The translations under genes and the position numbers were made by a program. Below the pieces are notes generated by a model, which saw nothing but the letters and a program-made list of their open reading frames with translations, was not told the DNA's origin and made no database searches. 64,000 nucleotides of DNA from Myxococcota bacterium (GTDB lineage: Bacteria > Myxococcota_A > UBA796 > UBA2385): NCBI GenBank assembly GCA_044344255.1, contig JBIJDH010000001.1, forward strand, positions 543,604-607,603, in the 5' to 3' direction. Every line of letters begins with the position of its first letter. Position 1 is the first letter of the stretch. This document shows positions 1-64,000 of the stretch, piece by piece.

Positions 1-780
1 GAGTCCGAGAAGCTGGGAAAGCAGGATCGCGGCGCCATCACGAACATCTTCCCCCGCCCGCGGAATGTCCCTCGGACCTCCGGCACCGGCGCCAACGCGC
101 CCGGCGGCCTGGACACGGATTCCAACGGGCAGATCGCAGGGGACCTCCAATGGATCTACGAGCAGCGCACCCCTGACTTCATCGACCAGCTGCAGATCGA
201 CCAGTTCGCCGGCGGTGTGCGCATCAACATCATGGACGCAGAGGGGCGGCCCATCTTTGAGTCCGGCAGCGACACTCCGACCGCCGAGGGGCGGAAGCTC
301 CTCGAGGTGACCGGGGCCTACCTGCAGACCATCCGCCGCCGCGTCGCGATCGGCGGCCACACCGACACCACCCCCTATGCCTCGGCGGTCTACACCAACT
401 GGGAGCTCTCCGCGGCGCGCGCGTCCTCGGCGCGGCGGGTGATGCGCAGCGCGGGCTTCGACGAGTCCCGGCTGGTCCGCGTCTCCGGCTATTCCGACTC
501 CGATCCCTTCGTCGCCGACAAGCCAGCCGACCCTCGCAACCGACGCATCAGCATCACGATCTTCGACGGCAGCCTTGGCGCCAGCGGCTTCGAGGTCCCC
601 GAGCCCTTCAGCATCAACGACTACATCGCCGAGCACCCCTACCCCCCCGATGGAGAGAAGGCCCCGGTCGAGGCCACCCCGCCGGAGGGAGAGGCCGCGC
701 CCGAAGCCCCCGCCCCCGGAGGGGACGCGGCGCCACCCAGCGAGGCGCCCGCGGAAGGCGGCGAGGTCCAACCCCATTGA
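1..780 (+). CDS. motB: MotB/OmpA-like peptidoglycan-binding protein, 5'-partial
   Basis: Frame is open from base 1. OmpA/MotB motifs GHTD, NWELSAARA and RNRRI; Pro/Ala/Glu-rich tail. Confidence 0.75.
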   Translation, partial: ESEKLGKQDRGAITNIFPRPRNVPRTSGTGANAPGGLDTDSNGQIAGDLQWIYEQRTPDFIDQLQIDQFAGGVRINIMDAEGRPIFESGSDTPTAEGRKLLEVTGAYLQTIRRRVAIGGHTDTTPYASAVYTNWELSAARASSARRVMRSAGFDESRLVRVSGYSDSDPFVADKPADPRNRRISITIFDGSLGASGFEVPEPFSINDYIAEHPYPPDGEKAPVEATPPEGEAAPEAPAPGGDAAPPSEAPAEGGEVQPH

Positions 781-807
781 GGCGCGGCCTGCGCCGGTCG
801 TGCTGAC

Positions 808-3069
808 GTGAGCCTCCGCGCTCAGCTCCACCGGGCGGTGCCGGCGATCTGCTGGGCAGGGGTCACGGGGACGGGCGCGGCCCTGTGCTTCCTGCCGCTC
901 TTCTCCCTGCTCGGGATGGAGTCCTCGGCGGTGTCCGGGGTGGCGGTGGGGCTCGCGGCGATGGCGCTCACCCTGCGAAGGCTGGGCACGCCCTACACCG
1001 GCTCGCCAGCGGCGCTCTACTTCGAGCTCCTCCCGAAGAACCTCGCCCTCGTGCTGCCGCCCCTCTGCCTGCTCAGCCTGAACGCCCTGCGGGTGCGGAA
1101 CTGCGATCTCTCCATGGGGGTGGAGTTCTTCGCCCTGATCCCCGTCGTGTCGGTCGTCGTCGGGCAGACGATCGCCTGGGCCTCGGCGCGCCTGCTCTCA
1201 CGCGGGCGCTGGCTGCTCTGCGCGGGCGCGCTCCTGCTCGACGTCGGTGTCTTCCTCGAGCGACTCGCCAATGAGCCCCCGATCCAGGGCTTCAGTCTGC
1301 TCTTCGGCTGGTTCCCGGGCTCCATCTACGACGAGGCCCTCTCCGTCCCCGGCTCGCTCCGCTGGTACCGCCTCACCCTGCTCGGCGCCGCGGCCGCGGT
1401 CGTGCTCGCCGACGAGCTGCGCTTCCGCTGGCAGGAGCGCCGCCCCCACAAAGGCGCGCTGGCCGGCCTCATCGCCGTCACCCTCGTCACGGGCTGGGCG
1501 ATCCGACAGCGGCAGGCCCACGGCATCGGCCTCGATCACGCGGACGTCGAGCGGTCGCTCGGCGGCGAGCTCGAGACGGCCCACTTCGTCATCCACTACT
1601 CGGCCGGCGACATGAACCCCGAGTCGCTGCGCCTGCTCGCGCTCGATCACGAGTACCGATACAGCGAGCTCCTCACCTTCTTTGAGGAAGATCCGGTCGC
1701 CTGGCACGGCCGAAAGCTCGGCAGCTACGTCTACCCAGACCGCCAGAGCCAATCGAAGCTCATGGGCAGCAACGGCACCCTCATCGCCCGCCCTTGGACC
1801 GGCGAGATGCACATCCGCTGGGAGGGCTTCGGAGACACCAGCCTCGCCCACGAGCTCGCCCACCTCTTCACTGCCCCCTTCGGCGGCGGCCCGCTGCACC
1901 TCGCGACGGACGGCGGCCTAGCCGTCAACATCGGCCTCGTCGAGGGCATCGCGTTGGCCGCCGATTGGCCGCCCGACGAGCTCATGCCCCACGAGGCCGC
2001 CGCGGCGATGAAGCAGCTCGACATCATGCCCAACCTCCGCCCGCTGTTCCGGGTGGATGGGTTCTGGAGCCAGCCCGGCAACAAGGCGTACACCCTGATG
2101 GGCTCCTTCGTGCGGTGGCTCGTGGAGACTCAGGGGATCACGAAGTTCAAGGCGGTCTACGCGGAGGGAGACTGGACGGGGGTGTATGGCAAGCCGGCCC
2201 GTGAGCTCGTCAGCGACTGGGAGGCCTTCATCGACACGGTGCCGGTAGACGCCCAGCGCATCGAGCCGGCCCGCCAACGGTACTCCCGCAGCTCCATCTT
2301 CGAGAAGACCTGCGCTCGCACGATCGCCGATCTCACCCGCAAGTCGGGCGGGGCCGAGGGCCGGGGGGACTACGCCGAGGCCATCCAGATCCGAAAGGAG
2401 ATCCTCCGCTTCGAACCCAAGAAGACCGAGCATCTCATGGCCCTCTCCCGCCTCCTCGACAAGAGCGGCGACCGCGAAGGGGCCATCGCGGTCCTCGACC
2501 AGCTCCTCGAGCGGAAGCTCAAGGAGGCCCAGCGGATGAAGGTCCTCGAAGAGAAGGCCGACCTCCTCTGGAAGAGCGAGCACCCCGAGGAGGCGCGCGC
2601 CATCTACGCGGAGTGCGGGGCCGCCACCGACGGGGACAGCGCGCGCCGCCGCCTCGCCACCAAGTCCATCGCCGTCGAGCTCGCAGACCCCGCCCTGCGC
2701 GACCTCGCCGCCCGCTACCTGCTGGACGATGACGGGCGCGCGGTCTCGCTGTACCTCGCCCTCAAGTGGGCCGGCGCCGCCCCCGAAGATCCACTGCCCC
2801 GCTACCTCGTCGGCCTCCAGCTCTTCCATGCACAGGAGTGGGAGGACAGCATCGACTGGCTCAGCCGGGCCGCACACCAGCTCCCCACCGAGGCCCTCGA
2901 AGATCAGCGGCGGATCAGCCAGGCCGGGGCCCTCCTCCGCCTCGACCGAACCGCCGAGGCGATGGCGGTCTACGAGGAGCTCCTGGGCTCGAGCTCCTCC
3001 CTCGCCGTCGAGACCGGCCGGGAGGGTGTCCAACGCTGCCGTTGGGCCTTGGCCTCCGTCACGGAATAG
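808..3069 (+). CDS. Membrane protein with gluzincin-like metallopeptidase domain and C-terminal TPR-like repeats
   Basis: About 6 N-terminal hydrophobic segments, HELAH with downstream EGIA, helical TPR-like C-terminus. Confidence 0.65.
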   Translation: MSLRAQLHRAVPAICWAGVTGTGAALCFLPLFSLLGMESSAVSGVAVGLAAMALTLRRLGTPYTGSPAALYFELLPKNLALVLPPLCLLSLNALRVRNCDLSMGVEFFALIPVVSVVVGQTIAWASARLLSRGRWLLCAGALLLDVGVFLERLANEPPIQGFSLLFGWFPGSIYDEALSVPGSLRWYRLTLLGAAAAVVLADELRFRWQERRPHKGALAGLIAVTLVTGWAIRQRQAHGIGLDHADVERSLGGELETAHFVIHYSAGDMNPESLRLLALDHEYRYSELLTFFEEDPVAWHGRKLGSYVYPDRQSQSKLMGSNGTLIARPWTGEMHIRWEGFGDTSLAHELAHLFTAPFGGGPLHLATDGGLAVNIGLVEGIALAADWPPDELMPHEAAAAMKQLDIMPNLRPLFRVDGFWSQPGNKAYTLMGSFVRWLVETQGITKFKAVYAEGDWTGVYGKPARELVSDWEAFIDTVPVDAQRIEPARQRYSRSSIFEKTCARTIADLTRKSGGAEGRGDYAEAIQIRKEILRFEPKKTEHLMALSRLLDKSGDREGAIAVLDQLLERKLKEAQRMKVLEEKADLLWKSEHPEEARAIYAECGAATDGDSARRRLATKSIAVELADPALRDLAARYLLDDDGRAVSLYLALKWAGAAPEDPLPRYLVGLQLFHAQEWEDSIDWLSRAAHQLPTEALEDQRRISQAGALLRLDRTAEAMAVYEELLGSSSSLAVETGREGVQRCRWALASVTE

Positions 3070-3134
3070 CCACAGGACGCACCCCCAAGCCTCGGATATC
3101 CCCACCGGTCACTCGCGTCAGACCGGACCCCGCC

Positions 3135-5120
3135 ATGAGCGAAGAGCTCCAGATCCCACCGCTTCAGCTCCACGCCAAGGAGCCAGCCTCACGGGTCAGC
3201 CGCTGGCTTTTCAGCGGGACCTCGCTCGATCACCCGACCGAGCATCATGTCGGCCACCCCTGGCACAAGGTGCTGTGGCTGACCGGCGTCGACTACTTCA
3301 GCACCCTCGGCTACCAGCCGGGCATCGCGCTCCTCGCCGCGGGGGCCATCTCCCCGATCGCCACGCTGCTCCTCGTGCTGGTCACCCTCTTTGGGGCGCT
3401 GCCGATCTACCTCCAGGTCTCCCGCCGCTCCTTCGCCGGGCAGGGCTCCATCGCCATGCTGGAGACGCTGCTCCGGGGCTGGAAGTCGAAGATGCTGGTC
3501 TTGGTGCTGCTCGGCTTCGCGGCGACCGACTTCGTCATCACGATGACGCTCTCGGCCGCCGACGCCTCGCTGCACCTCGTCGAGAACCCCTTCCTGCACG
3601 GGATCATCGGCGATCACCAGTTCGGCATCACCCTCGTCCTGCTGCTGGCGCTGGCGGTGGTCTTCCTCGTCGGCTTCAAGGAGGCCATCGGCCTCGCCTC
3701 GGGGGTGGCGGTCCCCTACCTGCTGCTGAACGCCGTGGTGATCGCCAGGGGTCTCCAGGAGATCTACCAGCACCCCGAGCACTTCGAGACCTGGAAGCTC
3801 CACCTCGCCACCCAGGGCGACCTCACCGCGGTCCTCCTCGTAGCCGCCCTCCTCTTCCCCCGCCTCGCCCTCGGCATGTCGGGCTTTGAGACAGGGGTGT
3901 CGGTGATGCCCCTCGTGGACGGCGACCCCGACGACGCCGGCAAGCCCACCCCCGAGGGGCGGATCCGCAACACCGGCAAGCTGCTCTTCGCCGCCGCGGC
4001 GATCATGAGCGTGTACCTGCTGAGCTCAAGCTTCGTGACGACGCTGCTCATCCCGGAGGAGCTGTACCGCGAAGGGGGCCCCGCCTTCGGCCGCGCCCTC
4101 GCTTACCTCGCGCACACCTACCTCGGGCCGGTGTTCGGTAGCATCTACGACCTCTCCACCATCCTCATCCTCTGGTTCGCCGGCGCCTCGGCCATGGCGG
4201 GCCTGCTCAACATCATCCCGCGATACCTGCCGCGCTTCGGTATGGCCCCGAAGTGGATCGCCTGGGCCCGCCCGCTCGTCCTCGTGCTCTGCGCGATCAC
4301 CCTCCTGGTGACCTGGATCTTCGACGCCAACGTCGAGGCCCAGGCTGGGGCCTACGCCACCGGCGTCCTGGTGCTGATGACCTCAGCGGCGCTCGCCGTC
4401 GCGCTGGCCTTCCGCACCGAGGCAGCGAACAGCGAGGGGGCGGAGCGACGCGGATTCCGGATCCGCGCCCTCGCCTTCTCGCTGGTCACCGCCGTCTTCG
4501 TCTACACGCTGGCGGACAACGTGATGGAGCGCCATGACGGCGTGATCATCGCCGCCTTCTTCATCCTCGTGGTGCTGGGGGTCGGCGCCGCCAGCCGCAC
4601 CCTCCGCTCGACGGAGCTCCGTGTCGCCCACGGCACCTTCGCCGACGAGAAGTCCAAGGCCCTGTGGGCCAGCATGGTGAACAAGAAGGTGGCGCTGGTG
4701 CCGCTCCGCACCTCGAGCTCCCACGCTCGCCACAAGAAGGCCCAGGAGATCCGACGCCACTACAACGAAGGGCATCGCCTGGCCTTCCTCCACGTCAACC
4801 TCGCCGACAACCGCAGCGAGTTCGCCGCGCCCCTGCGCATCAAGGTCCGGAAGGAGGGAGAGGGCCGAGACTGCGACATGGTGATCGAGGTGTCCGGCGC
4901 GGTGGCTATCGCCAACACGATCGCCTACGTCAGCGAGCTCATCGACCCCATCAGCCTCTTCCTGGGCCTCACTCGCCAGAACTTGATGACGCAGGCCTTC
5001 AAGTATCTGCTCTGGGGAGAGGGGGAGACTGGCTTGATGGTCTACATGATCCTGCTCCGCCACTGGGACAGCACCCCCGAAGACGATGTCCGGCCGCTCA
5101 TCTTCCTGTGGAGCGAATAG
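3135..5120 (+). CDS. APC-superfamily (amino acid) transporter
   Basis: About 12 TM segments; LTGVDYFSTLGYQPGIA and GMSGFETGV motifs. ATG 3135 preferred over the track start at 2766. Confidence 0.8.
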   Translation: MSEELQIPPLQLHAKEPASRVSRWLFSGTSLDHPTEHHVGHPWHKVLWLTGVDYFSTLGYQPGIALLAAGAISPIATLLLVLVTLFGALPIYLQVSRRSFAGQGSIAMLETLLRGWKSKMLVLVLLGFAATDFVITMTLSAADASLHLVENPFLHGIIGDHQFGITLVLLLALAVVFLVGFKEAIGLASGVAVPYLLLNAVVIARGLQEIYQHPEHFETWKLHLATQGDLTAVLLVAALLFPRLALGMSGFETGVSVMPLVDGDPDDAGKPTPEGRIRNTGKLLFAAAAIMSVYLLSSSFVTTLLIPEELYREGGPAFGRALAYLAHTYLGPVFGSIYDLSTILILWFAGASAMAGLLNIIPRYLPRFGMAPKWIAWARPLVLVLCAITLLVTWIFDANVEAQAGAYATGVLVLMTSAALAVALAFRTEAANSEGAERRGFRIRALAFSLVTAVFVYTLADNVMERHDGVIIAAFFILVVLGVGAASRTLRSTELRVAHGTFADEKSKALWASMVNKKVALVPLRTSSSHARHKKAQEIRRHYNEGHRLAFLHVNLADNRSEFAAPLRIKVRKEGEGRDCDMVIEVSGAVAIANTIAYVSELIDPISLFLGLTRQNLMTQAFKYLLWGEGETGLMVYMILLRHWDSTPEDDVRPLIFLWSE

Positions 5121-5150
5121 GCTTGGCGAGGGCCGCGCGCCCGGAGGCCG

Positions 5151-5600
5151 ATGGTCCCACCTGCACCACACCCCGCCCCCCCCGGGCGCTCCCCGCAGGA
5201 ACGGCGGCTGAACCTCATCGCCGTCGGCCTCTTCGGCCTGATGCTCCTCGCGACGGCGCTCTTGTGGTCGCGGCTCCCCGAACGGATGCCGATCCACTGG
5301 GACCTCCGCGGGCGGGTCGACGGCACCGGCAGCCGCTGGACCGCCGTGCGCACGTTGCCGCTGCTCTCGCTGTGCAGCTGGGGGCTCGTGTACCTGATGC
5401 GGCGGGTGGAGCCCAACCGGAGCGCCCTCAGCGACACGGTAGACCGGGTGCTCATCGCGCTGCTCAGCCTCTTCGCCGCCACTCACCTCACGCTCCTGCT
5501 CTCGGGCCCTGTCCCCCTCACCTTCGCCGTCGGGCTCTCGGCCCTGTCGGCCTGGGCCGCCGTCACGATCTGGCGGGGAGCTCACCCGGAGCCGAAGTGA
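5151..5600 (+). CDS. DUF1648/SdpI-like membrane protein
   Basis: LPERMPIHWDLRGRVDG motif after TM1; 4 TM segments. Confidence 0.7.
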   Translation: MVPPAPHPAPPGRSPQERRLNLIAVGLFGLMLLATALLWSRLPERMPIHWDLRGRVDGTGSRWTAVRTLPLLSLCSWGLVYLMRRVEPNRSALSDTVDRVLIALLSLFAATHLTLLLSGPVPLTFAVGLSALSAWAAVTIWRGAHPEPK

Positions 5601-5628
5601 GCGGCCGGCCCCCGCCGCGTCACCTCGG

Positions 5629-7968
5629 TTGAGCCCGGCCCCCGCCGGCCGGCGCGTCGGACCAGCGGCGGCCGCGACGGCGCTGCTGCTCCTCCTGCTG
5701 ATCGGGCTGGTCCTCCCGCGGACTCGCCTCATCGAGCCCGTCCCCACCGTGCTCCTCGTCGATCGACACGGCGAGAAGCTCGCCGACCTGCCCGGCCCGG
5801 ACGGGGCCCTCGGCTACTGGCCGCTCGACTCCGCGCCCGATCGGGTCGCCGCCGCCACCCTCTGCCTCGAGGATCGTCGTTTCGCCGACCACCCGGGGGT
5901 CGATCCCCTCGCCCTGCTCCGCGCCGCGCGCCAGAACCTACAGGCCGGCGGCCGGATCTCCGGCGCCTCGACCCTCGCCATGCAGCTCGCCCGGATGCAG
6001 GCGCCCGGCCCGCGGACCTACCCCCGCAAGCTGCTCGAGGCCCTCGTCGCCATCGGCCTCACGGCACGCCACGGCCGAGATGGGGTGCTGCGGCAATACC
6101 TCCGCCTCGCCCCCTACGGCAACAACGTCCACGGCGTCGCCTACGCCGCCCGCTGGTACTTCGACAAGCCGGTCGGTGACCTCTCCTGGGCCGAGGTGGC
6201 CTTCCTCACCGCCCTCCCCCAGGCCCCGTCTCACACCAACCCCTTCGATCCCTCCGGGCGAGCCCGCGCGGTGGTCCGCGCCCGCCGCATCCTCCAGGCC
6301 CTCGAGCACGAGGGGCGCCTGAGCCCGATCGAGGGGGCCGCGGCCGCAGTCGATCTCGACCAGCTCGTGATCACCGACCGCCGCAGTCGACCCGCCGCGG
6401 CCTTACACCCGATCCTCCGCGCGGAGGCCGAGCTGCCCGAGCGGGGCCGCCCGCCGATCCTCCACAGCAGCCTCGATCTGGCCCTCCAGGAGGAGCTCCA
6501 GGCCCTGGTCTCGCACACCATCGCCCCATGGCGCAGCCGAGGGGCCGGCAACGCCGCCTTGCTCGTCGTCGACCGCGAGACCGCCGAGGTGCTCGCCGCG
6601 GTGGGCTCCGCAGACTGGGCCGACCCTGCGCACGCGGGCGCCATCGACTACACCCGCGTCCCTCGCAACCCGGGGAGCACCCTCAAGCCCCTCTTCTACG
6701 CGGCCGCCCTCGATGCAGGCGTCCTCTTCCCCTGGACGATCCTCGCCGACACCCGCCGCGCCCGGGGCGGCATCGGCAACGCGGACGGCGCCTTCCTCGG
6801 CCCCCTCCTGCCCCGGCAGGCCCTGGCGAACTCCCGAAACGTGCCCGCCGTCGAGGTGCTGGAGCGGCTCGGCCTCGAGCGCGGCTACGAGCTGCTCCGC
6901 CGCCTCGGCCTCCACAAAGGCGAGACGCCCGCGCGCACCTACGGCCTCGGCCTCGCTGTGGGCGCGCTGCCCGTCACGCTCGAGCAGCTCGTCACCGCCT
7001 ATCAGGGCCTCGCCGGAGACGGCCGCGCCCGCCCGCTCGTCTGGGAGGCCGGCCGCATCAGCACCCCCGGGGAGCGCCTGTGGAGCGAGGCCTCGGCGCG
7101 GCGCGTCGGGCTCTGGCTCTCCGATCCCCTCGCCCGGCTGCCCACCTTCCCCCGCATGGGGACCACCGAGTACCCCTTCCCCGTCGCGGTGAAGACCGGC
7201 ACCTCCGGGGATTACCGCGACGCCTGGGCCGTCGGTTGGTCGAGCCGGCTGCTCGTCGGCGTTTGGGTGGGGGACCCGGACTGGCAGCCGATGGCGCACC
7301 TCTCCGGCTTCACGGCCGCCGCCGACATCCTCCAGCGCGTGATGAACCGCCTGCACGCCCACGAGGCCCGCGGCGGCAGCGACATCGCCCCGCCCTCCCC
7401 CGAGGGCGCGCTCCCCGTCCGCCTCTGCGCCCTCAGCGGCCAGCGGGCCGGCCCCGCCTGTGATCGGGTGACCACCGAGCCGCTCGAGCCCGGGACGGGC
7501 CCGACCGAGCCCTGCCGCGTCCACCAGCGCCACCTCGTCGATCCGCACACCGGCGAGCTCGCCACCTCCGCCACCCGCCACCCTGTCCTCCGCACCTTCG
7601 TCGCGCTCGGCCCCGAGTACGCCGCCTGGCAGGCCCAGGCCGGGCTCCCCCGGCCGCCCGGCTCCACCCGCGGCCCCGAGGCGGCAGAGGCGCGCCCCCG
7701 CCTCCGCGTCCTCTCGCCCGACGACGGCGCCCGCCTGAGCCCCGACCCGGAGGCCCCGGCCGGTCAAAGCACGCTGTCCCTCGAGGCCAGCGTCGACACC
7801 GGCGCCGCGCAGCTCCTCTGGCTGGTCGACGGGGAGGCCCTCGCCGTCGTCGAGCCGCCCTATACGCTGCGCTGGCCCCTCACCGTGGGGGTCCACACCT
7901 TCGAGGTCGCCGTCCCTCGGACACCCTGGCGCTCGGCCCCGGTCACGGTCGTCGTGGAGCGGCCTTGA
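5629..7968 (+). CDS. pbpC: Penicillin-binding protein 1C
   Basis: Transglycosylase motifs EDRRF, GASTLAMQLAR and RKLLE; transpeptidase motifs STLK, SRN and KTG; PBP1C-type C-terminal domain. Confidence 0.85.
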   Translation: MSPAPAGRRVGPAAAATALLLLLLIGLVLPRTRLIEPVPTVLLVDRHGEKLADLPGPDGALGYWPLDSAPDRVAAATLCLEDRRFADHPGVDPLALLRAARQNLQAGGRISGASTLAMQLARMQAPGPRTYPRKLLEALVAIGLTARHGRDGVLRQYLRLAPYGNNVHGVAYAARWYFDKPVGDLSWAEVAFLTALPQAPSHTNPFDPSGRARAVVRARRILQALEHEGRLSPIEGAAAAVDLDQLVITDRRSRPAAALHPILRAEAELPERGRPPILHSSLDLALQEELQALVSHTIAPWRSRGAGNAALLVVDRETAEVLAAVGSADWADPAHAGAIDYTRVPRNPGSTLKPLFYAAALDAGVLFPWTILADTRRARGGIGNADGAFLGPLLPRQALANSRNVPAVEVLERLGLERGYELLRRLGLHKGETPARTYGLGLAVGALPVTLEQLVTAYQGLAGDGRARPLVWEAGRISTPGERLWSEASARRVGLWLSDPLARLPTFPRMGTTEYPFPVAVKTGTSGDYRDAWAVGWSSRLLVGVWVGDPDWQPMAHLSGFTAAADILQRVMNRLHAHEARGGSDIAPPSPEGALPVRLCALSGQRAGPACDRVTTEPLEPGTGPTEPCRVHQRHLVDPHTGELATSATRHPVLRTFVALGPEYAAWQAQAGLPRPPGSTRGPEAAEARPRLRVLSPDDGARLSPDPEAPAGQSTLSLEASVDTGAAQLLWLVDGEALAVVEPPYTLRWPLTVGVHTFEVAVPRTPWRSAPVTVVVERP

Positions 7969-7980
7969 ACCCCGCGCCGC

Positions 7981-8922
7981 TCACAGCGGCTTGCGGGCCA
8001 CCGCCATCCAGGCCCGGTTGAGGCGCCCCGCCACGGGGTGCTCGCGCAAGCGGCGCTCCCAGGCGAGGGCGGCGGCGACGTCGAGGGTGCCGGCCGCGAG
8101 CTCGAAGGGGCCGCTCATCGTGTAGTGGCTCGGCTGGAGCTCGATGAGCTCGAAGCGGCGCTCGAGCAAGGCGGCGAGCTCTGGACCCTCGTAGGTCCGC
8201 ACCCACCGGTCTCCCGTGACATGGACGACGCCGTCCCCCACCCAGGCCTCGAGGGTGTCGGCCGGCACGTCATTGGCGAAGACCCAGCCCCAGCGGGCCT
8301 CGACGCTGCACAGCAGGTAGCCACCGGGCTTCAAGAGCGCCCAGACGGCGTCGAGGATGCGCTCCGGCTCGGCCGAGTAGCAGAGGACCTCGGTGGCCAC
8401 CACGACATCGACGGGCTCCAAGGGCGGGAGCCGCTCGCCGGTGGTCCAGTGGGCGTCAAGGGCCCCCTTGCCCTGCTCGACCGCCGCGCTGACCGCCCGC
8501 CACAGGCTGCGAAGGTCGGGGTCGACCAGCTCCACCGTGCAGCCCTGGCCGAGCATCCAGACGCCCATCCGCCCGACGCCGCAGCCGAGGTCCATCGCGC
8601 GGCAGCCGGGCGGGATGAAAGGCGCCCAGCGCTCGAGGTAGATCTCTCGCTCCACCATCTTGACGTGATGGGACGGGGAGTCGGGATCGAGCAGCTCCAT
8701 CACCTCCTCGTGCTCATCCCAGAAGTGGGCGGCCCCGACGAGGTTCTCGAAGGCCGCCGTCGGGGCCTCACCGCCGCGGTGCAGGTCGAGCAGGCGCTCG
8801 TCTCCGGGGGGCATCTGAAAGCACACGTCCGCCCAGTCCTCGAGCTCGGCCGCCGCATAGGGCGGGCCAGGGGGCAGCGTGAGGCGGCTGCGCTTGGCGC
8901 CGCGCGCGTCCTTCAGGCTCAT
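7981..8922 (-). CDS. Class I SAM-dependent methyltransferase
   Basis: MDLGCGVG motif I and LLKPGG. Start placed at ATG 8922 (MSLKD), downstream of the terminator. Confidence 0.8.
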   Translation of the reverse strand: MSLKDARGAKRSRLTLPPGPPYAAAELEDWADVCFQMPPGDERLLDLHRGGEAPTAAFENLVGAAHFWDEHEEVMELLDPDSPSHHVKMVEREIYLERWAPFIPPGCRAMDLGCGVGRMGVWMLGQGCTVELVDPDLRSLWRAVSAAVEQGKGALDAHWTTGERLPPLEPVDVVVATEVLCYSAEPERILDAVWALLKPGGYLLCSVEARWGWVFANDVPADTLEAWVGDGVVHVTGDRWVRTYEGPELAALLERRFELIELQPSHYTMSGPFELAAGTLDVAAALAWERRLREHPVAGRLNRAWMAVARKPL

Positions 8923-8955
8923 CTTCCGCTCCCCCCGCCGCGCCCTGGCGGACCC

Positions 8956-8990
8956 AAAAAAAGACGGGCCACCCCGCGTGGGAGTGGCCC
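8956..8990 (-). terminator. Rho-independent terminator
   Basis: Minus strand reads GGGCCACTCC-CACGC-GGGGTGGCCC-GTC-TTTTTTT. Confidence 0.85.
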
Positions 8991-9007
8991 GGAGCACCAA
9001 AGCGGCC

Positions 9008-9079
9008 CTAGCTGGGCTTCTTCGGGCCCGGCTTGGGTCGGGGAGAGGGGCGCCAGCCCCGATTCGAGAGCTTGTTCAT
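9008..9079 (-). CDS. Putative 23-aa small protein or leader peptide MNKLSNRGWRPSPRPKPGPKKPS
   Basis: GGAGG 4 nt before the ATG; upstream promoter and downstream terminator. Below the ORF-track size cutoff. Confidence 0.5.
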   Translation of the reverse strand: MNKLSNRGWRPSPRPKPGPKKPS

Positions 9080-9109
9080 GATGCCTCCAGGCGGGAAGTG
9101 AGCACTGAC

Positions 9110-9138
9110 AACATGCCGGAGGGCGGGGCACCTGTCAA
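9110..9138 (-). promoter_or_regulatory. sigma70-type promoter TTGACA-N17-CATGTT
   Basis: Perfect -35 at 9133-9138, 17-nt spacer, weak -10 at 9110-9115. Confidence 0.55.
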
Positions 9139-9150
9139 GGAAGCCGGCGG

Positions 9151-9200
9151 CCCAACGGGGACGGTCGGGGACCACCGGAGGCCATCGGGGACTACCGGGG
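9151..9200. repeat. Five phased 10-bp units ending CGG(G/A)G
   Basis: cccaacgggg/acggtcgggg/accaccggag/gccatcgggg/actaccgggg. Confidence 0.6.
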
Positions 9201-9226
9201 ACCCCGATGCGCAGGGCCCCGATGTC

Positions 9227-9255
9227 TCGACCAAGGCCAGGACCGCAGATATAAT
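9227..9255 (+). promoter_or_regulatory. sigma70-type promoter TCGACC-N17-TATAAT
   Basis: Perfect -10 at 9250-9255, 4/6 match at -35; AGGAG RBS at 9274-9278 follows. Confidence 0.6.
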
Positions 9256-9283
9256 CGACCGTGCCACACGATCAGGAGCCAAG

Positions 9284-10249
9284 ATGCGCGCCGACACCCC
9301 CGCCGACCTCCGCACCAGCGCCCACACCCTCCGCCCCTGGATGGTCGCGGTCGCGCTGCTCGCCGGATGCGCGAGGCCGCCGGAGGCCCCCGATCAGCTC
9401 GACGAGCTCTGCGCCTACATCTACGGCCACTTCCAAGACGAGGATCCGGCCGCCCTCGAGAGCGCGGTCACCCACCTCGACGTGTGGCTCAATGACCACT
9501 TCGACGAGGCCGCGGCCGGCTACGTCGTCAACGATCTCGGCGCCGCCGAGGTCGACCCCCTCGACGCTCCCGAGGTTGACCTCAGCGGCCTCGTCGGCGC
9601 CTCGGTGGTCACCGACATCGACCACAGCGTGCGCGCCGTCACCGAGGCCATCATCACGGTGAGCCCGCAAGACATCTACCAGGACACCTACTCCGCCTAC
9701 GAGCGCCAGTGGCTCTCCGATCCCGAGTGTTTCCCGCCATTCGCCTGCGAAGAGGCCAACGCCTTCACCCACAGCGAGAGCGCCTGGCCCCTCGGCCTCG
9801 TCGTGGGGGTCTACCTCTACCAGGACTATCGCTGGATCGAGACCGAGTATGGCCCCGCCATGCTGCAGAGGACCTGGCTCAGCCAGCCCGCCGACTCCAG
9901 CCTCGACTGGCTCAACATCAACGCCCAGTACTTCATGGCCGTCAACCTGCCCCAAAAAGACGGCAGCACCCATCGCCTGCAGGCGATGTGGGTGGTGGCC
10001 CAGCTCGGTGACGCGGCGGTCCCCGAGGACATGGCCTTGGATCTTGTGATCGACTCCATGCAGGGCGAAGACGCTCGGCTCGACACTTGGCTCGACCAGC
10101 AGGCCTTCCTCGACGATCTGGAGGGCCCCGGAGGCCACTACGAGGGGGGCTCCTGCAGCAGCGCCCCTGGGCCCCGTGCTTCGGCCGGCCTCTTCGCGGT
10201 GCTGGCGGGCGCCCTGGCCCTCCGCCGTCGCCGCCCGCGCGTGGATTGA
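9284..10249 (+). CDS. Lipoprotein with MYXO-CTERM-like C-terminal sorting signal
   Basis: Lipobox LLAGC; C-terminal GGSCSS + hydrophobic helix + RRRR. Confidence 0.7.
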   Translation: MRADTPADLRTSAHTLRPWMVAVALLAGCARPPEAPDQLDELCAYIYGHFQDEDPAALESAVTHLDVWLNDHFDEAAAGYVVNDLGAAEVDPLDAPEVDLSGLVGASVVTDIDHSVRAVTEAIITVSPQDIYQDTYSAYERQWLSDPECFPPFACEEANAFTHSESAWPLGLVVGVYLYQDYRWIETEYGPAMLQRTWLSQPADSSLDWLNINAQYFMAVNLPQKDGSTHRLQAMWVVAQLGDAAVPEDMALDLVIDSMQGEDARLDTWLDQQAFLDDLEGPGGHYEGGSCSSAPGPRASAGLFAVLAGALALRRRRPRVD

Positions 10250-10268
10250 GCGCGGCGGAGCGCGGCCC

Positions 10269-11135
10269 TCAGCCCTCGATCATCCGCCAAGCCCCGGGCT
10301 CGCGGAGGAGCGCCTCCATCAGAGCGCGGCTGAGCGTGTGCCCCGGCAGGTCGGTCTCGAGCTGGCCGCGGAGAGGGCAGCCGAGCAGCGCGAGGTCACC
10401 GAGCAGGTCGAGCGCCTTGTGACGGACCGGCTCGTCCGCAGCGCGGAGGCCGCCCGGGTTGAGGACGCCGTCTGATCCGTAGACGACCACGTTGTCGAGG
10501 TTGGCCCCGCGGGCGAGGCCGGCGGCGCGCAGGGCGTCGAGGTCACGGAGGAAGCCGAAGGTGCGGGCCCAGGCGATCTCCTGGGAGAAGACCTCCGGCC
10601 CGTCAAAGGCGACCCGGATGCGCTGGGTGCCGATGGCGACATGATCGTAGTCCACCCGGAGGTCGAGGCAGAGACAGGGGGCGGGGCTCAGCCGGGCCCA
10701 GCGCCCCCCGAGCCGCACCTCGACCGGGGCCTCCACCACCATCACCTGGCGGGGGACCGCTGAGTCGACAGCGCCGGCCTCCCCGAGGAGCTCGACCCAG
10801 GGGCCGGCGCTCCCATCGAGGGCCGGGATCTCACCGCCCTCCACCGCGATCTCCACGTCATCCAGCCCCTGCCCGACGAGCGCGGCGAGCAGATGCTCGA
10901 CGGTCCGCACCCGCTGCGACGCGCCGCCAGGGCCCGGGCTGGCGAGGGTGGTGGCGAACTGGGTGTCCTCAACCGCCTCCAGCCGCGCCGCGAGCCCACC
11001 ACCGCTGGAGAAGGTGAAGCGGCGCCCGGAGCCCGGCGCTGATGGGCGGAGCTCCACGCGCGTCGGGGCTCCGCTGTGTAAGCCGACGCCCGCCACGCTC
11101 ACCGCGCGGGCCAGGGTGCGACGCCGTGGGCTCAA
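10269..11135 (-). CDS. lpxC: UDP-3-O-acyl-N-acetylglucosamine deacetylase
   Basis: GVGLHSG, TVEHLLAA, ARTFGF and RHKALDLLGDL motifs. Confidence 0.95.
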   Translation of the reverse strand: MSPRRRTLARAVSVAGVGLHSGAPTRVELRPSAPGSGRRFTFSSGGGLAARLEAVEDTQFATTLASPGPGGASQRVRTVEHLLAALVGQGLDDVEIAVEGGEIPALDGSAGPWVELLGEAGAVDSAVPRQVMVVEAPVEVRLGGRWARLSPAPCLCLDLRVDYDHVAIGTQRIRVAFDGPEVFSQEIAWARTFGFLRDLDALRAAGLARGANLDNVVVYGSDGVLNPGGLRAADEPVRHKALDLLGDLALLGCPLRGQLETDLPGHTLSRALMEALLREPGAWRMIEG

Positions 11136-11141
11136 GCGGGC

Positions 11142-11591
11142 CTACGGGTGGGCCGGAAGGCCGCGCAACACTTGACCCTCCGCCACATGGTGCGCGGCGA
11201 ACCAGCCCTGGCTCATCTCGAGGCAGTACATCGCCGGCTTGCCCGAGGGCACCGGGCTCAGGTTCAGCGGGGTCATGTCGCTGATGCGGACGATGGTGCC
11301 AGCGGCGTCGATGTAGGCGATCGACAGCGGCAGGACCGTGTTCTTCATCCAGAAGCTGCGGGGAGCGGAGTCTGGGTAGACGAAGAGCATGCCCTGGTCG
11401 GCGGGGAGCTTCGTCCGAAACATCAAGCCCGCCTCTCGCTCTTCGGGGCTGTCGGCGACCTCGGCCACCACCGCCTTCGCCCCCACCTGGAGGGTCACAG
11501 TGGGCAGCGTCGGCTGGGCTTCGCTGATCTCACCCAAGCCCGGGGAGGCCTCGGCGCACGCGAGCTGGCTCAGGAGCAGGGTGGTCCACAT
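11142..11591 (-). CDS. DUF192 family protein
   Basis: GLMFR, GMLFVY and FWMKNT-LPLSIAYID motifs. Confidence 0.9.
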   Translation of the reverse strand: MWTTLLLSQLACAEASPGLGEISEAQPTLPTVTLQVGAKAVVAEVADSPEEREAGLMFRTKLPADQGMLFVYPDSAPRSFWMKNTVLPLSIAYIDAAGTIVRISDMTPLNLSPVPSGKPAMYCLEMSQGWFAAHHVAEGQVLRGLPAHP

Positions 11592-12607
11592 CAGAACAGC
11601 TTCTCCTGGGCGGCGGCAGACGTCGCGTCGGGCAGGCCGAGGTGACGAACCCCTCGGGCCGTGATCACCCTCCCCTGCCGCGTGCGCTTCAAGAAGCCGC
11701 GCTGGATCAGGAAGGGCTCGAAGACGTCCTCGATCACGTCGCGCTCCTCTCCGATGGCGGTGGCGAGGTTGTCCACGCCCACCGGGCCCCCATCGAACTT
11801 GAGGGCGATGGTCTCGAGCACCCGACGGTCCATCCCGTCGAGGCCCTCGGTGTCGATGCCGAGGCGATCGAGGGTGAGCTTCACCACGGCCTCGTCGATC
11901 TCGAGCGAGCCCTGCACCTGGGCGAAGTCGCGCGCCCGCCGGAGGAGCCGGTTCGCCACCCGCGGCGTGCCCCGCGAGCGCCGCGCCAGCTCATCACAGG
12001 CTGGCCCCGTGATGGGGAAGCCGAGCCGGACCGCGCTCCGGCTGAGGATGAGCGCGAGCTCGGCCGGCTGGTAGAAGTCCAGGTTGAACTGGATCTGGAA
12101 GCGGTCGCGGAGGGGCCGCGTCAGGAGCCCGGCCCGCGTCGTGGCCCCGATCAGCGTAAAACGAGGCAGGGGCATGCTCACCGACTGGGCCCCCGGGCCC
12201 TGGCCGAGCATGATGTCGATGCGGAAGTCCTCCACCGCGGCGTAGAGCACCTCCTCCACCGTGCGGTTGAGGCGGTGGATCTCGTCGATGAACAGCACCT
12301 CTCGCGGCTGGAGGCTGTTGAGCACGGCGGCGAGATCACCGGCCCGCTCGACGACCGGGCCCGAGGTCGGGCGGATCTCCACCCCCAGCTCCTCCGCCAC
12401 GATGTGGGCGAGCGAGGTCTTGCCGAGCCCGGGCGGCCCGGCGAGCAGCACGTGGTCGAGCGCCTCCCCGCGCGCCTTCGCTGCGCGGATGTAGACCCGC
12501 AGGTTGTCGACCACCGCCTTCTGACCCACATACTCATCGAGGTTCCGCGGCCGAAGCGCCGGATCATCGCGGGCGGGGGTCTCGGTGGGATCAACGGGGC
12601 GGCTCAC
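11591..12607 (-). CDS. ruvB: Holliday junction branch migration ATPase RuvB
   Basis: [35 protein letters not shown]. Confidence 0.97.
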
Positions 12608-13182
12608 TGGGGCCTCAGGACGCGCAGCGCAGCGCTGAAGCGCTCGGCGAAGGTCGCCTCACCCGCCGCGGGGACCTCCGCCAGGGCACGATCGATCTCC
12701 GACTTCCGAAACTCCATCCGGGCCAGGGCCAGCGGCAGGGCGTCGGCCTCAGCGGCGGTGGAGGCCGCGGGCACGAAGCGCTCCGGCAGCTTGGCCTTGA
12801 GCTCGAGGCAGAGCCGCTGGGCGATCTTGGCCCCCACGCCGGGGATGCGGCTGAGCGACCGCACGTCGTCCTTGTGGATGGCCACCGAGAGCGGGCCGAG
12901 CTCGAGGTTGGAGAGGATGGCCAACGCGAGCTTCGGGCCGATGCCGTTCACCTCGCGGAGGAGGTCGAAGGCGTCGCGCTCATCGGTGGTGCGAAAGCCG
13001 TAGAGCGCGATGTCATCTTCGCGGACGAGCGTGGAGACGTGGAGCGTCAGCTCTTGATCTCCCGGCAGCGGCGCCGCGAGCAGCGAGGCCGGCACCCCCA
13101 CCCGGTAGCCAACCCCGTGCACATCGAGCACGAGGGCCCCCGCGAGCTGTGCCGCCACCCGCCCGCGCAGCATCGCGATCAT
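12604..13182 (-). CDS. ruvA: Holliday junction DNA-binding protein RuvA
   Basis: GVGY, VRED-LYGF, HhH motifs GIGPK and PGVGAK. Confidence 0.95.
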
Positions 13183-13685
13183 GCCGACAGCCCTCTCAGC
13201 TCAGCCACCTTCTGGGCGAGCACCGCGTGCCCGAGGTGGGTGATGGCGATGGCGACGGCGTCCGCGGCGTCCGAGGGGAGGTCTTCGGTGAGGCCGAGCA
13301 GACGACCGACGACGCGCACCATCTCGGGCTTGCCGGCGCGCCCATGACCGGCCACCGTCTTCTTCACGGTCATCGCGTTGTACTCACTCACGCCCACGCC
13401 GGTCTGGGCGGCGACGAGCAGGGCCACTCCGCGAGCCTGACCGAGCCGCAGCGCGCTCTCGGCGCTCCGGTATTGAAAGATCGCCTCGATGGCCACAGCG
13501 TCGGGCCGATGACGGGTGATGACCGCGCCGAGGCCCTCATAGATGCGCAGGAGACGCTCTGGGATGGGGTCTTCGCTGCGGGTGCGCACTACGCCGGCCT
13601 CGACGAGCACGTGGCGACCCTTCTCGCGGCGCACGAGGCCCCAGCCGGTGGCGGTGCTGCCGGGATCAATGCCGAGGACGAGCAT
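13179..13685 (-). CDS. ruvC: Crossover junction endodeoxyribonuclease RuvC
   Basis: LGIDPG, LGQARG, DAADAVAIA; start at ATG 13685. Confidence 0.95.
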   Translation of the reverse strand: MLVLGIDPGSTATGWGLVRREKGRHVLVEAGVVRTRSEDPIPERLLRIYEGLGAVITRHRPDAVAIEAIFQYRSAESALRLGQARGVALLVAAQTGVGVSEYNAMTVKKTVAGHGRAGKPEMVRVVGRLLGLTEDLPSDAADAVAIAITHLGHAVLAQKVAELRGLSA

Positions 13686-13809
13686 GGGCGACCAGGACCC
13701 GGGGCGACGAGGAGCGGTGAACGGAGCGAGGGGGGTGAACGAGCGTCCAGTATAGCGCGGGCCCCGCGGGCGGGCACCGCGGCCCGGGCGCCGGAGCGCG
13801 CGCCGACGC

Positions 13810-14730
13810 TCAAGGGAGGGCCGGGACGTCGAGGACCCCGCCCCCATCGTAGAAGATGCGGCGGCGGTGCTCACCGTCCGGCACCGTGGCGCCGTCCCAG
13901 ACGACGCAGTCCCGCAGGGAGGCCCCAGAGGGCACCACCGCGCCCGCCCCCACCACGCTCCGCGAGAGATCTCCCTCCACGCGCGCGCCCTCGCCGATGA
14001 AGCTCCCACCGGGGCCCCGCTCCCCGCGGGTCCAGGGGTCGATCGGGGGTCGGAGCCGGCCATCGAGCACGTCGAGGTTGGCCCGCAGGTAGGTGTCGGG
14101 GGCGCCGATGTCGACCCACTGCCCGGCGTGGAGCAGGGCGCCCACCTTCCCGGCGAGGATGCGCTCCCGCCAGGCGGTTCGGACGTCGCCGTCGGTGATC
14201 TGGCCGATCAGGCCTCGGGACATCGCGTGGATCCCGGTGAAGTGTGTGCCCGGGACCCCGCCGGGGAGCTGCACCCAGTGGGTCATGCGCACGACCTTGC
14301 CGCTCCCATCCGCCTCAACGGGGCCGATGGCGGTGGCGTCCGGGGAGGCCCGCAGGGCCATCGCGGCGCCGTCCGCAGGGCAGCGCGCGAACAAGGCCGT
14401 GAGGTCGACGTCGGAGAGCACGTCGCCGTTGACCACGACGAAGCGCTCGGCGAGGCGACCCTCGCCGGCCTGGAGCGCCCCGCCGGTGCCGAGCACGTCG
14501 GGCAGCTCCACCTGCAGCTCGACACGCTGCTCGACGGCCCAGGCGGCGACCTGCTCCCAGAGGTGGTGCGCGTTGACCAGCACCCGCTCGTGGCCGTGGG
14601 CACGCAGGTGCGCGAGGGCGTGATCGAGCAGGCTCGCGCCGCAGAGGGGGAGCAGCGGCTTCGGGCGAAACAGGGTGAGCGGCCGGAGGCGGGTGCCGAG
14701 CCCCGCGGCCAGCAGGAAGGCAGTGTTCAT
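13810..14730 (-). CDS. NDP-sugar nucleotidyltransferase family protein
   Basis: LAAGLGTRLRPLT-PKPL, GTGG and NGD motifs; short C-terminal left-handed beta-helix-like repeats. Confidence 0.85.
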   Translation of the reverse strand: MNTAFLLAAGLGTRLRPLTLFRPKPLLPLCGASLLDHALAHLRAHGHERVLVNAHHLWEQVAAWAVEQRVELQVELPDVLGTGGALQAGEGRLAERFVVVNGDVLSDVDLTALFARCPADGAAMALRASPDATAIGPVEADGSGKVVRMTHWVQLPGGVPGTHFTGIHAMSRGLIGQITDGDVRTAWRERILAGKVGALLHAGQWVDIGAPDTYLRANLDVLDGRLRPPIDPWTRGERGPGGSFIGEGARVEGDLSRSVVGAGAVVPSGASLRDCVVWDGATVPDGEHRRRIFYDGGGVLDVPALP

Positions 14731-14739
14731 CCGCTCCAG

Positions 14740-16551
14740 CTACTCCGAAACGCGCACGGCGGGTGGGGCTGTCGTACCGCCGACGAGGGGGCCCGCGCCG
14801 GGGTTGGGGCCGACCCCAAAGACCACCCGCGTCGGCGGCGGCGCGCCTCGCCCGTTTGCCGGGACCGGGCCGCTCGGCGGAGCGGCCACCGTGGGCGGAG
14901 CGGCCGAAGCCGGAGCCGAAGCGGTCGGCGCCGACACGGTCGAGGCGCTCGCCGCCCCCCCAGGGCGAGGCCTCGCCTGGATCTGACCGAGGGAGGCCTC
15001 CTCGATCACCTCCGCGTTCCGTTGTTTGCAGGAGGCGCAGCTGGTCTGGAGCTCGAGCGCGCGGAGGAGCTTGAGGTCGCCGTTCTCGGCGCTCACCGGC
15101 CTCGGCGCGGTGCGGAGCCGCTGCCGGACATCCTGGAAGCGCCCTCGGTCAATCTCAGCCTCTACCCGACTGATCTCCGCGTCGAGCACCCGACGCACCT
15201 TGTTGCTGTCGAGGTCAAGGAGGTCTACCGCCGTCCGCTGGCCCTGGAGGAGCACCAGCACGGCCTCCTTCCGCTCGGCCCGGCGCGCTGGCTCGGTCTC
15301 CAGGTTCGCCATCTGCTCTTCACGAACGAGGGTCACATAGGGCCGGTACAGCCCCCGGCCGAGGCTGTCGGCGCTCTCCAAGATGCAGGCCCGGAGGCTG
15401 TCCTGGAGGGCGCCGTAGGACGGGCCCAGGCCATCTTCGAGCCGGTAGAGCGGGCTCTTCGGCGCGACCCCCGTGTGCTCCCGGAACAGGAGGCCATAGA
15501 GTCGGTAGAACTGTTCATGCGCGACCGCGTCCTGCACCTCCACGTAATTACGCGCCGTCGAGAGCAGCTCCCGCTCGAGGCTGAGCTGGGAGGCGGTCAG
15601 GCGTGGCGCATCCTCGGCGATGCCGGCGGCGAAGGCCTCGACCTGGTGCGCGTCGAGCTCACAGGTGCCCACGGGGAGGTTCGACCAGATCGTCGAGCGG
15701 GTCGGGATCCGATACGAGAGGCGTGGCTGCAGGATCACATAGGCGTAACCCTCGAAGGGCCGCTTGTTGCGAGTGCAGAGCGTCTTCGGATCTCCGGCGC
15801 AGAGCGTCAGGTCCTCATCGATGAGCATGTTCAGTCGGTCTTCGGGGGTCTCTCCGCGCGCCCGCCTCGAGGTGGGCAGGAAGAAGACCGCGCGCGGGGA
15901 GAGCGAGAGGTCTGTGGCCGAATACTTGGTGCCGGCGAAGCGGAGCACCCGCTCGCTGCGCGTGCCCTCCCGCCGGCTGTAGTGTACCTCGAGCGCGACG
16001 GCCTCCGACGACAGTTCGTTGAGCACCTTGGGCGTGGGACTGCCGCCCAGGGCCCCCGCGACCGCGCTCGAGAGGGCGCGGGCGGCTGAACCAAACGGAT
16101 CCACCTCATCCCGCTCGATCGCCGCGCCGCGCAGCGTGACGGTGAAGCCCTGGTCGGTCACGCCAGGGATCGACACCAACGGCAGCAGGTTCGTGCCCTG
16201 CGGCGTCAGCTCGACCCCCTCGTAGAGATCCCAGGCCGTCAGCGTGTCCCGCAGCGGGAGCCCCACGGCGGGGAGCGCTACCTCGAGATCGAGCGTCACG
16301 AGGCCGAAGCGGCGATCGATCTGATCGATCCTGCGCCTGAAGCCCTCCGCGTGGACGTAGGCCTCGATCCGGAGGTAGGGCGAGACGGAGTTGTCCGCCA
16401 TCCAGCCGCCGGGCGGCTCCGAGTCAGCCCGCAGCTCTGGAGATGTTCCTCGGAGGTTCATCTCATACAAGCTGTAAAAATTGGTAGCCCAGGCGCTCCG
16501 CCCACCGAGGAGGGTCGCGAGCGAGAAGATCCACAAAATAGAGGGTCGCAT
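14740..16551 (-). CDS. Hypothetical secreted protein with Pro/Ala/Gly-rich tail
   Basis: Signal peptide-like N-terminus; 603-aa ORF filling the gap between recognised genes. Confidence 0.6.
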   Translation of the reverse strand: MRPSILWIFSLATLLGGRSAWATNFYSLYEMNLRGTSPELRADSEPPGGWMADNSVSPYLRIEAYVHAEGFRRRIDQIDRRFGLVTLDLEVALPAVGLPLRDTLTAWDLYEGVELTPQGTNLLPLVSIPGVTDQGFTVTLRGAAIERDEVDPFGSAARALSSAVAGALGGSPTPKVLNELSSEAVALEVHYSRREGTRSERVLRFAGTKYSATDLSLSPRAVFFLPTSRRARGETPEDRLNMLIDEDLTLCAGDPKTLCTRNKRPFEGYAYVILQPRLSYRIPTRSTIWSNLPVGTCELDAHQVEAFAAGIAEDAPRLTASQLSLERELLSTARNYVEVQDAVAHEQFYRLYGLLFREHTGVAPKSPLYRLEDGLGPSYGALQDSLRACILESADSLGRGLYRPYVTLVREEQMANLETEPARRAERKEAVLVLLQGQRTAVDLLDLDSNKVRRVLDAEISRVEAEIDRGRFQDVRQRLRTAPRPVSAENGDLKLLRALELQTSCASCKQRNAEVIEEASLGQIQARPRPGGAASASTVSAPTASAPASAAPPTVAAPPSGPVPANGRGAPPPTRVVFGVGPNPGAGPLVGGTTAPPAVRVSE

Positions 16552-16688
16552 CTTCCGAAGGCTATCACGGCGACGGCGGCCGACGGTCGCGGGTGGGAGA
16601 GCGCGCCGCTCCAGCTCCAGCTCCCGCTCCGTGTCTCCCGGGGCGGACCGCGGGCGCCCGGCCGGCTACGGGAGCGAGAGGCCGCGCC

Positions 16689-18473
16689 ATGCCCACGATC
16701 CCCGCCCTGTTCCTCCAGCGCTGTGACCGCTCGCCCGACACGGTCGCCTTCTTCATCCCCGAGGCGAAGGACCTCTTCCACCAGGGACAGCCCGTCCCCG
16801 AGCACCCCCGCTGGCGGGGCATCACGCTCGGGGCCGCGCGGGCCGAGGTCAGCGGGCTCGCCCGTCGGCTGTATGCCCTCGGGGTCGATCGGGGCGTCCC
16901 CGTCGCGATCCTCGCCGAGACGAGCCACCTCTGGGCGGCGGCCGATCAGGCGATCCTGGCCCTCGGCGGGATCACCGTAGGCATCTACCCGAACCTCCTC
17001 CCCGAGCAGGCCGCCTACATCCTCCGCCACAGCGAGGCCCGCGTGCTGCTGATCGAGGACGCGGCCCGCTACACGGCGCTGCAGCCCCACCTCGACGACC
17101 TGCCCGACCTCGTCCACGTCTTCAGCCAGCAGGACACCGGCGGCCTCATCCCCCAGATGACCCCCGCCGAGCCCGACGAGCCCTTCCTCCGCAAGCGCGT
17201 GGCGATGGTGGAGCTCGACGACGTCTGCACCTACGTCTACACCTCCGGCACCACCGGGGACCCCAAGGGCGCGATCCTCACGCACCGCAACTTCGACAGC
17301 ATCATCACCGCCTCGCGCACCGCGATCCCGCTCCAGAAGGGGGACCGCTCCATCCTCTTCCTTCCGCTCGCCCACTCCCTCCAGCGTTTCGCGCTCTACC
17401 GGGGCCTCACCGAGGACGTCACCGGCTACTACGCCACGATCGAGGATCTCCCAGAGGTCCTCCGGGTCGCCCGGCCCCAGGTGCTGGCGACGGTCCCCCG
17501 GATGCTGGAGAAGATCAAGGCCACGGCTGAGGCCAAGGCGGCCGAGAAGAGCCCGAAGGCGGCCGAGATCCTGGCCTGGGCCATCCAGGTTGGTAAGGCC
17601 GTCAACCACCACACCCGCAAGGGCGAGCGCGTCCCCCTAACGCTCCGAACACAGCACAAGCTGGCGGAGAAGCTGGTCTACCACAAGGTCAAGGAGCGCT
17701 TCGGCGGCGAGATCCGCACGCTCGTGAGCGGCGGGGCCGCCCTCTCCGTCGAGGTGGCCGAGTGGTTCGAGGCGCTCGGCATCCAGGTGCGCGAGGGCTG
17801 GGGCCTCACCGAGACGAGCGCGCCCGCCACCGCCAACCGCGTCGACCGCTTCAAGATCGGCACCGTCGGCCTCCCCCTCCCCGGCGTGGTGGTCAAGCTC
17901 GACACCGACGGCGAGCTGCTGATCAAGGGCCCCGGCAACTTCCAGGGCTACCTGAAGGACCCCGAGGCGACCGCCGCCGCCTTCACCCCCGACGGCTTCT
18001 TCCGCAGCGGAGACCTCGGGAGCATCGACAGCGACGGCTTCGTCCGCATCCTGGACCGCAAGAAGGAGCTCATCGTCACCGCAGGCGGCAAGAACATCGC
18101 CGCGGTGCCGATCGAGAAGCTGCTCGAGGGCGGGCTCATCGGGCAGGCGGTCATCGTCGGCTCCGAGCGGCCTTACCTCGTGGCCCTGCTCGCGCTCGAG
18201 CCCGACGCCGCTGCCGCCTTCGCCCGCCAGCGCGGCCTGCCCACCGAGCCCCAAGCGCTCGCCGCCCGCCCCGAGCTGCGCGCCGCCGTCGAGGCCATCG
18301 TGGCCGCCGCCAACAGCAAGCTGCCCCGCTTCGAGAGCGTGAAGCGCTGGGCCCTGCTGCCGGGCCCCCTCACCGTCGAGACGGGAGAGATCACGCCCAC
18401 GCTCAAGCTCAAGCGCCGGGTGATCGCCGAGCGACACGCCGCCCTCATCCAGGGGCTCTACGACGGGGCCTGA
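16689..18473 (+). CDS. Long-chain fatty acid-CoA ligase (AMP-binding)
   Basis: YTSGTTGDPKG, EGWGLTET, SGDLG, DRKKELI and TPTLKLKR motifs. Confidence 0.9.
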   Translation: MPTIPALFLQRCDRSPDTVAFFIPEAKDLFHQGQPVPEHPRWRGITLGAARAEVSGLARRLYALGVDRGVPVAILAETSHLWAAADQAILALGGITVGIYPNLLPEQAAYILRHSEARVLLIEDAARYTALQPHLDDLPDLVHVFSQQDTGGLIPQMTPAEPDEPFLRKRVAMVELDDVCTYVYTSGTTGDPKGAILTHRNFDSIITASRTAIPLQKGDRSILFLPLAHSLQRFALYRGLTEDVTGYYATIEDLPEVLRVARPQVLATVPRMLEKIKATAEAKAAEKSPKAAEILAWAIQVGKAVNHHTRKGERVPLTLRTQHKLAEKLVYHKVKERFGGEIRTLVSGGAALSVEVAEWFEALGIQVREGWGLTETSAPATANRVDRFKIGTVGLPLPGVVVKLDTDGELLIKGPGNFQGYLKDPEATAAAFTPDGFFRSGDLGSIDSDGFVRILDRKKELIVTAGGKNIAAVPIEKLLEGGLIGQAVIVGSERPYLVALLALEPDAAAAFARQRGLPTEPQALAARPELRAAVEAIVAAANSKLPRFESVKRWALLPGPLTVETGEITPTLKLKRRVIAERHAALIQGLYDGA

Positions 18474-18510
18474 TCGGGGCGCGCCGCTCCGTCCTTGGGC
18501 AGCGGGGCGC

Positions 18511-19617
18511 TCAGCCCTTCGGTGTCGGGTCGATGTCGATGACCCCGTCCTCATCCGCCTCATAGTGGGGGGCATCGTCGCGGGGGGCATCGTCGCGGGG
18601 GGCATCATCGGGTTTCGGCCCCGGGGGCCCCTTCTTGCCCACCTTACCTTTGACCCAGCCCCAGGCCTCGGAGCCCTTCTTGTTCACGCCCTCACCGGCC
18701 GACTTCACCCAGTCCGACAGGTCATCGGTGGAGGCCTTCACCCCCTCGGCGTAGCTGTGGACAGAGTCCTTCCAGGAATCGAAGGCCCCCTCCTGGGGGT
18801 CCTCCGACCGCTTGGGGTACTCCCCGCCGAGGATGCGCCCATAGTCGCCCCCTCCGACCCAGCGGTCGAGCTCCCGGAGGCGGAGCACGGGGAAGGGGTG
18901 GCTGCGGCCAAGCAGCGCGAGCGTCTTGAGCACGCTGTCGACCACGCCGCCCTCCTCTTCGTACCGCCGGGCCTGCTCGGAGAAGGCCCCGATGTCGGCG
19001 TCGGGGACGCCGCCCGCCATGCGGAGGAGGGCCGAGCGCACGAGGTCCTGGTCTTGGCAGGCGAGCAGGCTGGCACGATCCGCCGAGAGCTCGCTCTTGC
19101 GGTCCCACTCGAGCAGGGCGGCGACGAGGGCGAACATCGCGAGGCCGGTGATGGGCATCGCCATCGCGAAGGTGCCCATCCGCAAGAGCAGCTTGAGCAT
19201 CGTCTTGTAGAGCACGTGCCCGCTCATGATGTGGCCGACCTCGTGGCCGAGCACGCTCCGGAGCTGGGCGTCGCTCAGCGCCAGCACCGTCCCCGAGTTG
19301 AGCACGATGAAGGGGTCGTCCATGCCGACGGCGCCTGCGTTGATCACTGGGTTCTGGGCCACGAAGAGGTCAAAACGACGGGGAGCGTCAAGGGTGTCGA
19401 GCACGCTCTCGTAGGCGCGGTGCACCCGCGGGAGCTGCGTCGGCCCGATCTCGACGGCGCTGCCGAGGGTGATGACCCGCAGCGGGCGCTCGCTCACGAG
19501 GCCGAAGACCTTGCGGATGACAAGGTCAAAGCCGGGCACCTTGCGCAGCGCCTGCAGGGCGGCGCGGTCAGCGGGGTGCTCCCAGGCGCGGGAGGAGATG
19601 TCGGGGAAGCGGACCAT
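18511..19617 (-). CDS. M48 family zinc metallopeptidase
   Basis: HEVGH, ELSADR and SHP motifs; GGAGG RBS before ATG 19617. Confidence 0.85.
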   Translation of the reverse strand: MVRFPDISSRAWEHPADRAALQALRKVPGFDLVIRKVFGLVSERPLRVITLGSAVEIGPTQLPRVHRAYESVLDTLDAPRRFDLFVAQNPVINAGAVGMDDPFIVLNSGTVLALSDAQLRSVLGHEVGHIMSGHVLYKTMLKLLLRMGTFAMAMPITGLAMFALVAALLEWDRKSELSADRASLLACQDQDLVRSALLRMAGGVPDADIGAFSEQARRYEEEGGVVDSVLKTLALLGRSHPFPVLRLRELDRWVGGGDYGRILGGEYPKRSEDPQEGAFDSWKDSVHSYAEGVKASTDDLSDWVKSAGEGVNKKGSEAWGWVKGKVGKKGPPGPKPDDAPRDDAPRDDAPHYEADEDGVIDIDPTPKG

Positions 19618-19688
19618 GGAGACCTCCGTTCGTCCCCCTACGCACGAGCCGGGCGGGAGCTTGCAGCGAGCACCCCCGATCCCGGGGA

Positions 19689-20648
19689 TCAGCCGACGAT
19701 GAAGCGCACCCGCGGCCCCGCCTCGACGGTGAGGGTCTGGCCGGCGCGGAGGAAGTCGCCGTCGATCATATAGGAGATGGGGTGATCCGCCTCGATGGTG
19801 AAGCGCCGCGCCACCTGATCGGTGATCCCCGGCCCGCTGAAGGGGAGGGCGAGGCGGATCCGGTGGAGCTTGCTCACGACGCTCATCGCACCGCCGTTGA
19901 CGCCGATGACATGCACGTGATCGGGGTGGGAGAGGGCCTGGAAGAAGGGCCGGAAGCCGAGGCCCATGTCGGCCGTCGTGCCGCCGAGCACGGTCGCGTA
20001 GGCGCTGGGCTCCCACTCTTGACCGTCCACCTTGACCCGACACGGCTCGAGCGCGAAGAGGCTCTGGGCGAAGGGGCCGCCGATGATCGAGCTCCAGATG
20101 GCCCGCGTGAGCGTGGTCACCGCCTTCCATGGACCGGCGTCGCCGCCCTCGTAGTAGGCCTCCAGGAACCGAGCGGGGAGGCCGGTCCCGAACAAAAAGC
20201 CCGCCTCTGTACCGTTCACGACCATCAGGTTGCGCTCAACGGTCCGCAGCGGCTGCTCGGCGTGGTAGCCCACCACCACCTTGCCGAGCAGATCGTCGGC
20301 GGCCAAGCGCAGCCCGATGTTGCGCCCCATCGTGTTCATCGTGCCGCCCCGCAAGATGGCGATGAGGGGCAGCCGCACGGCGCGGAGCTCTCTGCCCGTC
20401 TTTCCCTCGGCATAGACGCGGGTGAGCGCCGAGAGCACCTTGTGGAGCGTGCCGTCGCCGCCGTGCACGCAGACGATGTCGACGTCGCGCTGCCGGAAGG
20501 CCAGGATGACGTCTTCGAGCCGATCCAGGCCGTCGGGCTGGGAGAGCTCCCCTTTTTCGCCGAGGATCCAGCCGAGGCGGCGGACGGCCTCGGGGTTGCG
20601 CTTGTTGTGCCCGCTGCGCGGGTTGCTGATGACGCCGATGCCGCTCAT
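19689..20648 (-). CDS. Diacylglycerol/sphingosine kinase family protein
   Basis: NPRSG, GGDGT, GTMN and IDGD motifs. Confidence 0.85.
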   Translation of the reverse strand: MSGIGVISNPRSGHNKRNPEAVRRLGWILGEKGELSQPDGLDRLEDVILAFRQRDVDIVCVHGGDGTLHKVLSALTRVYAEGKTGRELRAVRLPLIAILRGGTMNTMGRNIGLRLAADDLLGKVVVGYHAEQPLRTVERNLMVVNGTEAGFLFGTGLPARFLEAYYEGGDAGPWKAVTTLTRAIWSSIIGGPFAQSLFALEPCRVKVDGQEWEPSAYATVLGGTTADMGLGFRPFFQALSHPDHVHVIGVNGGAMSVVSKLHRIRLALPFSGPGITDQVARRFTIEADHPISYMIDGDFLRAGQTLTVEAGPRVRFIVG

Positions 20649-21697
20649 TCTTCCGCCCCCACGTAGCCCATGTGCTCCAAGGTCCCGCGCAGCCCGAGCG
20701 CGAGCTCCGGGCCGCGCCCGAAGAGGCCGAAGCCGCCCCCGGTGTGCCAGAACAGGACCCGCCGCCCAAGGCGGGCCCGATCGGTCTCCGCCAGCGCCTC
20801 GAGCGCGCACCAGGCCTTCCCCGTATACACAGGATCAAGCAAGATCCCCGTCTCTCGGGCGAAGCGCGCCTGAACGGTGAGCTCGGCTGGCGTGCTGAGG
20901 CCATACCCGCGCCCCTGAAAGCCCTCCACGACGTCCCAGTGCTCGCGGGTGCGCTGCTTCGCCTCGGCGGCGATCGCCTCGACCTTCGCCCGGAAGGTGG
21001 CCCGGTCATCACAGACGGCCACCCCCAGCAGCCGGTCACCGGCGGGGTGCATCGCGAGGCCGGCGAGGGTGCCGCCCGAGCCCACGGCGCAGACCTGAGA
21101 GTCGAAGACCACGCCCTGATCTCGGGCCTGCCCCGCCAGCTCTCGCGCGGCGAGCTGATAACCCTGCGAGCCCAGCGCGTTCGAGCCCCCCTCGGGGATG
21201 ATGTAGGGCCGCTCGCCCTTCCCGCGGAGCTCGGCGGCGATCGCCTCGAGGTGGCGGTCCCGATCGCGGTAGCCCGCCGCATCGACGAAGCGCACCTCCG
21301 CGCCGAGGATGGCGTCCAGCAGCAGGTTTCCGTCGAAGCCCATCGCGAGGGGGCCGTCCGCGCCCGGCTCCCGCCGCTCGACCACCTGGTCCCCCCGCCG
21401 CTCCAGCGGGGGCCGCCCCCGGAGCAGCAGCAGGGGCCGCATCCCGAGGTGGCGCGCCGCGACCGCGGTGGCCCGGCAATGGTTGGACTGCAGGCCGCCC
21501 GTGGTGAGCACGGTCGTGGCGCCCGCCTCCCGGGCGGCGAGCATCAGGTGGACGAGCTTGCGGATCTTGTTTCCCGAACCCGCGAAGCCGGTCATGTCGT
21601 CGCGCTTGATCCACACCTCGACGCCGAGCCGGCGGCTCGGCCCCTCGAGCCGGTGCAAGGGCGTGGGCAAGGTGAGGAGGCTCGGGAAGGGGTTCAT
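20645..21697 (-). CDS. D-cysteine desulfhydrase/ACC deaminase family PLP enzyme
   Basis: KRDD-GNKIRKL, QSNHCR, GSGGT, DPVYTGK, HTGG. Confidence 0.9.
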   Translation of the reverse strand: MNPFPSLLTLPTPLHRLEGPSRRLGVEVWIKRDDMTGFAGSGNKIRKLVHLMLAAREAGATTVLTTGGLQSNHCRATAVAARHLGMRPLLLLRGRPPLERRGDQVVERREPGADGPLAMGFDGNLLLDAILGAEVRFVDAAGYRDRDRHLEAIAAELRGKGERPYIIPEGGSNALGSQGYQLAARELAGQARDQGVVFDSQVCAVGSGGTLAGLAMHPAGDRLLGVAVCDDRATFRAKVEAIAAEAKQRTREHWDVVEGFQGRGYGLSTPAELTVQARFARETGILLDPVYTGKAWCALEALAETDRARLGRRVLFWHTGGGFGLFGRGPELALGLRGTLEHMGYVGAEE

Positions 21698-21785
21698 GGC
21701 GCACCCGTATCCTCCGCCCCCGCGCCGCCGGTAGGGGGGCAGTATGGGGGCCGCTGGTCGCCGCCTACGGCGAGGCGCCCACCGC

Positions 21786-21814
21786 TTGACATCCCGGACG
21801 TCTGGTCGTAAAAC
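21786..21814 (+). promoter_or_regulatory. sigma70-type promoter TTGACA-N17-TAAAAC
   Basis: Perfect -35 and 17-nt spacer; GGAGGA RBS before ATG 21839. Confidence 0.65.
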
Positions 21815-21838
21815 GCGCCTTCATGTTCTGGAGGAACG

Positions 21839-22798
21839 ATGTCGAGGTATAGCTGGCCGGCCCGTGGGCTGTTCACGATGATGATCCCCCTGGTCGCCAT
21901 CGCCTGCAGCGGCGGCGACAAGTCCGACGACGGCAGCGACGACGGCGCCGGTGATGACGGCGGCGACGGCACCGACGGCGGCGGCGACGGCCCTGGGATC
22001 GAAGAATTCATCAACGTCACCACCTCGCCCGTGGGTGATCTCACCGGCTTTGAGGCTGGCTACGACGAGGCCACCGGCTGGTGGGTCCAGACCCCCGATC
22101 CCGCCAAGCAGGTCGAGGTGCCCCTCACCGGCTCCGCCACTGACTTCGAGACCGGCGACGGAGTGCCCGACGCCAAGGTGGAGATCTGGAACAACGACGT
22201 CGTCTCCGGCGTCGCCAACATCGAGTTCACCTCGGACAGCTCCGGCAACGTGAGCGGGACCAGCATCGTCTGTCAACCGCAGACCTACAAGGTCACCACC
22301 GACCCCGATCTCGCCGAGACCAAGGAGACCTACGAGGCCCACCAGATGTACGGCTTCGCCGAATCTCTGGACGGTGAGGACTTCAACTCCGTCTCGACGA
22401 CCACCTACTCCATCATCCCCTCGCTGCTCGGCGTCAGCCCCGACACCGACAAGGGCATCGTCGCCGGCACCTGCTTTGACGTCAACGAGGACCCCATCGA
22501 GGGCGCGCAGGTCGTCATCGTAGACGCCGAGGGCAACATCCCCGAGTCCCTGGTCGTCAAGTACTTCGTGGACGAGTTCCCGAACCGCAACCAGCCGAAC
22601 ACCTCTCCTGACGGCCTCTGGGTGGCGGTGAACATCCCCGCCGGCGAGTGGTTCGCCCAGATGTGGGTCTCGGACGGCGCGGGCGGCCACAAGCTGCTCG
22701 GCGCCTCCACCCTCACCGTGTTCGCCGACAGCATCAACATCGGCAACATCTACACGGGCTACGGCGACGGCGTGAAGTACCCCGAGAGCTGCCTCTAG
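21839..22798 (+). CDS. Acidic lipoprotein with carboxypeptidase-regulatory-like beta-sandwich domains
   Basis: Lipobox IAC, Asp/Gly linker, and the segments DFETGDGVPDAKV and EDPIEGAQV. Confidence 0.65.
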   Translation: MSRYSWPARGLFTMMIPLVAIACSGGDKSDDGSDDGAGDDGGDGTDGGGDGPGIEEFINVTTSPVGDLTGFEAGYDEATGWWVQTPDPAKQVEVPLTGSATDFETGDGVPDAKVEIWNNDVVSGVANIEFTSDSSGNVSGTSIVCQPQTYKVTTDPDLAETKETYEAHQMYGFAESLDGEDFNSVSTTTYSIIPSLLGVSPDTDKGIVAGTCFDVNEDPIEGAQVVIVDAEGNIPESLVVKYFVDEFPNRNQPNTSPDGLWVAVNIPAGEWFAQMWVSDGAGGHKLLGASTLTVFADSINIGNIYTGYGDGVKYPESCL

Positions 22799-22853
22799 GC
22801 GCCCCTCCGCACGGACGCCGCCGCCCACCGCCCCTCGACCGCCGAGGCCCCCC

Positions 22854-24515
22854 ATGCTGCTCGCCGGACTGCTCGCCCTCGCCGGGCTCGCCCACGCCGA
22901 AGACAAAGACACGGCGCTGAAGTTCGACCTCGACGGATACTACCGTACACGAGGCTACGTCTTCCGCGGCTTCTACCCCGAACAGGACGGCCCCGGCCGG
23001 ATGATGGTGCACCGCCTGCGCCTTCAGCCGAGCGTGAACTTCCAGGATCGGGCGAAGTTCTTCATGATGGTCGACGCCCTCGATGACGTCGTGTGGGGCG
23101 ACAACGAGTCGCTCGCGAGCACCCCGCTCTTCGCCGGTGACCCCTCCACCACCGGCACCGACGGGCAGCACATGGACGCCCTGAAGCTCAAGCGGGCCTG
23201 GATCGAATTCAAGATCCCGATCGGGCTCGTGCGGGTGGGGCGGCAGGAGTCCAACTGGGGCATGGGGCTGCTGTCGAACCACGGAAACGGCTTCGACGAC
23301 AGCTTCGGTGAGAACCACTACGGCTCCACCTTTGACCGCGCCATCTTCGCCACCCGCCCGGTGGCCATCGCCCAGACCATCATGGGCAAGCCCGCCAACT
23401 CCGCCCACCCCCTCGTGGTGGCGGTCGGCGTGGACCGCCTCGTCGAGGACCCCCTCCTCGAGTACTACGGCTTCCCCTGTGAGCCCGGCCTCATCCAGGG
23501 CGACTCCGACCAGTATGACTCCCGTTGCGACGAGGACGGGGACGGCATCACCGACCTCGAGCACGACTACACCGACGAGGGCCGCATCGAGAGCCTCGCC
23601 GAGAACGGCGACACGCTGCGCCCCGTAGACTGGGCCTTCGACAGCAAGGACGACGTCTGGGAGATGGTCTACGTGCTCCTCTGGAAGGAGGAGGACGCCA
23701 CCTTCTGGGGCTCGAAGGGAGACCGCAGCTTCGGCACCTACGTGGTGACCCGCAGCCAGGAGGAGACGAACTCCAAGGTCCTGATCGCCGACGTCTACGG
23801 CAAGCTGCTCTGGCGCGGCGTCTACCTCGAGGGGGAGGTGCTCAACATCCGCGGGCGCACCGACGCCATCGCGCTGCGCGGCGCCTATGACCCCTACGGT
23901 GACCTCACGAACCCCTTGTACAAAGAGGCCAACATCTGGGGCTATGTCGGCCGGGCCGGCTACCAGCATGAGCTGGGCTCCGCGATCTTCGAGACCGGCT
24001 ACGCCTCGGGCGACGGCAACGTGGCCGACTCCGACTTCACCGGGCGACCGCTGCACCCCGACTACAACGTCGGCCTCCTGCTCTACGAGGAGGTCCTCTC
24101 TCGGGTGACCGCCACGACCTGGTCCGAGGACGCCCAGGGCCTGTGGAGCAACGGCGGCGTGTACAACTCGAAGTACATCTTCCCGACGCTCAAGTACAAG
24201 CCCGGCCGCAACCTCGACATCACCGCCGGTTACCTCCTCGCCTGGCCCGACAAGCCGGACGGCAGCCGCATCCTCTGCAACGAGGACGACTACCCCGACG
24301 ATCCCGAGGCCTGCTCGGACCCCCAGGATGACCTCGCCAAGGAGCTCGGCTGGGAGGCGGACCTCGCCCTCAAGTACAAGTTCCACGACCACATCCTGTT
24401 CAGCGCCGAGTACGGCTACGCCAAGATCACGAACCGGATCCCGCTCGAGAACATCGGCCTCGATCCCGCGGGTAAGTTCCAGACCTTCCAGACCCGCATC
24501 GCCTACGAGTTCTGA
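22854..24515 (+). CDS. Putative outer-membrane beta-barrel protein
   Basis: Signal peptide, amphipathic beta-strands, VGRQ-WG-G motif, C-terminal Phe (IAYEF). Confidence 0.7.
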   Translation: MLLAGLLALAGLAHAEDKDTALKFDLDGYYRTRGYVFRGFYPEQDGPGRMMVHRLRLQPSVNFQDRAKFFMMVDALDDVVWGDNESLASTPLFAGDPSTTGTDGQHMDALKLKRAWIEFKIPIGLVRVGRQESNWGMGLLSNHGNGFDDSFGENHYGSTFDRAIFATRPVAIAQTIMGKPANSAHPLVVAVGVDRLVEDPLLEYYGFPCEPGLIQGDSDQYDSRCDEDGDGITDLEHDYTDEGRIESLAENGDTLRPVDWAFDSKDDVWEMVYVLLWKEEDATFWGSKGDRSFGTYVVTRSQEETNSKVLIADVYGKLLWRGVYLEGEVLNIRGRTDAIALRGAYDPYGDLTNPLYKEANIWGYVGRAGYQHELGSAIFETGYASGDGNVADSDFTGRPLHPDYNVGLLLYEEVLSRVTATTWSEDAQGLWSNGGVYNSKYIFPTLKYKPGRNLDITAGYLLAWPDKPDGSRILCNEDDYPDDPEACSDPQDDLAKELGWEADLALKYKFHDHILFSAEYGYAKITNRIPLENIGLDPAGKFQTFQTRIAYEF

Positions 24516-24520
24516 ACGAC

Positions 24521-24790
24521 GTGGCCCCGCCGCCGCTGACCGCGATGGTCCCCGTGTTCGTCACGCTGATCGAGCTCTACTGCCTGCTCACCGTGACGGA
24601 CGTGCTGCTGGCCTGGGTGCAGCCGGAGCCGGAGCGTGTTCCCCGCCGGGTGTTCCACGTGGTCACAGAGCCCGTTCAGCGCCTGCTCCGCCCGCTGTCC
24701 GGCCGGCTGCCCACCGGGGGCTGGGATCTCTCCCCGCTCTTCGTCCTCCTGCTCCTGGGCTCAATCCGGGTATGGCTGTTGCGCCCATGA
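24521..24790 (+). CDS. yggT: YggT family membrane protein
   Basis: LLAWV...VTEP..RLLR...GGWDLSPL pattern. Confidence 0.75.
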   Translation: MAPPPLTAMVPVFVTLIELYCLLTVTDVLLAWVQPEPERVPRRVFHVVTEPVQRLLRPLSGRLPTGGWDLSPLFVLLLLGSIRVWLLRP

Positions 24791-25488
24791 TGCTCACCCT
24801 GGCCCTGCTGCTCTCCCTCGCCCAGGCCTCCCCCAAGGAGGACCTCCGGGCCGCCGCCAACGCCGAGCTCCCGGAGGCGGCGCGGATGGAGGCCTTCGAC
24901 AGGCTCGTGCGCACCGGCCTCACCGACATCGCCTGGGTCTCCGAGGTGGCCGCCACCGACAAGGCCGAAGCCCGCGAGCGCTGGGTGGCGGTGCGGGTGC
25001 TCGGTAAGGTCGGCGGAGACCGCGCCAAGAACCAGCTCGTGGCCCTGCTCTCCGACGACATGCCCGCGATGCGCGCCGCCGCCGCTCAGTCGCTCGGTGA
25101 CCTCGGCGAGGCCCGCCAGGCGCAGGCCCTCACCCCGCTCCTCCGAGACCCCGCCCTGATCGTGCGGGCCGCCGCCGCAGAGGCGCTCGGAAAGCTGCGT
25201 GACCCCGTCGCCGTCGCCCCCCTCGGGGAGGCGCTGAGCGCCCGCGACAACTACTACCGGGGCAGCAGCCTCTGGGTTCGCCGGCACTACGTCAAGGCCC
25301 TCGGGCAGATCGGCAGCCGCAAGGCGGTGCCCACCCTGGTCCGCTGCCTCGATGACGCCGACGAGGCCGTCGCCAGCGAGGCCGTCCTCGCCTTCGAGGG
25401 CATCGCCGGCTTCGACTACCGCGAGGGTCGCGAGCTGGGCGAGCAGAAGGCCGCCTGGCGGCGCTGGGCAAGCGCGCAGGGCAAGTGA
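24787..25488 (+). CDS. Exported HEAT-repeat protein
   Basis: Signal peptide; repeated R-AAA-ALG units; start overlaps the yggT stop. Confidence 0.8.
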   Translation: MMLTLALLLSLAQASPKEDLRAAANAELPEAARMEAFDRLVRTGLTDIAWVSEVAATDKAEARERWVAVRVLGKVGGDRAKNQLVALLSDDMPAMRAAAAQSLGDLGEARQAQALTPLLRDPALIVRAAAAEALGKLRDPVAVAPLGEALSARDNYYRGSSLWVRRHYVKALGQIGSRKAVPTLVRCLDDADEAVASEAVLAFEGIAGFDYREGRELGEQKAAWRRWASAQGK

Positions 25489-25512
25489 CACGGCCGCGTC
25501 CCGGAGCGCGCC

Positions 25513-27083
25513 TCAGCCGGCGGTGAGGATCCCGAGGTGGGCGAGGCGGGCGAGCCCCTCTTCCTCAAAGGTCTGGCAGGTCTGCTGGAGCAGCGACCGG
25601 CGCGCCGAGGCCTCTGTGACCGGTCGACCCTCGACCTGGAGCGTCCGCCCGGTGCCCAGCAGGCGGGCCTCCACCCGATCGACCAGGCCGGCAAGGCCCC
25701 CGCGCACCCGCTCGTCGAGGAGGCCTGCCTCGAGGTCGGTCAGCAGCTCGCCGTTCCCCGTGAAGGGGGAGGCCAGCACCACCGGGGCGCCCCCCACGCC
25801 TCCCCGCGGACGCGGTGGCGGTTGAGGGCCCCGGGGAGGGAGACCCGCTCGGGCCGCTGGCTCCACAGGGGGCGCGCGCGCGGCGCCACGGGCTGGGCGG
25901 ACACCTCGAAGAGCCCCATCGCCACGCCGATGTCGAGGTCAGCCACGAGCTCGGCGACGCCACGTCTGGCGAGGGCGGGGTCGCCCACGAGGTCTGAAAG
26001 GCGAAGGCTGCCGGCCTCGCCCAGGCGGGCCAGGAGGCGCTCGTAGATCGGCCCGGCGGCCGTGGCGGTGACCACACCGAAGGTCGCGCGGTGCGGGAGC
26101 CCGAGGTTCGGGCGCGCGACCCGGTACCAGAGGTCATCGGCCTCGCGGAGGCGGGCGGAGGGCTCCGTCATCCTCCGTGGCGCGCGCCCAAAGATGTCCC
26201 AGCGGAAGGACGTGTTCAGGCACAGGTCCTTCTCCGCCTCGATCGTGAGCCGATCGGCCCCCACAGGGAAGGTCGGGCGCAGCTCTGGGCGCAGACAGAG
26301 CCCGAGCGAGTTGGTGTGCAGGGGGAGGCTGCCGACAAAAGAGAGCCCGGCGCCCCCGAAGGCATCCGCCACCTCCCGGAAGTAGAAGCTCGCCCAGTGT
26401 TCGTTCAGGAACTCGTGACCGACGTAGCGCGGATCGGCCTTCTCGATGAAGTCCAGGTAGGCGCCAGCCCGAGGGTTCTCTTCGAAGTAGGCGGCGCGGC
26501 CGTCGCGTAAGGCCCGCAGGTGCCCGATGGCCGCGCGGATCTGCTGCACCGGGCCGCCGGGGGTGGTGGCAGCGTGCTGCCGGAACACCTGCCGGAAGGG
26601 CTGCAAGTGGGACCAGCCGGGCATCGTGTTGTAGCTCAGCAGGAGGAGCCCCCCCTCCGCGAGGCGACGCTCGGCGAAAGCCAGGATCTGCGCCCGCACC
26701 CTCGGCCCGACCCAGCTCCAGACCCCGTGAAGGGTGATGAAGTCAAAGCGGCCCAGGTCCTCAGGGACCGCATCAAAGCCAGCGGTGACGACCTGCACGT
26801 TTCGAAGCTCCCCTGCCTCGATCTCTCGACCGGCGGCCCGGGTGTGCTCGGCGAGGAGGTCCACCCCGACAAATTGACCCTGGGGGTTGGCGGCGGCCAG
26901 CGTGCAGAGGGAGCGCCCCGTCCCGCAGCCGAGCTCGATGTACCGGAACCCGCTGGCGCTGCGCGGCGGGATCACCCCGTTGACCAGCGCCGCGTAGCGG
27001 ATCGCCAGGGGGGCCTGGGTCGGCTGGTACGTCGGCAGGTACGGGAGGTCGGTGAGGTAGCCGTCCGAGCGCAGGTCCGACAC
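25513..27083 (-). pseudogene. SAM methyltransferase with methyltransferase-regulatory domain, frameshifted near 25790
   Basis: ELGCGTG, FDFITLHGVWSW, SYNTMPGW and YVGHEFLNEHW motifs. The C-terminus (VVLASPFTGNG) continues in another frame after a G6 run. Confidence 0.7.
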
Positions 27084-27151
27084 GGGGATCCTCGGGGTGG
27101 GCAGGGGTTCGCGTGGGCGAGCGCTCCAGGACGATCGCGCCGGAGCCTCGT

Positions 27152-27904
27152 TCAGCGGGTGACCTGCAGCTTCAGCACGCTGCGCCCGATGCCCACGGTG
27201 TCGCCGGCGCGGAGGCGAGCCACGTCGACCTTGCGGCCGTTGTGGTAGGTCCCGTTCGTGCTGCCGAGGTCGCGCAGGAAGATCATCTCGCGCCCGAAGA
27301 CCTCGATGACCGCGTGTCGGCGCGAGACCTCGACGTCCGAGAGCGGGATCTCTCCCGTCTTCCGGCCCACCGTGACGTTGCCGCGCGTGAACCGGAAGAC
27401 CTTCCCGGCGTCGGTGCCAGCCACACACTCGAGCACGGCGTGCATGCCAGGCGGGAGGCGGAGGTCCTGGTCGACCACGTCGGCGGGGGTGCGGGTGCGG
27501 TCGGGGGAGCCTTGGAGCTCCACCAGCTCCTCATCGAGCAGCCAAGCGATCTCGACCTGGGAGGGGCGGTCGGCGGGGGACAGGGCGGGCTCGGCGGCCG
27601 GGGCCTCGTTGGCGCCCACGAAGAGCACGAGCCGGCTGTTGCCGATCGAGATCTCGGCGCCGGGCCGCAGCGCGAGCTCCCGCACGAGGCGCCCATCGAC
27701 CAGCGTGCCGTTGGTGCTGCCGAGGTCTTGGATGATCCAGCCGTCATCCTTGGGCAGGATCTGGGCGTGAGTGCTGCTCACGAGCGGATCGTCGATGAGC
27801 AGGTCACCCCGCTTGCGGCCGATGACGAGCGGCCCGTCGGCCGGCAGCGGGACGTTGAGCCCCTGGCGGCCCCCGGCGACCACCTTGAGGAAGGCCGAGG
27901 CCAT
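27152..27904 (-). CDS. Tandem FHA-domain protein
   Basis: Two GR...S..H...DLGSTNGT units. Confidence 0.9.
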   Translation of the reverse strand: MASAFLKVVAGGRQGLNVPLPADGPLVIGRKRGDLLIDDPLVSSTHAQILPKDDGWIIQDLGSTNGTLVDGRLVRELALRPGAEISIGNSRLVLFVGANEAPAAEPALSPADRPSQVEIAWLLDEELVELQGSPDRTRTPADVVDQDLRLPPGMHAVLECVAGTDAGKVFRFTRGNVTVGRKTGEIPLSDVEVSRRHAVIEVFGREMIFLRDLGSTNGTYHNGRKVDVARLRAGDTVGIGRSVLKLQVTR

Positions 27905-28863
27905 CAGGCCGACCGCGCGGCGCGGGCGGGCCGGGACCGTTGACCCTTGTGGTAGAGGTGGTATCGCCCGCTGAGCTCCCGCCCCAGCGCCGCTCCGAGC
28001 GCGACGCCGGCCTCGGCGAGGGCGCCGAGGTCGACCCCGGTGGAGACCCCCATCGCCTCGAAGAGGTGGACCACATCATCGGTGGCCGCGTTCCCAGACG
28101 CCCCGGGAGCGTAGGGGCAGCCGCCCACGCCGGCCACCGAGCCGTCAAACGTTCGCACCCCGGCCTCAAAGCCGGCGTAGATATTGGCCAGCGCCGTCCC
28201 TCGCGTGTCGTGCATGTGCAGCCCGATCTGCGAGACCGGCACGCCTGCGGCCCGAAGGTCGTCGATGACCGCGCGCACGAGGCGGGGGTTGCCCATGCCC
28301 GTGGTGTCGCCGAGCGCGACCTCGTCGGCCCCGGCGCCGAGCAGGGCGAGGCAGAGCTCCCGCGTGCTGCGGATCGAGACCTCCCCCTCATAAGGGCAGC
28401 CGAAGACCGTGGAGATGTAGGCGCGCACCCGCATCCCGTCGGCCTTGGCGAGGCGGATCACCTCGTCTTGCGCGGCGAGGCTCTCCTGGCGGGTGCGGTT
28501 CAGGTTCTTCTGGTTGTGGGTCTCGCTGGCGCTCATGAAGGTGGCCACGTCACGGATGCCCGTCTCCATGGCCCGCTCGAGGCCGCGGCTGTTCGGCACC
28601 AGCGCCCAGTAGCGCACGCCCTCGGCCACCGGGAGCCGGCTGATGAGCTCGGCGGCGTCTGCGAGCTGCGGGATCCACGAGGGGCGGACGAAGCTCGTCA
28701 CCTCGATGTCCTGCAGCCCAGCCTCCACGAGGGCCTGGATGAGCGCCACCTTGTCGTCGGTGGAGACCAGCGTGGGCTCGTTCTGGAGGCCGTCCCGCGG
28801 CGAGACCTCGTAGATTCGGACCGAGGCCCCAGGTGACGCCGAGGACGAGTGAAGGGTGCTCAT
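27904..28863 (-). CDS. hmgL: Hydroxymethylglutaryl-CoA lyase
   Basis: EVSPRDGLQNE, HMHDT, GGCPYAPGASGN. Confidence 0.92.
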   Translation of the reverse strand: MSTLHSSSASPGASVRIYEVSPRDGLQNEPTLVSTDDKVALIQALVEAGLQDIEVTSFVRPSWIPQLADAAELISRLPVAEGVRYWALVPNSRGLERAMETGIRDVATFMSASETHNQKNLNRTRQESLAAQDEVIRLAKADGMRVRAYISTVFGCPYEGEVSIRSTRELCLALLGAGADEVALGDTTGMGNPRLVRAVIDDLRAAGVPVSQIGLHMHDTRGTALANIYAGFEAGVRTFDGSVAGVGGCPYAPGASGNAATDDVVHLFEAMGVSTGVDLGALAEAGVALGAALGRELSGRYHLYHKGQRSRPARAARSA

Positions 28864-28915
28864 GTCGAAGCCCTCAGGTTGAGCCTATCACAGGCCTCGC
28901 CGACGAACAGCCGCT

Positions 28916-29839
28916 TCAACGCCGCTGGCCGATGAGGCGGATGAGCACGGCCTTCTGGGCGTGCAGCCGGTTCTCGGCCTGGTCAAAGATGACCGACTGA
29001 GGCCCATCGATGACCTCGGCGGAGACCTCCTCTCCGCGGTGGGCGGGGAGGCAGTGGAGGAAGATGGCCGTCGGCTTGGCGTGGGCCATCAGGGCCTGGT
29101 TGACCTCGAAGCCGGCGAAGCGCTGGACGCGCTCCTCTCGCTCTTCCTCCTGGCCCATCGAAGCCCAGACGTCGGTGTAGACGACGTCGGCGTCGGCCAC
29201 CGCGGCGATGGGGTCTTCGGTGATCAGCACCGAGCCGCCGCTGCCCGCCGCGATCTCGCGGGCCTGGGTGACGATGTCAGCGTCGGGCGCGTAGCCGCGG
29301 GGGTGACCCACCGCGACCGACATGCCCATCTTCGTGCCCCCGAAGAGGATCGAGTGCGCCATGTTGTTGCCGTCGCCGATGTAGGCCATCTTGAGCCCGG
29401 CGATGCGGCCGAACTTCTCCTCGATGGTCTGGAGGTCAGCGAGCACCTGACAGGGGTGCAGCAGGTCAGACAGGGCGTTGATGACCGGCACCGTGCCGTA
29501 GCGGGCGAGGTCAATCACGTCGCTGTGGGCATAAACGCGGGCCATGATGCCGTGGACCATGCGCGACAACACCCGAGCGGTGTCGGCGATGGACTCCCCC
29601 CGGTGGAGCTGGATGTCCTTCGGGCCCAGGTAGATGGCCTGACCGCCGAGCTGGTACATGCCCGTCTCGAAGCTCACGCGCGTGCGCAGCGAGGGCTTCT
29701 GGAAGATCATGGCGAGGGTCTTCCCGGCGCAGGCCGTGCGGAAGCCGTCGGGGTTGAGCTTCACCATGCGGGCGAGATCAAGGTAGGCCCTGAGCTCTTC
29801 GGCGGAGTGGTCAGCGAGGGAAAGGAAGTGGCGGTTCAT
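28916..29839 (-). CDS. argF: Ornithine carbamoyltransferase
   Basis: SLRTR, HPCQ, DVWASMG, HCLP, QAENR. Confidence 0.9.
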   Translation of the reverse strand: MNRHFLSLADHSAEELRAYLDLARMVKLNPDGFRTACAGKTLAMIFQKPSLRTRVSFETGMYQLGGQAIYLGPKDIQLHRGESIADTARVLSRMVHGIMARVYAHSDVIDLARYGTVPVINALSDLLHPCQVLADLQTIEEKFGRIAGLKMAYIGDGNNMAHSILFGGTKMGMSVAVGHPRGYAPDADIVTQAREIAAGSGGSVLITEDPIAAVADADVVYTDVWASMGQEEEREERVQRFAGFEVNQALMAHAKPTAIFLHCLPAHRGEEVSAEVIDGPQSVIFDQAENRLHAQKAVLIRLIGQRR

Positions 29840-29909
29840 CGGGCCCCCGAGCGAGACGGCGCTGAGGCCCCCCTCTAGCGCGGAGCGCACAGCCCGGGAA
29901 GCCCCCTTC

Positions 29910-30746
29910 TTAGGCGGCGGCCGGCTTCCCCGCCGCGACCGGGCCGACGCCCCAGCGCAGGAGCAGGCCGCCCGGCACACCGAAGAAGATCGCCCCCAGC
30001 GCCGCGCCGAGGGCGGCGGTGCCGTTGACATGGGGGGTCAGCGCCGAGAGGGACAGCGCGCCGAGGGCGACCGCGACCGAGACGGGGATCACCGTGTGAC
30101 TGCGCTGCTTGCCCCTCCCGTCCACCACGGCGGCCAGCACAGCGAGCGCGACGCCCGCGATCTGGACGAAGCCGGCGCTCGGGAGGGCCCCCACCACCGA
30201 GACCTCGACGGGCGTGCCCACGAGGTCGCCCTCTTCACTCTCCAGGCGGAGGGTGAGCGCGCGGTCGTCGGCGCGGCTGGGCAGGTCAATGCGCTCCTCG
30301 GTGTGCACCATTCGCTCGAGGCTGGTGCCCGCCCCCTTCCGCCCGGTGCGATGGGCCTCCCAATGTTCGTCGAAGCTGCCCCGGTGATCGAGCACCTTCT
30401 CCCCATCGGCGAGGACAGTGAGGTGGAACTTGCCGGAGACGCTCTCTCCGGCCTCCGGGCTCGGCAGCTCGGCCCGCACCAGCAGCGCCCGCCCGCTGCC
30501 CGCCTCGACCGCGAGCGGCGCCGCCCCGACCTGGAGTGAGGCGGTGGCAGCGACCGGGCCCGGCTCGAGCACCCGGTAGACGAGGCCCATGGAGAGCGAG
30601 AAGCTGAGGAAGATCAACACGCCGCCCGCGGGGCGCGTCGCCGCCGTGGTGTTGCGCTGCCAGTCCCACAGCCCGAAGGTGAGCACCACCGCGAAGACGA
30701 GGAGCAGCACCACCAAGGGCGGGAGGCTAGCGGCGAGCTGATTCAT
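29910..30746 (-). CDS. Hypothetical membrane protein
   Basis: N- and C-terminal TM segments flanking a soluble domain. Confidence 0.6.
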   Translation of the reverse strand: MNQLAASLPPLVVLLLVFAVVLTFGLWDWQRNTTAATRPAGGVLIFLSFSLSMGLVYRVLEPGPVAATASLQVGAAPLAVEAGSGRALLVRAELPSPEAGESVSGKFHLTVLADGEKVLDHRGSFDEHWEAHRTGRKGAGTSLERMVHTEERIDLPSRADDRALTLRLESEEGDLVGTPVEVSVVGALPSAGFVQIAGVALAVLAAVVDGRGKQRSHTVIPVSVAVALGALSLSALTPHVNGTAALGAALGAIFFGVPGGLLLRWGVGPVAAGKPAAA

Positions 30747-30898
30747 GCGCGTCTCGGGGAAGGTCGGGTACTACACCCGAGGGTGCCCGTCGATGCCACA
30801 CCGGCGGGCGCCGCCCAACTTTTGACCAGACGAACACCCGGCCGGCGCCGAACGGAATAGGACTCCGCGAGAATAGGACGCCGCGAAGGGGCCCCGTC

Positions 30899-31882
30899 GT
30901 GGATTCGCTCAAGCCGGGACAGATCATCGGTGACTACGAGGTGCTGGAGCTCCTGGGCGTCGGCGGCATCGCGCGTGTATACCGGGTCCGGCACACCAAG
31001 ACCGGCGACGAGCAGGCCATCAAGGTGCTCAACGAGCGGCGGGGAGACCTCGAGGACCGGCTGCGCCAGGAGGGTCGGGTCCAGTCCCGGCTCCAGCACC
31101 CGAACATCGTGCGCGTGACCGGCATGTTCGACCACGAGGGCTCTCCGGTGCTCGTGATGGAGTACGTCCGCGGCAAGAACCTGGAGCAGCTCATCGAGCA
31201 GCGCGCGCCGATGCGCTGGTGGGAGGCCCGCCCGATCATCGTCGGCCTGCTCCAGGGAGTCTCGGCGGCGCACGCAGGCGGGGTGCTCCACCGTGACCTC
31301 AAGCCCGGCAACATCCTCCTCGAAGAGGGCCCCGCCGGCCTCTCCCCCAAGCTCACCGACTTCGGCATCGCCAAGGTGCTCGACGAGGTCGACGCCCGCG
31401 ACGGCCGCACGCGGGCCCGCGCCAAGCTCGGGACCCCCGGGTACATGGCCCCCGAGCAGTGGGCCGACGCCGCCAGCGTAGACGGTCGGGCCGACATCTT
31501 CGCCATCGGCGTCATCCTCTACGAGCTGCTCACCGGAGACCTCCCCTACACGGGCGAGGGGGCCTCGGGCCTGCTCAAGGCGATCTGGGCGGGCCGCTTC
31601 ACCCCCCTCGAGACCGCCGCCCCCGATGTGCCCCACCTGATCGCCCAAGGCGTCCACAAGGCCATCCAGCCCGAGCCGCAAGCCCGCTTCACCACCGCCG
31701 ACGAGATGCTGGAGGCGCTGGGCGGCCCGATCGTCCCCCCGCCGCAAGACACGGGCAAGGCCTGGTGGCAGATGGGCTGCCTCGCGAGCTCCGCCCTCGC
31801 GCTGAGCATCCTCCTGATGGCGGCGATCTTCGCCGCCTACGCGGTCACCCAGGGCGAAGGGGCGGGGGCCCACCTCCCGTGA
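30899..31882 (+). CDS. Hanks-type Ser/Thr protein kinase with C-terminal TM helix
   Basis: GVGG, AIK, HRDLKPGN, DFG, GTPGYMAPE. Confidence 0.93.
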   Translation: MDSLKPGQIIGDYEVLELLGVGGIARVYRVRHTKTGDEQAIKVLNERRGDLEDRLRQEGRVQSRLQHPNIVRVTGMFDHEGSPVLVMEYVRGKNLEQLIEQRAPMRWWEARPIIVGLLQGVSAAHAGGVLHRDLKPGNILLEEGPAGLSPKLTDFGIAKVLDEVDARDGRTRARAKLGTPGYMAPEQWADAASVDGRADIFAIGVILYELLTGDLPYTGEGASGLLKAIWAGRFTPLETAAPDVPHLIAQGVHKAIQPEPQARFTTADEMLEALGGPIVPPPQDTGKAWWQMGCLASSALALSILLMAAIFAAYAVTQGEGAGAHLP

Positions 31883-32265
31883 GCCGTCTCCGGCTGGCGT
31901 GGGCCGTCCTCTTCGTCACGCTCTGCCTGAGCCCGGGCTGCACGCGGAAGGTCCTGCTCCTGAGCAGCCCGCCAGGGGCGGAGGTGCGCTACCGCGGGCA
32001 GACGGTCGGCGTCACGCCGGTCGAGCTCAAGGTGCCGGGCATCCCGGGGCGCCGAACCGCCCGCCTCAGCGCCAACGGCTACCGCACCGTCGAGGTCAAC
32101 CTCGGCAATGATCTGCGCCCCCGCTACTTCCTCGGTGACCTGCTCTGGCCACCCCGCTGGAGGCGCCTCGTGGGGGTAGAGGCGCGCAGCCACGAGGTCA
32201 TCCTGGTGCCCCGCCACGGCCGCGCCGGAACCTGGACCCCCGACGACGTCGAGGCCTCGAACTAA
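31879..32265 (+). CDS. PEGA-domain lipoprotein
   Basis: Lipobox-like PGC; SSPPGAEV...GVTP...GY pattern; GTG overlaps the kinase stop. Confidence 0.7.
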   Translation: MSRLRLAWAVLFVTLCLSPGCTRKVLLLSSPPGAEVRYRGQTVGVTPVELKVPGIPGRRTARLSANGYRTVEVNLGNDLRPRYFLGDLLWPPRWRRLVGVEARSHEVILVPRHGRAGTWTPDDVEASN

Positions 32266-33020
32266 ACCCCACACATCGGGGCACCGATCGCGCGGGCCCC
32301 GATCGCGCGGGCCAGGGCGGCGAAGAGGGCCCCGTCGAGCAGCTCGGGGTGCCACTGCACGCCGAGACAGAAGCGCCGCCCCGGGTGCTCCACCGCTTCG
32401 ATCACGCCGTCCGGCGCTCGACCCACGATCTGCAAGGCGCCCGGCTGATCCACGGCCTGGTGGTGGGTGGAGTTGACCTCGATCTCGGGCCGGCCGCCGT
32501 AGGCCTCCCGCAGCCGGGACGGCAGGAGGACGACCGCGTGCCACGGGGTGGCGGGGTCGGTGGGCTGCTCGTGCTCGAGGCTCCCGGCGAGCGCCTGGGC
32601 GATGTCCTGGTGGAGCGTCCCCCCCGCCGCAACCGCCAGCGCCTGCATCCCGCCACAGAGGCCAAGCAGGGGGACGTCCCGCGAGAGGCAGGCCCGCGCG
32701 AGGCCGAGCTCGAGGCCGGTCCGACCCTCGTCGGGGTGGTCCATTCGGCCGGCCACCGCCGCTCCGTAGTGGCGCGGGTGGATGTCGAAGGCCCCGCCCG
32801 TGATCACGACCCCGCCCACCCAGCCGAGCAGCGCCTCGATCAGGGGCTCGGGATCACCATCATGGGGCGGGAGCAGCAGCGGCTCGAGGCCGACCCCCCG
32901 CAGGCCCCGCACCACCGCCTCTCCGACCCAGACCTCGGGCCGGGCCGGCCGCACCCGCGCGCTCTGCGGCTGGGGGCCGAGCGGCCGGCGATCGGCTGTG
33001 ACAGCGACGAAACGGCTCAA
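32262..33020 (-). CDS. Peptidase C26/PuuD-like glutamine amidotransferase
   Basis: GLCGGMQ, NSTHHQ, GVQWHPE. Confidence 0.88.
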   Translation of the reverse strand: MSRFVAVTADRRPLGPQPQSARVRPARPEVWVGEAVVRGLRGVGLEPLLLPPHDGDPEPLIEALLGWVGGVVITGGAFDIHPRHYGAAVAGRMDHPDEGRTGLELGLARACLSRDVPLLGLCGGMQALAVAAGGTLHQDIAQALAGSLEHEQPTDPATPWHAVVLLPSRLREAYGGRPEIEVNSTHHQAVDQPGALQIVGRAPDGVIEAVEHPGRRFCLGVQWHPELLDGALFAALARAIGARAIGAPMCGV

Positions 33021-33162
33021 GACCGGGCCCTGCCCTGACGGACCCTCGTCAGGCAGCGACGAGGGCGCTGGGGAGGCCGTCTTCGAGGGGGACCTGCCGA
33101 AGGGGATCGACAGTCGTCAGGGGTGACCACCCCCCCCCTCCTTTGATTCAAGGCACTTCTGT

Positions 33163-33178
33163 TGGCGCGGCTCCTGCA
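33163..33178 (+). promoter_or_regulatory. Putative sigma54 (-24/-12) promoter
   Basis: TGGCGCGGCTCCTGCA has GG-N10-GC spacing and lies ~30 nt before the comM ATG. Confidence 0.55.
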
Positions 33179-33209
33179 ATGGGGTCTGGCAACCAAGTCG
33201 GGAGCTCCA

Positions 33210-34727
33210 ATGGCCTGCTGTGTTCGAACTGGCGCCCTCATCGGCGTAGAGGGCGTGCCCGTCCTCGCGGAGGTCGACCTCCTCCGCCGATTGCCCAGCG
33301 TCGTGATTGTCGGCCTGCCGAACGGCGCAGTCAAGGAGAGCGCCGACCGGGTCCGATCCGCGATCCAACAGGTCGGCTTTGAGTTTCCGAAGCGGCGGGT
33401 GGTCGTGAACCTCTCTCCAGCCGACCTGCGAAAGTCCGGCACCTCCTTTGACCTCCCGATCGCGGTGGGCATCCTCGCCGCCTCCGAGCAGGTGCCCACC
33501 GAGCCCCTACTCGACACCGTGTTCAGCGGCGAGCTCTCCCTCGAGGGCCACCTGCGGCGGATCCGCGGCGCCCTGTCGCTCACGCTGATGGCGGTAGCCG
33601 AGGGGGCCAAGCGCATCGTCCTGCCCTATGACAACGCCGCCGAGGCCGCGCTCGTGCCCGGCATCGAGGTGGTCGCCGCCCGCAGCCTCGAGGATGTGAC
33701 CCGCTGGCTCCAGGGCCTCACCGAGCTCCCCGCGCCGCCGCCACCCCGCCCACCCGGCCTCGACTCCACGGCAGACCTCTCCGAGGTCCGCGGCCAGTCC
33801 CGCGCTCGGCGGGCGATGGAGGTGGCCGCTGCGGGGGGCCACAACCTCTTGCTCATCGGGAGCCCGGGCTGCGGGAAGACGATGCTCGCCGCGCGGATGC
33901 CCTCCATCCTCCCCGATCTCGCCTTTGAAGAGGCGGTCGACATCACGCGCGTCCACTCGGTCGCCGGGCTCCTCTCCGACCAGCAGGGCATGGTCAACCG
34001 CCGCCCCTTCCGCGCCCCGCACCACAGCATCAGCGCCGCCGGGATGGTCGGAAACGCCGCGCTGCAGCCGGGGGAGGTCTCCCTCGCCCACCACGGCGTG
34101 CTCTTCCTCGACGAGGTCCCCGAGTTCAGCCGCCACGTGCTCGAGCTGCTCCGCGCCCCCCTCGAGGACCGCGAGATCCGGATCAGCCGCGCCCAAGGGA
34201 GCGTCCGCTTCCCCGCCAGCTTCTCCCTCATCGCGGCGGCGAACCCCTGCCCCTGCGGCTTCGCCGGCCACCCCATCCGCCCTTGCGCCTGCCCGCCTCC
34301 CCTCGTCGAGCGCTACCGGAGCCGCATCAGCGGGCCCCTGCTCGACCGGATTGACCTCCAGGTCTGGGTGCAGCCCGTAGACAGTGAGCAGCTCGTGAGC
34401 GGGCGCCCCGGCGAGGGCTCGACCGCCGTGCGCGCCCGGGTGGAGGCGGCGCGGGGCATCCAGCGCCGCCGATACGCCGGCACTCCCATTCGCAGCAACG
34501 CCGAGCTCGGCGGGGACAGCATCCGAGAGGCCGCCGACCCCACCGGAGAGGCCACCCGCTTCCTCCAAGACACCATCGACCGCCACGGCCTGTCGGCGCG
34601 CTCCTGGGCCCGGATGCTCAAGGTGGCGCGCACCATCGCCGACCTCGAGCAGGCCGGCCGAGTGGAGATCGGTCACGTCATGGAGGCCTCCTCCTATCGG
34701 ATCCACGACATCGGGGGCGCCCCATGA
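33210..34727 (+). CDS. comM: YifB/ComM Mg-chelatase-like AAA+ ATPase
   Basis: VGLP-AVKES, GSPGCGKT, FRAPHH, HHGVLFLDE, NPCPCG, LDRID. Confidence 0.9.
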   Translation: MACCVRTGALIGVEGVPVLAEVDLLRRLPSVVIVGLPNGAVKESADRVRSAIQQVGFEFPKRRVVVNLSPADLRKSGTSFDLPIAVGILAASEQVPTEPLLDTVFSGELSLEGHLRRIRGALSLTLMAVAEGAKRIVLPYDNAAEAALVPGIEVVAARSLEDVTRWLQGLTELPAPPPPRPPGLDSTADLSEVRGQSRARRAMEVAAAGGHNLLLIGSPGCGKTMLAARMPSILPDLAFEEAVDITRVHSVAGLLSDQQGMVNRRPFRAPHHSISAAGMVGNAALQPGEVSLAHHGVLFLDEVPEFSRHVLELLRAPLEDREIRISRAQGSVRFPASFSLIAAANPCPCGFAGHPIRPCACPPPLVERYRSRISGPLLDRIDLQVWVQPVDSEQLVSGRPGEGSTAVRARVEAARGIQRRRYAGTPIRSNAELGGDSIREAADPTGEATRFLQDTIDRHGLSARSWARMLKVARTIADLEQAGRVEIGHVMEASSYRIHDIGGAP

Positions 34728-35089
34728 GCCCGCCCCTCGCCCTGCTCTTCGGCCTGCGCCTCTCGGGCGTGGTCGATCGTATCGAGGGGGACTTCGCGGT
34801 GGTCGAGTGGGCCGAAGGAGACCTCTCCGACGTCCCGCTCAGCCTGCTCCCTCAGCGGATCGAGGAGGGGGACACCCTCGTCCTCCGCCTCCGCCCGCGC
34901 CCCGACGGCGCCCTGGCGCTCGGCACCCTGCCGCCGCGCATCGCCACTCCAAAGGGCCCCCTCACCCTCCCCTCTTCCGTCCCGATCCGGTCCGGGAGCG
35001 CGTGGCACTTCCGCACACGCGCCGCCCGGACACGCCCCCGCCCTGCTGACAGGGCTGTCCCCAACCCGCCCAAACGGAGCTCGTCATGA
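34724..35089 (+). CDS. DUF3006-like small protein
   Basis: [13 protein letters not shown]...LP..IEEGD pattern; ATGA overlaps with both neighbours. Confidence 0.65.
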
Positions 35090-36171
35090 TCCAGTCCGCC
35101 CAGAGCACCTCTACCCCGACACCCACCTCGAACGGCCGTATCTCCCCCGCCGACCGCGCCGCCCAGGAGCGGAACAACGCCCTCGCCGACGCGATCAGCC
35201 GCCTCGAGAAGCAGTACGGCACCGGCGCGGTGATGCGCCTCGGCGACGAGGCCCGCGCCCCCGTCGAGACCATCTCCACCGGCTCCATCAGCCTCGACCT
35301 CGCCACCGGCTGCGGCGGCTATCCCCGCGGCCGCGTCATCGAGATCTACGGCCCGGAGTCGAGCGGGAAGACCACCCTCACCCTGCACGCCATCGCCCAG
35401 TGCCAGGCCGCCGGCGGCGTCGCCGCCTTCATCGACGCCGAGCACGCCCTCGACGCCACCTACGCCGCCTCCCTCGGCGTTGACCTCGACAGCCTGCTGG
35501 TCGCCCAGCCCGACGACGGCGAGCAGGCCCTCGACATCTGCGAGCAGCTCGTGATGTCGGGCGGGGTCGACCTCGTCGTCGTGGACTCCGTCGCCGCGCT
35601 CGTGCCCCGCGCCGAGCTCGCCGGCGAGATGGGGGACACCCAGGTCGGCCTCCAGGCCCGCCTCATGAGCAAGGCGCTGCGCAAGCTCACCGGCATCGCC
35701 CACAAGACCAACGCCGCCATCGTCTTCATCAACCAGCTCCGCCAGAAGATCGGCGTCTCCTTTGGCCCCTCCGAGGTCACCGCGGGCGGCAACGCCCTGA
35801 AGTACTACGCCAGCCTCCGCCTCGACGTGCGCCGGGTCGGCGGCCTCAAGGACGGCCAGGAGGCGGTCGGCAACCGCACCCGCGTCCGCGTGGTGAAGAA
35901 CAAGCTGGCGCCGCCCTTCCGCCAGGTCGAATTCGACATCATCTACGGCAAGGGCATCTCGTCGGACGGCGAGCTCATCGATCTGGCCGAGTCCCGCGGC
36001 TTCATCACCAAGTCCGGCTCGTGGTTCTCGCTCGGTGACGTCCGGCTCGGCAACGGCAAGGAGAAGGCCCGCGACTTCCTCGCCACCAACCCCGAGGTCA
36101 AGGCCGAGATCCGCGAGATGCTGCTGAAGAGCGGCCCCGGTCACTTCGAGATGGGCTCGATGGACGCCTGA
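35086..36171 (+). CDS. recA: Recombinase A
   Basis: [35 protein letters not shown]. Confidence 0.97.
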
Positions 36172-36218
36172 TCTCCACGGCTCCGCCGCGACCACATCGC
36201 TTGCCTGACCCACAGCTT

Positions 36219-36319
36219 GGGGGCGCGCCCCACAGACCCTGTCGAATGGGTACTGTCTCTCCACTGCACCGAGGCCGACGACGGGGGCGTCAATCGGTCC
36301 GGCTGTGGGGCGCGCTCCC
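36219..36319 (+). other. 17-bp inverted repeat enclosing ~67 nt (candidate structured RNA or terminator)
   Basis: gggggcgcgccccacag (36219-36235) pairs with ctgtggggcgcgctccc (36303-36319), with one G-U on the + strand. Confidence 0.5.
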
Positions 36320-36358
36320 TCTCTCTCCTGTCCCCCGGCCTCTCCTGTCCCGCCAGGT

Positions 36359-37720
36359 TCAGGCGGGGACGGGGGACCCATCCGAGACGCGCCCCTCGGC
36401 CACCCCGATCGCGTAGCGCACATGCCGGCGCATGAAGCTCCCGTAGTCCCCCTCATGGCGCAGCTTCCGCATCATCGAGTAGACCCCGCCCAGCGCGCGG
36501 TGCAGGAAGACGAGCTCGGGCGGCGAGCGCAGCTCGGTGTTGCGCAGCACGGTCCCGGCCAGGTCCTTGACCTGCTCCAACACCAGATCGTCGGGGGCGC
36601 CACACTTGTAGTAGGGCAGCCGCAGCGGCCCCATGATGGCCCCGGCGAGGCGCCAGAGGAGGTCTTCGGCCTCCGGGCTCTGGCCCACGAGGGTGCCGAT
36701 CTTCCGAGAGGCCTTGAAGAAGCCCGGCTTGTCCATGTCGACGCCGGCGAGGGCCATTCGGCCATAGTCCCCCACCCAGTCGATGTCGAAGCGGCGCACA
36801 CAGCCGAAGTCGACCAGCGACAGGCCACCGTCCTTGCGGAACAGGTAATTGCCGCCGTGGGGATCGGCGTGCAGCGTGCGCAGCCGATAGAACATGTCGT
36901 GGAAGCTGTGGCACAACAACCAGCCCGCCTTCTGACAGGCCGCGTAGTCGGCAGTCTCCATGAAGCGGTCGAGCGGCACACCCTCGACGTGGTCCATCGT
37001 CAGCACCTTGTCGGTGCAGTGTGAGGGATAGGTGCGGGGGACATGGATATCGGGGATGGTCTTCATCGCGTAGTGGAAATACTCGATGTTGGCCGCCTCC
37101 TGATAATAGTCGAGCTCCTCTTGGAGCCGCTGGCGGACCTCCTCGAAGAAGGCCTCGAGCTCTTCCTTGTCGCGCCGCAGCACCCGGCCGGTGATGAGGA
37201 GTGACTTGAGGGCCGCGAGGTCAGTGTCCACCGAGTGCTCCACCCCCTGGTGCAGCACCTTGACCACCACCGGGGTGCCATCCTTCAGGCGGGCGGCGTG
37301 GGCCTGGGCGAGGGAGGCCGTGCCGAGGGGGTTCGGGTCAAAGCGGTCAAAGCGGTCGGTGAGGCTGCCCTCGAGCTCGGCCTCCACCGTGCGCTGGATG
37401 AGCGAGAAGGGGATAGGCTCGGCCTTGTCATTGAGCTTGCCGAGCACCCGGGCGACGTCGGGCGGGAGGTCCATGCCGTCCGCGATGAGCGCGATCGACT
37501 GACCCACCTTCATCGCGGCGCCCTTGAGCGCCCCCATCGACTTGACCACCCGCTCGGCGTTCTCGATGTGCAGCTTGCGCATCGAGGCGTCGCGGGCCTC
37601 ATCGTCCTGAAAGGCCCCCTTGATTCGCTGGCCGAGGTAGCTCCCCGAGACCCGGCTCGTGAGGCTGGAGAGCTGAGCGATGCGGCCCAGGCGAGACTTT
37701 GGCGGCGGCTTGCCGGACAT
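36359..37720 (-). CDS. ABC1/AarF/UbiB family atypical kinase
   Basis: KVGQ, ASLAQAH, VVKV, ELDY-EA, HADPHGGN, DFG. Confidence 0.92.
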   Translation of the reverse strand: MSGKPPPKSRLGRIAQLSSLTSRVSGSYLGQRIKGAFQDDEARDASMRKLHIENAERVVKSMGALKGAAMKVGQSIALIADGMDLPPDVARVLGKLNDKAEPIPFSLIQRTVEAELEGSLTDRFDRFDPNPLGTASLAQAHAARLKDGTPVVVKVLHQGVEHSVDTDLAALKSLLITGRVLRRDKEELEAFFEEVRQRLQEELDYYQEAANIEYFHYAMKTIPDIHVPRTYPSHCTDKVLTMDHVEGVPLDRFMETADYAACQKAGWLLCHSFHDMFYRLRTLHADPHGGNYLFRKDGGLSLVDFGCVRRFDIDWVGDYGRMALAGVDMDKPGFFKASRKIGTLVGQSPEAEDLLWRLAGAIMGPLRLPYYKCGAPDDLVLEQVKDLAGTVLRNTELRSPPELVFLHRALGGVYSMMRKLRHEGDYGSFMRRHVRYAIGVAEGRVSDGSPVPA

Positions 37721-37723
37721 GGC

Positions 37724-39307
37724 TCAGATCCTCTCGGCCCGGGGGTCGATGGGCGTGGTCGGATATTCGGGGCGGTCGCGGAGCAGGCGCTCGAGGTGGA
37801 GCATGAGGCCGAGCACCTTGTCCTCCTCCCAGGGGCGGCCCACGACCTGCACGCAGACGGGGAGGCCGGCGCTGCTCTGCTCGAAGCGGGCCGCCTTCTT
37901 CTCGAGGCGGTCGGCCGGGGCCGGGCGGGTGGTCTCGTCGGCGCGGACGCGGCTCACCGGCACGACGCCGGCCGGCAGGTCGAGCACGTTGTAGCGCATC
38001 GTGTGCCAGGCCCCGAGCGACCAGTCCCCCGTCTCCCCGAGCAGGGCGGCGGGGGTGACCGTGGGCGGGGCGAGCAGGAGGTCAAAGCCGGCGGCGGTCC
38101 AGGCGGCGGCCTCGGCGCGCTGGAGGGCGGTGCGGCGAGCGGCGAGGCGCCAGAGCTCCGCCACGGACTTCTCGCCGAGGACGCTGAGCTGCCGGGCCAC
38201 GCGCCGCTCCCCGCGGAGGCCCAGGAGCTGCCCCGCGAGCACGCGCACGGGGGTGGGCAGGCGGGCGATGCGCACGAGGGTCTGGAGCTGGGGGGTGAAG
38301 TCCTGCTCGCCCATCGAGAGGTCGATCGTGCGCCCCCCGTCGGCGCTCACGGCGGCGAAGTAGAGCTCGACCAGCTCGACGTTGTTGGGGGGCGTGAAGG
38401 GGATGAGCTCGGCGCCAGCCGCGGCCAGGGCCTCGGCGGACTCGCGCACCGCGCGGCGCACCGAGGCGGCGGGGGGGAAGACGTCGTCGGCCTCGTAGTA
38501 GCCGACGCGCAGGCCCCGGAGCGGCAAGGCACCCGGCTCACCCCAGGGGATGGGCGGGACCATCGGATCGTAGGGGCGCTGGCGCTCGGGCGAGACCGCG
38601 CGCATCGCCAGCACAAGGTCGCCCACCGTGCGGGCCATCGGCCCCATCTGTGACTTGATGACCTCCTGGCCCGGCATGGCCCCCGCCGAGCCCCCCATCG
38701 ACCAGCGGCCCCAGGTCGGCTTCAGGCCCGGCACGCCGCACCAGGCGCTGGGGATGCGGATCGAGCCGCCGATGTCGGTGCCGATGCCGAGCGGGCTCCC
38801 GCCGGTGGCGATCGCCGCCCCTTCACCGCCGCTCGAGCCGCCGGGCGCCCGCCGCGTGTCCCAGGGGTTCGCGGTGGTGCCGAAGAGGTCGTTGTTCGAC
38901 TCCATGCTGAGCAGGAGGAGCGGGACGTTGGTCTTGCCGAGGACGATGCCGCCGCAGTCCTTCAAGACCTTGACCACGGGCGCGTCTTCGGCGGCGGGCT
39001 TGCCCTTCCGGGAGCGGATGCCGAGCGTCTGATCCGAGCCCCGGGTGGCGATGTTCTCCTTCACGGTGAGCGGGAGGCCGTGCAGGGGCCCGAGCGTGAT
39101 GCCCCGGGCGCGCGCGGCGTCGGCGAGGGCGGCCTGCTGGCGGGCCTCCTCGCGAAAGACCTCGACGAAGGCGTGCACCGCCGGCTCCACGGCGTCGATG
39201 CGCGCCAGGAGGGCGTCTACGATCTCCACCGAGGAGAGCGCCCGGGCCTCGAGCGCGGCCAGGAGCTGGGTGGCCGACAGGGCGTGGATCTGCGTGGGCT
39301 GCGACAT
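37724..39307 (-). CDS. Amidase-signature family enzyme
   Basis: GGSSGGEG and GTDIGGSIRIP motifs. Confidence 0.92.
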   Translation of the reverse strand: MSQPTQIHALSATQLLAALEARALSSVEIVDALLARIDAVEPAVHAFVEVFREEARQQAALADAARARGITLGPLHGLPLTVKENIATRGSDQTLGIRSRKGKPAAEDAPVVKVLKDCGGIVLGKTNVPLLLLSMESNNDLFGTTANPWDTRRAPGGSSGGEGAAIATGGSPLGIGTDIGGSIRIPSAWCGVPGLKPTWGRWSMGGSAGAMPGQEVIKSQMGPMARTVGDLVLAMRAVSPERQRPYDPMVPPIPWGEPGALPLRGLRVGYYEADDVFPPAASVRRAVRESAEALAAAGAELIPFTPPNNVELVELYFAAVSADGGRTIDLSMGEQDFTPQLQTLVRIARLPTPVRVLAGQLLGLRGERRVARQLSVLGEKSVAELWRLAARRTALQRAEAAAWTAAGFDLLLAPPTVTPAALLGETGDWSLGAWHTMRYNVLDLPAGVVPVSRVRADETTRPAPADRLEKKAARFEQSSAGLPVCVQVVGRPWEEDKVLGLMLHLERLLRDRPEYPTTPIDPRAERI

Positions 39308-39369
39308 CGCCCCCAGGTAGCCCGCGCGCGGCCCGGGCTCCAGCGTCGATCCGACCCGCCGCTCTCCGA

Positions 39370-40671
39370 TCAGCGCGGCCCATCCCCCTCCGGGCCGCCG
39401 TAGATGCCGATGTCATTGGGCGTGTCGTCGTCGTCGTTGTTCGAAGGGTCGGGGTCGCCAGCGTCGATGAGGGGGCTCCCCGGCGCGAGGTGCAGGTCGG
39501 CCGGCGCGTCGACGAACTGGGGATCGGCGGTGATCGTCGCCATGTCGGCGGAGAGGCAGGCGGCCCCGGTGCCCTGGACGGCGTTCCAACCGGAGGTGTA
39601 GGTCGAGCCGTCGGTGCGGATGCCGCAGGTGCCGCCGAGGGCCGCCGTGTCATAGACAAAGGACTCGAGGTGCCCGTACTGGATCTCGAGGCCGACGCTC
39701 CCACCATAGAAGACCGCGTTGTCCGCCCGCACCATCTGATAGAGCGAATAGGCACCCACCGAGCCGCCCACCACAGCGCTGTTGAAGAACCACATCCGCT
39801 CATTCGGCGTGTCGGGCTTGTCTTCGCCATAGACGGCGTATCCATCCGCCTCGACCCGCGAGCGACGGAGGTGCAGCTCGCCCCGGTTGACCACCACGCC
39901 GCTCCCGCCCTCACAGCGGATGTCGCTGTCGAGCACGATCATCGAGACATGCTGATAGATGGCGTAAGACGCGCCGTCACAGGAGAGGTCGACCCGCTGG
40001 AGGAGCATGCTGCCGTTGTCGGCGAGGATCACCGCCCCGCCGGACTCCACCTCGTTCTGGTCAAAGCGGACATCGACGAGCTCGAGCGAGGAGCCGGTCA
40101 CGTAGGCCACCGAGGCCGAGCGCCCATTCTCGGTGAAGCGGACATCATCGAGGCGGAGGACCGCCGCGTCCACATAGAGGCCGCCGCCGGTCAGGTTCGA
40201 ACGCCCACCGGAGATCGTGACCCCGGCGAGGCGGGTGCCGACGCCCTCTCCGCGCACCGCGGTGACCACCGGCCCCGAGCCCGTGCCCTCGATCACCGTC
40301 ACCGCCGAGCCGCCCATCCCATAGACGTCGACCGCCTTCCCCCGAAAATTGATGTTCTCCACGTAGGTGCAGGCCCGGAGCCCGATCCGCATCCCCGAGC
40401 GGGAATTGTCAATCGCCGCTTGGATGGTGCTGAAGTCGGCCCCGCCAGCGCAGTCCACCATGATGTCCGGGAACTCGGGGGCCTCGCCGAGATCGGTGCG
40501 CGGCTCGTCGCTGTCTACGGGCGGGGGCGTGTCGCTGTCGTCGGGGGGGGAGTCGCTGTCGTCGGGCAGGGGCGTGGAGTCAACCGGCTCGCTGGTCTCG
40601 CCCGGCGCCTCCGCCTTGTTCGAGCCGAGGCCCCCGGAGCGACAGGCGACGAGGAGAAGGAACAGGCTCAC
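39370..40671 (-). CDS. Lipoprotein with right-handed beta-helix (pectin lyase-like) repeats
   Basis: Lipobox LVAC; DFSTIQAAID, TYVENI, DPQFVD...SPLIDAG...DIGIYGG. Confidence 0.75.
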   Translation of the reverse strand: MSLFLLLVACRSGGLGSNKAEAPGETSEPVDSTPLPDDSDSPPDDSDTPPPVDSDEPRTDLGEAPEFPDIMVDCAGGADFSTIQAAIDNSRSGMRIGLRACTYVENINFRGKAVDVYGMGGSAVTVIEGTGSGPVVTAVRGEGVGTRLAGVTISGGRSNLTGGGLYVDAAVLRLDDVRFTENGRSASVAYVTGSSLELVDVRFDQNEVESGGAVILADNGSMLLQRVDLSCDGASYAIYQHVSMIVLDSDIRCEGGSGVVVNRGELHLRRSRVEADGYAVYGEDKPDTPNERMWFFNSAVVGGSVGAYSLYQMVRADNAVFYGGSVGLEIQYGHLESFVYDTAALGGTCGIRTDGSTYTSGWNAVQGTGAACLSADMATITADPQFVDAPADLHLAPGSPLIDAGDPDPSNNDDDDTPNDIGIYGGPEGDGPR

Positions 40672-41849
40672 CAGCCACCTCCGAGGGAGAAGGGGCCACC
40701 ATACGCGCCCATGTCATTCCGCGTCCCGTCGGGGTCGGCGTCGTCGGTGCGGACGCTGCCCGTCTCCCGGCAGGGGCTCTCCGGGGTGAGCGTGTAGTCC
40801 CCGCCCGTCGCGTCGACGAAGAGGGGGTCTGCGTCGATGTTGCCGTTCGAGCCGACGGGGTTCGGCCCGCCACAGAGGTCTTTGGTGTTGTTCCAGAAGT
40901 CATTGTAGGTGAGCGAGGTCTCGGACATCACGTCCCAGACGCCACAGGCGCCGCCGCTGATCACGCTGCTGTCGACCACGAGGTTGGACTCCGTCGCCTT
41001 GACCCCCGCGAGGCTGACCACGTTGCGCAGCGTGAGGTCGGAGTAGAGCACCTCGGCGCCGGCCTTGAGCAAGGAGCCCTCGACCACCGTGCCCTCGCCC
41101 CCAGCGCCCTCGTTCTCGACGTAGAGCAGGCCATCGATGACGGTGCGCTGGATTCGGCCAGGGGTGTGGAAGATCTCCACGGCGCGGAGGCCGGGGCAAT
41201 CGACCGTGGCCCCGTCGAGCTGGGCGGCCCCGTGCTCAGCCATGTAGCCCACCGCCGTGGTGCCGCAGCGCAGGGTGCTGTCCTTGAGCACCGTCATCCC
41301 GCGGCGGTTCTGCACCACCATGCCCTCGGCGGCGGTGTTGCCCTCGATCGTCGTGCGGTTGACCACGAGGTGGCCGGAGTGGGCATAGACGATGATGGGC
41401 GCGCTGTTGCCCGTGATGATGCAGTCCTCGATCGTCAGCGCCGAGAACTGCGCCTCGACGGTGCGCGCCTCGGCGCTGGAGCCGCCGCTGATCGTGAAGC
41501 CGGCGAGCACGGTGCCAACCGACTCCCCATCATCCGCCTCTACCGCGGACTCCCCCGCCGGCGGCGTGAGGAAGGTGACCGCGGCGCCGTCGGTGGACCT
41601 CACGGCCACCGACCGCCCCTTGAAGTGCACGGACTCCGCGTAGGTGCCCGGCATCACCCAGATCTCGTCGCCCGAGTCGGAGTCCTTGATGGCGTCCATG
41701 ATCGAGGTGAAGTCACCGGTTCCGCCGATGTCGACGGTGATTCGCCTCTTGGTGGGCGCGGTGACGGCCGCAGCTCCAACCGGGCGTTCCACGGTGGAAT
41801 GCCCACCACAAGCGAAGAAGAGCGCGAGGAAGGGGCTGAGCGCGACCAT
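40668..41849 (-). CDS. Paralogous beta-helix lipoprotein
   Basis: Lipobox FFAC; DFTSIMDAI, PGTYAE, DPLFVD...DMGAYGG. Confidence 0.75.
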   Translation of the reverse strand: MVALSPFLALFFACGGHSTVERPVGAAAVTAPTKRRITVDIGGTGDFTSIMDAIKDSDSGDEIWVMPGTYAESVHFKGRSVAVRSTDGAAVTFLTPPAGESAVEADDGESVGTVLAGFTISGGSSAEARTVEAQFSALTIEDCIITGNSAPIIVYAHSGHLVVNRTTIEGNTAAEGMVVQNRRGMTVLKDSTLRCGTTAVGYMAEHGAAQLDGATVDCPGLRAVEIFHTPGRIQRTVIDGLLYVENEGAGGEGTVVEGSLLKAGAEVLYSDLTLRNVVSLAGVKATESNLVVDSSVISGGACGVWDVMSETSLTYNDFWNNTKDLCGGPNPVGSNGNIDADPLFVDATGGDYTLTPESPCRETGSVRTDDADPDGTRNDMGAYGGPFSLGGGW

Positions 41850-41952
41850 GTCTCCCTTGTACCACAGCACCCCTCCGCTGGCTGTCCTCCTCCTGCACCA
41901 TCGTTGCGCCAGCCTCGGCCCGAGCGCCTCCCCGCGGGCTAGAATGTCGGCC

Positions 41953-43659
41953 ATGCGTCGCCTCCTCCCGCTCCTCGCCCTCGGCGCCCTCGCGCTGGTG
42001 TCCCCCCTGTTGATCGCCGGTCGAGCCCCGGAGGCGCCGACGATCGCCACGCTGCCGATCCCCGGGCCGCAGGCCTTCGTGGGCGTGGCGCGGGACGTGG
42101 TCGACGTGGCCGCCAGCGTGGATCCGAGCCTCGCCTCCAGCGCCGGGCTCTTCCAGGACAGCGTGCGGGTGCCTTCGTACAGCGAGGCCTCCCTGGAGGC
42201 GCTCACCGCCCGCCTCGATCGCGACCTCAGCGCCCTGCGCTCGATGCCCTGGCGGAGCTGGGCGGTCGACGTGCAGATCGACCTCCGCTGGACCTTCGCC
42301 GTCGCCCTGACCCTCCGCCGCCAGCTCCAGGTCGAGCGCCTCTATGAGCGCCGCCCCGCCCAGTGGCTCGAGCCCATCGCCAACAACCTCGTCGCCCTCC
42401 AGAGTTACGCCCCCGACCAGCCCGCGCTCCAAGACGAGATCTACGCGCGCCTCCCCGCCGTCGTCGCCGAGGCGCGGACGCGGTGCACCAACCCCACCCG
42501 CCGCGACCTCGAGACCGGCGTGAAGCTGGCCACCGCCCTCGCGGGGATGGCAGAAGAGAGGCGGGCCACCCCCGCCGCGGAGGCCCTCCGCGGGTACGCC
42601 CTCCACCTCGGCGGGCTCCAGCCCACGAAGGAGCACGCGGTGATCGGCGCCGAGTCGTACGCTTGGCGCCTCGAGAACAGCCTGCTCCTCCCCTGGACCC
42701 CCGATCAGCTCCTCGTCAAGGCCACGGCCGACCTCGAGGCCATCGACCGCCGGCTCCAGGCCCTCGCGCAGGCCGCGCCGCCGCCGCCCGCCGAGCCCAC
42801 CGCCGAGCAGCGCGCCCTCGCCGCCCGCCTCGACGGCCCGACCCTGCGCGGCGTCTACGACGACATCGAGCTCGCGCTCCGCGCCGCCACCGTGAAGGGC
42901 GGCTGGGTCACCATCCCCGAGGCCGTGGGCCCCATCCACGCCCGCGAGACGCCGGACGCCATCGTCCCCCTCACCGGGGACGGCGGCAGCATGAACCCGC
43001 CCCCCACCTACGCGAGCAGCAACGTCGGCTGGTGGAACGTCGAGCACTTCAACCCCACCCTGACCGAGCCCGAGCGGCTCGAGACGGTCTTCCAGGCCCA
43101 GGGCTTCTTCACCAACGGGATGGGCCCCTACGCCGCCCACGAGGGCTTTCCGGGCCATCACCTGCAGCTCTCCATCGCCCGCCTCCACCCCGATCCGCTC
43201 CGCTCCATCCTCCCCGACGCCCCGCAGAACGAGGGCTGGGCCCTCTACGCCGAGGAGGCCCTCTGGCTGAACGGGGGCTTCGGCTCGAGCCCCCTGTCTG
43301 AGGCCGCGGTTCGGCGCTCCAACCGCAGCCGCATCGCCCGCGTGATCTACGACGTCAACCTCGAGTCCGGCCGCTGGACCTTGCAGCAGGCCGCCGACTT
43401 CAAGGGGCGGACGGCCCCGGGGCAAGGCCGGGTCGACGAAGACATCCTCCGCTCGATCAACTGGCCCACCCAGCTCATCGCCTACTACTCCGGCAAGGCG
43501 CAGATCGTGGCCCTGAGGGAGGCCATGAAGGCGAAGCTCGGCCCGCGCTATGACGACCGGGCCTTCCACGACGCGCTCCTGGCCGAGGGCTCGATCCCCA
43601 TCGCCCTCATCCGCGCGAAGATGCTGGGAGAGCCGATCCCCGACCTGCCGGCCCCCTGA
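41953..43659 (+). CDS. DUF885 family exported protein (putative metallopeptidase)
   Basis: HEGFPGHHLQ, EGWALYAE, AYYSG, FHDALL-G. Confidence 0.88.
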   Translation: MRRLLPLLALGALALVSPLLIAGRAPEAPTIATLPIPGPQAFVGVARDVVDVAASVDPSLASSAGLFQDSVRVPSYSEASLEALTARLDRDLSALRSMPWRSWAVDVQIDLRWTFAVALTLRRQLQVERLYERRPAQWLEPIANNLVALQSYAPDQPALQDEIYARLPAVVAEARTRCTNPTRRDLETGVKLATALAGMAEERRATPAAEALRGYALHLGGLQPTKEHAVIGAESYAWRLENSLLLPWTPDQLLVKATADLEAIDRRLQALAQAAPPPPAEPTAEQRALAARLDGPTLRGVYDDIELALRAATVKGGWVTIPEAVGPIHARETPDAIVPLTGDGGSMNPPPTYASSNVGWWNVEHFNPTLTEPERLETVFQAQGFFTNGMGPYAAHEGFPGHHLQLSIARLHPDPLRSILPDAPQNEGWALYAEEALWLNGGFGSSPLSEAAVRRSNRSRIARVIYDVNLESGRWTLQQAADFKGRTAPGQGRVDEDILRSINWPTQLIAYYSGKAQIVALREAMKAKLGPRYDDRAFHDALLAEGSIPIALIRAKMLGEPIPDLPAP

Positions 43660-44851
43660 GGCCCGGCGCCGGCCCCACGCCCGGCGGCGGCATCCGCAGC
43701 CGCCCCTCGAGCAGCGGCGCGAGCAGGCTGTCCCGCAGCGACATCCGGGCACGCAGCGAGAGGACGTTGGCGCGGAGCCGCGCGTAGAGGGGGCCCACCT
43801 CCGCCTCGAAACGACGGGCCTCGGCCTCGCTCGGCACCTCGACGGGCAGTCGACGGAGCGCCGACCAGCTCACCCGCGGCATCCGCGTGCCCTCGGCGGC
43901 GGCCGTGGCCAGGGCGACGAGCGCCACCGAGGAGAGGAGGGCGTGGAGGAGCGCGCCCCGCTCCGGCGCGCTCGGGCGGAGCACGAGGATGTCCTCGGAC
44001 GCCACGCCGTCGACCGGGGCGAGGGCCACCTTGTGCAGCGCCGGCCGCAGGCGACCGAAGAGGGTGTCCCCCGCGCAGAAGCCGGTCTTCTTCGACTCCA
44101 CCTCATCGGCCCGCCCCCAGGCCTCGAGGGTCGAGGCGCGGCGAGGGAGGTGCTCGAGGCCGACATACGGCAGGGCCGCCGGCACCGACTGGGGGGAGAC
44201 CGACGCGTGCACCCGGAGGGCGAGCTCTTCGAGGGTGCCCCGGCGGGAGCCGGGCGAGCGCAGCGCCGAGGCGGGGGCCACCCCTGCGGGCGAGAAGCGC
44301 CCCTCGAAGGCCGCCCGGGCGAGGCCCTCGAGGGTCTGGCACTGCGCGCGGTCGAGGGCGCTCCGGGCGTCGAGGTCCGTGAGAAATGCGCCGATCTCCC
44401 GCTGCTCGGACAGGGGCGGCAGCGCGAACCGAAAGGCCGCCGCGGCTGACCAGCTCGCCCGCGGCATCCGGGTGCCCTCCCCCGACCGCGCGCACGCCTC
44501 CACGAATTCGGGGCTCGCCACGAGGTAGAACAGGAAGGCGGGATCAACCCCCTCCCGCGCCCGCAGCACCCAGGCCTCCGGCGTACAGACCAACGCTTCG
44601 GGCGCGCGGATGACCTTTCGAAAGGCTGGGCGTAACCGCCCAAAGACGATGTCCCCCGGCTCCACGCGCTGCCCCGGCGTGGCCATCGCCTCGGGCTCCC
44701 CCAGGCCGAGGAGGGCGAGCGTGCCCGCGCCGATGTGCTCGAGGCCGAGGGTCGGGAGCGTCAACACCTCGGCGGGTCGGGCCCGCGCCGCCCCCTGCTG
44801 ACAGACCTCCCCCAAGGTCACCGCGCGCCAGCCCACCGGCAGCGCCGCCAC
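43607..44851 (-). CDS. hsdS: Type I R-M specificity subunit
   Basis: LP-GW, PPLSEQ-IG-FL-LD spacer, RDSLL-LL-G; immediately downstream of hsdM. Confidence 0.85.
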   Translation of the reverse strand: MAALPVGWRAVTLGEVCQQGAARARPAEVLTLPTLGLEHIGAGTLALLGLGEPEAMATPGQRVEPGDIVFGRLRPAFRKVIRAPEALVCTPEAWVLRAREGVDPAFLFYLVASPEFVEACARSGEGTRMPRASWSAAAAFRFALPPLSEQREIGAFLTDLDARSALDRAQCQTLEGLARAAFEGRFSPAGVAPASALRSPGSRRGTLEELALRVHASVSPQSVPAALPYVGLEHLPRRASTLEAWGRADEVESKKTGFCAGDTLFGRLRPALHKVALAPVDGVASEDILVLRPSAPERGALLHALLSSVALVALATAAAEGTRMPRVSWSALRRLPVEVPSEAEARRFEAEVGPLYARLRANVLSLRARMSLRDSLLAPLLEGRLRMPPPGVGPAPGLRGPAGRGSALPASSRG

Positions 44852-46339
44852 TCAGAGGCCCCAGGCGGCGAGGGTCTGCTCGATGCGCCGGTCGAGGGCC
44901 TGGGCGGCGGCCTGCTGGGCGCGCAGCTCGGCGGCGAGGGCGCCGGCCCGCTCGAGGAAGGGGGCGCCCTCCGCCTCTGGGGCCTCTGCCCCGACATAGC
45001 GGCCCGGGTTGAGCCCAAAGTCATTCGCCGCCACCTCCGCCCGCGAGGCCGACCGACAGAAGCCGGGGAGGTCAACATAAGCCGGGGCGGCCCCCTCCTC
45101 CACCTCGGCCGGTCGCCGCCGCCAGGCCCGATAGACCTGCGCGACCCGCTCCACGTCGACCGGATCGAGCACCCGGCTCGCGCGCCCCTCCAGCCGGCCG
45201 AGGCCGCGGGCGTCGATGAAGAGCAGCTCGCCCCGCCGATCGCGGTCCAGGGCGGCGGCCTTGTCCCGGTGGAGGATCCAGACACAGGCGGGGATCGGGG
45301 TGTTCGTGAAGAGCAGGTCGGGCAGCGCGACCATGCAGTCGACGAGGTCGGCCTCCACGAGGCTCCGCCGGAGCTCGGCCTCGCCGCCCGTGCGGCCGGT
45401 CATCGAGCCGTTGGCGAGGATCACCGCCGCCTGTCCCCCGGGGCCGAGGTGGTGCGCGATGTGCTGGAGCCAGGCAAAATTGGCGTTTCCAACAGGCGGC
45501 GGCCCGAAGGCCCAGCGAGGGTCTCCGCGTAGCCGCGCCCCACCCCAGTCCGAGACGTTGAAGGGGGGGTTGGCGAGCACGAAGTCGGCCTGCAGGCCCG
45601 GGTGGAGGTCCACCGATAGGGTGTCCTTCGCCGCCGCGCCGAGCGAGGCCGAGATCCCGCGGAGCGCGAGGTTGACCCGGGCCATCCGCCAGGTCGTCTC
45701 GTTCGACTCCTGGCCAAAGACCTGCACGTCCCCCGCCCGCCTGCCGTGGGCCACTTGGAAGCGGACCGACTGAACGAACATGCCGCCGGTTCCGCAGCAG
45801 GGGTCATAGACCACGCCGGACAGAGGCTCGATCAGCGCGACCAGGAGGCGGACGAGCCCGCCCGGGGTGTAATACTCCCCTCCCCTGCCCTCGGCGGTGG
45901 CGAATTTCGAGAGCAGGTACTCGTAGATCCGCCCCGCGGCGTCGGCCTCACCCCCCGGGCCGCCCACGCCCAACGCCAGCGCCCCGTCGAGGCCGCGGAC
46001 GAGGTCGGCCAGCCTGCCCTCGTCGATGCCAGAGGCGACGAACACCGGACGTAAACACCCGTGTAACGTTACGTTACGCGACTCGATCGCCAAGAGCGCC
46101 GCGTCGAGGGCCCCGGCCAGCCCGGGCCCCTCCGCCAACGCCCGCAGCCGGGGCCAGCGCGCCTCCTCGGGCACCTCCAGCGGGCAGCCCGGGGCGGCGC
46201 AGGCCTGGAGGAAGAAGAGCCCCAGCACGAGGTGCTTGTAAGCGCTCGGCTCGAGCTGGCCGCGGAGGGTGTCGGCCGCGCGCCAGAGCCGCTCCTCGAG
46301 GCCGAGGGCGGCGGCAGGCGCGGGGCGCGGGCGGGGCAT
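44852..46339 (-). CDS. hsdM: Type I R-M N6-adenine methyltransferase
   Basis: LW-AAD-LRG, GEYYTP, YDPCCGTGG, GQESN, NPPF. Confidence 0.92.
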   Translation of the reverse strand: MPRPRPAPAAALGLEERLWRAADTLRGQLEPSAYKHLVLGLFFLQACAAPGCPLEVPEEARWPRLRALAEGPGLAGALDAALLAIESRNVTLHGCLRPVFVASGIDEGRLADLVRGLDGALALGVGGPGGEADAAGRIYEYLLSKFATAEGRGGEYYTPGGLVRLLVALIEPLSGVVYDPCCGTGGMFVQSVRFQVAHGRRAGDVQVFGQESNETTWRMARVNLALRGISASLGAAAKDTLSVDLHPGLQADFVLANPPFNVSDWGGARLRGDPRWAFGPPPVGNANFAWLQHIAHHLGPGGQAAVILANGSMTGRTGGEAELRRSLVEADLVDCMVALPDLLFTNTPIPACVWILHRDKAAALDRDRRGELLFIDARGLGRLEGRASRVLDPVDVERVAQVYRAWRRRPAEVEEGAAPAYVDLPGFCRSASRAEVAANDFGLNPGRYVGAEAPEAEGAPFLERAGALAAELRAQQAAAQALDRRIEQTLAAWGL

Positions 46340-46382
46340 CCGGCCTCTCGAAGCGGGGGGCGCTCCGCCTAATCGGTCCCCG

Positions 46383-46793
46383 TCAGCGCGCCCGCATCCG
46401 GTTGTCCTTGGCGTTGTGCTCCACCTCCGCGAGGCCGAGCAGCTCGAGCACCGGCGGGACGTAAGAGGCGAAGCGGCCGCGGAGGCCCTTCTTCACGCCG
46501 TACCAGCCGCCCACGGGGTTCGACTCCGAGCGGCCCCAGGCCTCCACCGTGCCCTCGGCGGCCGGCTTCTGCTCATCGGCGTTGCCGAGCGGCACCCAGT
46601 CGCCCTGGGCGACGAGCATGGCGTGGAGGTCCTCGATGCAGCGCAGGTGGTAGCGGAGCTGCGTGCTCTTGACCTGCACCACGAGCGCGGGCGGGCTCAG
46701 GCTGGGGTCACGCCAGGCCTCGAATTCCGAGGTGCCGGGGGGCGTCTTGAGGATCCAGGGGCGCTCGGGGGTGCCATCACCTTGGGCAGACAT
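46383..46793 (-). CDS. Conserved hypothetical protein (DUF6855-like, recalled and unverified)
   Basis: Globular composition with Trp/Gly motifs (PW-LKTPPG, NPVGGWYG-KKG-RGRF). Confidence 0.6.
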   Translation of the reverse strand: MSAQGDGTPERPWILKTPPGTSEFEAWRDPSLSPPALVVQVKSTQLRYHLRCIEDLHAMLVAQGDWVPLGNADEQKPAAEGTVEAWGRSESNPVGGWYGVKKGLRGRFASYVPPVLELLGLAEVEHNAKDNRMRAR

Positions 46794-46927
46794 GCGGGGC
46801 TCCAGCGGAGAGGGGGCGCTCACGGGCCGCGAGCGTGCTGCTCCTCTACGGTGCGGCGCGGCCCGCCGGTACGGCTCCCCGCGATGGCACAGTGATGCGG
46901 ATTGGATACCAATCGCCGGGAGGCCGC

Positions 46928-47830
46928 ATGCGCCACGACCTGAACGACGTCGCGGTCTTCACTGAGGTGGTGCGCCTCAAGGGCTTCACCGCGGCCGGCC
47001 GCGCGCTCGGCCTCCCCGGCTCGGCGGTGAGCCGGCGGGTGGCGCGCCTCGAGGAGGCCCTCGGCTTCACGCTGCTCCTCCGCACCACCCGCAGCGTCGG
47101 CCTCACCGAGGCCGGCCGCCGCTTCTATGAGCACACCGCCCAGATCGCGGGCCTGCTCGACGAGGCCGTGCGCGCCGCGGCGGGCACCCGCGACACCCCC
47201 TCGGGCCGCCTCCGCGTCACGGCGCCGCCGGACGACGGCGGGGTCATCTGGTCGCTGCTCTCGGGCTTCCTCCGCCTCCACCCCGAGGTCGACCTCGAGC
47301 TCACCCACACCCTCGAGCGGGTCGACCTCGTCGCCGCCGAGATCGACCTCGCCCTGCGCGGGGGCCCCGCGCCCGACTCGATGGAGTTCAGCGCCCAGAA
47401 GATCTACACCTCGCGCATCCTCCTCGCCGCCAGCCCCGCCTACCTCGCGCGCCGCGGCACCCCCGAGCAGGCCGAAGACCTCGCCGCTCACGACGGCATC
47501 TGCATGGACCCCTGGGCCCCGAACGCGATCCGCCGCGTCCAGGGCGACGGGGGCTATGTGCGCGTCAACATGCGGAGCCGGGTGCGCGCCAACAGCCTCG
47601 AGACGGCCCGCCGCGCCGCCGTCGACGGCCTCGGCGTCGCCCCCCTCCTCGAGCTCACCTGCCGGGGAGAGCTTGACCGGGGCGAGCTCGTGGAGGTCCT
47701 CCGCGGCGCCTTGCCCGACACCGCGCCCTTCTGGGCCCTCACCCCCCTCGCCCGCACCCGCTCGGCCGCGACGACGGCCCTGCTGGCCTACCTCGCCGAG
47801 CTGCCGCTCAGGCCGGACCGGGGAGGCTGA
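46928..47830 (+). CDS. LysR family transcriptional regulator
   Basis: N-terminal HTH FTAAGRALG...VSRRVARLE...RTTR-LTEAG. Confidence 0.92.
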   Translation: MRHDLNDVAVFTEVVRLKGFTAAGRALGLPGSAVSRRVARLEEALGFTLLLRTTRSVGLTEAGRRFYEHTAQIAGLLDEAVRAAAGTRDTPSGRLRVTAPPDDGGVIWSLLSGFLRLHPEVDLELTHTLERVDLVAAEIDLALRGGPAPDSMEFSAQKIYTSRILLAASPAYLARRGTPEQAEDLAAHDGICMDPWAPNAIRRVQGDGGYVRVNMRSRVRANSLETARRAAVDGLGVAPLLELTCRGELDRGELVEVLRGALPDTAPFWALTPLARTRSAATTALLAYLAELPLRPDRGG

Positions 47831-48021
47831 TCATCCACTGCACGCCGAAGCGGTCCAGGCACATCCCGAAGTAGGGCCCCCAGGGCGCGTTGGCGAGCGG
47901 CATGTGGACCTGCCCGCCCTCGCCCGAGAGCAGCGCGAAGGCGCGGTCGGCCTCGGCCTTGTCGCCGGCGACGAGCGAGATGGGTGCCGGGGAAGTTGAG
48001 GTAGATGTGGACCTGCTGCAT
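47808..48021 (-). pseudogene. PhnB/VOC family remnant with internal deletion
   Basis: N-terminal MQQVHIYLNFPGT joins out of frame to the C-terminal GGQVHMPL...WG-YFG-C-DRFGVQWM. Confidence 0.7.
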
Positions 48022-48142
48022 GTCTTCACGCTCCGGGGGTGACCGGCGCCCCGGGTCTCGGGAGGCCGCCGGGTGCTTTTCTACGGTGGGTCCGATCGGG
48101 GATGGGCGCCCGCGCTCCCGGCGCGGAGCCGGAGCGGCCCCC

Positions 48143-51029
48143 TCACCCCGCCGCCTTCGCCCGCAGCCTCTCCCACAGCCTGAAGTGGTTGAGCAGCATG
48201 TCCTTGATGCCGCGCCGCACCGCCTCGGAGTTGAGCGCCTGGGTGCTCATCAGCGTGTGGGCGTCGAGCGCGTCGATGATCGCGTTCATCAGCTCGGTGT
48301 CGAGGTCGGGAGAGCCGGCGAACTGCTCGGCGCTGTTGTTGCTCGCCTGCTGCGCCAGCAGGGCGGACTCCAGCACCTTGCCGAAGATCACCTGCCCGAC
48401 GAAGATGAGCTGGTCATCGTCGGTGAGCTTCCCGCTGAAGAGCTGGTTCAGCCGCTCGATGATCTCCCGCAAGGCCGCCCTCTCCCGCTCCTGCACGCTG
48501 CCGCTGCCGGCCTCGCTGGGCGGGTCGAGCTTCGGGGCCGCCCCCTCGCCGAGCACCATCGGCGCGGCCCCCTGCCCCTTCAAGTTGTAGTGAGTGAGCC
48601 TCACCTTCGAGAGGTCGATGCCCTCCCGCTCGCGCCCGAATTCCAGCAGCGGGAGCAGCCGCTTGTAGAAGATCCAGCGCTTCTCGATGGTCGAGCTCAA
48701 CGGCGACGACCCGCTCCACCTCGAAGTCGTGGTAATGGCCGGAAGCGTCGAGCTTGGCGCGCAGGTTGAAGACGAGGTGCGGGTCGGTGGTGGCGGAGAG
48801 CTCGGCCGTGCTGTGGTAGGCCTGGAAGGCGGCGAGCACCTCGGCCGGGTCATTGACGAAGTCCACGACGTAGGTGGTGTCCTTGCCGGGGTGCGCGCGG
48901 TTGAGCCGGGAGAGCGTCTGCACCGCCTGGATGCCCGCCAGCCGTTTGTCCACGTACATGCCACAGAGCAGGGGCTGGTCGAAGCCGGTCTGGAACTTGT
49001 TGGCCGCGAGCAGGAGCTGATACTCGCCGCCCTTGAAGGCCTCGCGGATGTCCCGGCCCTTGAGGTTCGGGTTCAGCGACCGGCTGTGCTCGGTGAAGGG
49101 ATCGGGCCCCGACTCCGGGTCGATGACCTCGCCGGAGAAGGCCACGAGCGTCCCGATCGTGTAGCCGCGCTCCCGGATTTAACGGTCCACGGCGAGCTGC
49201 CAGCGCACCGCCTCGAGCCGGCTGCTGACCACCACCATCGCCTTGGCCTGGCGGCTCAGCAGCGGCGCCACGTGGGCGCGGAAGTGCTCGACGACCACCG
49301 CCACCTTCTGGGCGATGTTGTAGGGGTGGAGCTTCACCCACCCGAGGAGCTTCTTGAGCGCGGCGCTCTTCTCCACCTCGGTGTCATCGAGCTCCTGGCC
49401 GTCGTGCGCCAGCTTGTAGGCGAGGCTGTAGGGCGTGTAGTTCTTGAGCACGTCGAGGATGAAGCCCTCCTCGATGGCCTGCCGCATCGAGTAGACGTGA
49501 AAGGGCGCGGGGAGGTTGTCGTCGGCCGGCTTACGCGTGGGGTCGGGGCGGGTGCCGAAGAGCTCCAGGGTCTTGTGCTTGGGCGTGGCGGTGAAAGCCA
49601 CGAAGGTGATCCCCACATCGGCGGCGCGGCTCCTCATCTGGGCGGCGAGCACGTCCTCGGCGCTCACCTCCCCGCCATCGCCGAGCTCGGCGAGCTCGGC
49701 GGCCGTCAGCACCGCCTTCAGCTTGCTGGCGGCCTCGCCGGTCTGCGAGCTGTGCGCCTCGTCGGCGATCACCGCGAAGCGCTTGCCCTGCGCCGCGGCC
49801 AGCTTGCGCACGGCCTCCAAGGCGAAAGGGAAGGTCTGGATCGTGCAGACGATGATCTTCTTGCTGCCGTCGAGCGCGGCGGCCAGCTCGGCGCTCTTGC
49901 TGCCGCCCTCGCCCCGGATCTGCTCGACCACACCCGCGGCGCGCGCGAATCCCTCGAGGGCCTCCTGGAGCTGCGCGTCGATGACGTTGCGGTCAGAGAC
50001 GACCAGCACGGTGTCGAACACCTTCTGGGGCTCGCCGCCCTGCGACGCCGATCGGTGCAGCTCCGCCAGGAAGTGGGCCGTCCAGGCGATCGAGTTGGTC
50101 TTCCCCGAGCCCGCCGAGTGCTGGATGAGGTACTTCGCGCCCGGGCCCTCCGCGAGCACCGCCGCCTGGAGCTTTCGTGTCACGTCGAGCTGATGGAAGC
50201 GGGGGAAGATGATCCGGGCGATCTGCTTCTTGTGGTCACGCTGGGTGACGAGGTAGCGGCCGAGGATCTCGAGCCAGCCCTCGCGCGCCCACACCTGCTC
50301 CCACAGATAGGCGGTGCGGTGCCCTGCGGGGTTGACGGGGTTGCCCGCCGCGCCGTTGTCCCCCTGGTTGAAGGGCAGGAACACGGTGGCCGGCCCGTCG
50401 AGCCGGGTCACCATGTGCACCTCGCGGCTGCTCACGGCGAAGTGCACGAGCGCGCCGCGGGGGAAGGAGAGCAGCGGCTCGGGGGAGTGGCCCTTCGGGT
50501 GCGGGAGCCGGTCGAAGCGGTACTGGTCTATCGCCGCCGTGATGCTCTGGGTGAACTCGGTCTTCAGCTCGACGGTGGCGACTGGGATCCCGTTCAGGAA
50601 CAGCACGAGGTCGATGCTGTTCTCGTTGTGGGTGGAGTAGCGCACCTGCCGGATGACCCGGAGGCGGTTCAGGTTGTAGCGGCCGACGAGCTCGGCGTTG
50701 AAGTCCATCGCCGGCTTGAACTGGGCGAGGCAGAGCGGCTGCTTCAGGCCCAGCAGCTCGACACCGCGGCGCAGCACGTCGAGGGTGCCGCGCTGGTCGA
50801 GCTGATCGCGGAGGCGGTTGAGGAGGGTCTCGGCGGCGCGGGCGCCGTGGTTCTTGGTGAGGGCCTCCCAGGCCTTCGGCTGGGCGCCGTGGACCCAAGC
50901 GAGCACGTCAGCGGGGAAGAGGGCGCGGGCCCGGTCGTAAGCGGCGGCGTCACCCTCGGCGTAGAGCCAGCCGTTCTGGGCGAGGTGGGCGCAGATCTCT
51001 TCTTCGAAGTTGATCTCTCTGTGAATCAT
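48143..51029 (-). pseudogene. hsdR: Type I R-M restriction subunit, inactivated
   Basis: ELK, HSAGSGKT, DEAH, FTATP and TGFD motifs. In-frame TAA at 49179-49181 and a frame change near 48690. Confidence 0.9.
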
Positions 51030-51118
51030 GCGCTCCTCCGCGCAGCGGAGGCGGGCGTTTCGCCGCCGTGAGAACAGATCTTCAACGAGGGGGATGGGGC
51101 GAAACGAGCACCCATCTC

Positions 51119-51344
51119 CACCGCAGAGGACGCAGACGACAGCGGGGAGAAACGACGGGCCCCGTCGAGGCCGGCCGAATCAGGACTCGAGCGCGCCGCG
51201 AGCAAAAGAACCGACCAAAGATCCTCCTCCCGCGCATCGCGGGGGGAGGTGGCGCCGCATCGGCGCCGGAGGGGGGCCGGCGGGCGACCTCGCAATACCG
51301 AACCACTCCCCCTCTCCACCGCTCTCTCCGCGTCCTCTGCGGTG
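51119..51344. repeat. Perfect 15-bp inverted repeats flanking ~196 bp
   Basis: caccgcagaggacgc (51119-51133) and gcgtcctctgcggtg (51330-51344). Confidence 0.7.
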
Positions 51345-51354
51345 AACGCTCTCC

Positions 51355-51667
51355 TCATGCCCGCACCCCCCGGACGTCCATCTGCCCCGTGACGGCGGCA
51401 GAGATCAGCGCGGTGCGCCGCTCCTGGAGGAGGTCGATGGCGCGCTGGGCTTCGGCAGTGAGGGCGTCGAGCTTGGCAGTCCTCCATGCGTCACCACTGG
51501 ATAGCTTCCTTCAGTACGCTCGGCGTCGGTGAGATCGTGTCCACGCTGGAGGGTCGAAAAGCGCTTGATTACCTTGACCGCCCAATGTGCCGGCACCTCC
51601 CCCAGCCACTCCACCCCGCTGTCCTTGTACTTCTGTCCTTGTACTTCGGATACCGCGGCAGGCTCAT
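51355..51667 (-). pseudogene. hsdS: Second hsdS remnant with most of the TRDs deleted
   Basis: MSLPRYPKYKD/SGVEWLGEVP-HW start and [15 protein letters not shown] end; 14-bp tandem duplication at 51619-51646. Confidence 0.85.
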
Positions 51668-52206
51668 GGCTTCTTCCCTTCGATGCGCTGAAAATCCCAG
51701 TTGAAGTCCGACGTTCGACCATACCATGCGTCCTTCCAAGTCCCGAGCACGGTCGGGTATGAGGCAGTCCTCTCCAAAATGGAAACGACTGTCCCAACCA
51801 AGAGGATCAAGGCGCAAGTGAGGTTCACCGGGTGCCTCTTCCCGGAGCGGGCGTGCTCCGCGACGAGCCGGTGCGGTCGGCCACGCCGCAGCAGCCCGAT
51901 GGTCGGCTTGTCATGATTGGCCTTCACCTGGGCGTCGACCGCCGCGATGTCGCAGTGGAGCAGCGGTCTGGAGATCGCCCGCCTCCCTTCGGTTCGAACT
52001 TGTAAGTCCTCCTTACAGGTTGCCTCCGCCTGTCGCTCGCCCTCCGCGTAGCGGGCGCGGAGGTGCTGCGTGATGTTCTGGAGCGTGGTCTGATTGAGTG
52101 TGGCCATCTGCGCCTGGGTGAGCCAGACGCGCTCTTCCTCGAAGCGACACTCCACCCGGGCCAGGCCGTCGGGCGTTTGATAGAGGATGACCTCCGAGCC
52201 GCTCAT
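51664..52206 (-). pseudogene. Chimeric remnant: RhuM-like N-terminus fused to a YhcG/DUF1016-like C-terminal fragment
   Basis: ILYQTPDG...VWLTQAQMA...NITQHL...EATCK...VRTEG, then AVDAQVK..HDKPTIGLL. Confidence 0.6.
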
Positions 52207-52295
52207 CCGCGCGCCCCCTCTCCCCGACAGGCGGAACTGGACGAGCCCGCATCGAGGCGTGGCGCATCTCCTCGGGCAAGCCCGGGGTCACGCCG

Positions 52296-53429
52296 GTGGA
52301 GGTGCGCATCACCGGACCGGACATCCCGATCCTGCGCGCGCTCGCCGAAGAGACGAAGACGGCCCTGCGCGGCGCGCCGCAGACGGGCGACGTGTTCGAC
52401 GACTGGGGCGCCGAGACCCTCAAGGTCTCGATCGACGTGGACGACGTGCGCGCCGACGCGGCGGGCGTGACCCGCGCCGACGTGGCGACCTCGACCCGGC
52501 TCGCCCTGTCGGGCACCCCGATGACCCAGCTCCGCGAGGGTGACCGGCTCGTGGACGTGCTGCTGCGGCTTCGCCCCTCCGAGCGGGCGAGCGCCGGCCA
52601 GGTGCGCGATCTGTACGTCTGGAGCGGCCGCAGCGGGCGCGCTGTCCCACTCGAGCAGGTGGCACGTACGAGCCACCGCATGGAGCCGCAGAAGATCGTC
52701 CGCTACGACCAGGAGCGCACGATCACGGTCGGCGCCATCCCGAAGGACGGCGAGCTGCCGAGCGTGCTGCTCGCGAACGTCCGCTCGAAGATCGCGGAAA
52801 TCCCGATGCCGGCGGGCTACCACGTGGAGTACGGCGGCGAGGAGGAGCAGCAGCAGGCGAAGGCGTTCGCCGCAGTGCAGATCGCGTTGAAGGTGTCGGT
52901 CACGCTGATCTTCCTCGTGCTCGTGTGGCAGTTCGCGAACGTCTTCAAGCCGCTCATCGTGTTCGCGTCGATCCCCTTCGGACTCGTCGGGGCGGTGCTC
53001 GGGCTCACCATCACCAACACCAACTTCGGCTTCATGGCGTTCCTCGGCGTCGCGAGCCTGGTTGGCGTCATCGTCAGCCACATCATCGTATTGTTCGACT
53101 TCATCGAGGAGTCGCGCGAGCACGGCGTGCCGCTGCACCGCGCGGTCATCGACGCGGGGCTGGTCCGCCTGCGGCCAGTCCTGGTGACGGTGCTCGCCAC
53201 GGTGGGTGGACTCGTCCCGCTCGCGCTGGAGGGCGGCCCGATGTGGCGGCAGCTCGTCTACGTGCAGATTGGCGGGCTCCTGCTCGCGACGCTCGTGACG
53301 AAGGGTGTGGTGCCGCTGCTCTACGTCGCGTTCGTCGAGACGTTCAAGCTCGTCCGCTGGGAGCCCGAGGCGCACGACCGTTCCGAGGGCGCACACAACG
53401 CCAACGCACACCCTGAGGTGCATCCATGA
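52296..53429 (+). pseudogene. RND (AcrB/CzcA-like) permease, C-terminal third only
   Basis: GGEEE, IPFGLVG, GVIV-H-IVL-D and RLRPVLVT motifs; only 377 aa with no N-terminal portion. Confidence 0.85.
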
Positions 53430-54034
53430 AGTTGGTCCTGCCTTGGGTCCTCGGTACGGTCGCCGTGCTGTTCGGGCTCCTGACCCTCTACGCCGGCGGC
53501 TCAGTGCTGCTCAACATCGGCTCCGCGCGGGCGGACCACGGCGAGTACGTGCCGTTCGTGCTGTGGTTCAACGTCCTCGCCGGATTCGCGTATGTCGGCG
53601 CGGGGATCGGCCTTGCGCTCCGCCGCCGCTGGGCGGGCCTCGTCGCGGTCGTGATCGCGTCGGGCACCGCGATCACGAGCCTCGCCCTCGGCGGGCACAT
53701 CCTGTCGGGCGGAGCGTTCGAGCGGGAGACCGTCATGGCGATGGGGGTGCGCTTCGTCTTCTGGACCGGCATCTCGACCTTCGCGTTTCTTTCCCACCGC
53801 CGAGGCTCCACAAGCGGAGCCCAACGAGGACCGAGAGGAGGAGCAGGCCGACAGGCAGGGAGACCGCCACCATGTCGAAGCCAGCGAACTCCGCCGCCGC
53901 CACCGCGACGGAGACCGCCACGACCATCCAGCCAAGGATGGTGCTCGCGCGTCGGGACCGTGCGCCGCTCCCCTGTTGCACGCGGGCGGCCAGCCACCCG
54001 TCCAACCCGTCGGAGCACAACATCCCGAGGGTGA
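53426..54034 (+). CDS. Small 4-TM membrane protein, apparently lacking its native stop
   Basis: Hydrophobic for ~120 aa (YVPFVLWFN-LAGFAY), then reads antisense through the NiCoT gene. Confidence 0.6.
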   Translation: MKLVLPWVLGTVAVLFGLLTLYAGGSVLLNIGSARADHGEYVPFVLWFNVLAGFAYVGAGIGLALRRRWAGLVAVVIASGTAITSLALGGHILSGGAFERETVMAMGVRFVFWTGISTFAFLSHRRGSTSGAQRGPRGGAGRQAGRPPPCRSQRTPPPPPRRRPPRPSSQGWCSRVGTVRRSPVARGRPATRPTRRSTTSRG

Positions 54035-54449
54035 ACGAGAGGCCCAGGTAGAGCGCCGGCACCTGCGCGATCAGCGAAAGCGCGGCGAGCTGGCTCGACG
54101 TCTCGAACCCGACCGCGAGCAGCACGCCGAGTAGCAGCGGGCCGTACCGAAGGGGGAGGGTGGGCAGCGCGTGGGCGTGGGGACGGAGGAGCCGCCAGGC
54201 GTTCGCCCCGGCGATCAATAGGAACAACCAGGGCGTTAGGAAGCCGAGGTCGAACTGGCCGGTCACCTGCTGAGCGCCCACCGCCAACACCGTGACGAGC
54301 CCGCCATGGCCCAGCGCGAAGAGCACCCCGTTCCACGCGCTCGGGCGGAGGCGGGAAAGGCCGTCAATCACCGCGAGGTGGTCCGCGTCGAGGCCGTGCC
54401 GGAGGCCGAGCGCCCACACCAAGCCCAGGTTCACGAGCATTCTGGGCAC
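53733..54449 (-). CDS. HoxN/HupN/NixA (NiCoT) family metal transporter
   Basis: GLRHGLDADHLAVID signature and GFETSSQ. Start may be 54440. Confidence 0.85.
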   Translation of the reverse strand: MPRMLVNLGLVWALGLRHGLDADHLAVIDGLSRLRPSAWNGVLFALGHGGLVTVLAVGAQQVTGQFDLGFLTPWLFLLIAGANAWRLLRPHAHALPTLPLRYGPLLLGVLLAVGFETSSQLAALSLIAQVPALYLGLSFTLGMLCSDGLDGWLAARVQQGSGARSRRASTILGWMVVAVSVAVAAAEFAGFDMVAVSLPVGLLLLSVLVGLRLWSLGGGKETRRSRCRSRRRSAPPSP

Positions 54450-54499
54450 CGGGGAGCGGAGAGAGGCATGCTCCGGCGACTAGCGCGCCTGCGACACTA

Positions 54500-54516
54500 A
54501 TGCAACTTAGATGCAT
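54500..54516. promoter_or_regulatory. Palindromic operator ATGCAAC-TTA-GATGCAT (candidate Fur-family box)
   Basis: AT-rich near-perfect palindrome upstream of the NiCoT gene; related sites at 55000-55014 and 55032-55040. Confidence 0.55.
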
Positions 54517-54974
54517 CAGCAATTTTCGGCAGACCCGTGGCAGCGGTCGCAGACGCCGCGGAACTGGATCGCGACCTTTCCTGAGCTCATGGCGATCGGA
54601 AGTTGCCCTTCCGGGAAGGGTAGGCTGATCGGTGGCAGGCAGGCGAGGTCACCGCAGGTCGTGCACAGGAAATGAGGGTGGTCGACCTCCGTGTGAGCCG
54701 CCCCGGCTGGCGCAGACTGTAGTTCAAACCGCCAGAGATGGTCGCCAAGATCGATCCGGCGAAGGAGGCCCGCCTCCGTCAGATCGACGAGGTTTCGGTA
54801 GAGCGTCGCCCGGTCCCAGCCATCAGCAGCCAACGCGGCGTACACCTCGGGGTGGCTGGACGGGGCGGCGTGACCGTGGAGGACGCGCAGCACCGCGACG
54901 CGCGCCGAGGTGGCCCGTAGGCCCGCCGCTCGTAGAGCGTCTCGGATGTCGGCGTCAGAGGGGTCGGTGCCCAT
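54516..54974 (-). CDS. Fur family regulator (Zur-like)
   Basis: GLRAT-AR, ATLYRNL, HPHFLCTTC and C-terminal CDRC. Confidence 0.9.
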   Translation of the reverse strand: MGTDPSDADIRDALRAAGLRATSARVAVLRVLHGHAAPSSHPEVYAALAADGWDRATLYRNLVDLTEAGLLRRIDLGDHLWRFELQSAPAGAAHTEVDHPHFLCTTCGDLACLPPISLPFPEGQLPIAMSSGKVAIQFRGVCDRCHGSAENC

Positions 54975-55066
54975 GAGGGGTGCTCCAGTGGGTTGCTTTC
55001 GCATCATAGTTGTAATATCATACGCAGGCGCAGTTGCATCAACCCCCTTCACGTAGCTGGTTCCCC

Positions 55067-56278
55067 ATGGATCGCCTCCCCGTCACCGTCCTCTCCGGCT
55101 TCCTCGGCGCCGGCAAGACCACGCTCCTCAACCACGTCCTCGCCAACCGCGAGGGTCGACGCGTGGCCGTCATCGTCAACGACATGAGTGAGGTCAACAT
55201 CGACGCCGCGCTCGTAAAGGGCGAGGCGCACCTCGATCGCACCGACGAGAAGCTCGTCGAGATGCAGAACGGCTGCATCTGCTGCACCTTGCGCGAGGAT
55301 CTCCTCATCGAGGTGCGACGCCTCGCCGCCGAGGGGCGGTTCGACTACCTCCTCATCGAGTCCACGGGCATCTCCGAGCCGCTCCCGGTGGCCGAGACCT
55401 TCAGCTTCGTCGACGAGAACGGTGTGTCCCTCGGCGATGTGGCCCGCCTCGACACGATGGTCACGGTCGTGGACGCCCTGAACTTCATGGAGGACTGGCA
55501 GAGCCTCGACGAGGTGCGCGAGCGCGGACAAGCTCTGAGCCCCGAGGACGACCGCAACGTCGTGCGCCTGCTCGTGGAGCAGGTCGAGTTCGCTGATGTG
55601 CTCGTGATCAACAAGGCCGATCTCGTCTCGACCGAGGGTCTCGCGTCGCTCCAGGCGGTGCTGGCCCGCCTCAACCCCCGCGCGCACCAGGTCGTCGGCA
55701 CGCGCGGCGAGGTTCCCCTCGGGGAGATCCTCGACACCGGGCGCTTTGACCTCGACGAGGCCAAGGCGGCACCCGGCTGGATGGCCGTCGCGCGGGGCGA
55801 GGCCCGTAGCGAGGCCGACGAGTACGGGATGAGCTCGTTCGTGTTCCGGGAGCGCCGCCCGTTCCACCCCGATCGGTTCGCCACCTTCATGCGGGAGAAG
55901 AAGGAGGGGGTCGTGCGCTCCAAAGGGTTCTTCTGGCTCGCGAGCCGACCGGAGTGGACGGGCGTGTGGGCGCAGGCGGGGCGGATCACCGAGCTCGGGC
56001 CCGGCGGGATCTGGTGGGCGGCCGTGGATAAGTCCCAATGGCCCGAGGATCCCGAGGAGCGCGCGGAGATCAAGTCCGGCTGGGTGAAGCCCTGGGGGGA
56101 TCGCCGCCAGGAGCTGGTGTTCATCGGGCGCAACATGGATCGGGCGGCCATCGAGGCAGGGCTGAAGACGGCCTTGCTCACCGACGCCGAGGTCGCCCTG
56201 GGGATGCGGAAGTGGCGGAAGTTCACCGATCCCTTCGACGCCTGGGAGATGGGTGAGCCTGAGGCCGACGATGCTTGA
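55067..56278 (+). CDS. COG0523 G3E GTPase metallochaperone (ZigA/YciC-like)
   Basis: [36 protein letters not shown]. Confidence 0.95.
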
Positions 56279-57428
56279 GTGGCTCATCGTGGGTGGCGGC
56301 ATCCACGGGACGCACCTCGCCCATGTCCTGCTGGCGGGCCGCGGCGTCGCGCGCGATCGCCTCGCCGTCCTCGATCCGCATCCTACGCCCCTGCATCGCT
56401 GGCGCGAATGCACCCGCGCCGTCGGCATGCGCTACCTCCGCTCTCCTTCCGTCCACCACATCGGCCTGGACCCCTTCGATCTCGTGGAGTTCGCGCGCGC
56501 GTGGCCGAGAGGCAGGCCGTTCACTCCGCCCTACGATCGCCCCGCGCTGGCGATGTTCGACGCGCACTGCGACACGCTGATCGCCCGCGAAGGGCTCGAC
56601 GCGGTGCGGATCCGCGGGGTCGCGCAGGCGATTTCCGCCGTCCAGGGTGGGTACCGCGTGCAGACCCCTGCGGGCGAGATCGTGACGAGGCGGATCGTCC
56701 TCGCCCTCGGCCTCGGGGAGCAGCCGCTCTGGCCGGGTTGGGCGCTCACCGCGCAGGCGTTCGGGGCCCGGGTGGACCATGTGTTCGAGCCTGGGTTCTC
56801 TCCCGATCAGGTGAGCGACGGGCCCGTGCTCGTCGTCGGCGGCGGGATCAGCGGTGGCCAGCTCGCCGCCTCGCTGGCCACGGCGGGGCGCGAGGTGCGG
56901 CTCTGGATGCGCCACGGGCTCCGCGTGCACCAGTTCGACAGTGACCCTGGGTGGATCGGACCCCGGTACATGGCGGGCTTCGCGAGAGAGGAGAGCGTGC
57001 CGAAGCGCCGCGAGATGATCGCCGCGGCGCGCCACCGTGGGTCCATGCCCCTCGATGTCGCCGATGACCTCGGCACGCACATCAAGGCGGGCCGCGTGAC
57101 GCTGATCGGCGGCGACTTCGAGGCGGCCGACGCGGTCGCGAAGGGCGGGCTCGTCCTGCGCACCTCGACCGGCTCCTGGGGGGCCGCGCACACGGTGCTC
57201 TGCACCGGATTCGCCCCGACCCGGCCCGGCGGCGCGCTCGTAGACGGGCTTGTCGCTGACCTCGGTCTCCGATGTGCGGGCTGCGGTTACCCCATCGCGG
57301 ACGCGACGCTCCAGTGGCGGCCGGGGCTGTTCGTCATGGGGCCGCTGGCCGAGCTGGAGCTGGGGCCAACGGCCCGGAACATCACAGGGGCGCGCGCGGG
57401 CGCGGAGCGGATCGCCCGGGCCGCGTAG
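56271..57428 (+). CDS. FAD/NAD(P)-binding oxidoreductase
   Basis: Two Rossmann motifs GGGIHG and GGGISG; LRSP-VHH; LCTGF; ELGP-ARNI-GAR. Confidence 0.85.
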
Positions 57429-57466
57429 GCCGCCTCCTCACCATTCACCAGGTTGAACAGATGTAC

Positions 57467-57937
57467 ATGAAGCTCTCACACATGATGCTGGCGGCGACGC
57501 TTGGGGGCGGCTGTGTGGCTGCCGAACCCCGGGATGCTGGGCCGGAGGATGACGACGAACACGACCACGACACGGCCTCGGACCCAGTCGACTGGGACGA
57601 TGCACGGACGCTCCTGACGGACGGGGGGACCTTTCAGGTGAGCGTCGTCATCGAGCCGGACCCCGCGGCCGTGGGCCAGCCGACCGATCTCGACATCCTC
57701 GCCATCTACGCGGATGACCCGGAGGCTCATCTCCACGACGTGACGCTCGAAACGAGCTTCGAACACTCAGAATCGGGTGCCGTGCGTGATGATGTGCCCG
57801 TTCGCGACCGGGGGCACGGTGAGTACCGCGTCCGCGACTGGATCTTCGACGTCACGGGCGTCTGGCGACTTGACTTTTGCTTCACCGACGCTGTCGACGA
57901 GGAGTCCGTGTCGTTCGAGCTGTACGTTCAGCCATGA
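57467..57937 (+). CDS. His/Asp-rich lipoprotein with YtkA/FixH-like Ig domain
   Basis: Lipobox-like GGC, DDDEHDHD tract, GEY...F...GVWRL pattern. Confidence 0.65.
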   Translation: MKLSHMMLAATLGGGCVAAEPRDAGPEDDDEHDHDTASDPVDWDDARTLLTDGGTFQVSVVIEPDPAAVGQPTDLDILAIYADDPEAHLHDVTLETSFEHSESGAVRDDVPVRDRGHGEYRVRDWIFDVTGVWRLDFCFTDAVDEESVSFELYVQP

Positions 57938-58992
57938 CGGGGCGCTCTTGGCGGATGGCCGTAGCGTTGTCTCTCTGGGTCACGACGGGTGGTCCTGCGA
58001 CGGCGGTATCTCCTCCGCCAGATTCAGCGCGGGCAGCGGCGCTCTACCAACGCTACTGTGCCTTGTGTCACGGCGGCGACCGGGAGGGGCACGCCGCCGA
58101 CCACGCGCCCTCCCTACGCTCGCCGGAGCTCCTGGGCACGGCATCACCGACGTACCTGTGGAGTGCCGTCGCCTGGGGCCGCCCGGGAACGGCCATGGCG
58201 GCGTTCTCCGACCAGCAGGGTGGGCCTCTTGGGCATGACGACATGCACATCCTCCTCGACTGGCTGGTCGCCGAAGCGGGCGTGGAGCGGCGTGCCCTGC
58301 CGGACACGGCGGTGAACGGGGATGCGGCCCTGGGCGCCGCACTCTACGCCCGCGAATGCGAGAGGTGCCATGGGGCCCAGGGAGAGGGGACTCTCGGTCC
58401 CGCGTTGGGCAACCCGGTCTTCCTGGCTACCGCCTCCGACGCGTTCCTGCGCGACAGCATCGCCCGGGGGCGAACCGGCACACCGATGGCAGCGTTCGGA
58501 GACCGTCTGACGACTGGGGAGTTGGACGCCTTGACGGCGTTCTTGCGGAGCCGGGCTGTGGGATGGGCCGCACCGGTGCCTGTACGTGTGACCCCTCCGC
58601 CGCCGACCGCTGCGGTCCTCAACAAGGGCGGCGCACCCGCGGAGCTCACCCCTCGCGAGGGGCGCTTCGTCGGCGTCGATCAGGTCCGGAGGGCGCTGGC
58701 CGAGGGCCGCCGCATCGTCCTGCTCGACGCGCGTCCCCTCTCGGACTGGCAGCGCGGCCACATTCCCGGCGCTCTCCCCGTACCGTTCTATGACGGCGTG
58801 GGCGCGATCACGCCGCACCTGCCTCGCGATGACACTTGGATCGTCGCCTATTGCGCCTGCCCGCACGCGGCGTCGGGTCGGATCGTCGACGAACTGCGTG
58901 TCCAGGGCTTCGAGCGTGCCGTGGTGCTCGACGAGGGCGTCCTGATCTGGGCCTCGCGCGGGTACCCCATCGCAATCGGAGGCGACCCCTGA
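57934..58992 (+). CDS. Di-heme cytochrome c fused to a rhodanese domain
   Basis: CALCH and CERCH each followed by GRxGTxMAAF; LDAR, GHIPGA, YCACPH. Confidence 0.88.
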   Translation: MTGRSWRMAVALSLWVTTGGPATAVSPPPDSARAAALYQRYCALCHGGDREGHAADHAPSLRSPELLGTASPTYLWSAVAWGRPGTAMAAFSDQQGGPLGHDDMHILLDWLVAEAGVERRALPDTAVNGDAALGAALYARECERCHGAQGEGTLGPALGNPVFLATASDAFLRDSIARGRTGTPMAAFGDRLTTGELDALTAFLRSRAVGWAAPVPVRVTPPPPTAAVLNKGGAPAELTPREGRFVGVDQVRRALAEGRRIVLLDARPLSDWQRGHIPGALPVPFYDGVGAITPHLPRDDTWIVAYCACPHAASGRIVDELRVQGFERAVVLDEGVLIWASRGYPIAIGGDP

Positions 58993-59717
58993 TGACATCG
59001 AAGGATCGTACAATGTTCAGCTTGCAATCGTTTTTCCCGTGGCACCCCCGCGGTGTCCCTTTCGTCGATACCGCTCCAACGCGTCGTTACCGCCCTGCGC
59101 TCGTGTCCGAGCGACAGGAGGTGCTGGAAGCGCTCGCGGGCGCCGACGCCGACATCGCGGTCTGGCGGCGGCCCGTCCCCGAGGGCTCGTCCACTGCGCT
59201 CGCGACCTGGGCATGTTCGAGCCCGCCCCCCTGCGACCGAACCTACCGGGTCCAGAGCTCCGATCTCGCGCCGTGGATCTCCGGCCTGGTCGACGCGGAG
59301 GCCAGAGCATGGCTCGAACGGGACGTCCGCACGCTCGTGGCACGTTTCGCGGGCGCGCTCGACGTGGAGGAGGTTCGGCTGGTGCTCGGCGTTGTGTCCG
59401 ACGACAAGTGCCGGAAATTCCACGTGGACAATCTACGTATGCGCATGGTCTGCACGTACGTCGGCCCCGGAACCGAGTGGGTGGAAGACGCGTGGGTGAG
59501 GCGCGAGGCGCTCACCCATGGCGCCGCTGGCGCGGTGACGAATCGGGGGATCGTCGATGGCCTCGATCACGTGGAGCACGCCAACGCAGGCGACGTTCTG
59601 TGGATCCGCGGGAGGTCCTGGCGGCCGGGGCCCTTCGGTGGCGTCCACCGGTCACCTTCGATCGCAGAGTCTGGGCAGGTCCGACTCGTCCTGGTCGTGA
59701 GCCCGCTGACCCCGTGA
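58992..59717 (+). CDS. DUF1826 family protein
   Basis: C-KFHVD, R-VCTY-GPGTEW and VHRSP motifs. Confidence 0.85.
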   Translation: MTSKDRTMFSLQSFFPWHPRGVPFVDTAPTRRYRPALVSERQEVLEALAGADADIAVWRRPVPEGSSTALATWACSSPPPCDRTYRVQSSDLAPWISGLVDAEARAWLERDVRTLVARFAGALDVEEVRLVLGVVSDDKCRKFHVDNLRMRMVCTYVGPGTEWVEDAWVRREALTHGAAGAVTNRGIVDGLDHVEHANAGDVLWIRGRSWRPGPFGGVHRSPSIAESGQVRLVLVVSPLTP

Positions 59718-59847
59718 CCCCGTAGCGCACGGGGCGGTCAGAGCAGTGGGATGGCCCCAATACCCCTTGCGGGTGACCGCTCCGCGGCCCACCGCTGCGG
59801 TTCTCGACCGGTGAACCCTCGAACCCGAGGGGCGGGTCAGGCTCGGG

Positions 59848-60074
59848 GTGATGACGGATCGGGGGGGCGATGAGGCCACAGGGGACAGGGGGTGATGACG
59901 GGGCGATGCCATTGCTCGGGAGGGCGATGCCGATGACGGAATTGTGGGCGTGATTCCGTGTCATCATCGACATCGGCAGGGATGGCATCGCGGGTCATCG
60001 GCATCGTCATCGGGCCGTGTCATCGGGGAAGGCATCGTCATCGGCATCATCGGGCTTGACATCGGAACCGATGT
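59848..60074. repeat. Mirror-symmetric GATG/CATC motif array
   Basis: 6 GATG copies (59850-59935), central IR acggaat/attccgt (59936-59959), 13 CATC copies (59962-60063), terminal palindrome acatcgg-aa-ccgatgt. Confidence 0.8.
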
Positions 60075-60084
60075 TAGTAAAGGT
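60056..60084 (+). promoter_or_regulatory. Putative promoter with overlapping palindromic operator
   Basis: TTGACA at 60056-60061 overlapped by ACATCGGAACCGATGT (60059-60074); weak -10. Confidence 0.5.
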
Positions 60085-60107
60085 AACTTGTGCTGACCTG
60101 GAGACTC

Positions 60108-60542
60108 ATGCCTACCCCCGCCTCCTCTCGCCCCATCGTGGACTCTGCAACGCTCTTCGGGCGCTGCATCGCCGTGATCCGGGCGGACCTCGGGCTCACC
60201 CAGGCGCAGATGGCCGCGATGTTGCGCGTGTCGCGCCCCACGCTGACCCACTTCGAGACCGGGCGGGCAACGCCGTCCTTCCACGTCCTGCTTCGTCTCG
60301 GGCAGCGTGTCGCGAAGGCGCGCGTCGACAGCGACGCCACCGCGGTGCTTGCGCTCCTGCACCTGACAGCGAGCGCGCTCCAGGCCGACGGCATCCGCGT
60401 GCTCAACCGGCCGGTCCGCGAGGGCGACGTCATCCTCGACTTCGCCAAGATCGACCGCGTCGTCGGCCGCGTCTTCGACCGCGAGTTCCGCGAGTACGTC
60501 CCCGCCAAGCTCGCCGACTTCTCCGGCGACGACGACGAATAA
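60108..60542 (+). CDS. XRE-family HTH protein
   Basis: IR-DLGLTQAQMA-MLRVSRPTL-HFETG; GGAGA RBS. Confidence 0.85.
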   Translation: MPTPASSRPIVDSATLFGRCIAVIRADLGLTQAQMAAMLRVSRPTLTHFETGRATPSFHVLLRLGQRVAKARVDSDATAVLALLHLTASALQADGIRVLNRPVREGDVILDFAKIDRVVGRVFDREFREYVPAKLADFSGDDDE

Positions 60543-60579
60543 CCAGCCTTCAACCAGCAAACAGGAACAGGAGAATCCC

Positions 60580-60984
60580 ATGGGCAAGTACGCATTCATC
60601 GACAACATCTTCGGACCCGACGAGGAAGAAGAGATCGAGGCGAACGACGCCTTCGACGAGGAGGAGGACGACGAGGAGTCCGGCGAGGAGTCGGACGACG
60701 ATGCCGACGACGACGAGGACGGCGAGGACGACGAGGACGACGACCAGCCCGTGGAGGACGACGCCATGCTCGCCCGTCTCGACAAGGCGTACCGTGCGCT
60801 CCGCGCCCGGGTTCGGGCGGTTTCCGACCTGCCCGAGCTGCGTACGATGCGGTCCGAGCACGCCGCTGCACTCGCCGGGCGTCAGAGCCCGACCCTGCGC
60901 CTGCGCACGCTCGACATCATCGAGGCCATCGACGACCGAGTCACCGATCTGCGCGCCAGCCGCGGCGGTCCCCGGAGCCAGTGA
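60580..60984 (+). CDS. Hypothetical protein with long Asp/Glu tract and helical C-terminus
   Basis: AGGAG RBS; ~45-residue acidic stretch. Confidence 0.75.
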   Translation: MGKYAFIDNIFGPDEEEEIEANDAFDEEEDDEESGEESDDDADDDEDGEDDEDDDQPVEDDAMLARLDKAYRALRARVRAVSDLPELRTMRSEHAAALAGRQSPTLRLRTLDIIEAIDDRVTDLRASRGGPRSQ

Positions 60985-62159
60985 TGTCCTTCACCTTCCG
61001 CGACTTCTCCTCCGATCGCTCGTTCATCGAAGCTACCGAGGACGACCGTGCGATCCTCGACTGGATGCGCGAGTACCGCGAGGATCGTGGTCAGGCTCAG
61101 GCGAGCGGCGACGACGACGCGGTGCAGGAACTCGACGACCTGCTCGAATTTGCCGAGGACCGAATCGTGGAGATCAAGGCGGCGCGGATCGCGGAGGTCG
61201 CGCCCAAGGTGGTACCGGCGCGTGCCGAGCCTGCGCCGGAGACGCGCCGTGTTGCGACCGCGCCAGTGGTCGTCCAGCGTGCGACCACCCAGCGGGTCCG
61301 GGAGGAGAGCAACGGCGCCGAGCGGCCACGCCGCCGCCAGGGGAACGAGGCGGCGGATGTCGCCGCCTCCAATCAGCTCGCGACGGACCAAGCAGCCGCA
61401 GAGCAGGCCGCAGCGGAGCGGAATCGGCGGGATGAAGAGGAGCTACGCGAACTCCGCGAGCGAGCGCGGAAGGCGGAAGCTCGGGTCAAGGCGGCGCAGG
61501 CCGAAACGGCCCGACTCAAGGCCATGCAGCAGCAGGCAGCGGTGGAGCAGGAGCGCGAGCGCCGGCAACGTGCGAAGGAACGCGCCGAGAAGGAGGCGAA
61601 GGCGCAAGAGAAGGCGGCCGCCGAGGCCGAAGCGACGGCGCGAAACGAGGCCGCGCACGTGCTCCCCAAGGTGGCGGCGACGCCTTCGCGCCCGGCCACG
61701 CCGGTCACGCCCGTGGCACCGATCCAGCGCCGCGACATCAGCACGAGCGGCGCTCGCCCCGCCAGCGGCCCCGTGGAGTTGACCCCGATCGCTCGTCGCT
61801 TCCAGGAGAGGCTCGCCGATGTGGTGCCCGACGCCCCTGCCCGGGTGCCCACCGCGCCGAGGGTGGCCGCGAGCGGGGCGCCCACGCCGAAGGGGGCGGT
61901 GAGGGCACCCCAGCCCCCGCCAGCGACTCCGGCTGCTGATTCCGTCGATGACCTCCCCTCGCTCACGGGCGCGGACCTGACCTCGTTCCGGAACTGGCTG
62001 GCCGTGAGCCAGCGCGTCCTCGCGACCAAGCTCGGCGTGGAGCAGAGCACGATCTCGAAGGGCGAGGGCAGGCCCACGATCGTCCTTCCCCCGCAGCTCC
62101 GAAAGGCGCTTCATCAGGCGATGGGCGAGCCCAGGCCAGACGTTGGATGTGCATCGTGA
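60984..62159 (+). CDS. Coiled-coil protein with C-terminal XRE-like HTH
   Basis: E/R/A/Q/K-rich middle, Pro-rich linker, LTGADL-FR-WL-VSQ-LA-KLGVEQSTISK-E. Confidence 0.75.
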   Translation: MSFTFRDFSSDRSFIEATEDDRAILDWMREYREDRGQAQASGDDDAVQELDDLLEFAEDRIVEIKAARIAEVAPKVVPARAEPAPETRRVATAPVVVQRATTQRVREESNGAERPRRRQGNEAADVAASNQLATDQAAAEQAAAERNRRDEEELRELRERARKAEARVKAAQAETARLKAMQQQAAVEQERERRQRAKERAEKEAKAQEKAAAEAEATARNEAAHVLPKVAATPSRPATPVTPVAPIQRRDISTSGARPASGPVELTPIARRFQERLADVVPDAPARVPTAPRVAASGAPTPKGAVRAPQPPPATPAADSVDDLPSLTGADLTSFRNWLAVSQRVLATKLGVEQSTISKGEGRPTIVLPPQLRKALHQAMGEPRPDVGCAS

Positions 62160-62656
62160 AGCTCGCGTCCCAACTCGCCGATCGGCAAGACCGGCTCATC
62201 GCGCGCGTGGTTGGACCCGTCCGCGATGCGGTGCGCGCCGGCCGGTCCATGTTCTGTTGCTTCGACCATCCGAATGGGACCACGCGGCTTGATCTGATGG
62301 GGCCGAACGGGCTGCTCGGCGGAGCCAGCGACGGCTTCCTCTGCGCGCCCGTGCCGACGCTTCGGCTCTGGTCCCCGTCCGCAATGTGCCGCCCGATCGC
62401 CCAGGCCGCTGCGAACAAGGACTTCCCCGCCGGACTCGACGCCATCGCCCGCCGCGCCGCCCCGCTGATCGGCGACGAGCTGCCGCTGCTGCTCGCGATG
62501 CTCGCCGCCATCCAAGAGGAGACGGCCGGGATGCGCTTCCGAACGGCCAACGTCGGCGCCCTCGTCACGAGTTCCGGGCGCCCCACCGCTGCGGCTTGGA
62601 TGTCCGCGTTGTCCCTCGCGGACATTCAAGCGGCGGTCCTCAAAACGGTTGCGTAG
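62147..62656 (+). CDS. Hypothetical protein
   Basis: Fills the gap between the HTH gene and the recombinase, co-oriented with both. Confidence 0.55.
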   Translation: MCIVKLASQLADRQDRLIARVVGPVRDAVRAGRSMFCCFDHPNGTTRLDLMGPNGLLGGASDGFLCAPVPTLRLWSPSAMCRPIAQAAANKDFPAGLDAIARRAAPLIGDELPLLLAMLAAIQEETAGMRFRTANVGALVTSSGRPTAAAWMSALSLADIQAAVLKTVA

Positions 62657-62668
62657 CCACCGAAAACT

Positions 62669-63898
62669 ATGTCAAGTAGAACCGGCACCTCTGGAGCCCC
62701 CATGACCATGATCGGAGCCGCGTATCTGCGGTGCAGCGACCCCCGGCAAGACAAATCGGTCCAGCAGCAAAAAGAAGAAATCGAACGCCGTGCCGCTGCC
62801 GATGGCGTGGTCATTCCTGCGTCGAACTGGTTCGTTGACGAAGGGATCAGCGGGCGCACCGCCAAGAAGCGCGCCGCCTACCAGTCGCTGCTCCGCGCTG
62901 CCGAGGGGCAGCGCGACTCGCGCATCGGTCGGCGCGCGGTGCGCGTTCAGGGCATTGACCGGCTTTACGTCTGGGCTTTCTCGCGGGTCGCCCGCAACAT
63001 GTTCGACTGTCTCAAAGCGTTGGCCACTCTCGACGAGGCCGATATCGACGTGATCTCGCTGACGGAGCCTGACGCCGGGGACAAGTCGTTTCGAAAGTTG
63101 ATCCGGCCGATTCTCGCGTGGCTTGCTGAACGTTACAGCGAGGAGCTCTCCCGCAACGTGGTCCGCGGGATGCGCTCGCAGGCCGAAAAGGGGTTCTGGC
63201 AAAATGGGCACGCGCCCTACGGATACGCGCTCCAGAAGGTCGAGGGCGGCACCAAGCTCGCGGTGACCGACGACACGCGCGCCGACTTCGAGACGGTGCA
63301 GCGGATCTTTGCCGAGTACCTCGTCGGCAAGGACGGCCAGAAGCGGCTCGCCGAGAAGCTGACGCGCGAGGGTGTGCGGCCCCCGAGTCGTGAAGTGGCC
63401 CGCGACCGGTTCGCCGGGACGTGGCGCCCGAAACACGTCCAGAACATCCTCACGAACGTGACGTATTGCGGCCACCTCGTGCAGAAGGGCGACGCGCTCG
63501 CGCGGAACTGCCACGACGCCGCGGTCACCGACGAGGACTTCGCGCGCGTCGCCGCCCTCCGCAAGTTGAAGGACCGCAACAAGGAGGAAGGCGGCAACGG
63601 GAACCACGCCATCCACATGAGCGAACGCGGCGTGCTCACGCCATGGCTGCGCTGCGGCTCCTGCGGAGGGCGGATCGCGATCACTGGCGGCGGCCACACC
63701 GGAAACATCCGCCACTACTACACTTGCGCGACCCGGCAGGAGAACAAGGCCAACTGCTCGGGCCTCTCCGTCCGCGTCGAGAAGCTGGACGCCGCGGTCC
63801 TCGACTACATCCACGACGAGGCCCTCTCGCCAGAGAGCGTCCAGGAGATGATCGACCAGGGCGTCGTGGCGCTCGCCTTGAGCGCTCACCCGAAGTAG
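62669..63898 (+). CDS. Large serine recombinase, probably C-terminally truncated
   Basis: YLRCS catalytic motif, DEGISG, SRVARN, APYGY, IL-N-TY-G, zinc ribbon CGSCG...YYTC...C. Confidence 0.92.
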   Translation: MSSRTGTSGAPMTMIGAAYLRCSDPRQDKSVQQQKEEIERRAAADGVVIPASNWFVDEGISGRTAKKRAAYQSLLRAAEGQRDSRIGRRAVRVQGIDRLYVWAFSRVARNMFDCLKALATLDEADIDVISLTEPDAGDKSFRKLIRPILAWLAERYSEELSRNVVRGMRSQAEKGFWQNGHAPYGYALQKVEGGTKLAVTDDTRADFETVQRIFAEYLVGKDGQKRLAEKLTREGVRPPSREVARDRFAGTWRPKHVQNILTNVTYCGHLVQKGDALARNCHDAAVTDEDFARVAALRKLKDRNKEEGGNGNHAIHMSERGVLTPWLRCGSCGGRIAITGGGHTGNIRHYYTCATRQENKANCSGLSVRVEKLDAAVLDYIHDEALSPESVQEMIDQGVVALALSAHPK

Positions 63899-64000
63899 AC
63901 CACTTGTGCTCACCAGAAGTAGTCCGGCCTGGAGTTCGCCTCCGACCCTTCAAACGGTGGCCGCGGGGGGCGGGGGCCCCGCACGGTGAGGCTTCGGGGA
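63879..64000. mobile_element. Probable IS21-family terminus
   Basis: TG followed by imperfect direct repeats gctcacccgaagtagacc (63884-63901) and gctcaccagaagtagtcc (63908-63925). No transposase within the window. Confidence 0.5.

Follow-up and report, generated by a model that had tools for sequence, protein, structure and literature searches.

The window (the whole stretch of DNA analysed, 64,000 nucleotides) is the final 64 kb of contig C18. It holds an element arranged in the order cargo, array, XRE gene, acidic ORF2, ORF3, ORF4 and large serine recombinase, with the following features.

53733-59717, no strand: cargo adjoining the array in the window copy, comprising NicO, Fur, CobW, oxidoreductase, cytochrome c/rhodanese and DUF1826 (metal homeostasis; Pfam).
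59848-59937, no strand: left arm, with six half-sites of GATG type (YGATGHC) that reverse-complement the unit of the right arm (from copy positions; 2-6 copies in 12 homologous arrays).
59932-59965, no strand: conserved core GATGMC-GGAAT-N10-ATTCC-RT-GKMAT (degenerate-pattern search), which retains the ancestral GGAAT/ATTCC half-sites.
59960-60063, no strand: right arm, 13 CATC copies with the unit G(T/G/A)CATCG (from copy positions; 8-13 copies in 12 arrays).
60056-60061, plus strand: TTGACA, probable -35 element for the operon that runs from the XRE through ORF2, ORF3 and ORF4 to the recombinase (TTGAC is kept in close homologues).
60073-60087, no strand: imperfect palindrome spanning the -10 region, GTTAG-N5-GTAAC.
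60108-60542, plus strand: XRE-family HTH protein, 144 aa (Pfam HTH_31, E 1.6e-11).
60580-60984, plus strand: ORF2, an acidic N-terminus and a helical domain of about 70 aa homologous to the ORF3 N-domain (hhalign 97%, E 6e-11).
60984-62159, plus strand: ORF3, 391 aa, the putative array binder (domain, profile and covariation analyses).
62156-62656, plus strand: ORF4, an alpha/beta protein directly upstream of this recombinase clade, without a match in family and fold searches.
62702-63877, plus strand: large serine recombinase, cut at 63877 (Pfam Resolvase, Recombinase and Zn ribbon).
63878-64000, no strand: terminal part of an IS-like sequence, present in multiple copies, which interrupts the recombinase and the contig (near-identical ends on C30, C48, C70 and C63).

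The GATG copies of the array were located at 59850, 59869, 59894, 59905, 59926 and 59932, and the 13 CATC copies ran from 59962 to 60060 with a lone GATG exception at 59981, exactly as an earlier note on this DNA had listed them. That note had also described mirror arms around a central acggaat/attccgt repeat. The arms were confirmed, but the arm polarity flips at 59958-59959 (GATTCC-GT-GTCATC), off the midpoint of the repeat. The right-arm spacings were most often 6, 3, 12 and 13 bp. Across 59848-60084, the GATG/CATC count was 21 and the polarity score 17, compared with a mean count of 8.6 (maximum 16) and a mean polarity of 3.6 (maximum 12) in 2000 dinucleotide shuffles. The proposed strand asymmetry thus held against shuffled sequence, none of the 2000 shuffles matching the array in count or polarity. 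When the whole genome (8.18 Mb) was scanned, the array was the top convergent YGATG/CATCR locus, with 19 copies against 9 for the runner-up. An unbiased genome scan for polarised 5-mer arrays also recovered the locus, together with a second, diverged copy on contig C57 of the same genome (82% over 307 nt). Given this copy and the presence of the core with its two arms at 11 further loci, the array is not an assembly artefact, a concern that the earlier note had raised.

Among the 15 distinct close loci with sufficient upstream DNA, both arms and the core were present in 12, only the right part in two, and neither in one; similar arrays therefore do lie upstream of homologous operons. The left copies (2-6), the right copies (8-13) and the core-to-promoter distance (92-234 nt) varied across arrays, whereas the core was constant. 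When the 154 genomes of the order were searched with a degenerate core pattern, 39 matches in 21 genomes were obtained, compared with 2 when the pattern was reversed as a control; the exact core was found in 2 of 401 genomes across the phylum. An ORF3-type HTH was carried by 11 of the 14 genomes with a core at 0-1 mismatch, compared with 40 of the 154 genomes overall. The core was present without any XRE at two loci (L358, L366), and at two others (L360, L364) it lay between convergent gene 3' ends, a position in which no promoter is needed. In the clade of the window (helix EQS), two ancestral GGAAT/ATTCC half-sites persist in the core and the GDCATC arms are expanded, and the arrays of L038 and L367 mix GGAAT and GDCATC units. 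At L021 and L520, ORF3 was present and the array was absent from the available sequence. In viral contigs, the core patterns had chance-like matches only; a distant XRE hit was seen once.

The units of 5-7 nt were spaced 3-34 nt apart, so that CRISPR-type constant repeats with evenly sized spacers were not found, and the Rfam search of the window gave zero matches; the absence of CRISPR-like spacers reported earlier was upheld. A long RNA or single-stranded DNA hairpin had also been suggested. Compared with dinucleotide shuffles, the fold z was about -4.3 to -4.4 for DNA and -2.4 for RNA, and 3 of the 12 arrays remained at z -2.5 or lower with the motifs fixed. However, the window z of -4.4 fell to -0.5 when the motifs were held in place, 5 of the 12 homologous arrays folded no better than shuffles, and the arms are unequal in length and copy number, besides being without an Rfam match. 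Since motif-preserving shuffles account for the fold energy, the hairpin was rejected as the explanation of the array, for which it has a negligible probability. It is a by-product of the motifs.

The last array copy overlaps the TTGACA. A sigma-70 consensus scan of the region gave 0 promoter sites, and the -35/-10 assignment therefore rests on the conservation of TTGAC in homologues. The palindrome ACATCGG-AA-CCGATGT, which had been read as the promoter operator, is present at 60059-60074 over the TTGACA at 60056, but the role does not follow, because the ACATCGG palindrome was found in 3 of 23 promoters whereas the -10 palindrome was found in 18 of 19 close XRE promoters (and 1 of 4 distant ones). 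The consensus of the latter is GTT(A/G)(G/C)-N5-(C/A/G)(T/C)AAC, or in short GTTAG-N5-CTAAC. From this conservation, the palindrome at 60073-60087 is probably the operator of the XRE. The XRE was also considered as the array binder and was rejected: near-identical XRE helices pair with a GDCATC array, with a GGAAT-type core (L190) or with none (L006/L021), and cores were also found where the XRE is missing. XRE copies of 98% identity occur in other families of the order, one of them without the array. At two further loci (L195, L196), a 72% identical XRE accompanies polarised GATG/CATC copies arranged around another centre, and ORF3 is not on the available contigs.

ORF3 consists of a three-helix N-domain (60984-61211), a coiled-coil/low-complexity middle and a C-terminal XRE-like HTH (61950-62138) with the helix VEQSTISK. 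Thirteen of 16 homologous aligned domains of the C-terminal HTH matched HTH_31, and its profile matched HipB/XRE structures. The N-domain was predicted as all-helical with three helices (pLDDT 86), and fold and family searches with it gave no match at E 0.001. The coiled coil had a weak Pfam match below the cut-off, and the full-length model was of low confidence.

The relation between the ORF3 helix and the neighbouring repeat was then compared across 85 unique ORF3-type HTH rows. Of these, 27 were dropped (15 with the helix unparsed, 5 with a short flank and 7 without an upstream core) and 58 were labelled, including 8 with no cluster within 230 nt. The recognition-helix class predicted the neighbouring repeat class in 50 of the 50 classifiable rows, although this does not amount to 50 independent tests and its permutation significance is overstated, because the helix and motif classes were set post hoc and the loci are related. 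The pairs were QGT with GGAAT, HGT/PST with GGAAG, GHGM with GTAGC, and QS(T/V/S) with GDCATC, and the class counts were QG/GGAAT 23, HG/GGAAG 7, PS/GGAAG 9, GHGM/GTAGC 3 and QS/GDCATC 8. A tree of 22 rows, from which the helix residues had been left out, placed QG/GGAAT at two separate positions and GHGM/GTAGC next to an HG/GGAAG row as its sister; QS/GDCATC nested beside QG/GGAAT rows, and there were about four concordant switches of helix and motif. One locus (L366) was discordant, with a QG helix and a GDCATC array 5 kb upstream; it stands outside the 50-row count because the core pattern missed its array. From the covariation, we regard direct binding of the array by ORF3 as very probable. 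The earlier claim that the array is a polarised multi-site platform bound by one of the HTH proteins encoded downstream is thereby supported, with ORF3 (60984) as the likely binder and not the XRE (60108). A repeat can thus be assigned to a specific unannotated protein through natural covariation, with a putative four-class HTH-DNA code in which an apparent single G-to-S change accompanies the shift from GGAAT to GDCATC.

The domain shared by the ORF2 C-terminus and the ORF3 N-terminus is rare, with 42 representatives in 1.84 billion, and the two domains are fused in some relatives. The predicted complex of the two scored 0.68, with 0.14 for the best control; its contacts agreed at at least 93%, the partner pLDDT was at least 83, and the mark used for the complex score was reached by 116 of 157 solved pairs and 2 of 215 mismatched pairs. 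The model supports a pairing of the ORF2 C-terminal domain with the ORF3 N-domain, with the proviso that the score may mirror a homodimer surface of paralogous domains. PHROGs gave no match for ORF2-4, and the Atlas structure search no usable match. The best fold-search hit of ORF4 (Z 5.2) was uninformative, and its role as a directionality factor is a guess.

The XRE-to-recombinase module recurs in the order; a genome from a different family shares it at up to 87.7% identity across 3,990 bp. To the left of the array, every homologous locus has different DNA, with RM, helicase/defence, efflux, arsenic or metal genes, the cargo of relatives often being RM/defence (MmeI-type, HsdM). Further left in the window, 43607-52206 holds pieces of a Type I restriction-modification system (HsdM, HsdS, a frameshifted HsdR and further fragments), and a tRNA-Leu called by ARAGORN at 43617-43695, where two protein-coding genes end and the sequence is GC-rich, overlaps both gene ends and is probably spurious. 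The attR site lies at the recombinase 3' end, and in four relatives the distance from the XRE to attL on its upstream side was 3.3, 7.7, 6.3/7.8 and 10.8 kb, which gave att-bounded elements of about 7.5-15 kb. Their ORF calls show no replication or transfer gene, with no relaxase or mating-pair genes apparent; a partition ATPase and a terminase were likewise not identified. Complete elements of 7.5-15 kb in which no replication gene was called retain the array together with ORF2 and ORF3. In the window copy, a 9-bp direct repeat flanks the IS-like break on both sides, contig C2 (126-575) carries attR and the rest of the recombinase, and attL was not found in the genome. A search of public contigs for excision or circle junctions of L019 gave no clean joint; one candidate near both ends had only 21 letters on a side and was set aside. 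The recombinase and the att-bounded relatives place the array inside an integrative element, as had been thought. It is not at the edge, as had also been proposed: since attL and attR lie elsewhere, the array marks the boundary between core and cargo and is not an att site.

We also considered that the array serves recombination: ORF3 on the array might enhance the recombinase or help to set its directionality, or the array centre might itself be a crossover site for cargo capture. The array operon is co-transcribed with the recombinase in the window, the centre is a palindrome with 2-bp spacing, and the array sits at the cargo boundary, where homology to relatives stops at variable points in the left arm. 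Nevertheless, the true att sites differ in sequence and lie elsewhere, and ORF2-ORF3 with a cluster also occur in tyrosine-integrase elements (L181, L183). Cargo does not switch at the array centre either, because both sides of the centre are conserved. Such a recombination role is improbable.

An origin of replication had been implied by the iteron-like reading of the array, and we considered an orphan origin of SaPI/P4 type that a helper element would fire in trans through its primase-helicase. The architecture matches that of SaPI origins in the part of the literature consulted (PMC9371898), where short penta- or hexamers are opposed around a centre, here with 6 on the left and 13 on the right. 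The other intergenic polarised arrays of the same genome sit right behind VapE or DUF927 helicase genes and are SaPI-like (G000 C9 17430-17700, C10 5050-5400, C35 11900-12250). Among the 48 VapE/DUF927 loci listed, a polarised array was found at the 3' end of 23, each with its own motif, and inside the gene in 0. A replication-less copy, L190, has an additional origin-like GGCAGACC/GGTCTGCC array at the same position, upstream of the XRE (about 6500-6950), and no matching helicase was found for it; L446 was tried as its counterpart and rejected, as the matches were scattered. The array resembles iterons in layout. However, no cognate helicase was found: the GDCATC motif occurred in 0 of 48 VapE/DUF927 and 0 of 34 DUF3987/DUF5906 loci, that is, in 0 of the 82 helicase loci listed. 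The VapE-bearing relatives carry their own GTCCA-type origin before ORF2 and a separate core 77-95 nt behind ORF3. In addition, the SaPI/PICI origin, as characterised in the excerpted text (PMC9371898), lies directly downstream of the rep gene, whereas the DNA upstream of the array is variable cargo. The centre of such origins is AT-rich; the array centre is short, 22 nt with 10 A/T in a genome of 70% GC. That the array motif follows the ORF3 helix further weakens the origin reading, which is unlikely, by a degree similar to that of the recombination role.

We propose that the array is most likely a multi-site landing pad for the element's own DNA-binding protein. Each C-terminal XRE-like HTH of ORF3 would read one GDCATC/GGAAT half-site; the HTHs would be carried on long coiled-coil/flexible arms and bundled via the N-terminal helical domain, which would also pair with the homologous domain of the acidic ORF2. 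If the half-sites, about 20 in all, were loaded to the left and right of the ATTCC-RT-GKMAT junction, a large nucleoprotein complex might form. This complex could act as a handle on the element, similar to a centromere or a KfrA operator, that stabilises or positions the excised circle or presents it to a helper's transfer or packaging machinery. In the window copy, it would also cover the operon -35 and damp the operon promoter. The first cluster site lay -25 to +42 nt from the ORF3 stop in 34 of 40 clusters, a layout that may be likened to a centromere or an origin behind the gene of its own protein. The chance that the array is a handle at all is about even; stabilisation is a possible but doubtful form of it, and mobilisation a less probable one. 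A replication-less circle gains little obvious benefit from segregation, and the next gene, co-directional at 27 of 31 clusters, equally fits regulation.

The regulatory alternative is purely transcriptional: ORF3 on the array would only repress or time the element operon, in XRE-type copies, or defence and RM cargo genes whose reading direction is away from the cluster, as at the multi-site operator of a controller protein. In addition to the co-directional next genes, the overlap of the last array copy with TTGACA, the frequent RM/defence cargo (MmeI-type, HsdM), and the nearest cargo gene reading away from the array at 9 of 16 XRE-type loci are consistent with this explanation. On the other hand, that gene reads towards the array at the other 7 of 16, the distance to the next gene spans -18 to 941 nt, and arrays lie between convergent 3' ends (L360, L364). 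A separate conserved palindrome is already present over the -10 region, and 20 sites over 210 bp read by a coiled-coil protein with a partner are more than an operator usually needs. Purely transcriptional control is less probable than the handle role as a whole and about as probable as stabilisation.

The landing-pad reading was compared with known systems. In the part of the account consulted (PMC7783346), five repeats of 9 nt that overlie the KfrA promoter are bound by KfrA itself, and this binding is required for the plasmid to be maintained. The KfrA/KfrC system with operator OK of IncU/IncP plasmids may be alike in its alpha-helical coiled-coil DNA-binder, in its repetitive operator overlapping the promoter and in its alpha-helical partner. 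The differences, as far as the same excerpt describes them (PMC7783346), are that KfrA has its HTH in an N-terminal head whereas the HTH of ORF3 is C-terminal and XRE-like, and that KfrA belongs to a conjugative plasmid beside ParAB/parS whereas the elements here are att-bounded and chromosomal with none of these among the ORFs called. Moreover, the sites here are polarised half-sites, mostly behind the ORF3 3' end (34 of 40 clusters start at the ORF3 stop), and a promoter overlap like that of KfrA (PMC7783346) occurs in the window, where the last array copy lies on TTGACA. No sequence similarity between ORF3 and KfrA was found in Pfam, Atlas or PHROGs. The pSK1 Par/RacA-type factors, as presented in the section of the source consulted (PMC11500499), likewise have one protein with an HTH and a coiled coil, repeated centromere-like sites and no ATPase; here the binding is suggested by covariation. 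pSK1 Par has an N-terminal winged HTH of MerR type, a central coiled coil and a disordered C-terminus, whereas ORF3 has the reverse order and an XRE-like HTH, and adds the acidic partner ORF2 and an integrated chromosomal element (PMC11500499). The array-ORF3 pair would accordingly resemble KfrA and pSK1 Par in layout and differ from them in domain order and replicon type.

The XRE-ORF2-ORF3-recombinase islands cross family boundaries without visible transfer genes, and the array is the best candidate for their missing cis element. The array is kept in replication-less, family-crossing islands within an order rich in virus-like elements, and we therefore speculated that ORF2, ORF3 and the array might constitute an undescribed mobilisation adaptor. 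This would be a self-encoded, specificity-switching DNA tag through which virus-like elements resident in the same cell could capture 7-15 kb islands and satellite-like relatives with their packaging or transfer machinery, the four helix/motif classes serving as exclusivity groups; we consider it unlikely, though less so than an origin. iOriT genomic islands, in the portion of their description consulted (10.64898/2026.01.13.699239), are small integrative elements with a recombinase, defence cargo and no transfer genes that presumably hitch on a helper; the islands here may be similar, none of their called ORFs being an apparent transfer gene. Unlike them, the element here encodes its own candidate binder for the cis site, and no conjugative helper was identified for it. 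No description of the element family or of the helix-motif series was found in the open-access literature. Together, the loci delineate a family of small islands with defence and metal cargo in an order that has been little studied and probably belongs to the Myxococcota.

A marker gene of the virus-like element occurs in 49 of the 154 genomes of the order. Integrated elements with a recombinase, a primase and a DUF927 or DUF5906 helicase were observed at L360 (5775-18001) and L370 and at L350/L371, where about ten conserved genes after the helicase had no Pfam or PHROG match, possibly marking an undescribed virus-like element. The array was tried as a fixed part of the element at L360 and rejected, as it follows the 162-aa gene of that element in 1 of 30 loci.

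The recombinase clade resembles the multi-targeting large serine recombinases of the text consulted (PMC10083194) in that one clade uses many host genes. It differs in that the targets here share a motif: 7 of the 12 distinct attR sites lie in a gene ending D(M/I/V)G(A/G)(Y/F/L)GGP. Insertion into the DxG(A/G)(Y/F/L)GGP C-terminal motif of varied genes was observed at L213 (517-560), L019, L020, L022, L025, L029 and L038, and tandem insertions into earlier att sites occur. The records of L019, L020, L024 and L025 are labelled Bifidobacterium or Klebsiella; they are GC-rich contigs whose genes match this lineage, and the labels look wrong.

Follow-up and report, generated by a model that had tools for sequence, protein, structure and literature searches.

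The five-gene module at the end of the window

The window, i.e. the whole stretch of 64,000 nucleotides that was analysed, ends in five genes that follow a repeat array and include a large serine recombinase (LSR), which raises the question of what kind of mobile element they belong to and how this element is integrated. Based on sequence comparison and structural modelling, we consider it likely that they are the central part of an integrative element that was transferred recently, and that the LSR, together with a predicted partner, inserts both its own element and small LSR-less cassettes at the 3' ends of host beta-helix genes. All genomes used are fragmented draft assemblies, apparently metagenome-assembled, and related to one another; the counts given in the following are therefore not independent.

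All five genes lie on the forward strand. Gene 1 (60108..60542) encodes an XRE-family HTH protein of 144 aa (Pfam HTH_31/HTH_3), which is found at 94-98% identity in four other genomes and in a second copy on contig C57 of its own genome (94%). Gene 2 (60580..60984) encodes an acidic protein with a D/E tract and a conserved helical C-terminal part, for which profile searches gave no family. The product of gene 3 (60984..62159) consists of a helical N-domain, a coiled coil, a Pro-rich linker and a C-terminal XRE-like HTH, the latter being weak in the window copy (HTH_31, E 0.002) and present in eight of nine homologous C-termini. Homology between the C-domain of the acidic protein and the N-domain of gene 3 was not significant (E 0.13), the ESM Atlas returned only generic helical hairpins for this N-domain, and PADLOC gave only generic HTH matches on the module. 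Gene 4 (62156..62656) encodes the predicted recombinase partner, a directionality-factor-like protein of 166 aa; relatives start at the GTG at 62156 rather than at 62147. Gene 5 (62702..63876, ORF as read 62702-63898) is the 5' part of the LSR, with 391 codons.

The first-pass annotation had described five co-oriented, tightly packed ORFs. Orientation and spacing stand (gaps of 37, -1, -4 and 45 nt), but the LSR ORF is incomplete as read. The same annotation had proposed a control and integration module of a mobile element, and this agrees with our observations, as the genes co-occur elsewhere and clustering across the element loci yielded no common phage-structural or conjugation gene family. 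Regarding recurrence as a set of five, the module genes are indeed found together in other genomes, but not as a fixed unit: only gene 4 and the LSR are near-invariant.

The recombinase, its interruption and its recent transfer

The gene 5 product combines the Pfam domains Resolvase and Recombinase, as well as Zn_ribbon_recom, with a coiled coil and the catalytic Ser motif, and is thus an LSR. Across 20 homologues, Y8-L-R-C-S12, R95/R98 and four Cys are invariant. In this genome the reading frame is not intact. After codon 391 it is interrupted by an IS21-like insertion sequence that exists in multiple copies and of which the window contains one end (63877..64000); this IS breaks both the gene and the assembly, and the apparent LSR stop (63896-8) falls within it. 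The same IS also terminates contigs C30, C48, C70 and C63. The 7-bp target-site duplication CGCTCGC (63870..63876, forward strand) is repeated on contig C2 past the other IS end, where the remaining 137 LSR codons are located (129-542), with the att core at 531-538. The duplication joining the two LSR halves is unique, the LSR is intact in relatives, and we infer a link between contigs C18 and C2 across the IS. In another genome, G027, a similar opposite IS end adjoins an IS21-family transposase fragment, which scores 88.7 bits and so falls short of the cut-off (160). Two further groups of repeat ends were considered for the second end of the IS and rejected.

In five genomes of another family, LSR identity amounts to 91-98%, whereas RecA and LeuS reach 62-65% there, which points to a recent transfer of the element. 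In the window, neither the left-arm matrix (best score 7.8, within a host gene) nor a motif scan detected a left att site, and the only junction-type sites found genome-wide are on contigs C56 and C62. Because the LSR is split by the IS21-like element and the left end was not found, the local copy is probably stranded. The window region 47000-64000 is present in contigs of four lake-water runs; one contig crosses the IS junction by fewer than 31 letters, and none yields an informative join.

An attachment core shared by the recombinase and its host target

The attachment core, GGCCCGCC, coincides with the last codons of the LSR itself (GPP). Read from the opposite strand, the same sequence supplies anew the tail that is conserved among host genes for beta-helix surface proteins, DxGAY-GGPxGxW*. 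These host genes carry Beta_helix/Cu-binding_MopE-type domains, and the replacement tail, GGPEGSGW*, matches the family consensus. LSR loci number 80, and in 51 of the 67 in which the C-terminus is covered, the GGNCCNCC core is at the end. In these 51, the core is followed by a host-type arm (32), an element-type arm (9) or an unclassified one (10, three of them off-register). The other 16 lack the core, among them sister subclades with other terminal sequences. The junction pattern was matched 93 times, the matches being spread over 38 of the 154 genomes, compared to six matches for a reversed-pattern control. In the genome under study, nine host-type sites are present, one of them occupied by the local element.

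The sequence past the core belongs to the neighbour and the LSR tail varies as a consequence. Its length in 30 loci ranges between 0 and 82 aa, and this speaks against a regulatory tail of fixed form. In the proposed mechanism, each insertion would recreate the target, so that elements stack: as the occupied right junction appears to mimic an empty target, the next unit would enter beside the host gene, and a newcomer at this position would push older units outward, so that the array grows. LSR-less units that carry the same two arms would be moved in trans.

The partner protein and the direction of recombination

Gene 4 lies directly upstream of the LSR in 69 of the 80 loci and is missing in two in which upstream DNA is available. 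When the search was started from the partner, the nine loci that were retrieved had the LSR next in six cases and a contig edge in three. Its homologues occur in 17 of 401 sampled genomes of the phylum, all in one class. Complex prediction, carried out with the enzyme of genome G038 and own alignments, gave an ipSAE of 0.66 for the pair and 0.00 for the best of three controls; the mark used is reached by 116 of 157 solved pairs and by two of 215 mismatched pairs. The runs share at least 86% of contacts, with a partner pLDDT of at least 78. The predicted interface comprises LSR residues 340-391, 452-494 and 500-511, i.e. the zinc domain where it meets the coiled-coil base, and on the partner side the C-terminal ~45 residues, the only part that four homologues retain. 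The suggestion that 62147-62656 encodes a recombination accessory factor has thereby gained ground: conserved position and predicted binding to the LSR make it the best candidate.

By binding the zinc domain at the coiled-coil base, the 166-aa protein is predicted to set or license the direction of recombination. Like the recombination directionality factors (RDFs) of other LSRs, it is a small protein encoded beside its LSR, and published RDFs are predicted to bind at the same zinc-domain/coiled-coil junction, in a source that also notes false positives among virtual RDF hits (PMC12286644). Unlike these, it has no sequence-family or fold match. Its model (pLDDT 83.6) gave no Foldseek hit at E<=0.001 in PDB or BFVD (best VIA Z 5.1), which shows neither a new fold nor relatedness, and the ESM Atlas gave no usable match.

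It is quite conceivable, if on balance doubtful, that the protein binds the LSR without switching direction, as an obligate cofactor or inhibitor instead. Since the occupied junction mimics the empty target, direction would be unreadable from the sites, unlike in phage integrases. Consistent with this, GGPxGxW* is common to the right arm of the element and the host tails (66 of 74 sites), the short arms of the element are symmetric about the 8-bp core, and the position of the partner is near-invariant. However, the predicted interface is the very junction at which verified RDFs are predicted to bind.

Cassette-like units between attachment sites

Between consecutive sites, 27 units were delimited, 22 of which are smaller than 5 kb (0.87-4.0 kb) and have no LSR gene. 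Their content is mainly toxin-antitoxin-like (13), followed by Fic (3), DUF1016 (1) and others (5). Some types recur end to end between different neighbours: a PIN/RHH unit (930-939 bp, 87-96% identity), a Fic unit (1614/1621 bp, 71%) and an RHH/PemK unit (870 bp, 77%). A 4,008-bp unit is 100% identical behind two different LSRs. Unit order differs between arrays, and recurrence spans different genera.

An ordinary insertion hot spot would be a rather unlikely explanation for these units. According to it, full-size elements accrete at the regenerated site and decay, and the small units are leftovers resembling CIMEs that move only with their neighbours, toxin-antitoxin pairs persisting because they resist loss. 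Accretion and decay are known from tandems of ICEs or IMEs with CIMEs (PMC5704250), and the small units likewise keep both att sites while integration and transfer genes are absent. One of the 22 retains an LSR C-terminal remnant, and members of some cassette families vary in their right arms, both compatible with decay and accretion; the scrambled cargo of the window and its missing left end point in the same direction. On the other hand, 21 of the 22 show no trace of LSR or module genes, and the units are compact, with end gaps mostly of 40-250 nt and genes on both strands. The end-to-end recurrence described above, across different neighbours and genera, also speaks against leftovers.

A further-reaching version of insertion in trans can be put forward only tentatively: the system may be a serine-recombinase equivalent of an integron, in which a mobile LSR and a new partner family excise and reinsert dedicated sub-kilobase cassettes singly at a dual-coded site that is shared by two or more LSR clades with opposing polarity. 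Dual-coded here refers to the C-terminus of the LSR itself and the tail of the host surface-protein family. Mobility of elements and cassettes, in this reading as in the main one, is deduced from assembled contigs, in which neither an excised circle nor an empty/occupied allele pair was observed.

Accessory genes, repeat array and cargo

Upstream of the module, GATGRC motifs and, after them, GYCATC motifs in inverted orientation flank a central spacer (59894..60048), a candidate operator or origin. With 14 GATGAC/GTCATC motifs in about 200 nt, this array is the maximum among about 79,000 windows of the genome. It is kept in five of six other module copies; one copy, in genome G053, is complete and has no array, which is thus not obligatory for the module. 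A promoter-like element, TTGAC...TTAGTA (60056..60083, forward strand), is conserved in the aligned copies; in the window copy, it was not picked up by a scan with a promoter consensus. The overlapping palindrome ACATCGG-AA-CCGATGT is a possible XRE operator.

Further upstream, 47808..59717 probably represents cargo in scrambled form that belongs to this element or to its predecessors; because no left att site was found, its membership can only be inferred. It includes broken type I R-M genes hsdR/hsdS, a RhuM-like fragment, a 5'-truncated RND gene and NicO, as well as Fur, CobW, an oxidoreductase, cytochrome c/rhodanese and DUF1826. The hsdR, RhuM-like and RND clusters are recurrent cargo of related elements.

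In other subclades, the trio of XRE, acidic and coiled-coil genes is absent, inverted or accompanied by a VapE helicase, and it is also found beside tyrosine integrases. Trio and repeat array are accessories that can be separated from the core, and form an exchangeable module with a putative role in regulation or maintenance. It has a limited chance of being true that the elements are replicons similar to phage satellites or tycheposons, with trio and array serving replication or helper sensing and the subclade of the window being a helicase-less derivative. In sister subclades, the same operon contains a VapE/VirE helicase gene as well as divergent HTH genes, the tyrosine integrases beside the trio come with an excisionase-like gene, and tycheposons are described as combining integrases with VirE helicases (10.1101/2020.12.28.424599). 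VapE itself is absent from the local module. Against this reading, no capsid or terminase family is common to the element loci. No close LSR was found in IMG/VR or PLSDB (IMG/VR holds three matches, at 25-29%, and none of this clade), and the partner is unmatched in IMG/VR and in the phage collection. This reading is compatible with integration by the LSR and its partner, as it concerns transfer, not integration.

It is improbable that the five genes form a system complete in itself, with two HTH proteins that, as the first-pass annotation suggested, read the array and thereby control the LSR. In its favour, the gene order is kept in seven of the 80 LSR loci, many of the remaining ones not being long enough for it to be seen, and the array and promoter-like motif are conserved. 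Against it, one complete module has no array, the XRE gene is missing in loci L089, L093 and L097, other subclades have an inverted trio or a replacement for it, and a separate conserved motif lies directly 5' of the LSR start.

Comparison with known systems

The closest known systems to the element proposed here are SCC/CIME accretion and the attP-in-integrase arrangement of phage Mx8. The integrase of Mx8, a Myxococcus phage, is a tyrosine recombinase that acts at tRNA genes. As in our case, the attachment site is located in the sequence that codes for the integrase and the enzyme acquires a new 3' end upon integration, although Mx8 is a phage and has two attB sites (PMC6070905).

SCC/SCCmec elements share with the present ones an LSR (Ccr), tandem att-bounded cassettes without recombinase at a gene end (rlmH) and defence-type cargo, but measure 24-68 kb, compared to single-operon cassettes of 0.9-4 kb here (PMC11470126). 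In addition, the LSR studied here is not a Ccr (NCBIfam ccrA/B/C give 74/59/28 bits against cut-offs of 700/900/900), the target is not rlmH but a multi-copy family of beta-helix/MopE-type surface proteins, the att site is found within the recombinase gene, and a dedicated partner protein is predicted. By definition, CIMEs are ICEs or IMEs that have decayed (PMC5704250), whereas here 21 of 22 units are free of remnants, their order is shuffled, and no conjugation or relaxase family is common to the elements. According to the same source, IMEs with a site-specific serine recombinase disrupt the genes into which they insert (PMC5704250); in the present case, the target gene is restored.

By definition, the element is not an integron. 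Small mobile cassettes, toxin-antitoxin enrichment, insertion at one end and shuffled order are features of both (10.1101/2024.07.02.601686). However, a serine and not a tyrosine recombinase ends in the site here, the LSR is itself part of a unit that the same sites delimit instead of a fixed intI-attI-Pc platform, and cassette genes are on both strands, with no Pc-like promoter identified. The pdif modules of Acinetobacter plasmids are also small, site-bounded accessory modules in tandem, but depend on host XerCD at plasmid dif-like sites, in contrast to an element-encoded LSR at chromosomal gene ends (PMC6449649). Regarding tycheposons and phage satellites, their target is a tRNA gene and the present one is protein-coding. 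The open-access PMC and bioRxiv literature yielded nothing on this clade, on LSRs whose own 3' end contains the att site, or on arrays of sub-kilobase cassettes that an LSR has assembled.

Significance

The system offers an LSR whose 8-bp core has been mapped exactly and dozens of natural site variants, together with a candidate directionality factor from a family without known relatives. It raises the question of how LSR direction is controlled when integration recreates its own target and when, with each insertion, the LSR C-terminus beside the predicted partner-binding strand is rewritten. If the proposed mechanism is true, uncultured Myxococcota-type bacteria would gather and reshuffle toxin-antitoxin and surface-protein genes by means of a serine recombinase, in an integron-like manner.

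The five-gene module and its interrupted recombinase

The five open reading frames proposed in the first-pass annotation were all found in the window, in one orientation and closely spaced: an XRE helix-turn-helix (HTH) protein (60108-60542), an acidic protein (60580-60984), a coiled-coil/HTH protein (gene 3, 60984-62159), gene 4 (62156-62656) and a large serine recombinase (LSR, from 62702) with three LSR domains. The acidic gene and gene 4 had no meaningful family match in Pfam, PHROG, NCBIfam or PADLOC. The C-terminal HTH of gene 3 is weak and is present in eight of nine homologous C-termini. The upstream array (59894-60048) comprises 14 GATGRC/GYCATC motifs, more than any other of the genome's roughly 79,000 windows. 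Together with a promoter-like TTGAC...TTAGTA motif it is kept in most module copies, and it is absent from the copy in genome G053. A second array lies on contig C57 of the window's own genome, G000 (L004:1555-2297), with an XRE gene (94% amino acid identity) and the first ~18 codons of a truncated acidic gene, after whose start the sequence changes abruptly to an oppositely oriented adenylation-domain-like fragment. Just before the LSR start, a TTATGT-N4-TA(C/G/T)AAC-like motif (62666-62682) is kept across subclades and is possibly the recombinase's own promoter or operator.

In other LSR subclades the first three genes (the trio) are missing, inverted or accompanied by VapE. In two loci (L023 and L025; G077:C56 and G025:C44) the trio stands divergent from a tyrosine integrase and an HTH_17 excisionase-like gene, and is thus common to different integrase types. 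Our guess is that it serves in regulation or maintenance.

The LSR called earlier was recovered, but not as an intact gene, since an IS21-like element splits it. The window contig, C18, ends where the window ends. Its final 124 bases are found again at the ends of four other contigs and are therefore the end of a repeated element, within which the apparent stop codon of the LSR falls. The seven bases preceding the element, CGCTCGC, are found again right after its other end on contig C2 and are absent at the remaining three such ends. Two further contig pairs were matched by the same duplication logic. The 137 residues encoded by C2:129-539 pick up an intact relative's LSR at residue 391; aligned separately with that relative, the two parts show 98% and 93% identity. 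We infer that C18 joins C2. The element was named IS21-like because an IS21-family transposase fragment adjoins a similar end in G027. A ~350-bp MITE with ends resembling this element and 5-7-bp duplications occurs in at least five complete copies (G000:C70:327.6-327.9k, C27, C73, C38 and C47). Tandem repeats of ~19 bp (GCCCTTCGGGGCCATCGCA-like) in C5, C6, C7, C70 and C78 of this genome are not related to the mobile element.

Distribution and transfer of the module

XRE homologues were present in 10 of the 101 genomes searched, own genome counted. Among ten relative loci, four carry the complete set in the window's order, with an IS66 lying within gene 3 in one of them, two have the trio running to the contig end, and four have the XRE gene without this LSR, two of them adjoining a tyrosine integrase. 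The predicted co-occurrence was thus found in four loci, but not as a fixed set: when 362 proteins of element loci were clustered all against all, the LSR cluster, with 23 labels, and that of gene 4, with 21, were the only near-universal ones. The XRE, acidic and gene 3 clusters were patchy, as were VapE helicase, other HTH genes and type I restriction-modification genes. In line with the first note, no cluster of phage structural or conjugation genes was recognised, Pfam having been run on some of the cluster representatives.

The G038 copy shares 88% DNA identity with the window over 59889-63876, continuing into C2. The LSR is 91-98% identical in five genomes of another family (taxonomy taken from database names, 'Myxococcota bacterium' and 'Deltaproteobacteria bacterium'), while RecA and LeuS are only 62-65% identical; judged from these identities, transfer of the module is therefore horizontal and recent. 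No left end was detected within the window, and its cargo is scrambled. It includes a metal-homeostasis cluster (53733-59717; NicO, Fur, CobW, oxidoreductase, cytochrome c/rhodanese, DUF1826) adjoining a 5'-truncated RND gene.

An attachment site inside the recombinase gene

Similarity ends after GGCCC(G/C)CC, the codons G-P-P, in every one of the 23 loci of the initial set. A wider set of 80 loci, many identical in place to the first 23, offered 67 C-termini. This core stands at the LSR end in 51 of them, followed by a host-type arm (32), an element-type arm (9) or an unclassified one (10, including three off-register matches). The other 16 ends, without this core, include contig ends and sister subclades ending in other conserved sequences. 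Sister LSRs end in ...CGHDRS... or ...GP(F/L)xRR* (loci L127, L133, L135, L141, L142, L161, L165; L126, L131, L139), and similar flanks after these ends suggest the same att-in-gene design with different host targets. After GPP, the recombinase gains 0-82 residues from neighbouring DNA in the 30 loci passing a motif filter, and none in our genome.

On the opposite strand the host gene ends D-x-G-A-Y|G-G-P-E-G-S-G-W*, residues past the bar coming from the element. The reverse strand of 66/74 sites reads GGPxGx(x)W, the Trp codon being part of the site filter rather than an independent result; in the Gly codon, positions 1-2 are invariant and position 3 varies freely. Host genes encode beta-helix proteins with a putative metal-binding MopE motif or similar repeats. 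Of nine host-type sites in our genome, this element occupies one, and another, in the window at ~40692-40699, is an empty target. A tandem pair of host genes with DxGxYGGP motifs at their ends spans 39370-41870. Two more junction-type sites, G000:C56:2301 and G000:C62:1441, are remnants of other arrays; C56 also carries a distant LSR and genes reminiscent of AAA-ATPase/radical-SAM islands. Near-identical host-type arms 14.4 kb apart in G040:C9 (2792 and 17150; L061, L045) are possibly a duplicated target-gene end.

Because the element arms are symmetric around CC at core positions 4-5, this dinucleotide is the probable crossover. Integration would restore the host protein and recreate the target, so that units would stack with the newest adjoining the host gene. 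In G053:C110 (L018:218-1951) the 3' end of a second, distant LSR (577 aa) enters this core in the opposite direction, and the target is therefore common to two LSR clades.

Cassette arrays

Searched across 154 genomes of the order, the junction pattern matched 93 times, in 38 genomes (23 of the 33 in family f7), as against 6 times for a reversed-pattern control. Within 55 stretches (0.94 Mb) selected for LSRs or junctions, consecutive sites bound 27 units. Five are of 7-30 kb, with a recognised LSR in four and a broken one in the fifth. The other 22 are of 865-4,008 bp; no LSR or module remnant was seen in 21, and one contains an LSR C-terminal piece. By content, with Pfam checks on one or two members per family, 13 small units are toxin-antitoxin-like (PIN/RHH, Phd/PIN, RHH/PemK, zeta, AbiE, UPF0175/DUF3368), three Fic, one DUF1016 and five surface or other.

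Read towards the host gene, the arrays run Phd/PIN, PIN/RHH, RHH/PemK, host in G153; zeta, Fic, DUF1016, then a trio-bearing element in G097; PIN/RHH, Fic, Phd/PIN in G048; RHH/PemK, Fic in G053; Fic, host in G149; and this LSR, then PIN/RHH in G148. Units aligned end to end at 87-96% (PIN/RHH), 71% (Fic, G097 vs G149) and 77% (RHH/PemK), and a 4,008-bp unit is 100% identical in its two settings, each behind a different LSR. Other unit pairs diverge close to the right end.

Gene 4 as predicted recombinase partner

In 69 of 80 loci gene 4 (166 aa) precedes the LSR by no more than 250 nt; six others are too short, three have it farther off behind an insertion and two lack it. As sole query against 401 genomes of the phylum, it was found in 17, all of one class. 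Nine further loci had the LSR next in six and a contig edge in three; four retain just the last ~45 residues.

Multimer prediction had been proposed for 62147-62656 with the recombinase, and it supported the pairing: the complex of gene 4 and G038 LSR residues 300-527 came out at 0.66, against 0.00 for the best of three controls. This mark was reached by 116/157 solved complexes and 2/215 mismatched pairs, a rough calibration with custom alignments. Runs agree in at least 86% of contacts, with partner pLDDT at least 78. The predicted interface sets partner residues 130-165 against LSR 340-391, 452-494 and 500-511, which border the coiled coil (~400-452, read from sequence) at either end. The closest pairs, LSR 505-509 with partner 136-141, would resemble an added strand. 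Verified recombination directionality factors are predicted to dock at this LSR junction, mostly by strand addition, and false positives occur (PMC12286644). Altogether the model supports binding of gene 4 to the LSR.

Comparison with known systems

The element resembles SCC in its tandem cassettes without a recombinase (PMC11470126) and integrons in cassette size, content and shuffling (10.1101/2024.07.02.601686), yet it belongs to neither. It is like CIME in accretion (PMC5704250) and Mx8 in an attachment site within a gene (PMC6070905). LSRs that target gene families are described in passages of 10.1101/2021.11.05.467528, in which 'Myxo' and 'tandem' are absent, and no description of this LSR clade was found in the open-access literature.

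In conclusion, the element is real and adds a further form to the known LSR accretion systems. Its unusual features, shown or predicted, comprise a partner family, as modelled, without known relatives, and, as far as sequences indicate, a site dual-coded in recombinase and host tail, shuffled sub-kilobase cassettes and a multi-copy protein family as target.
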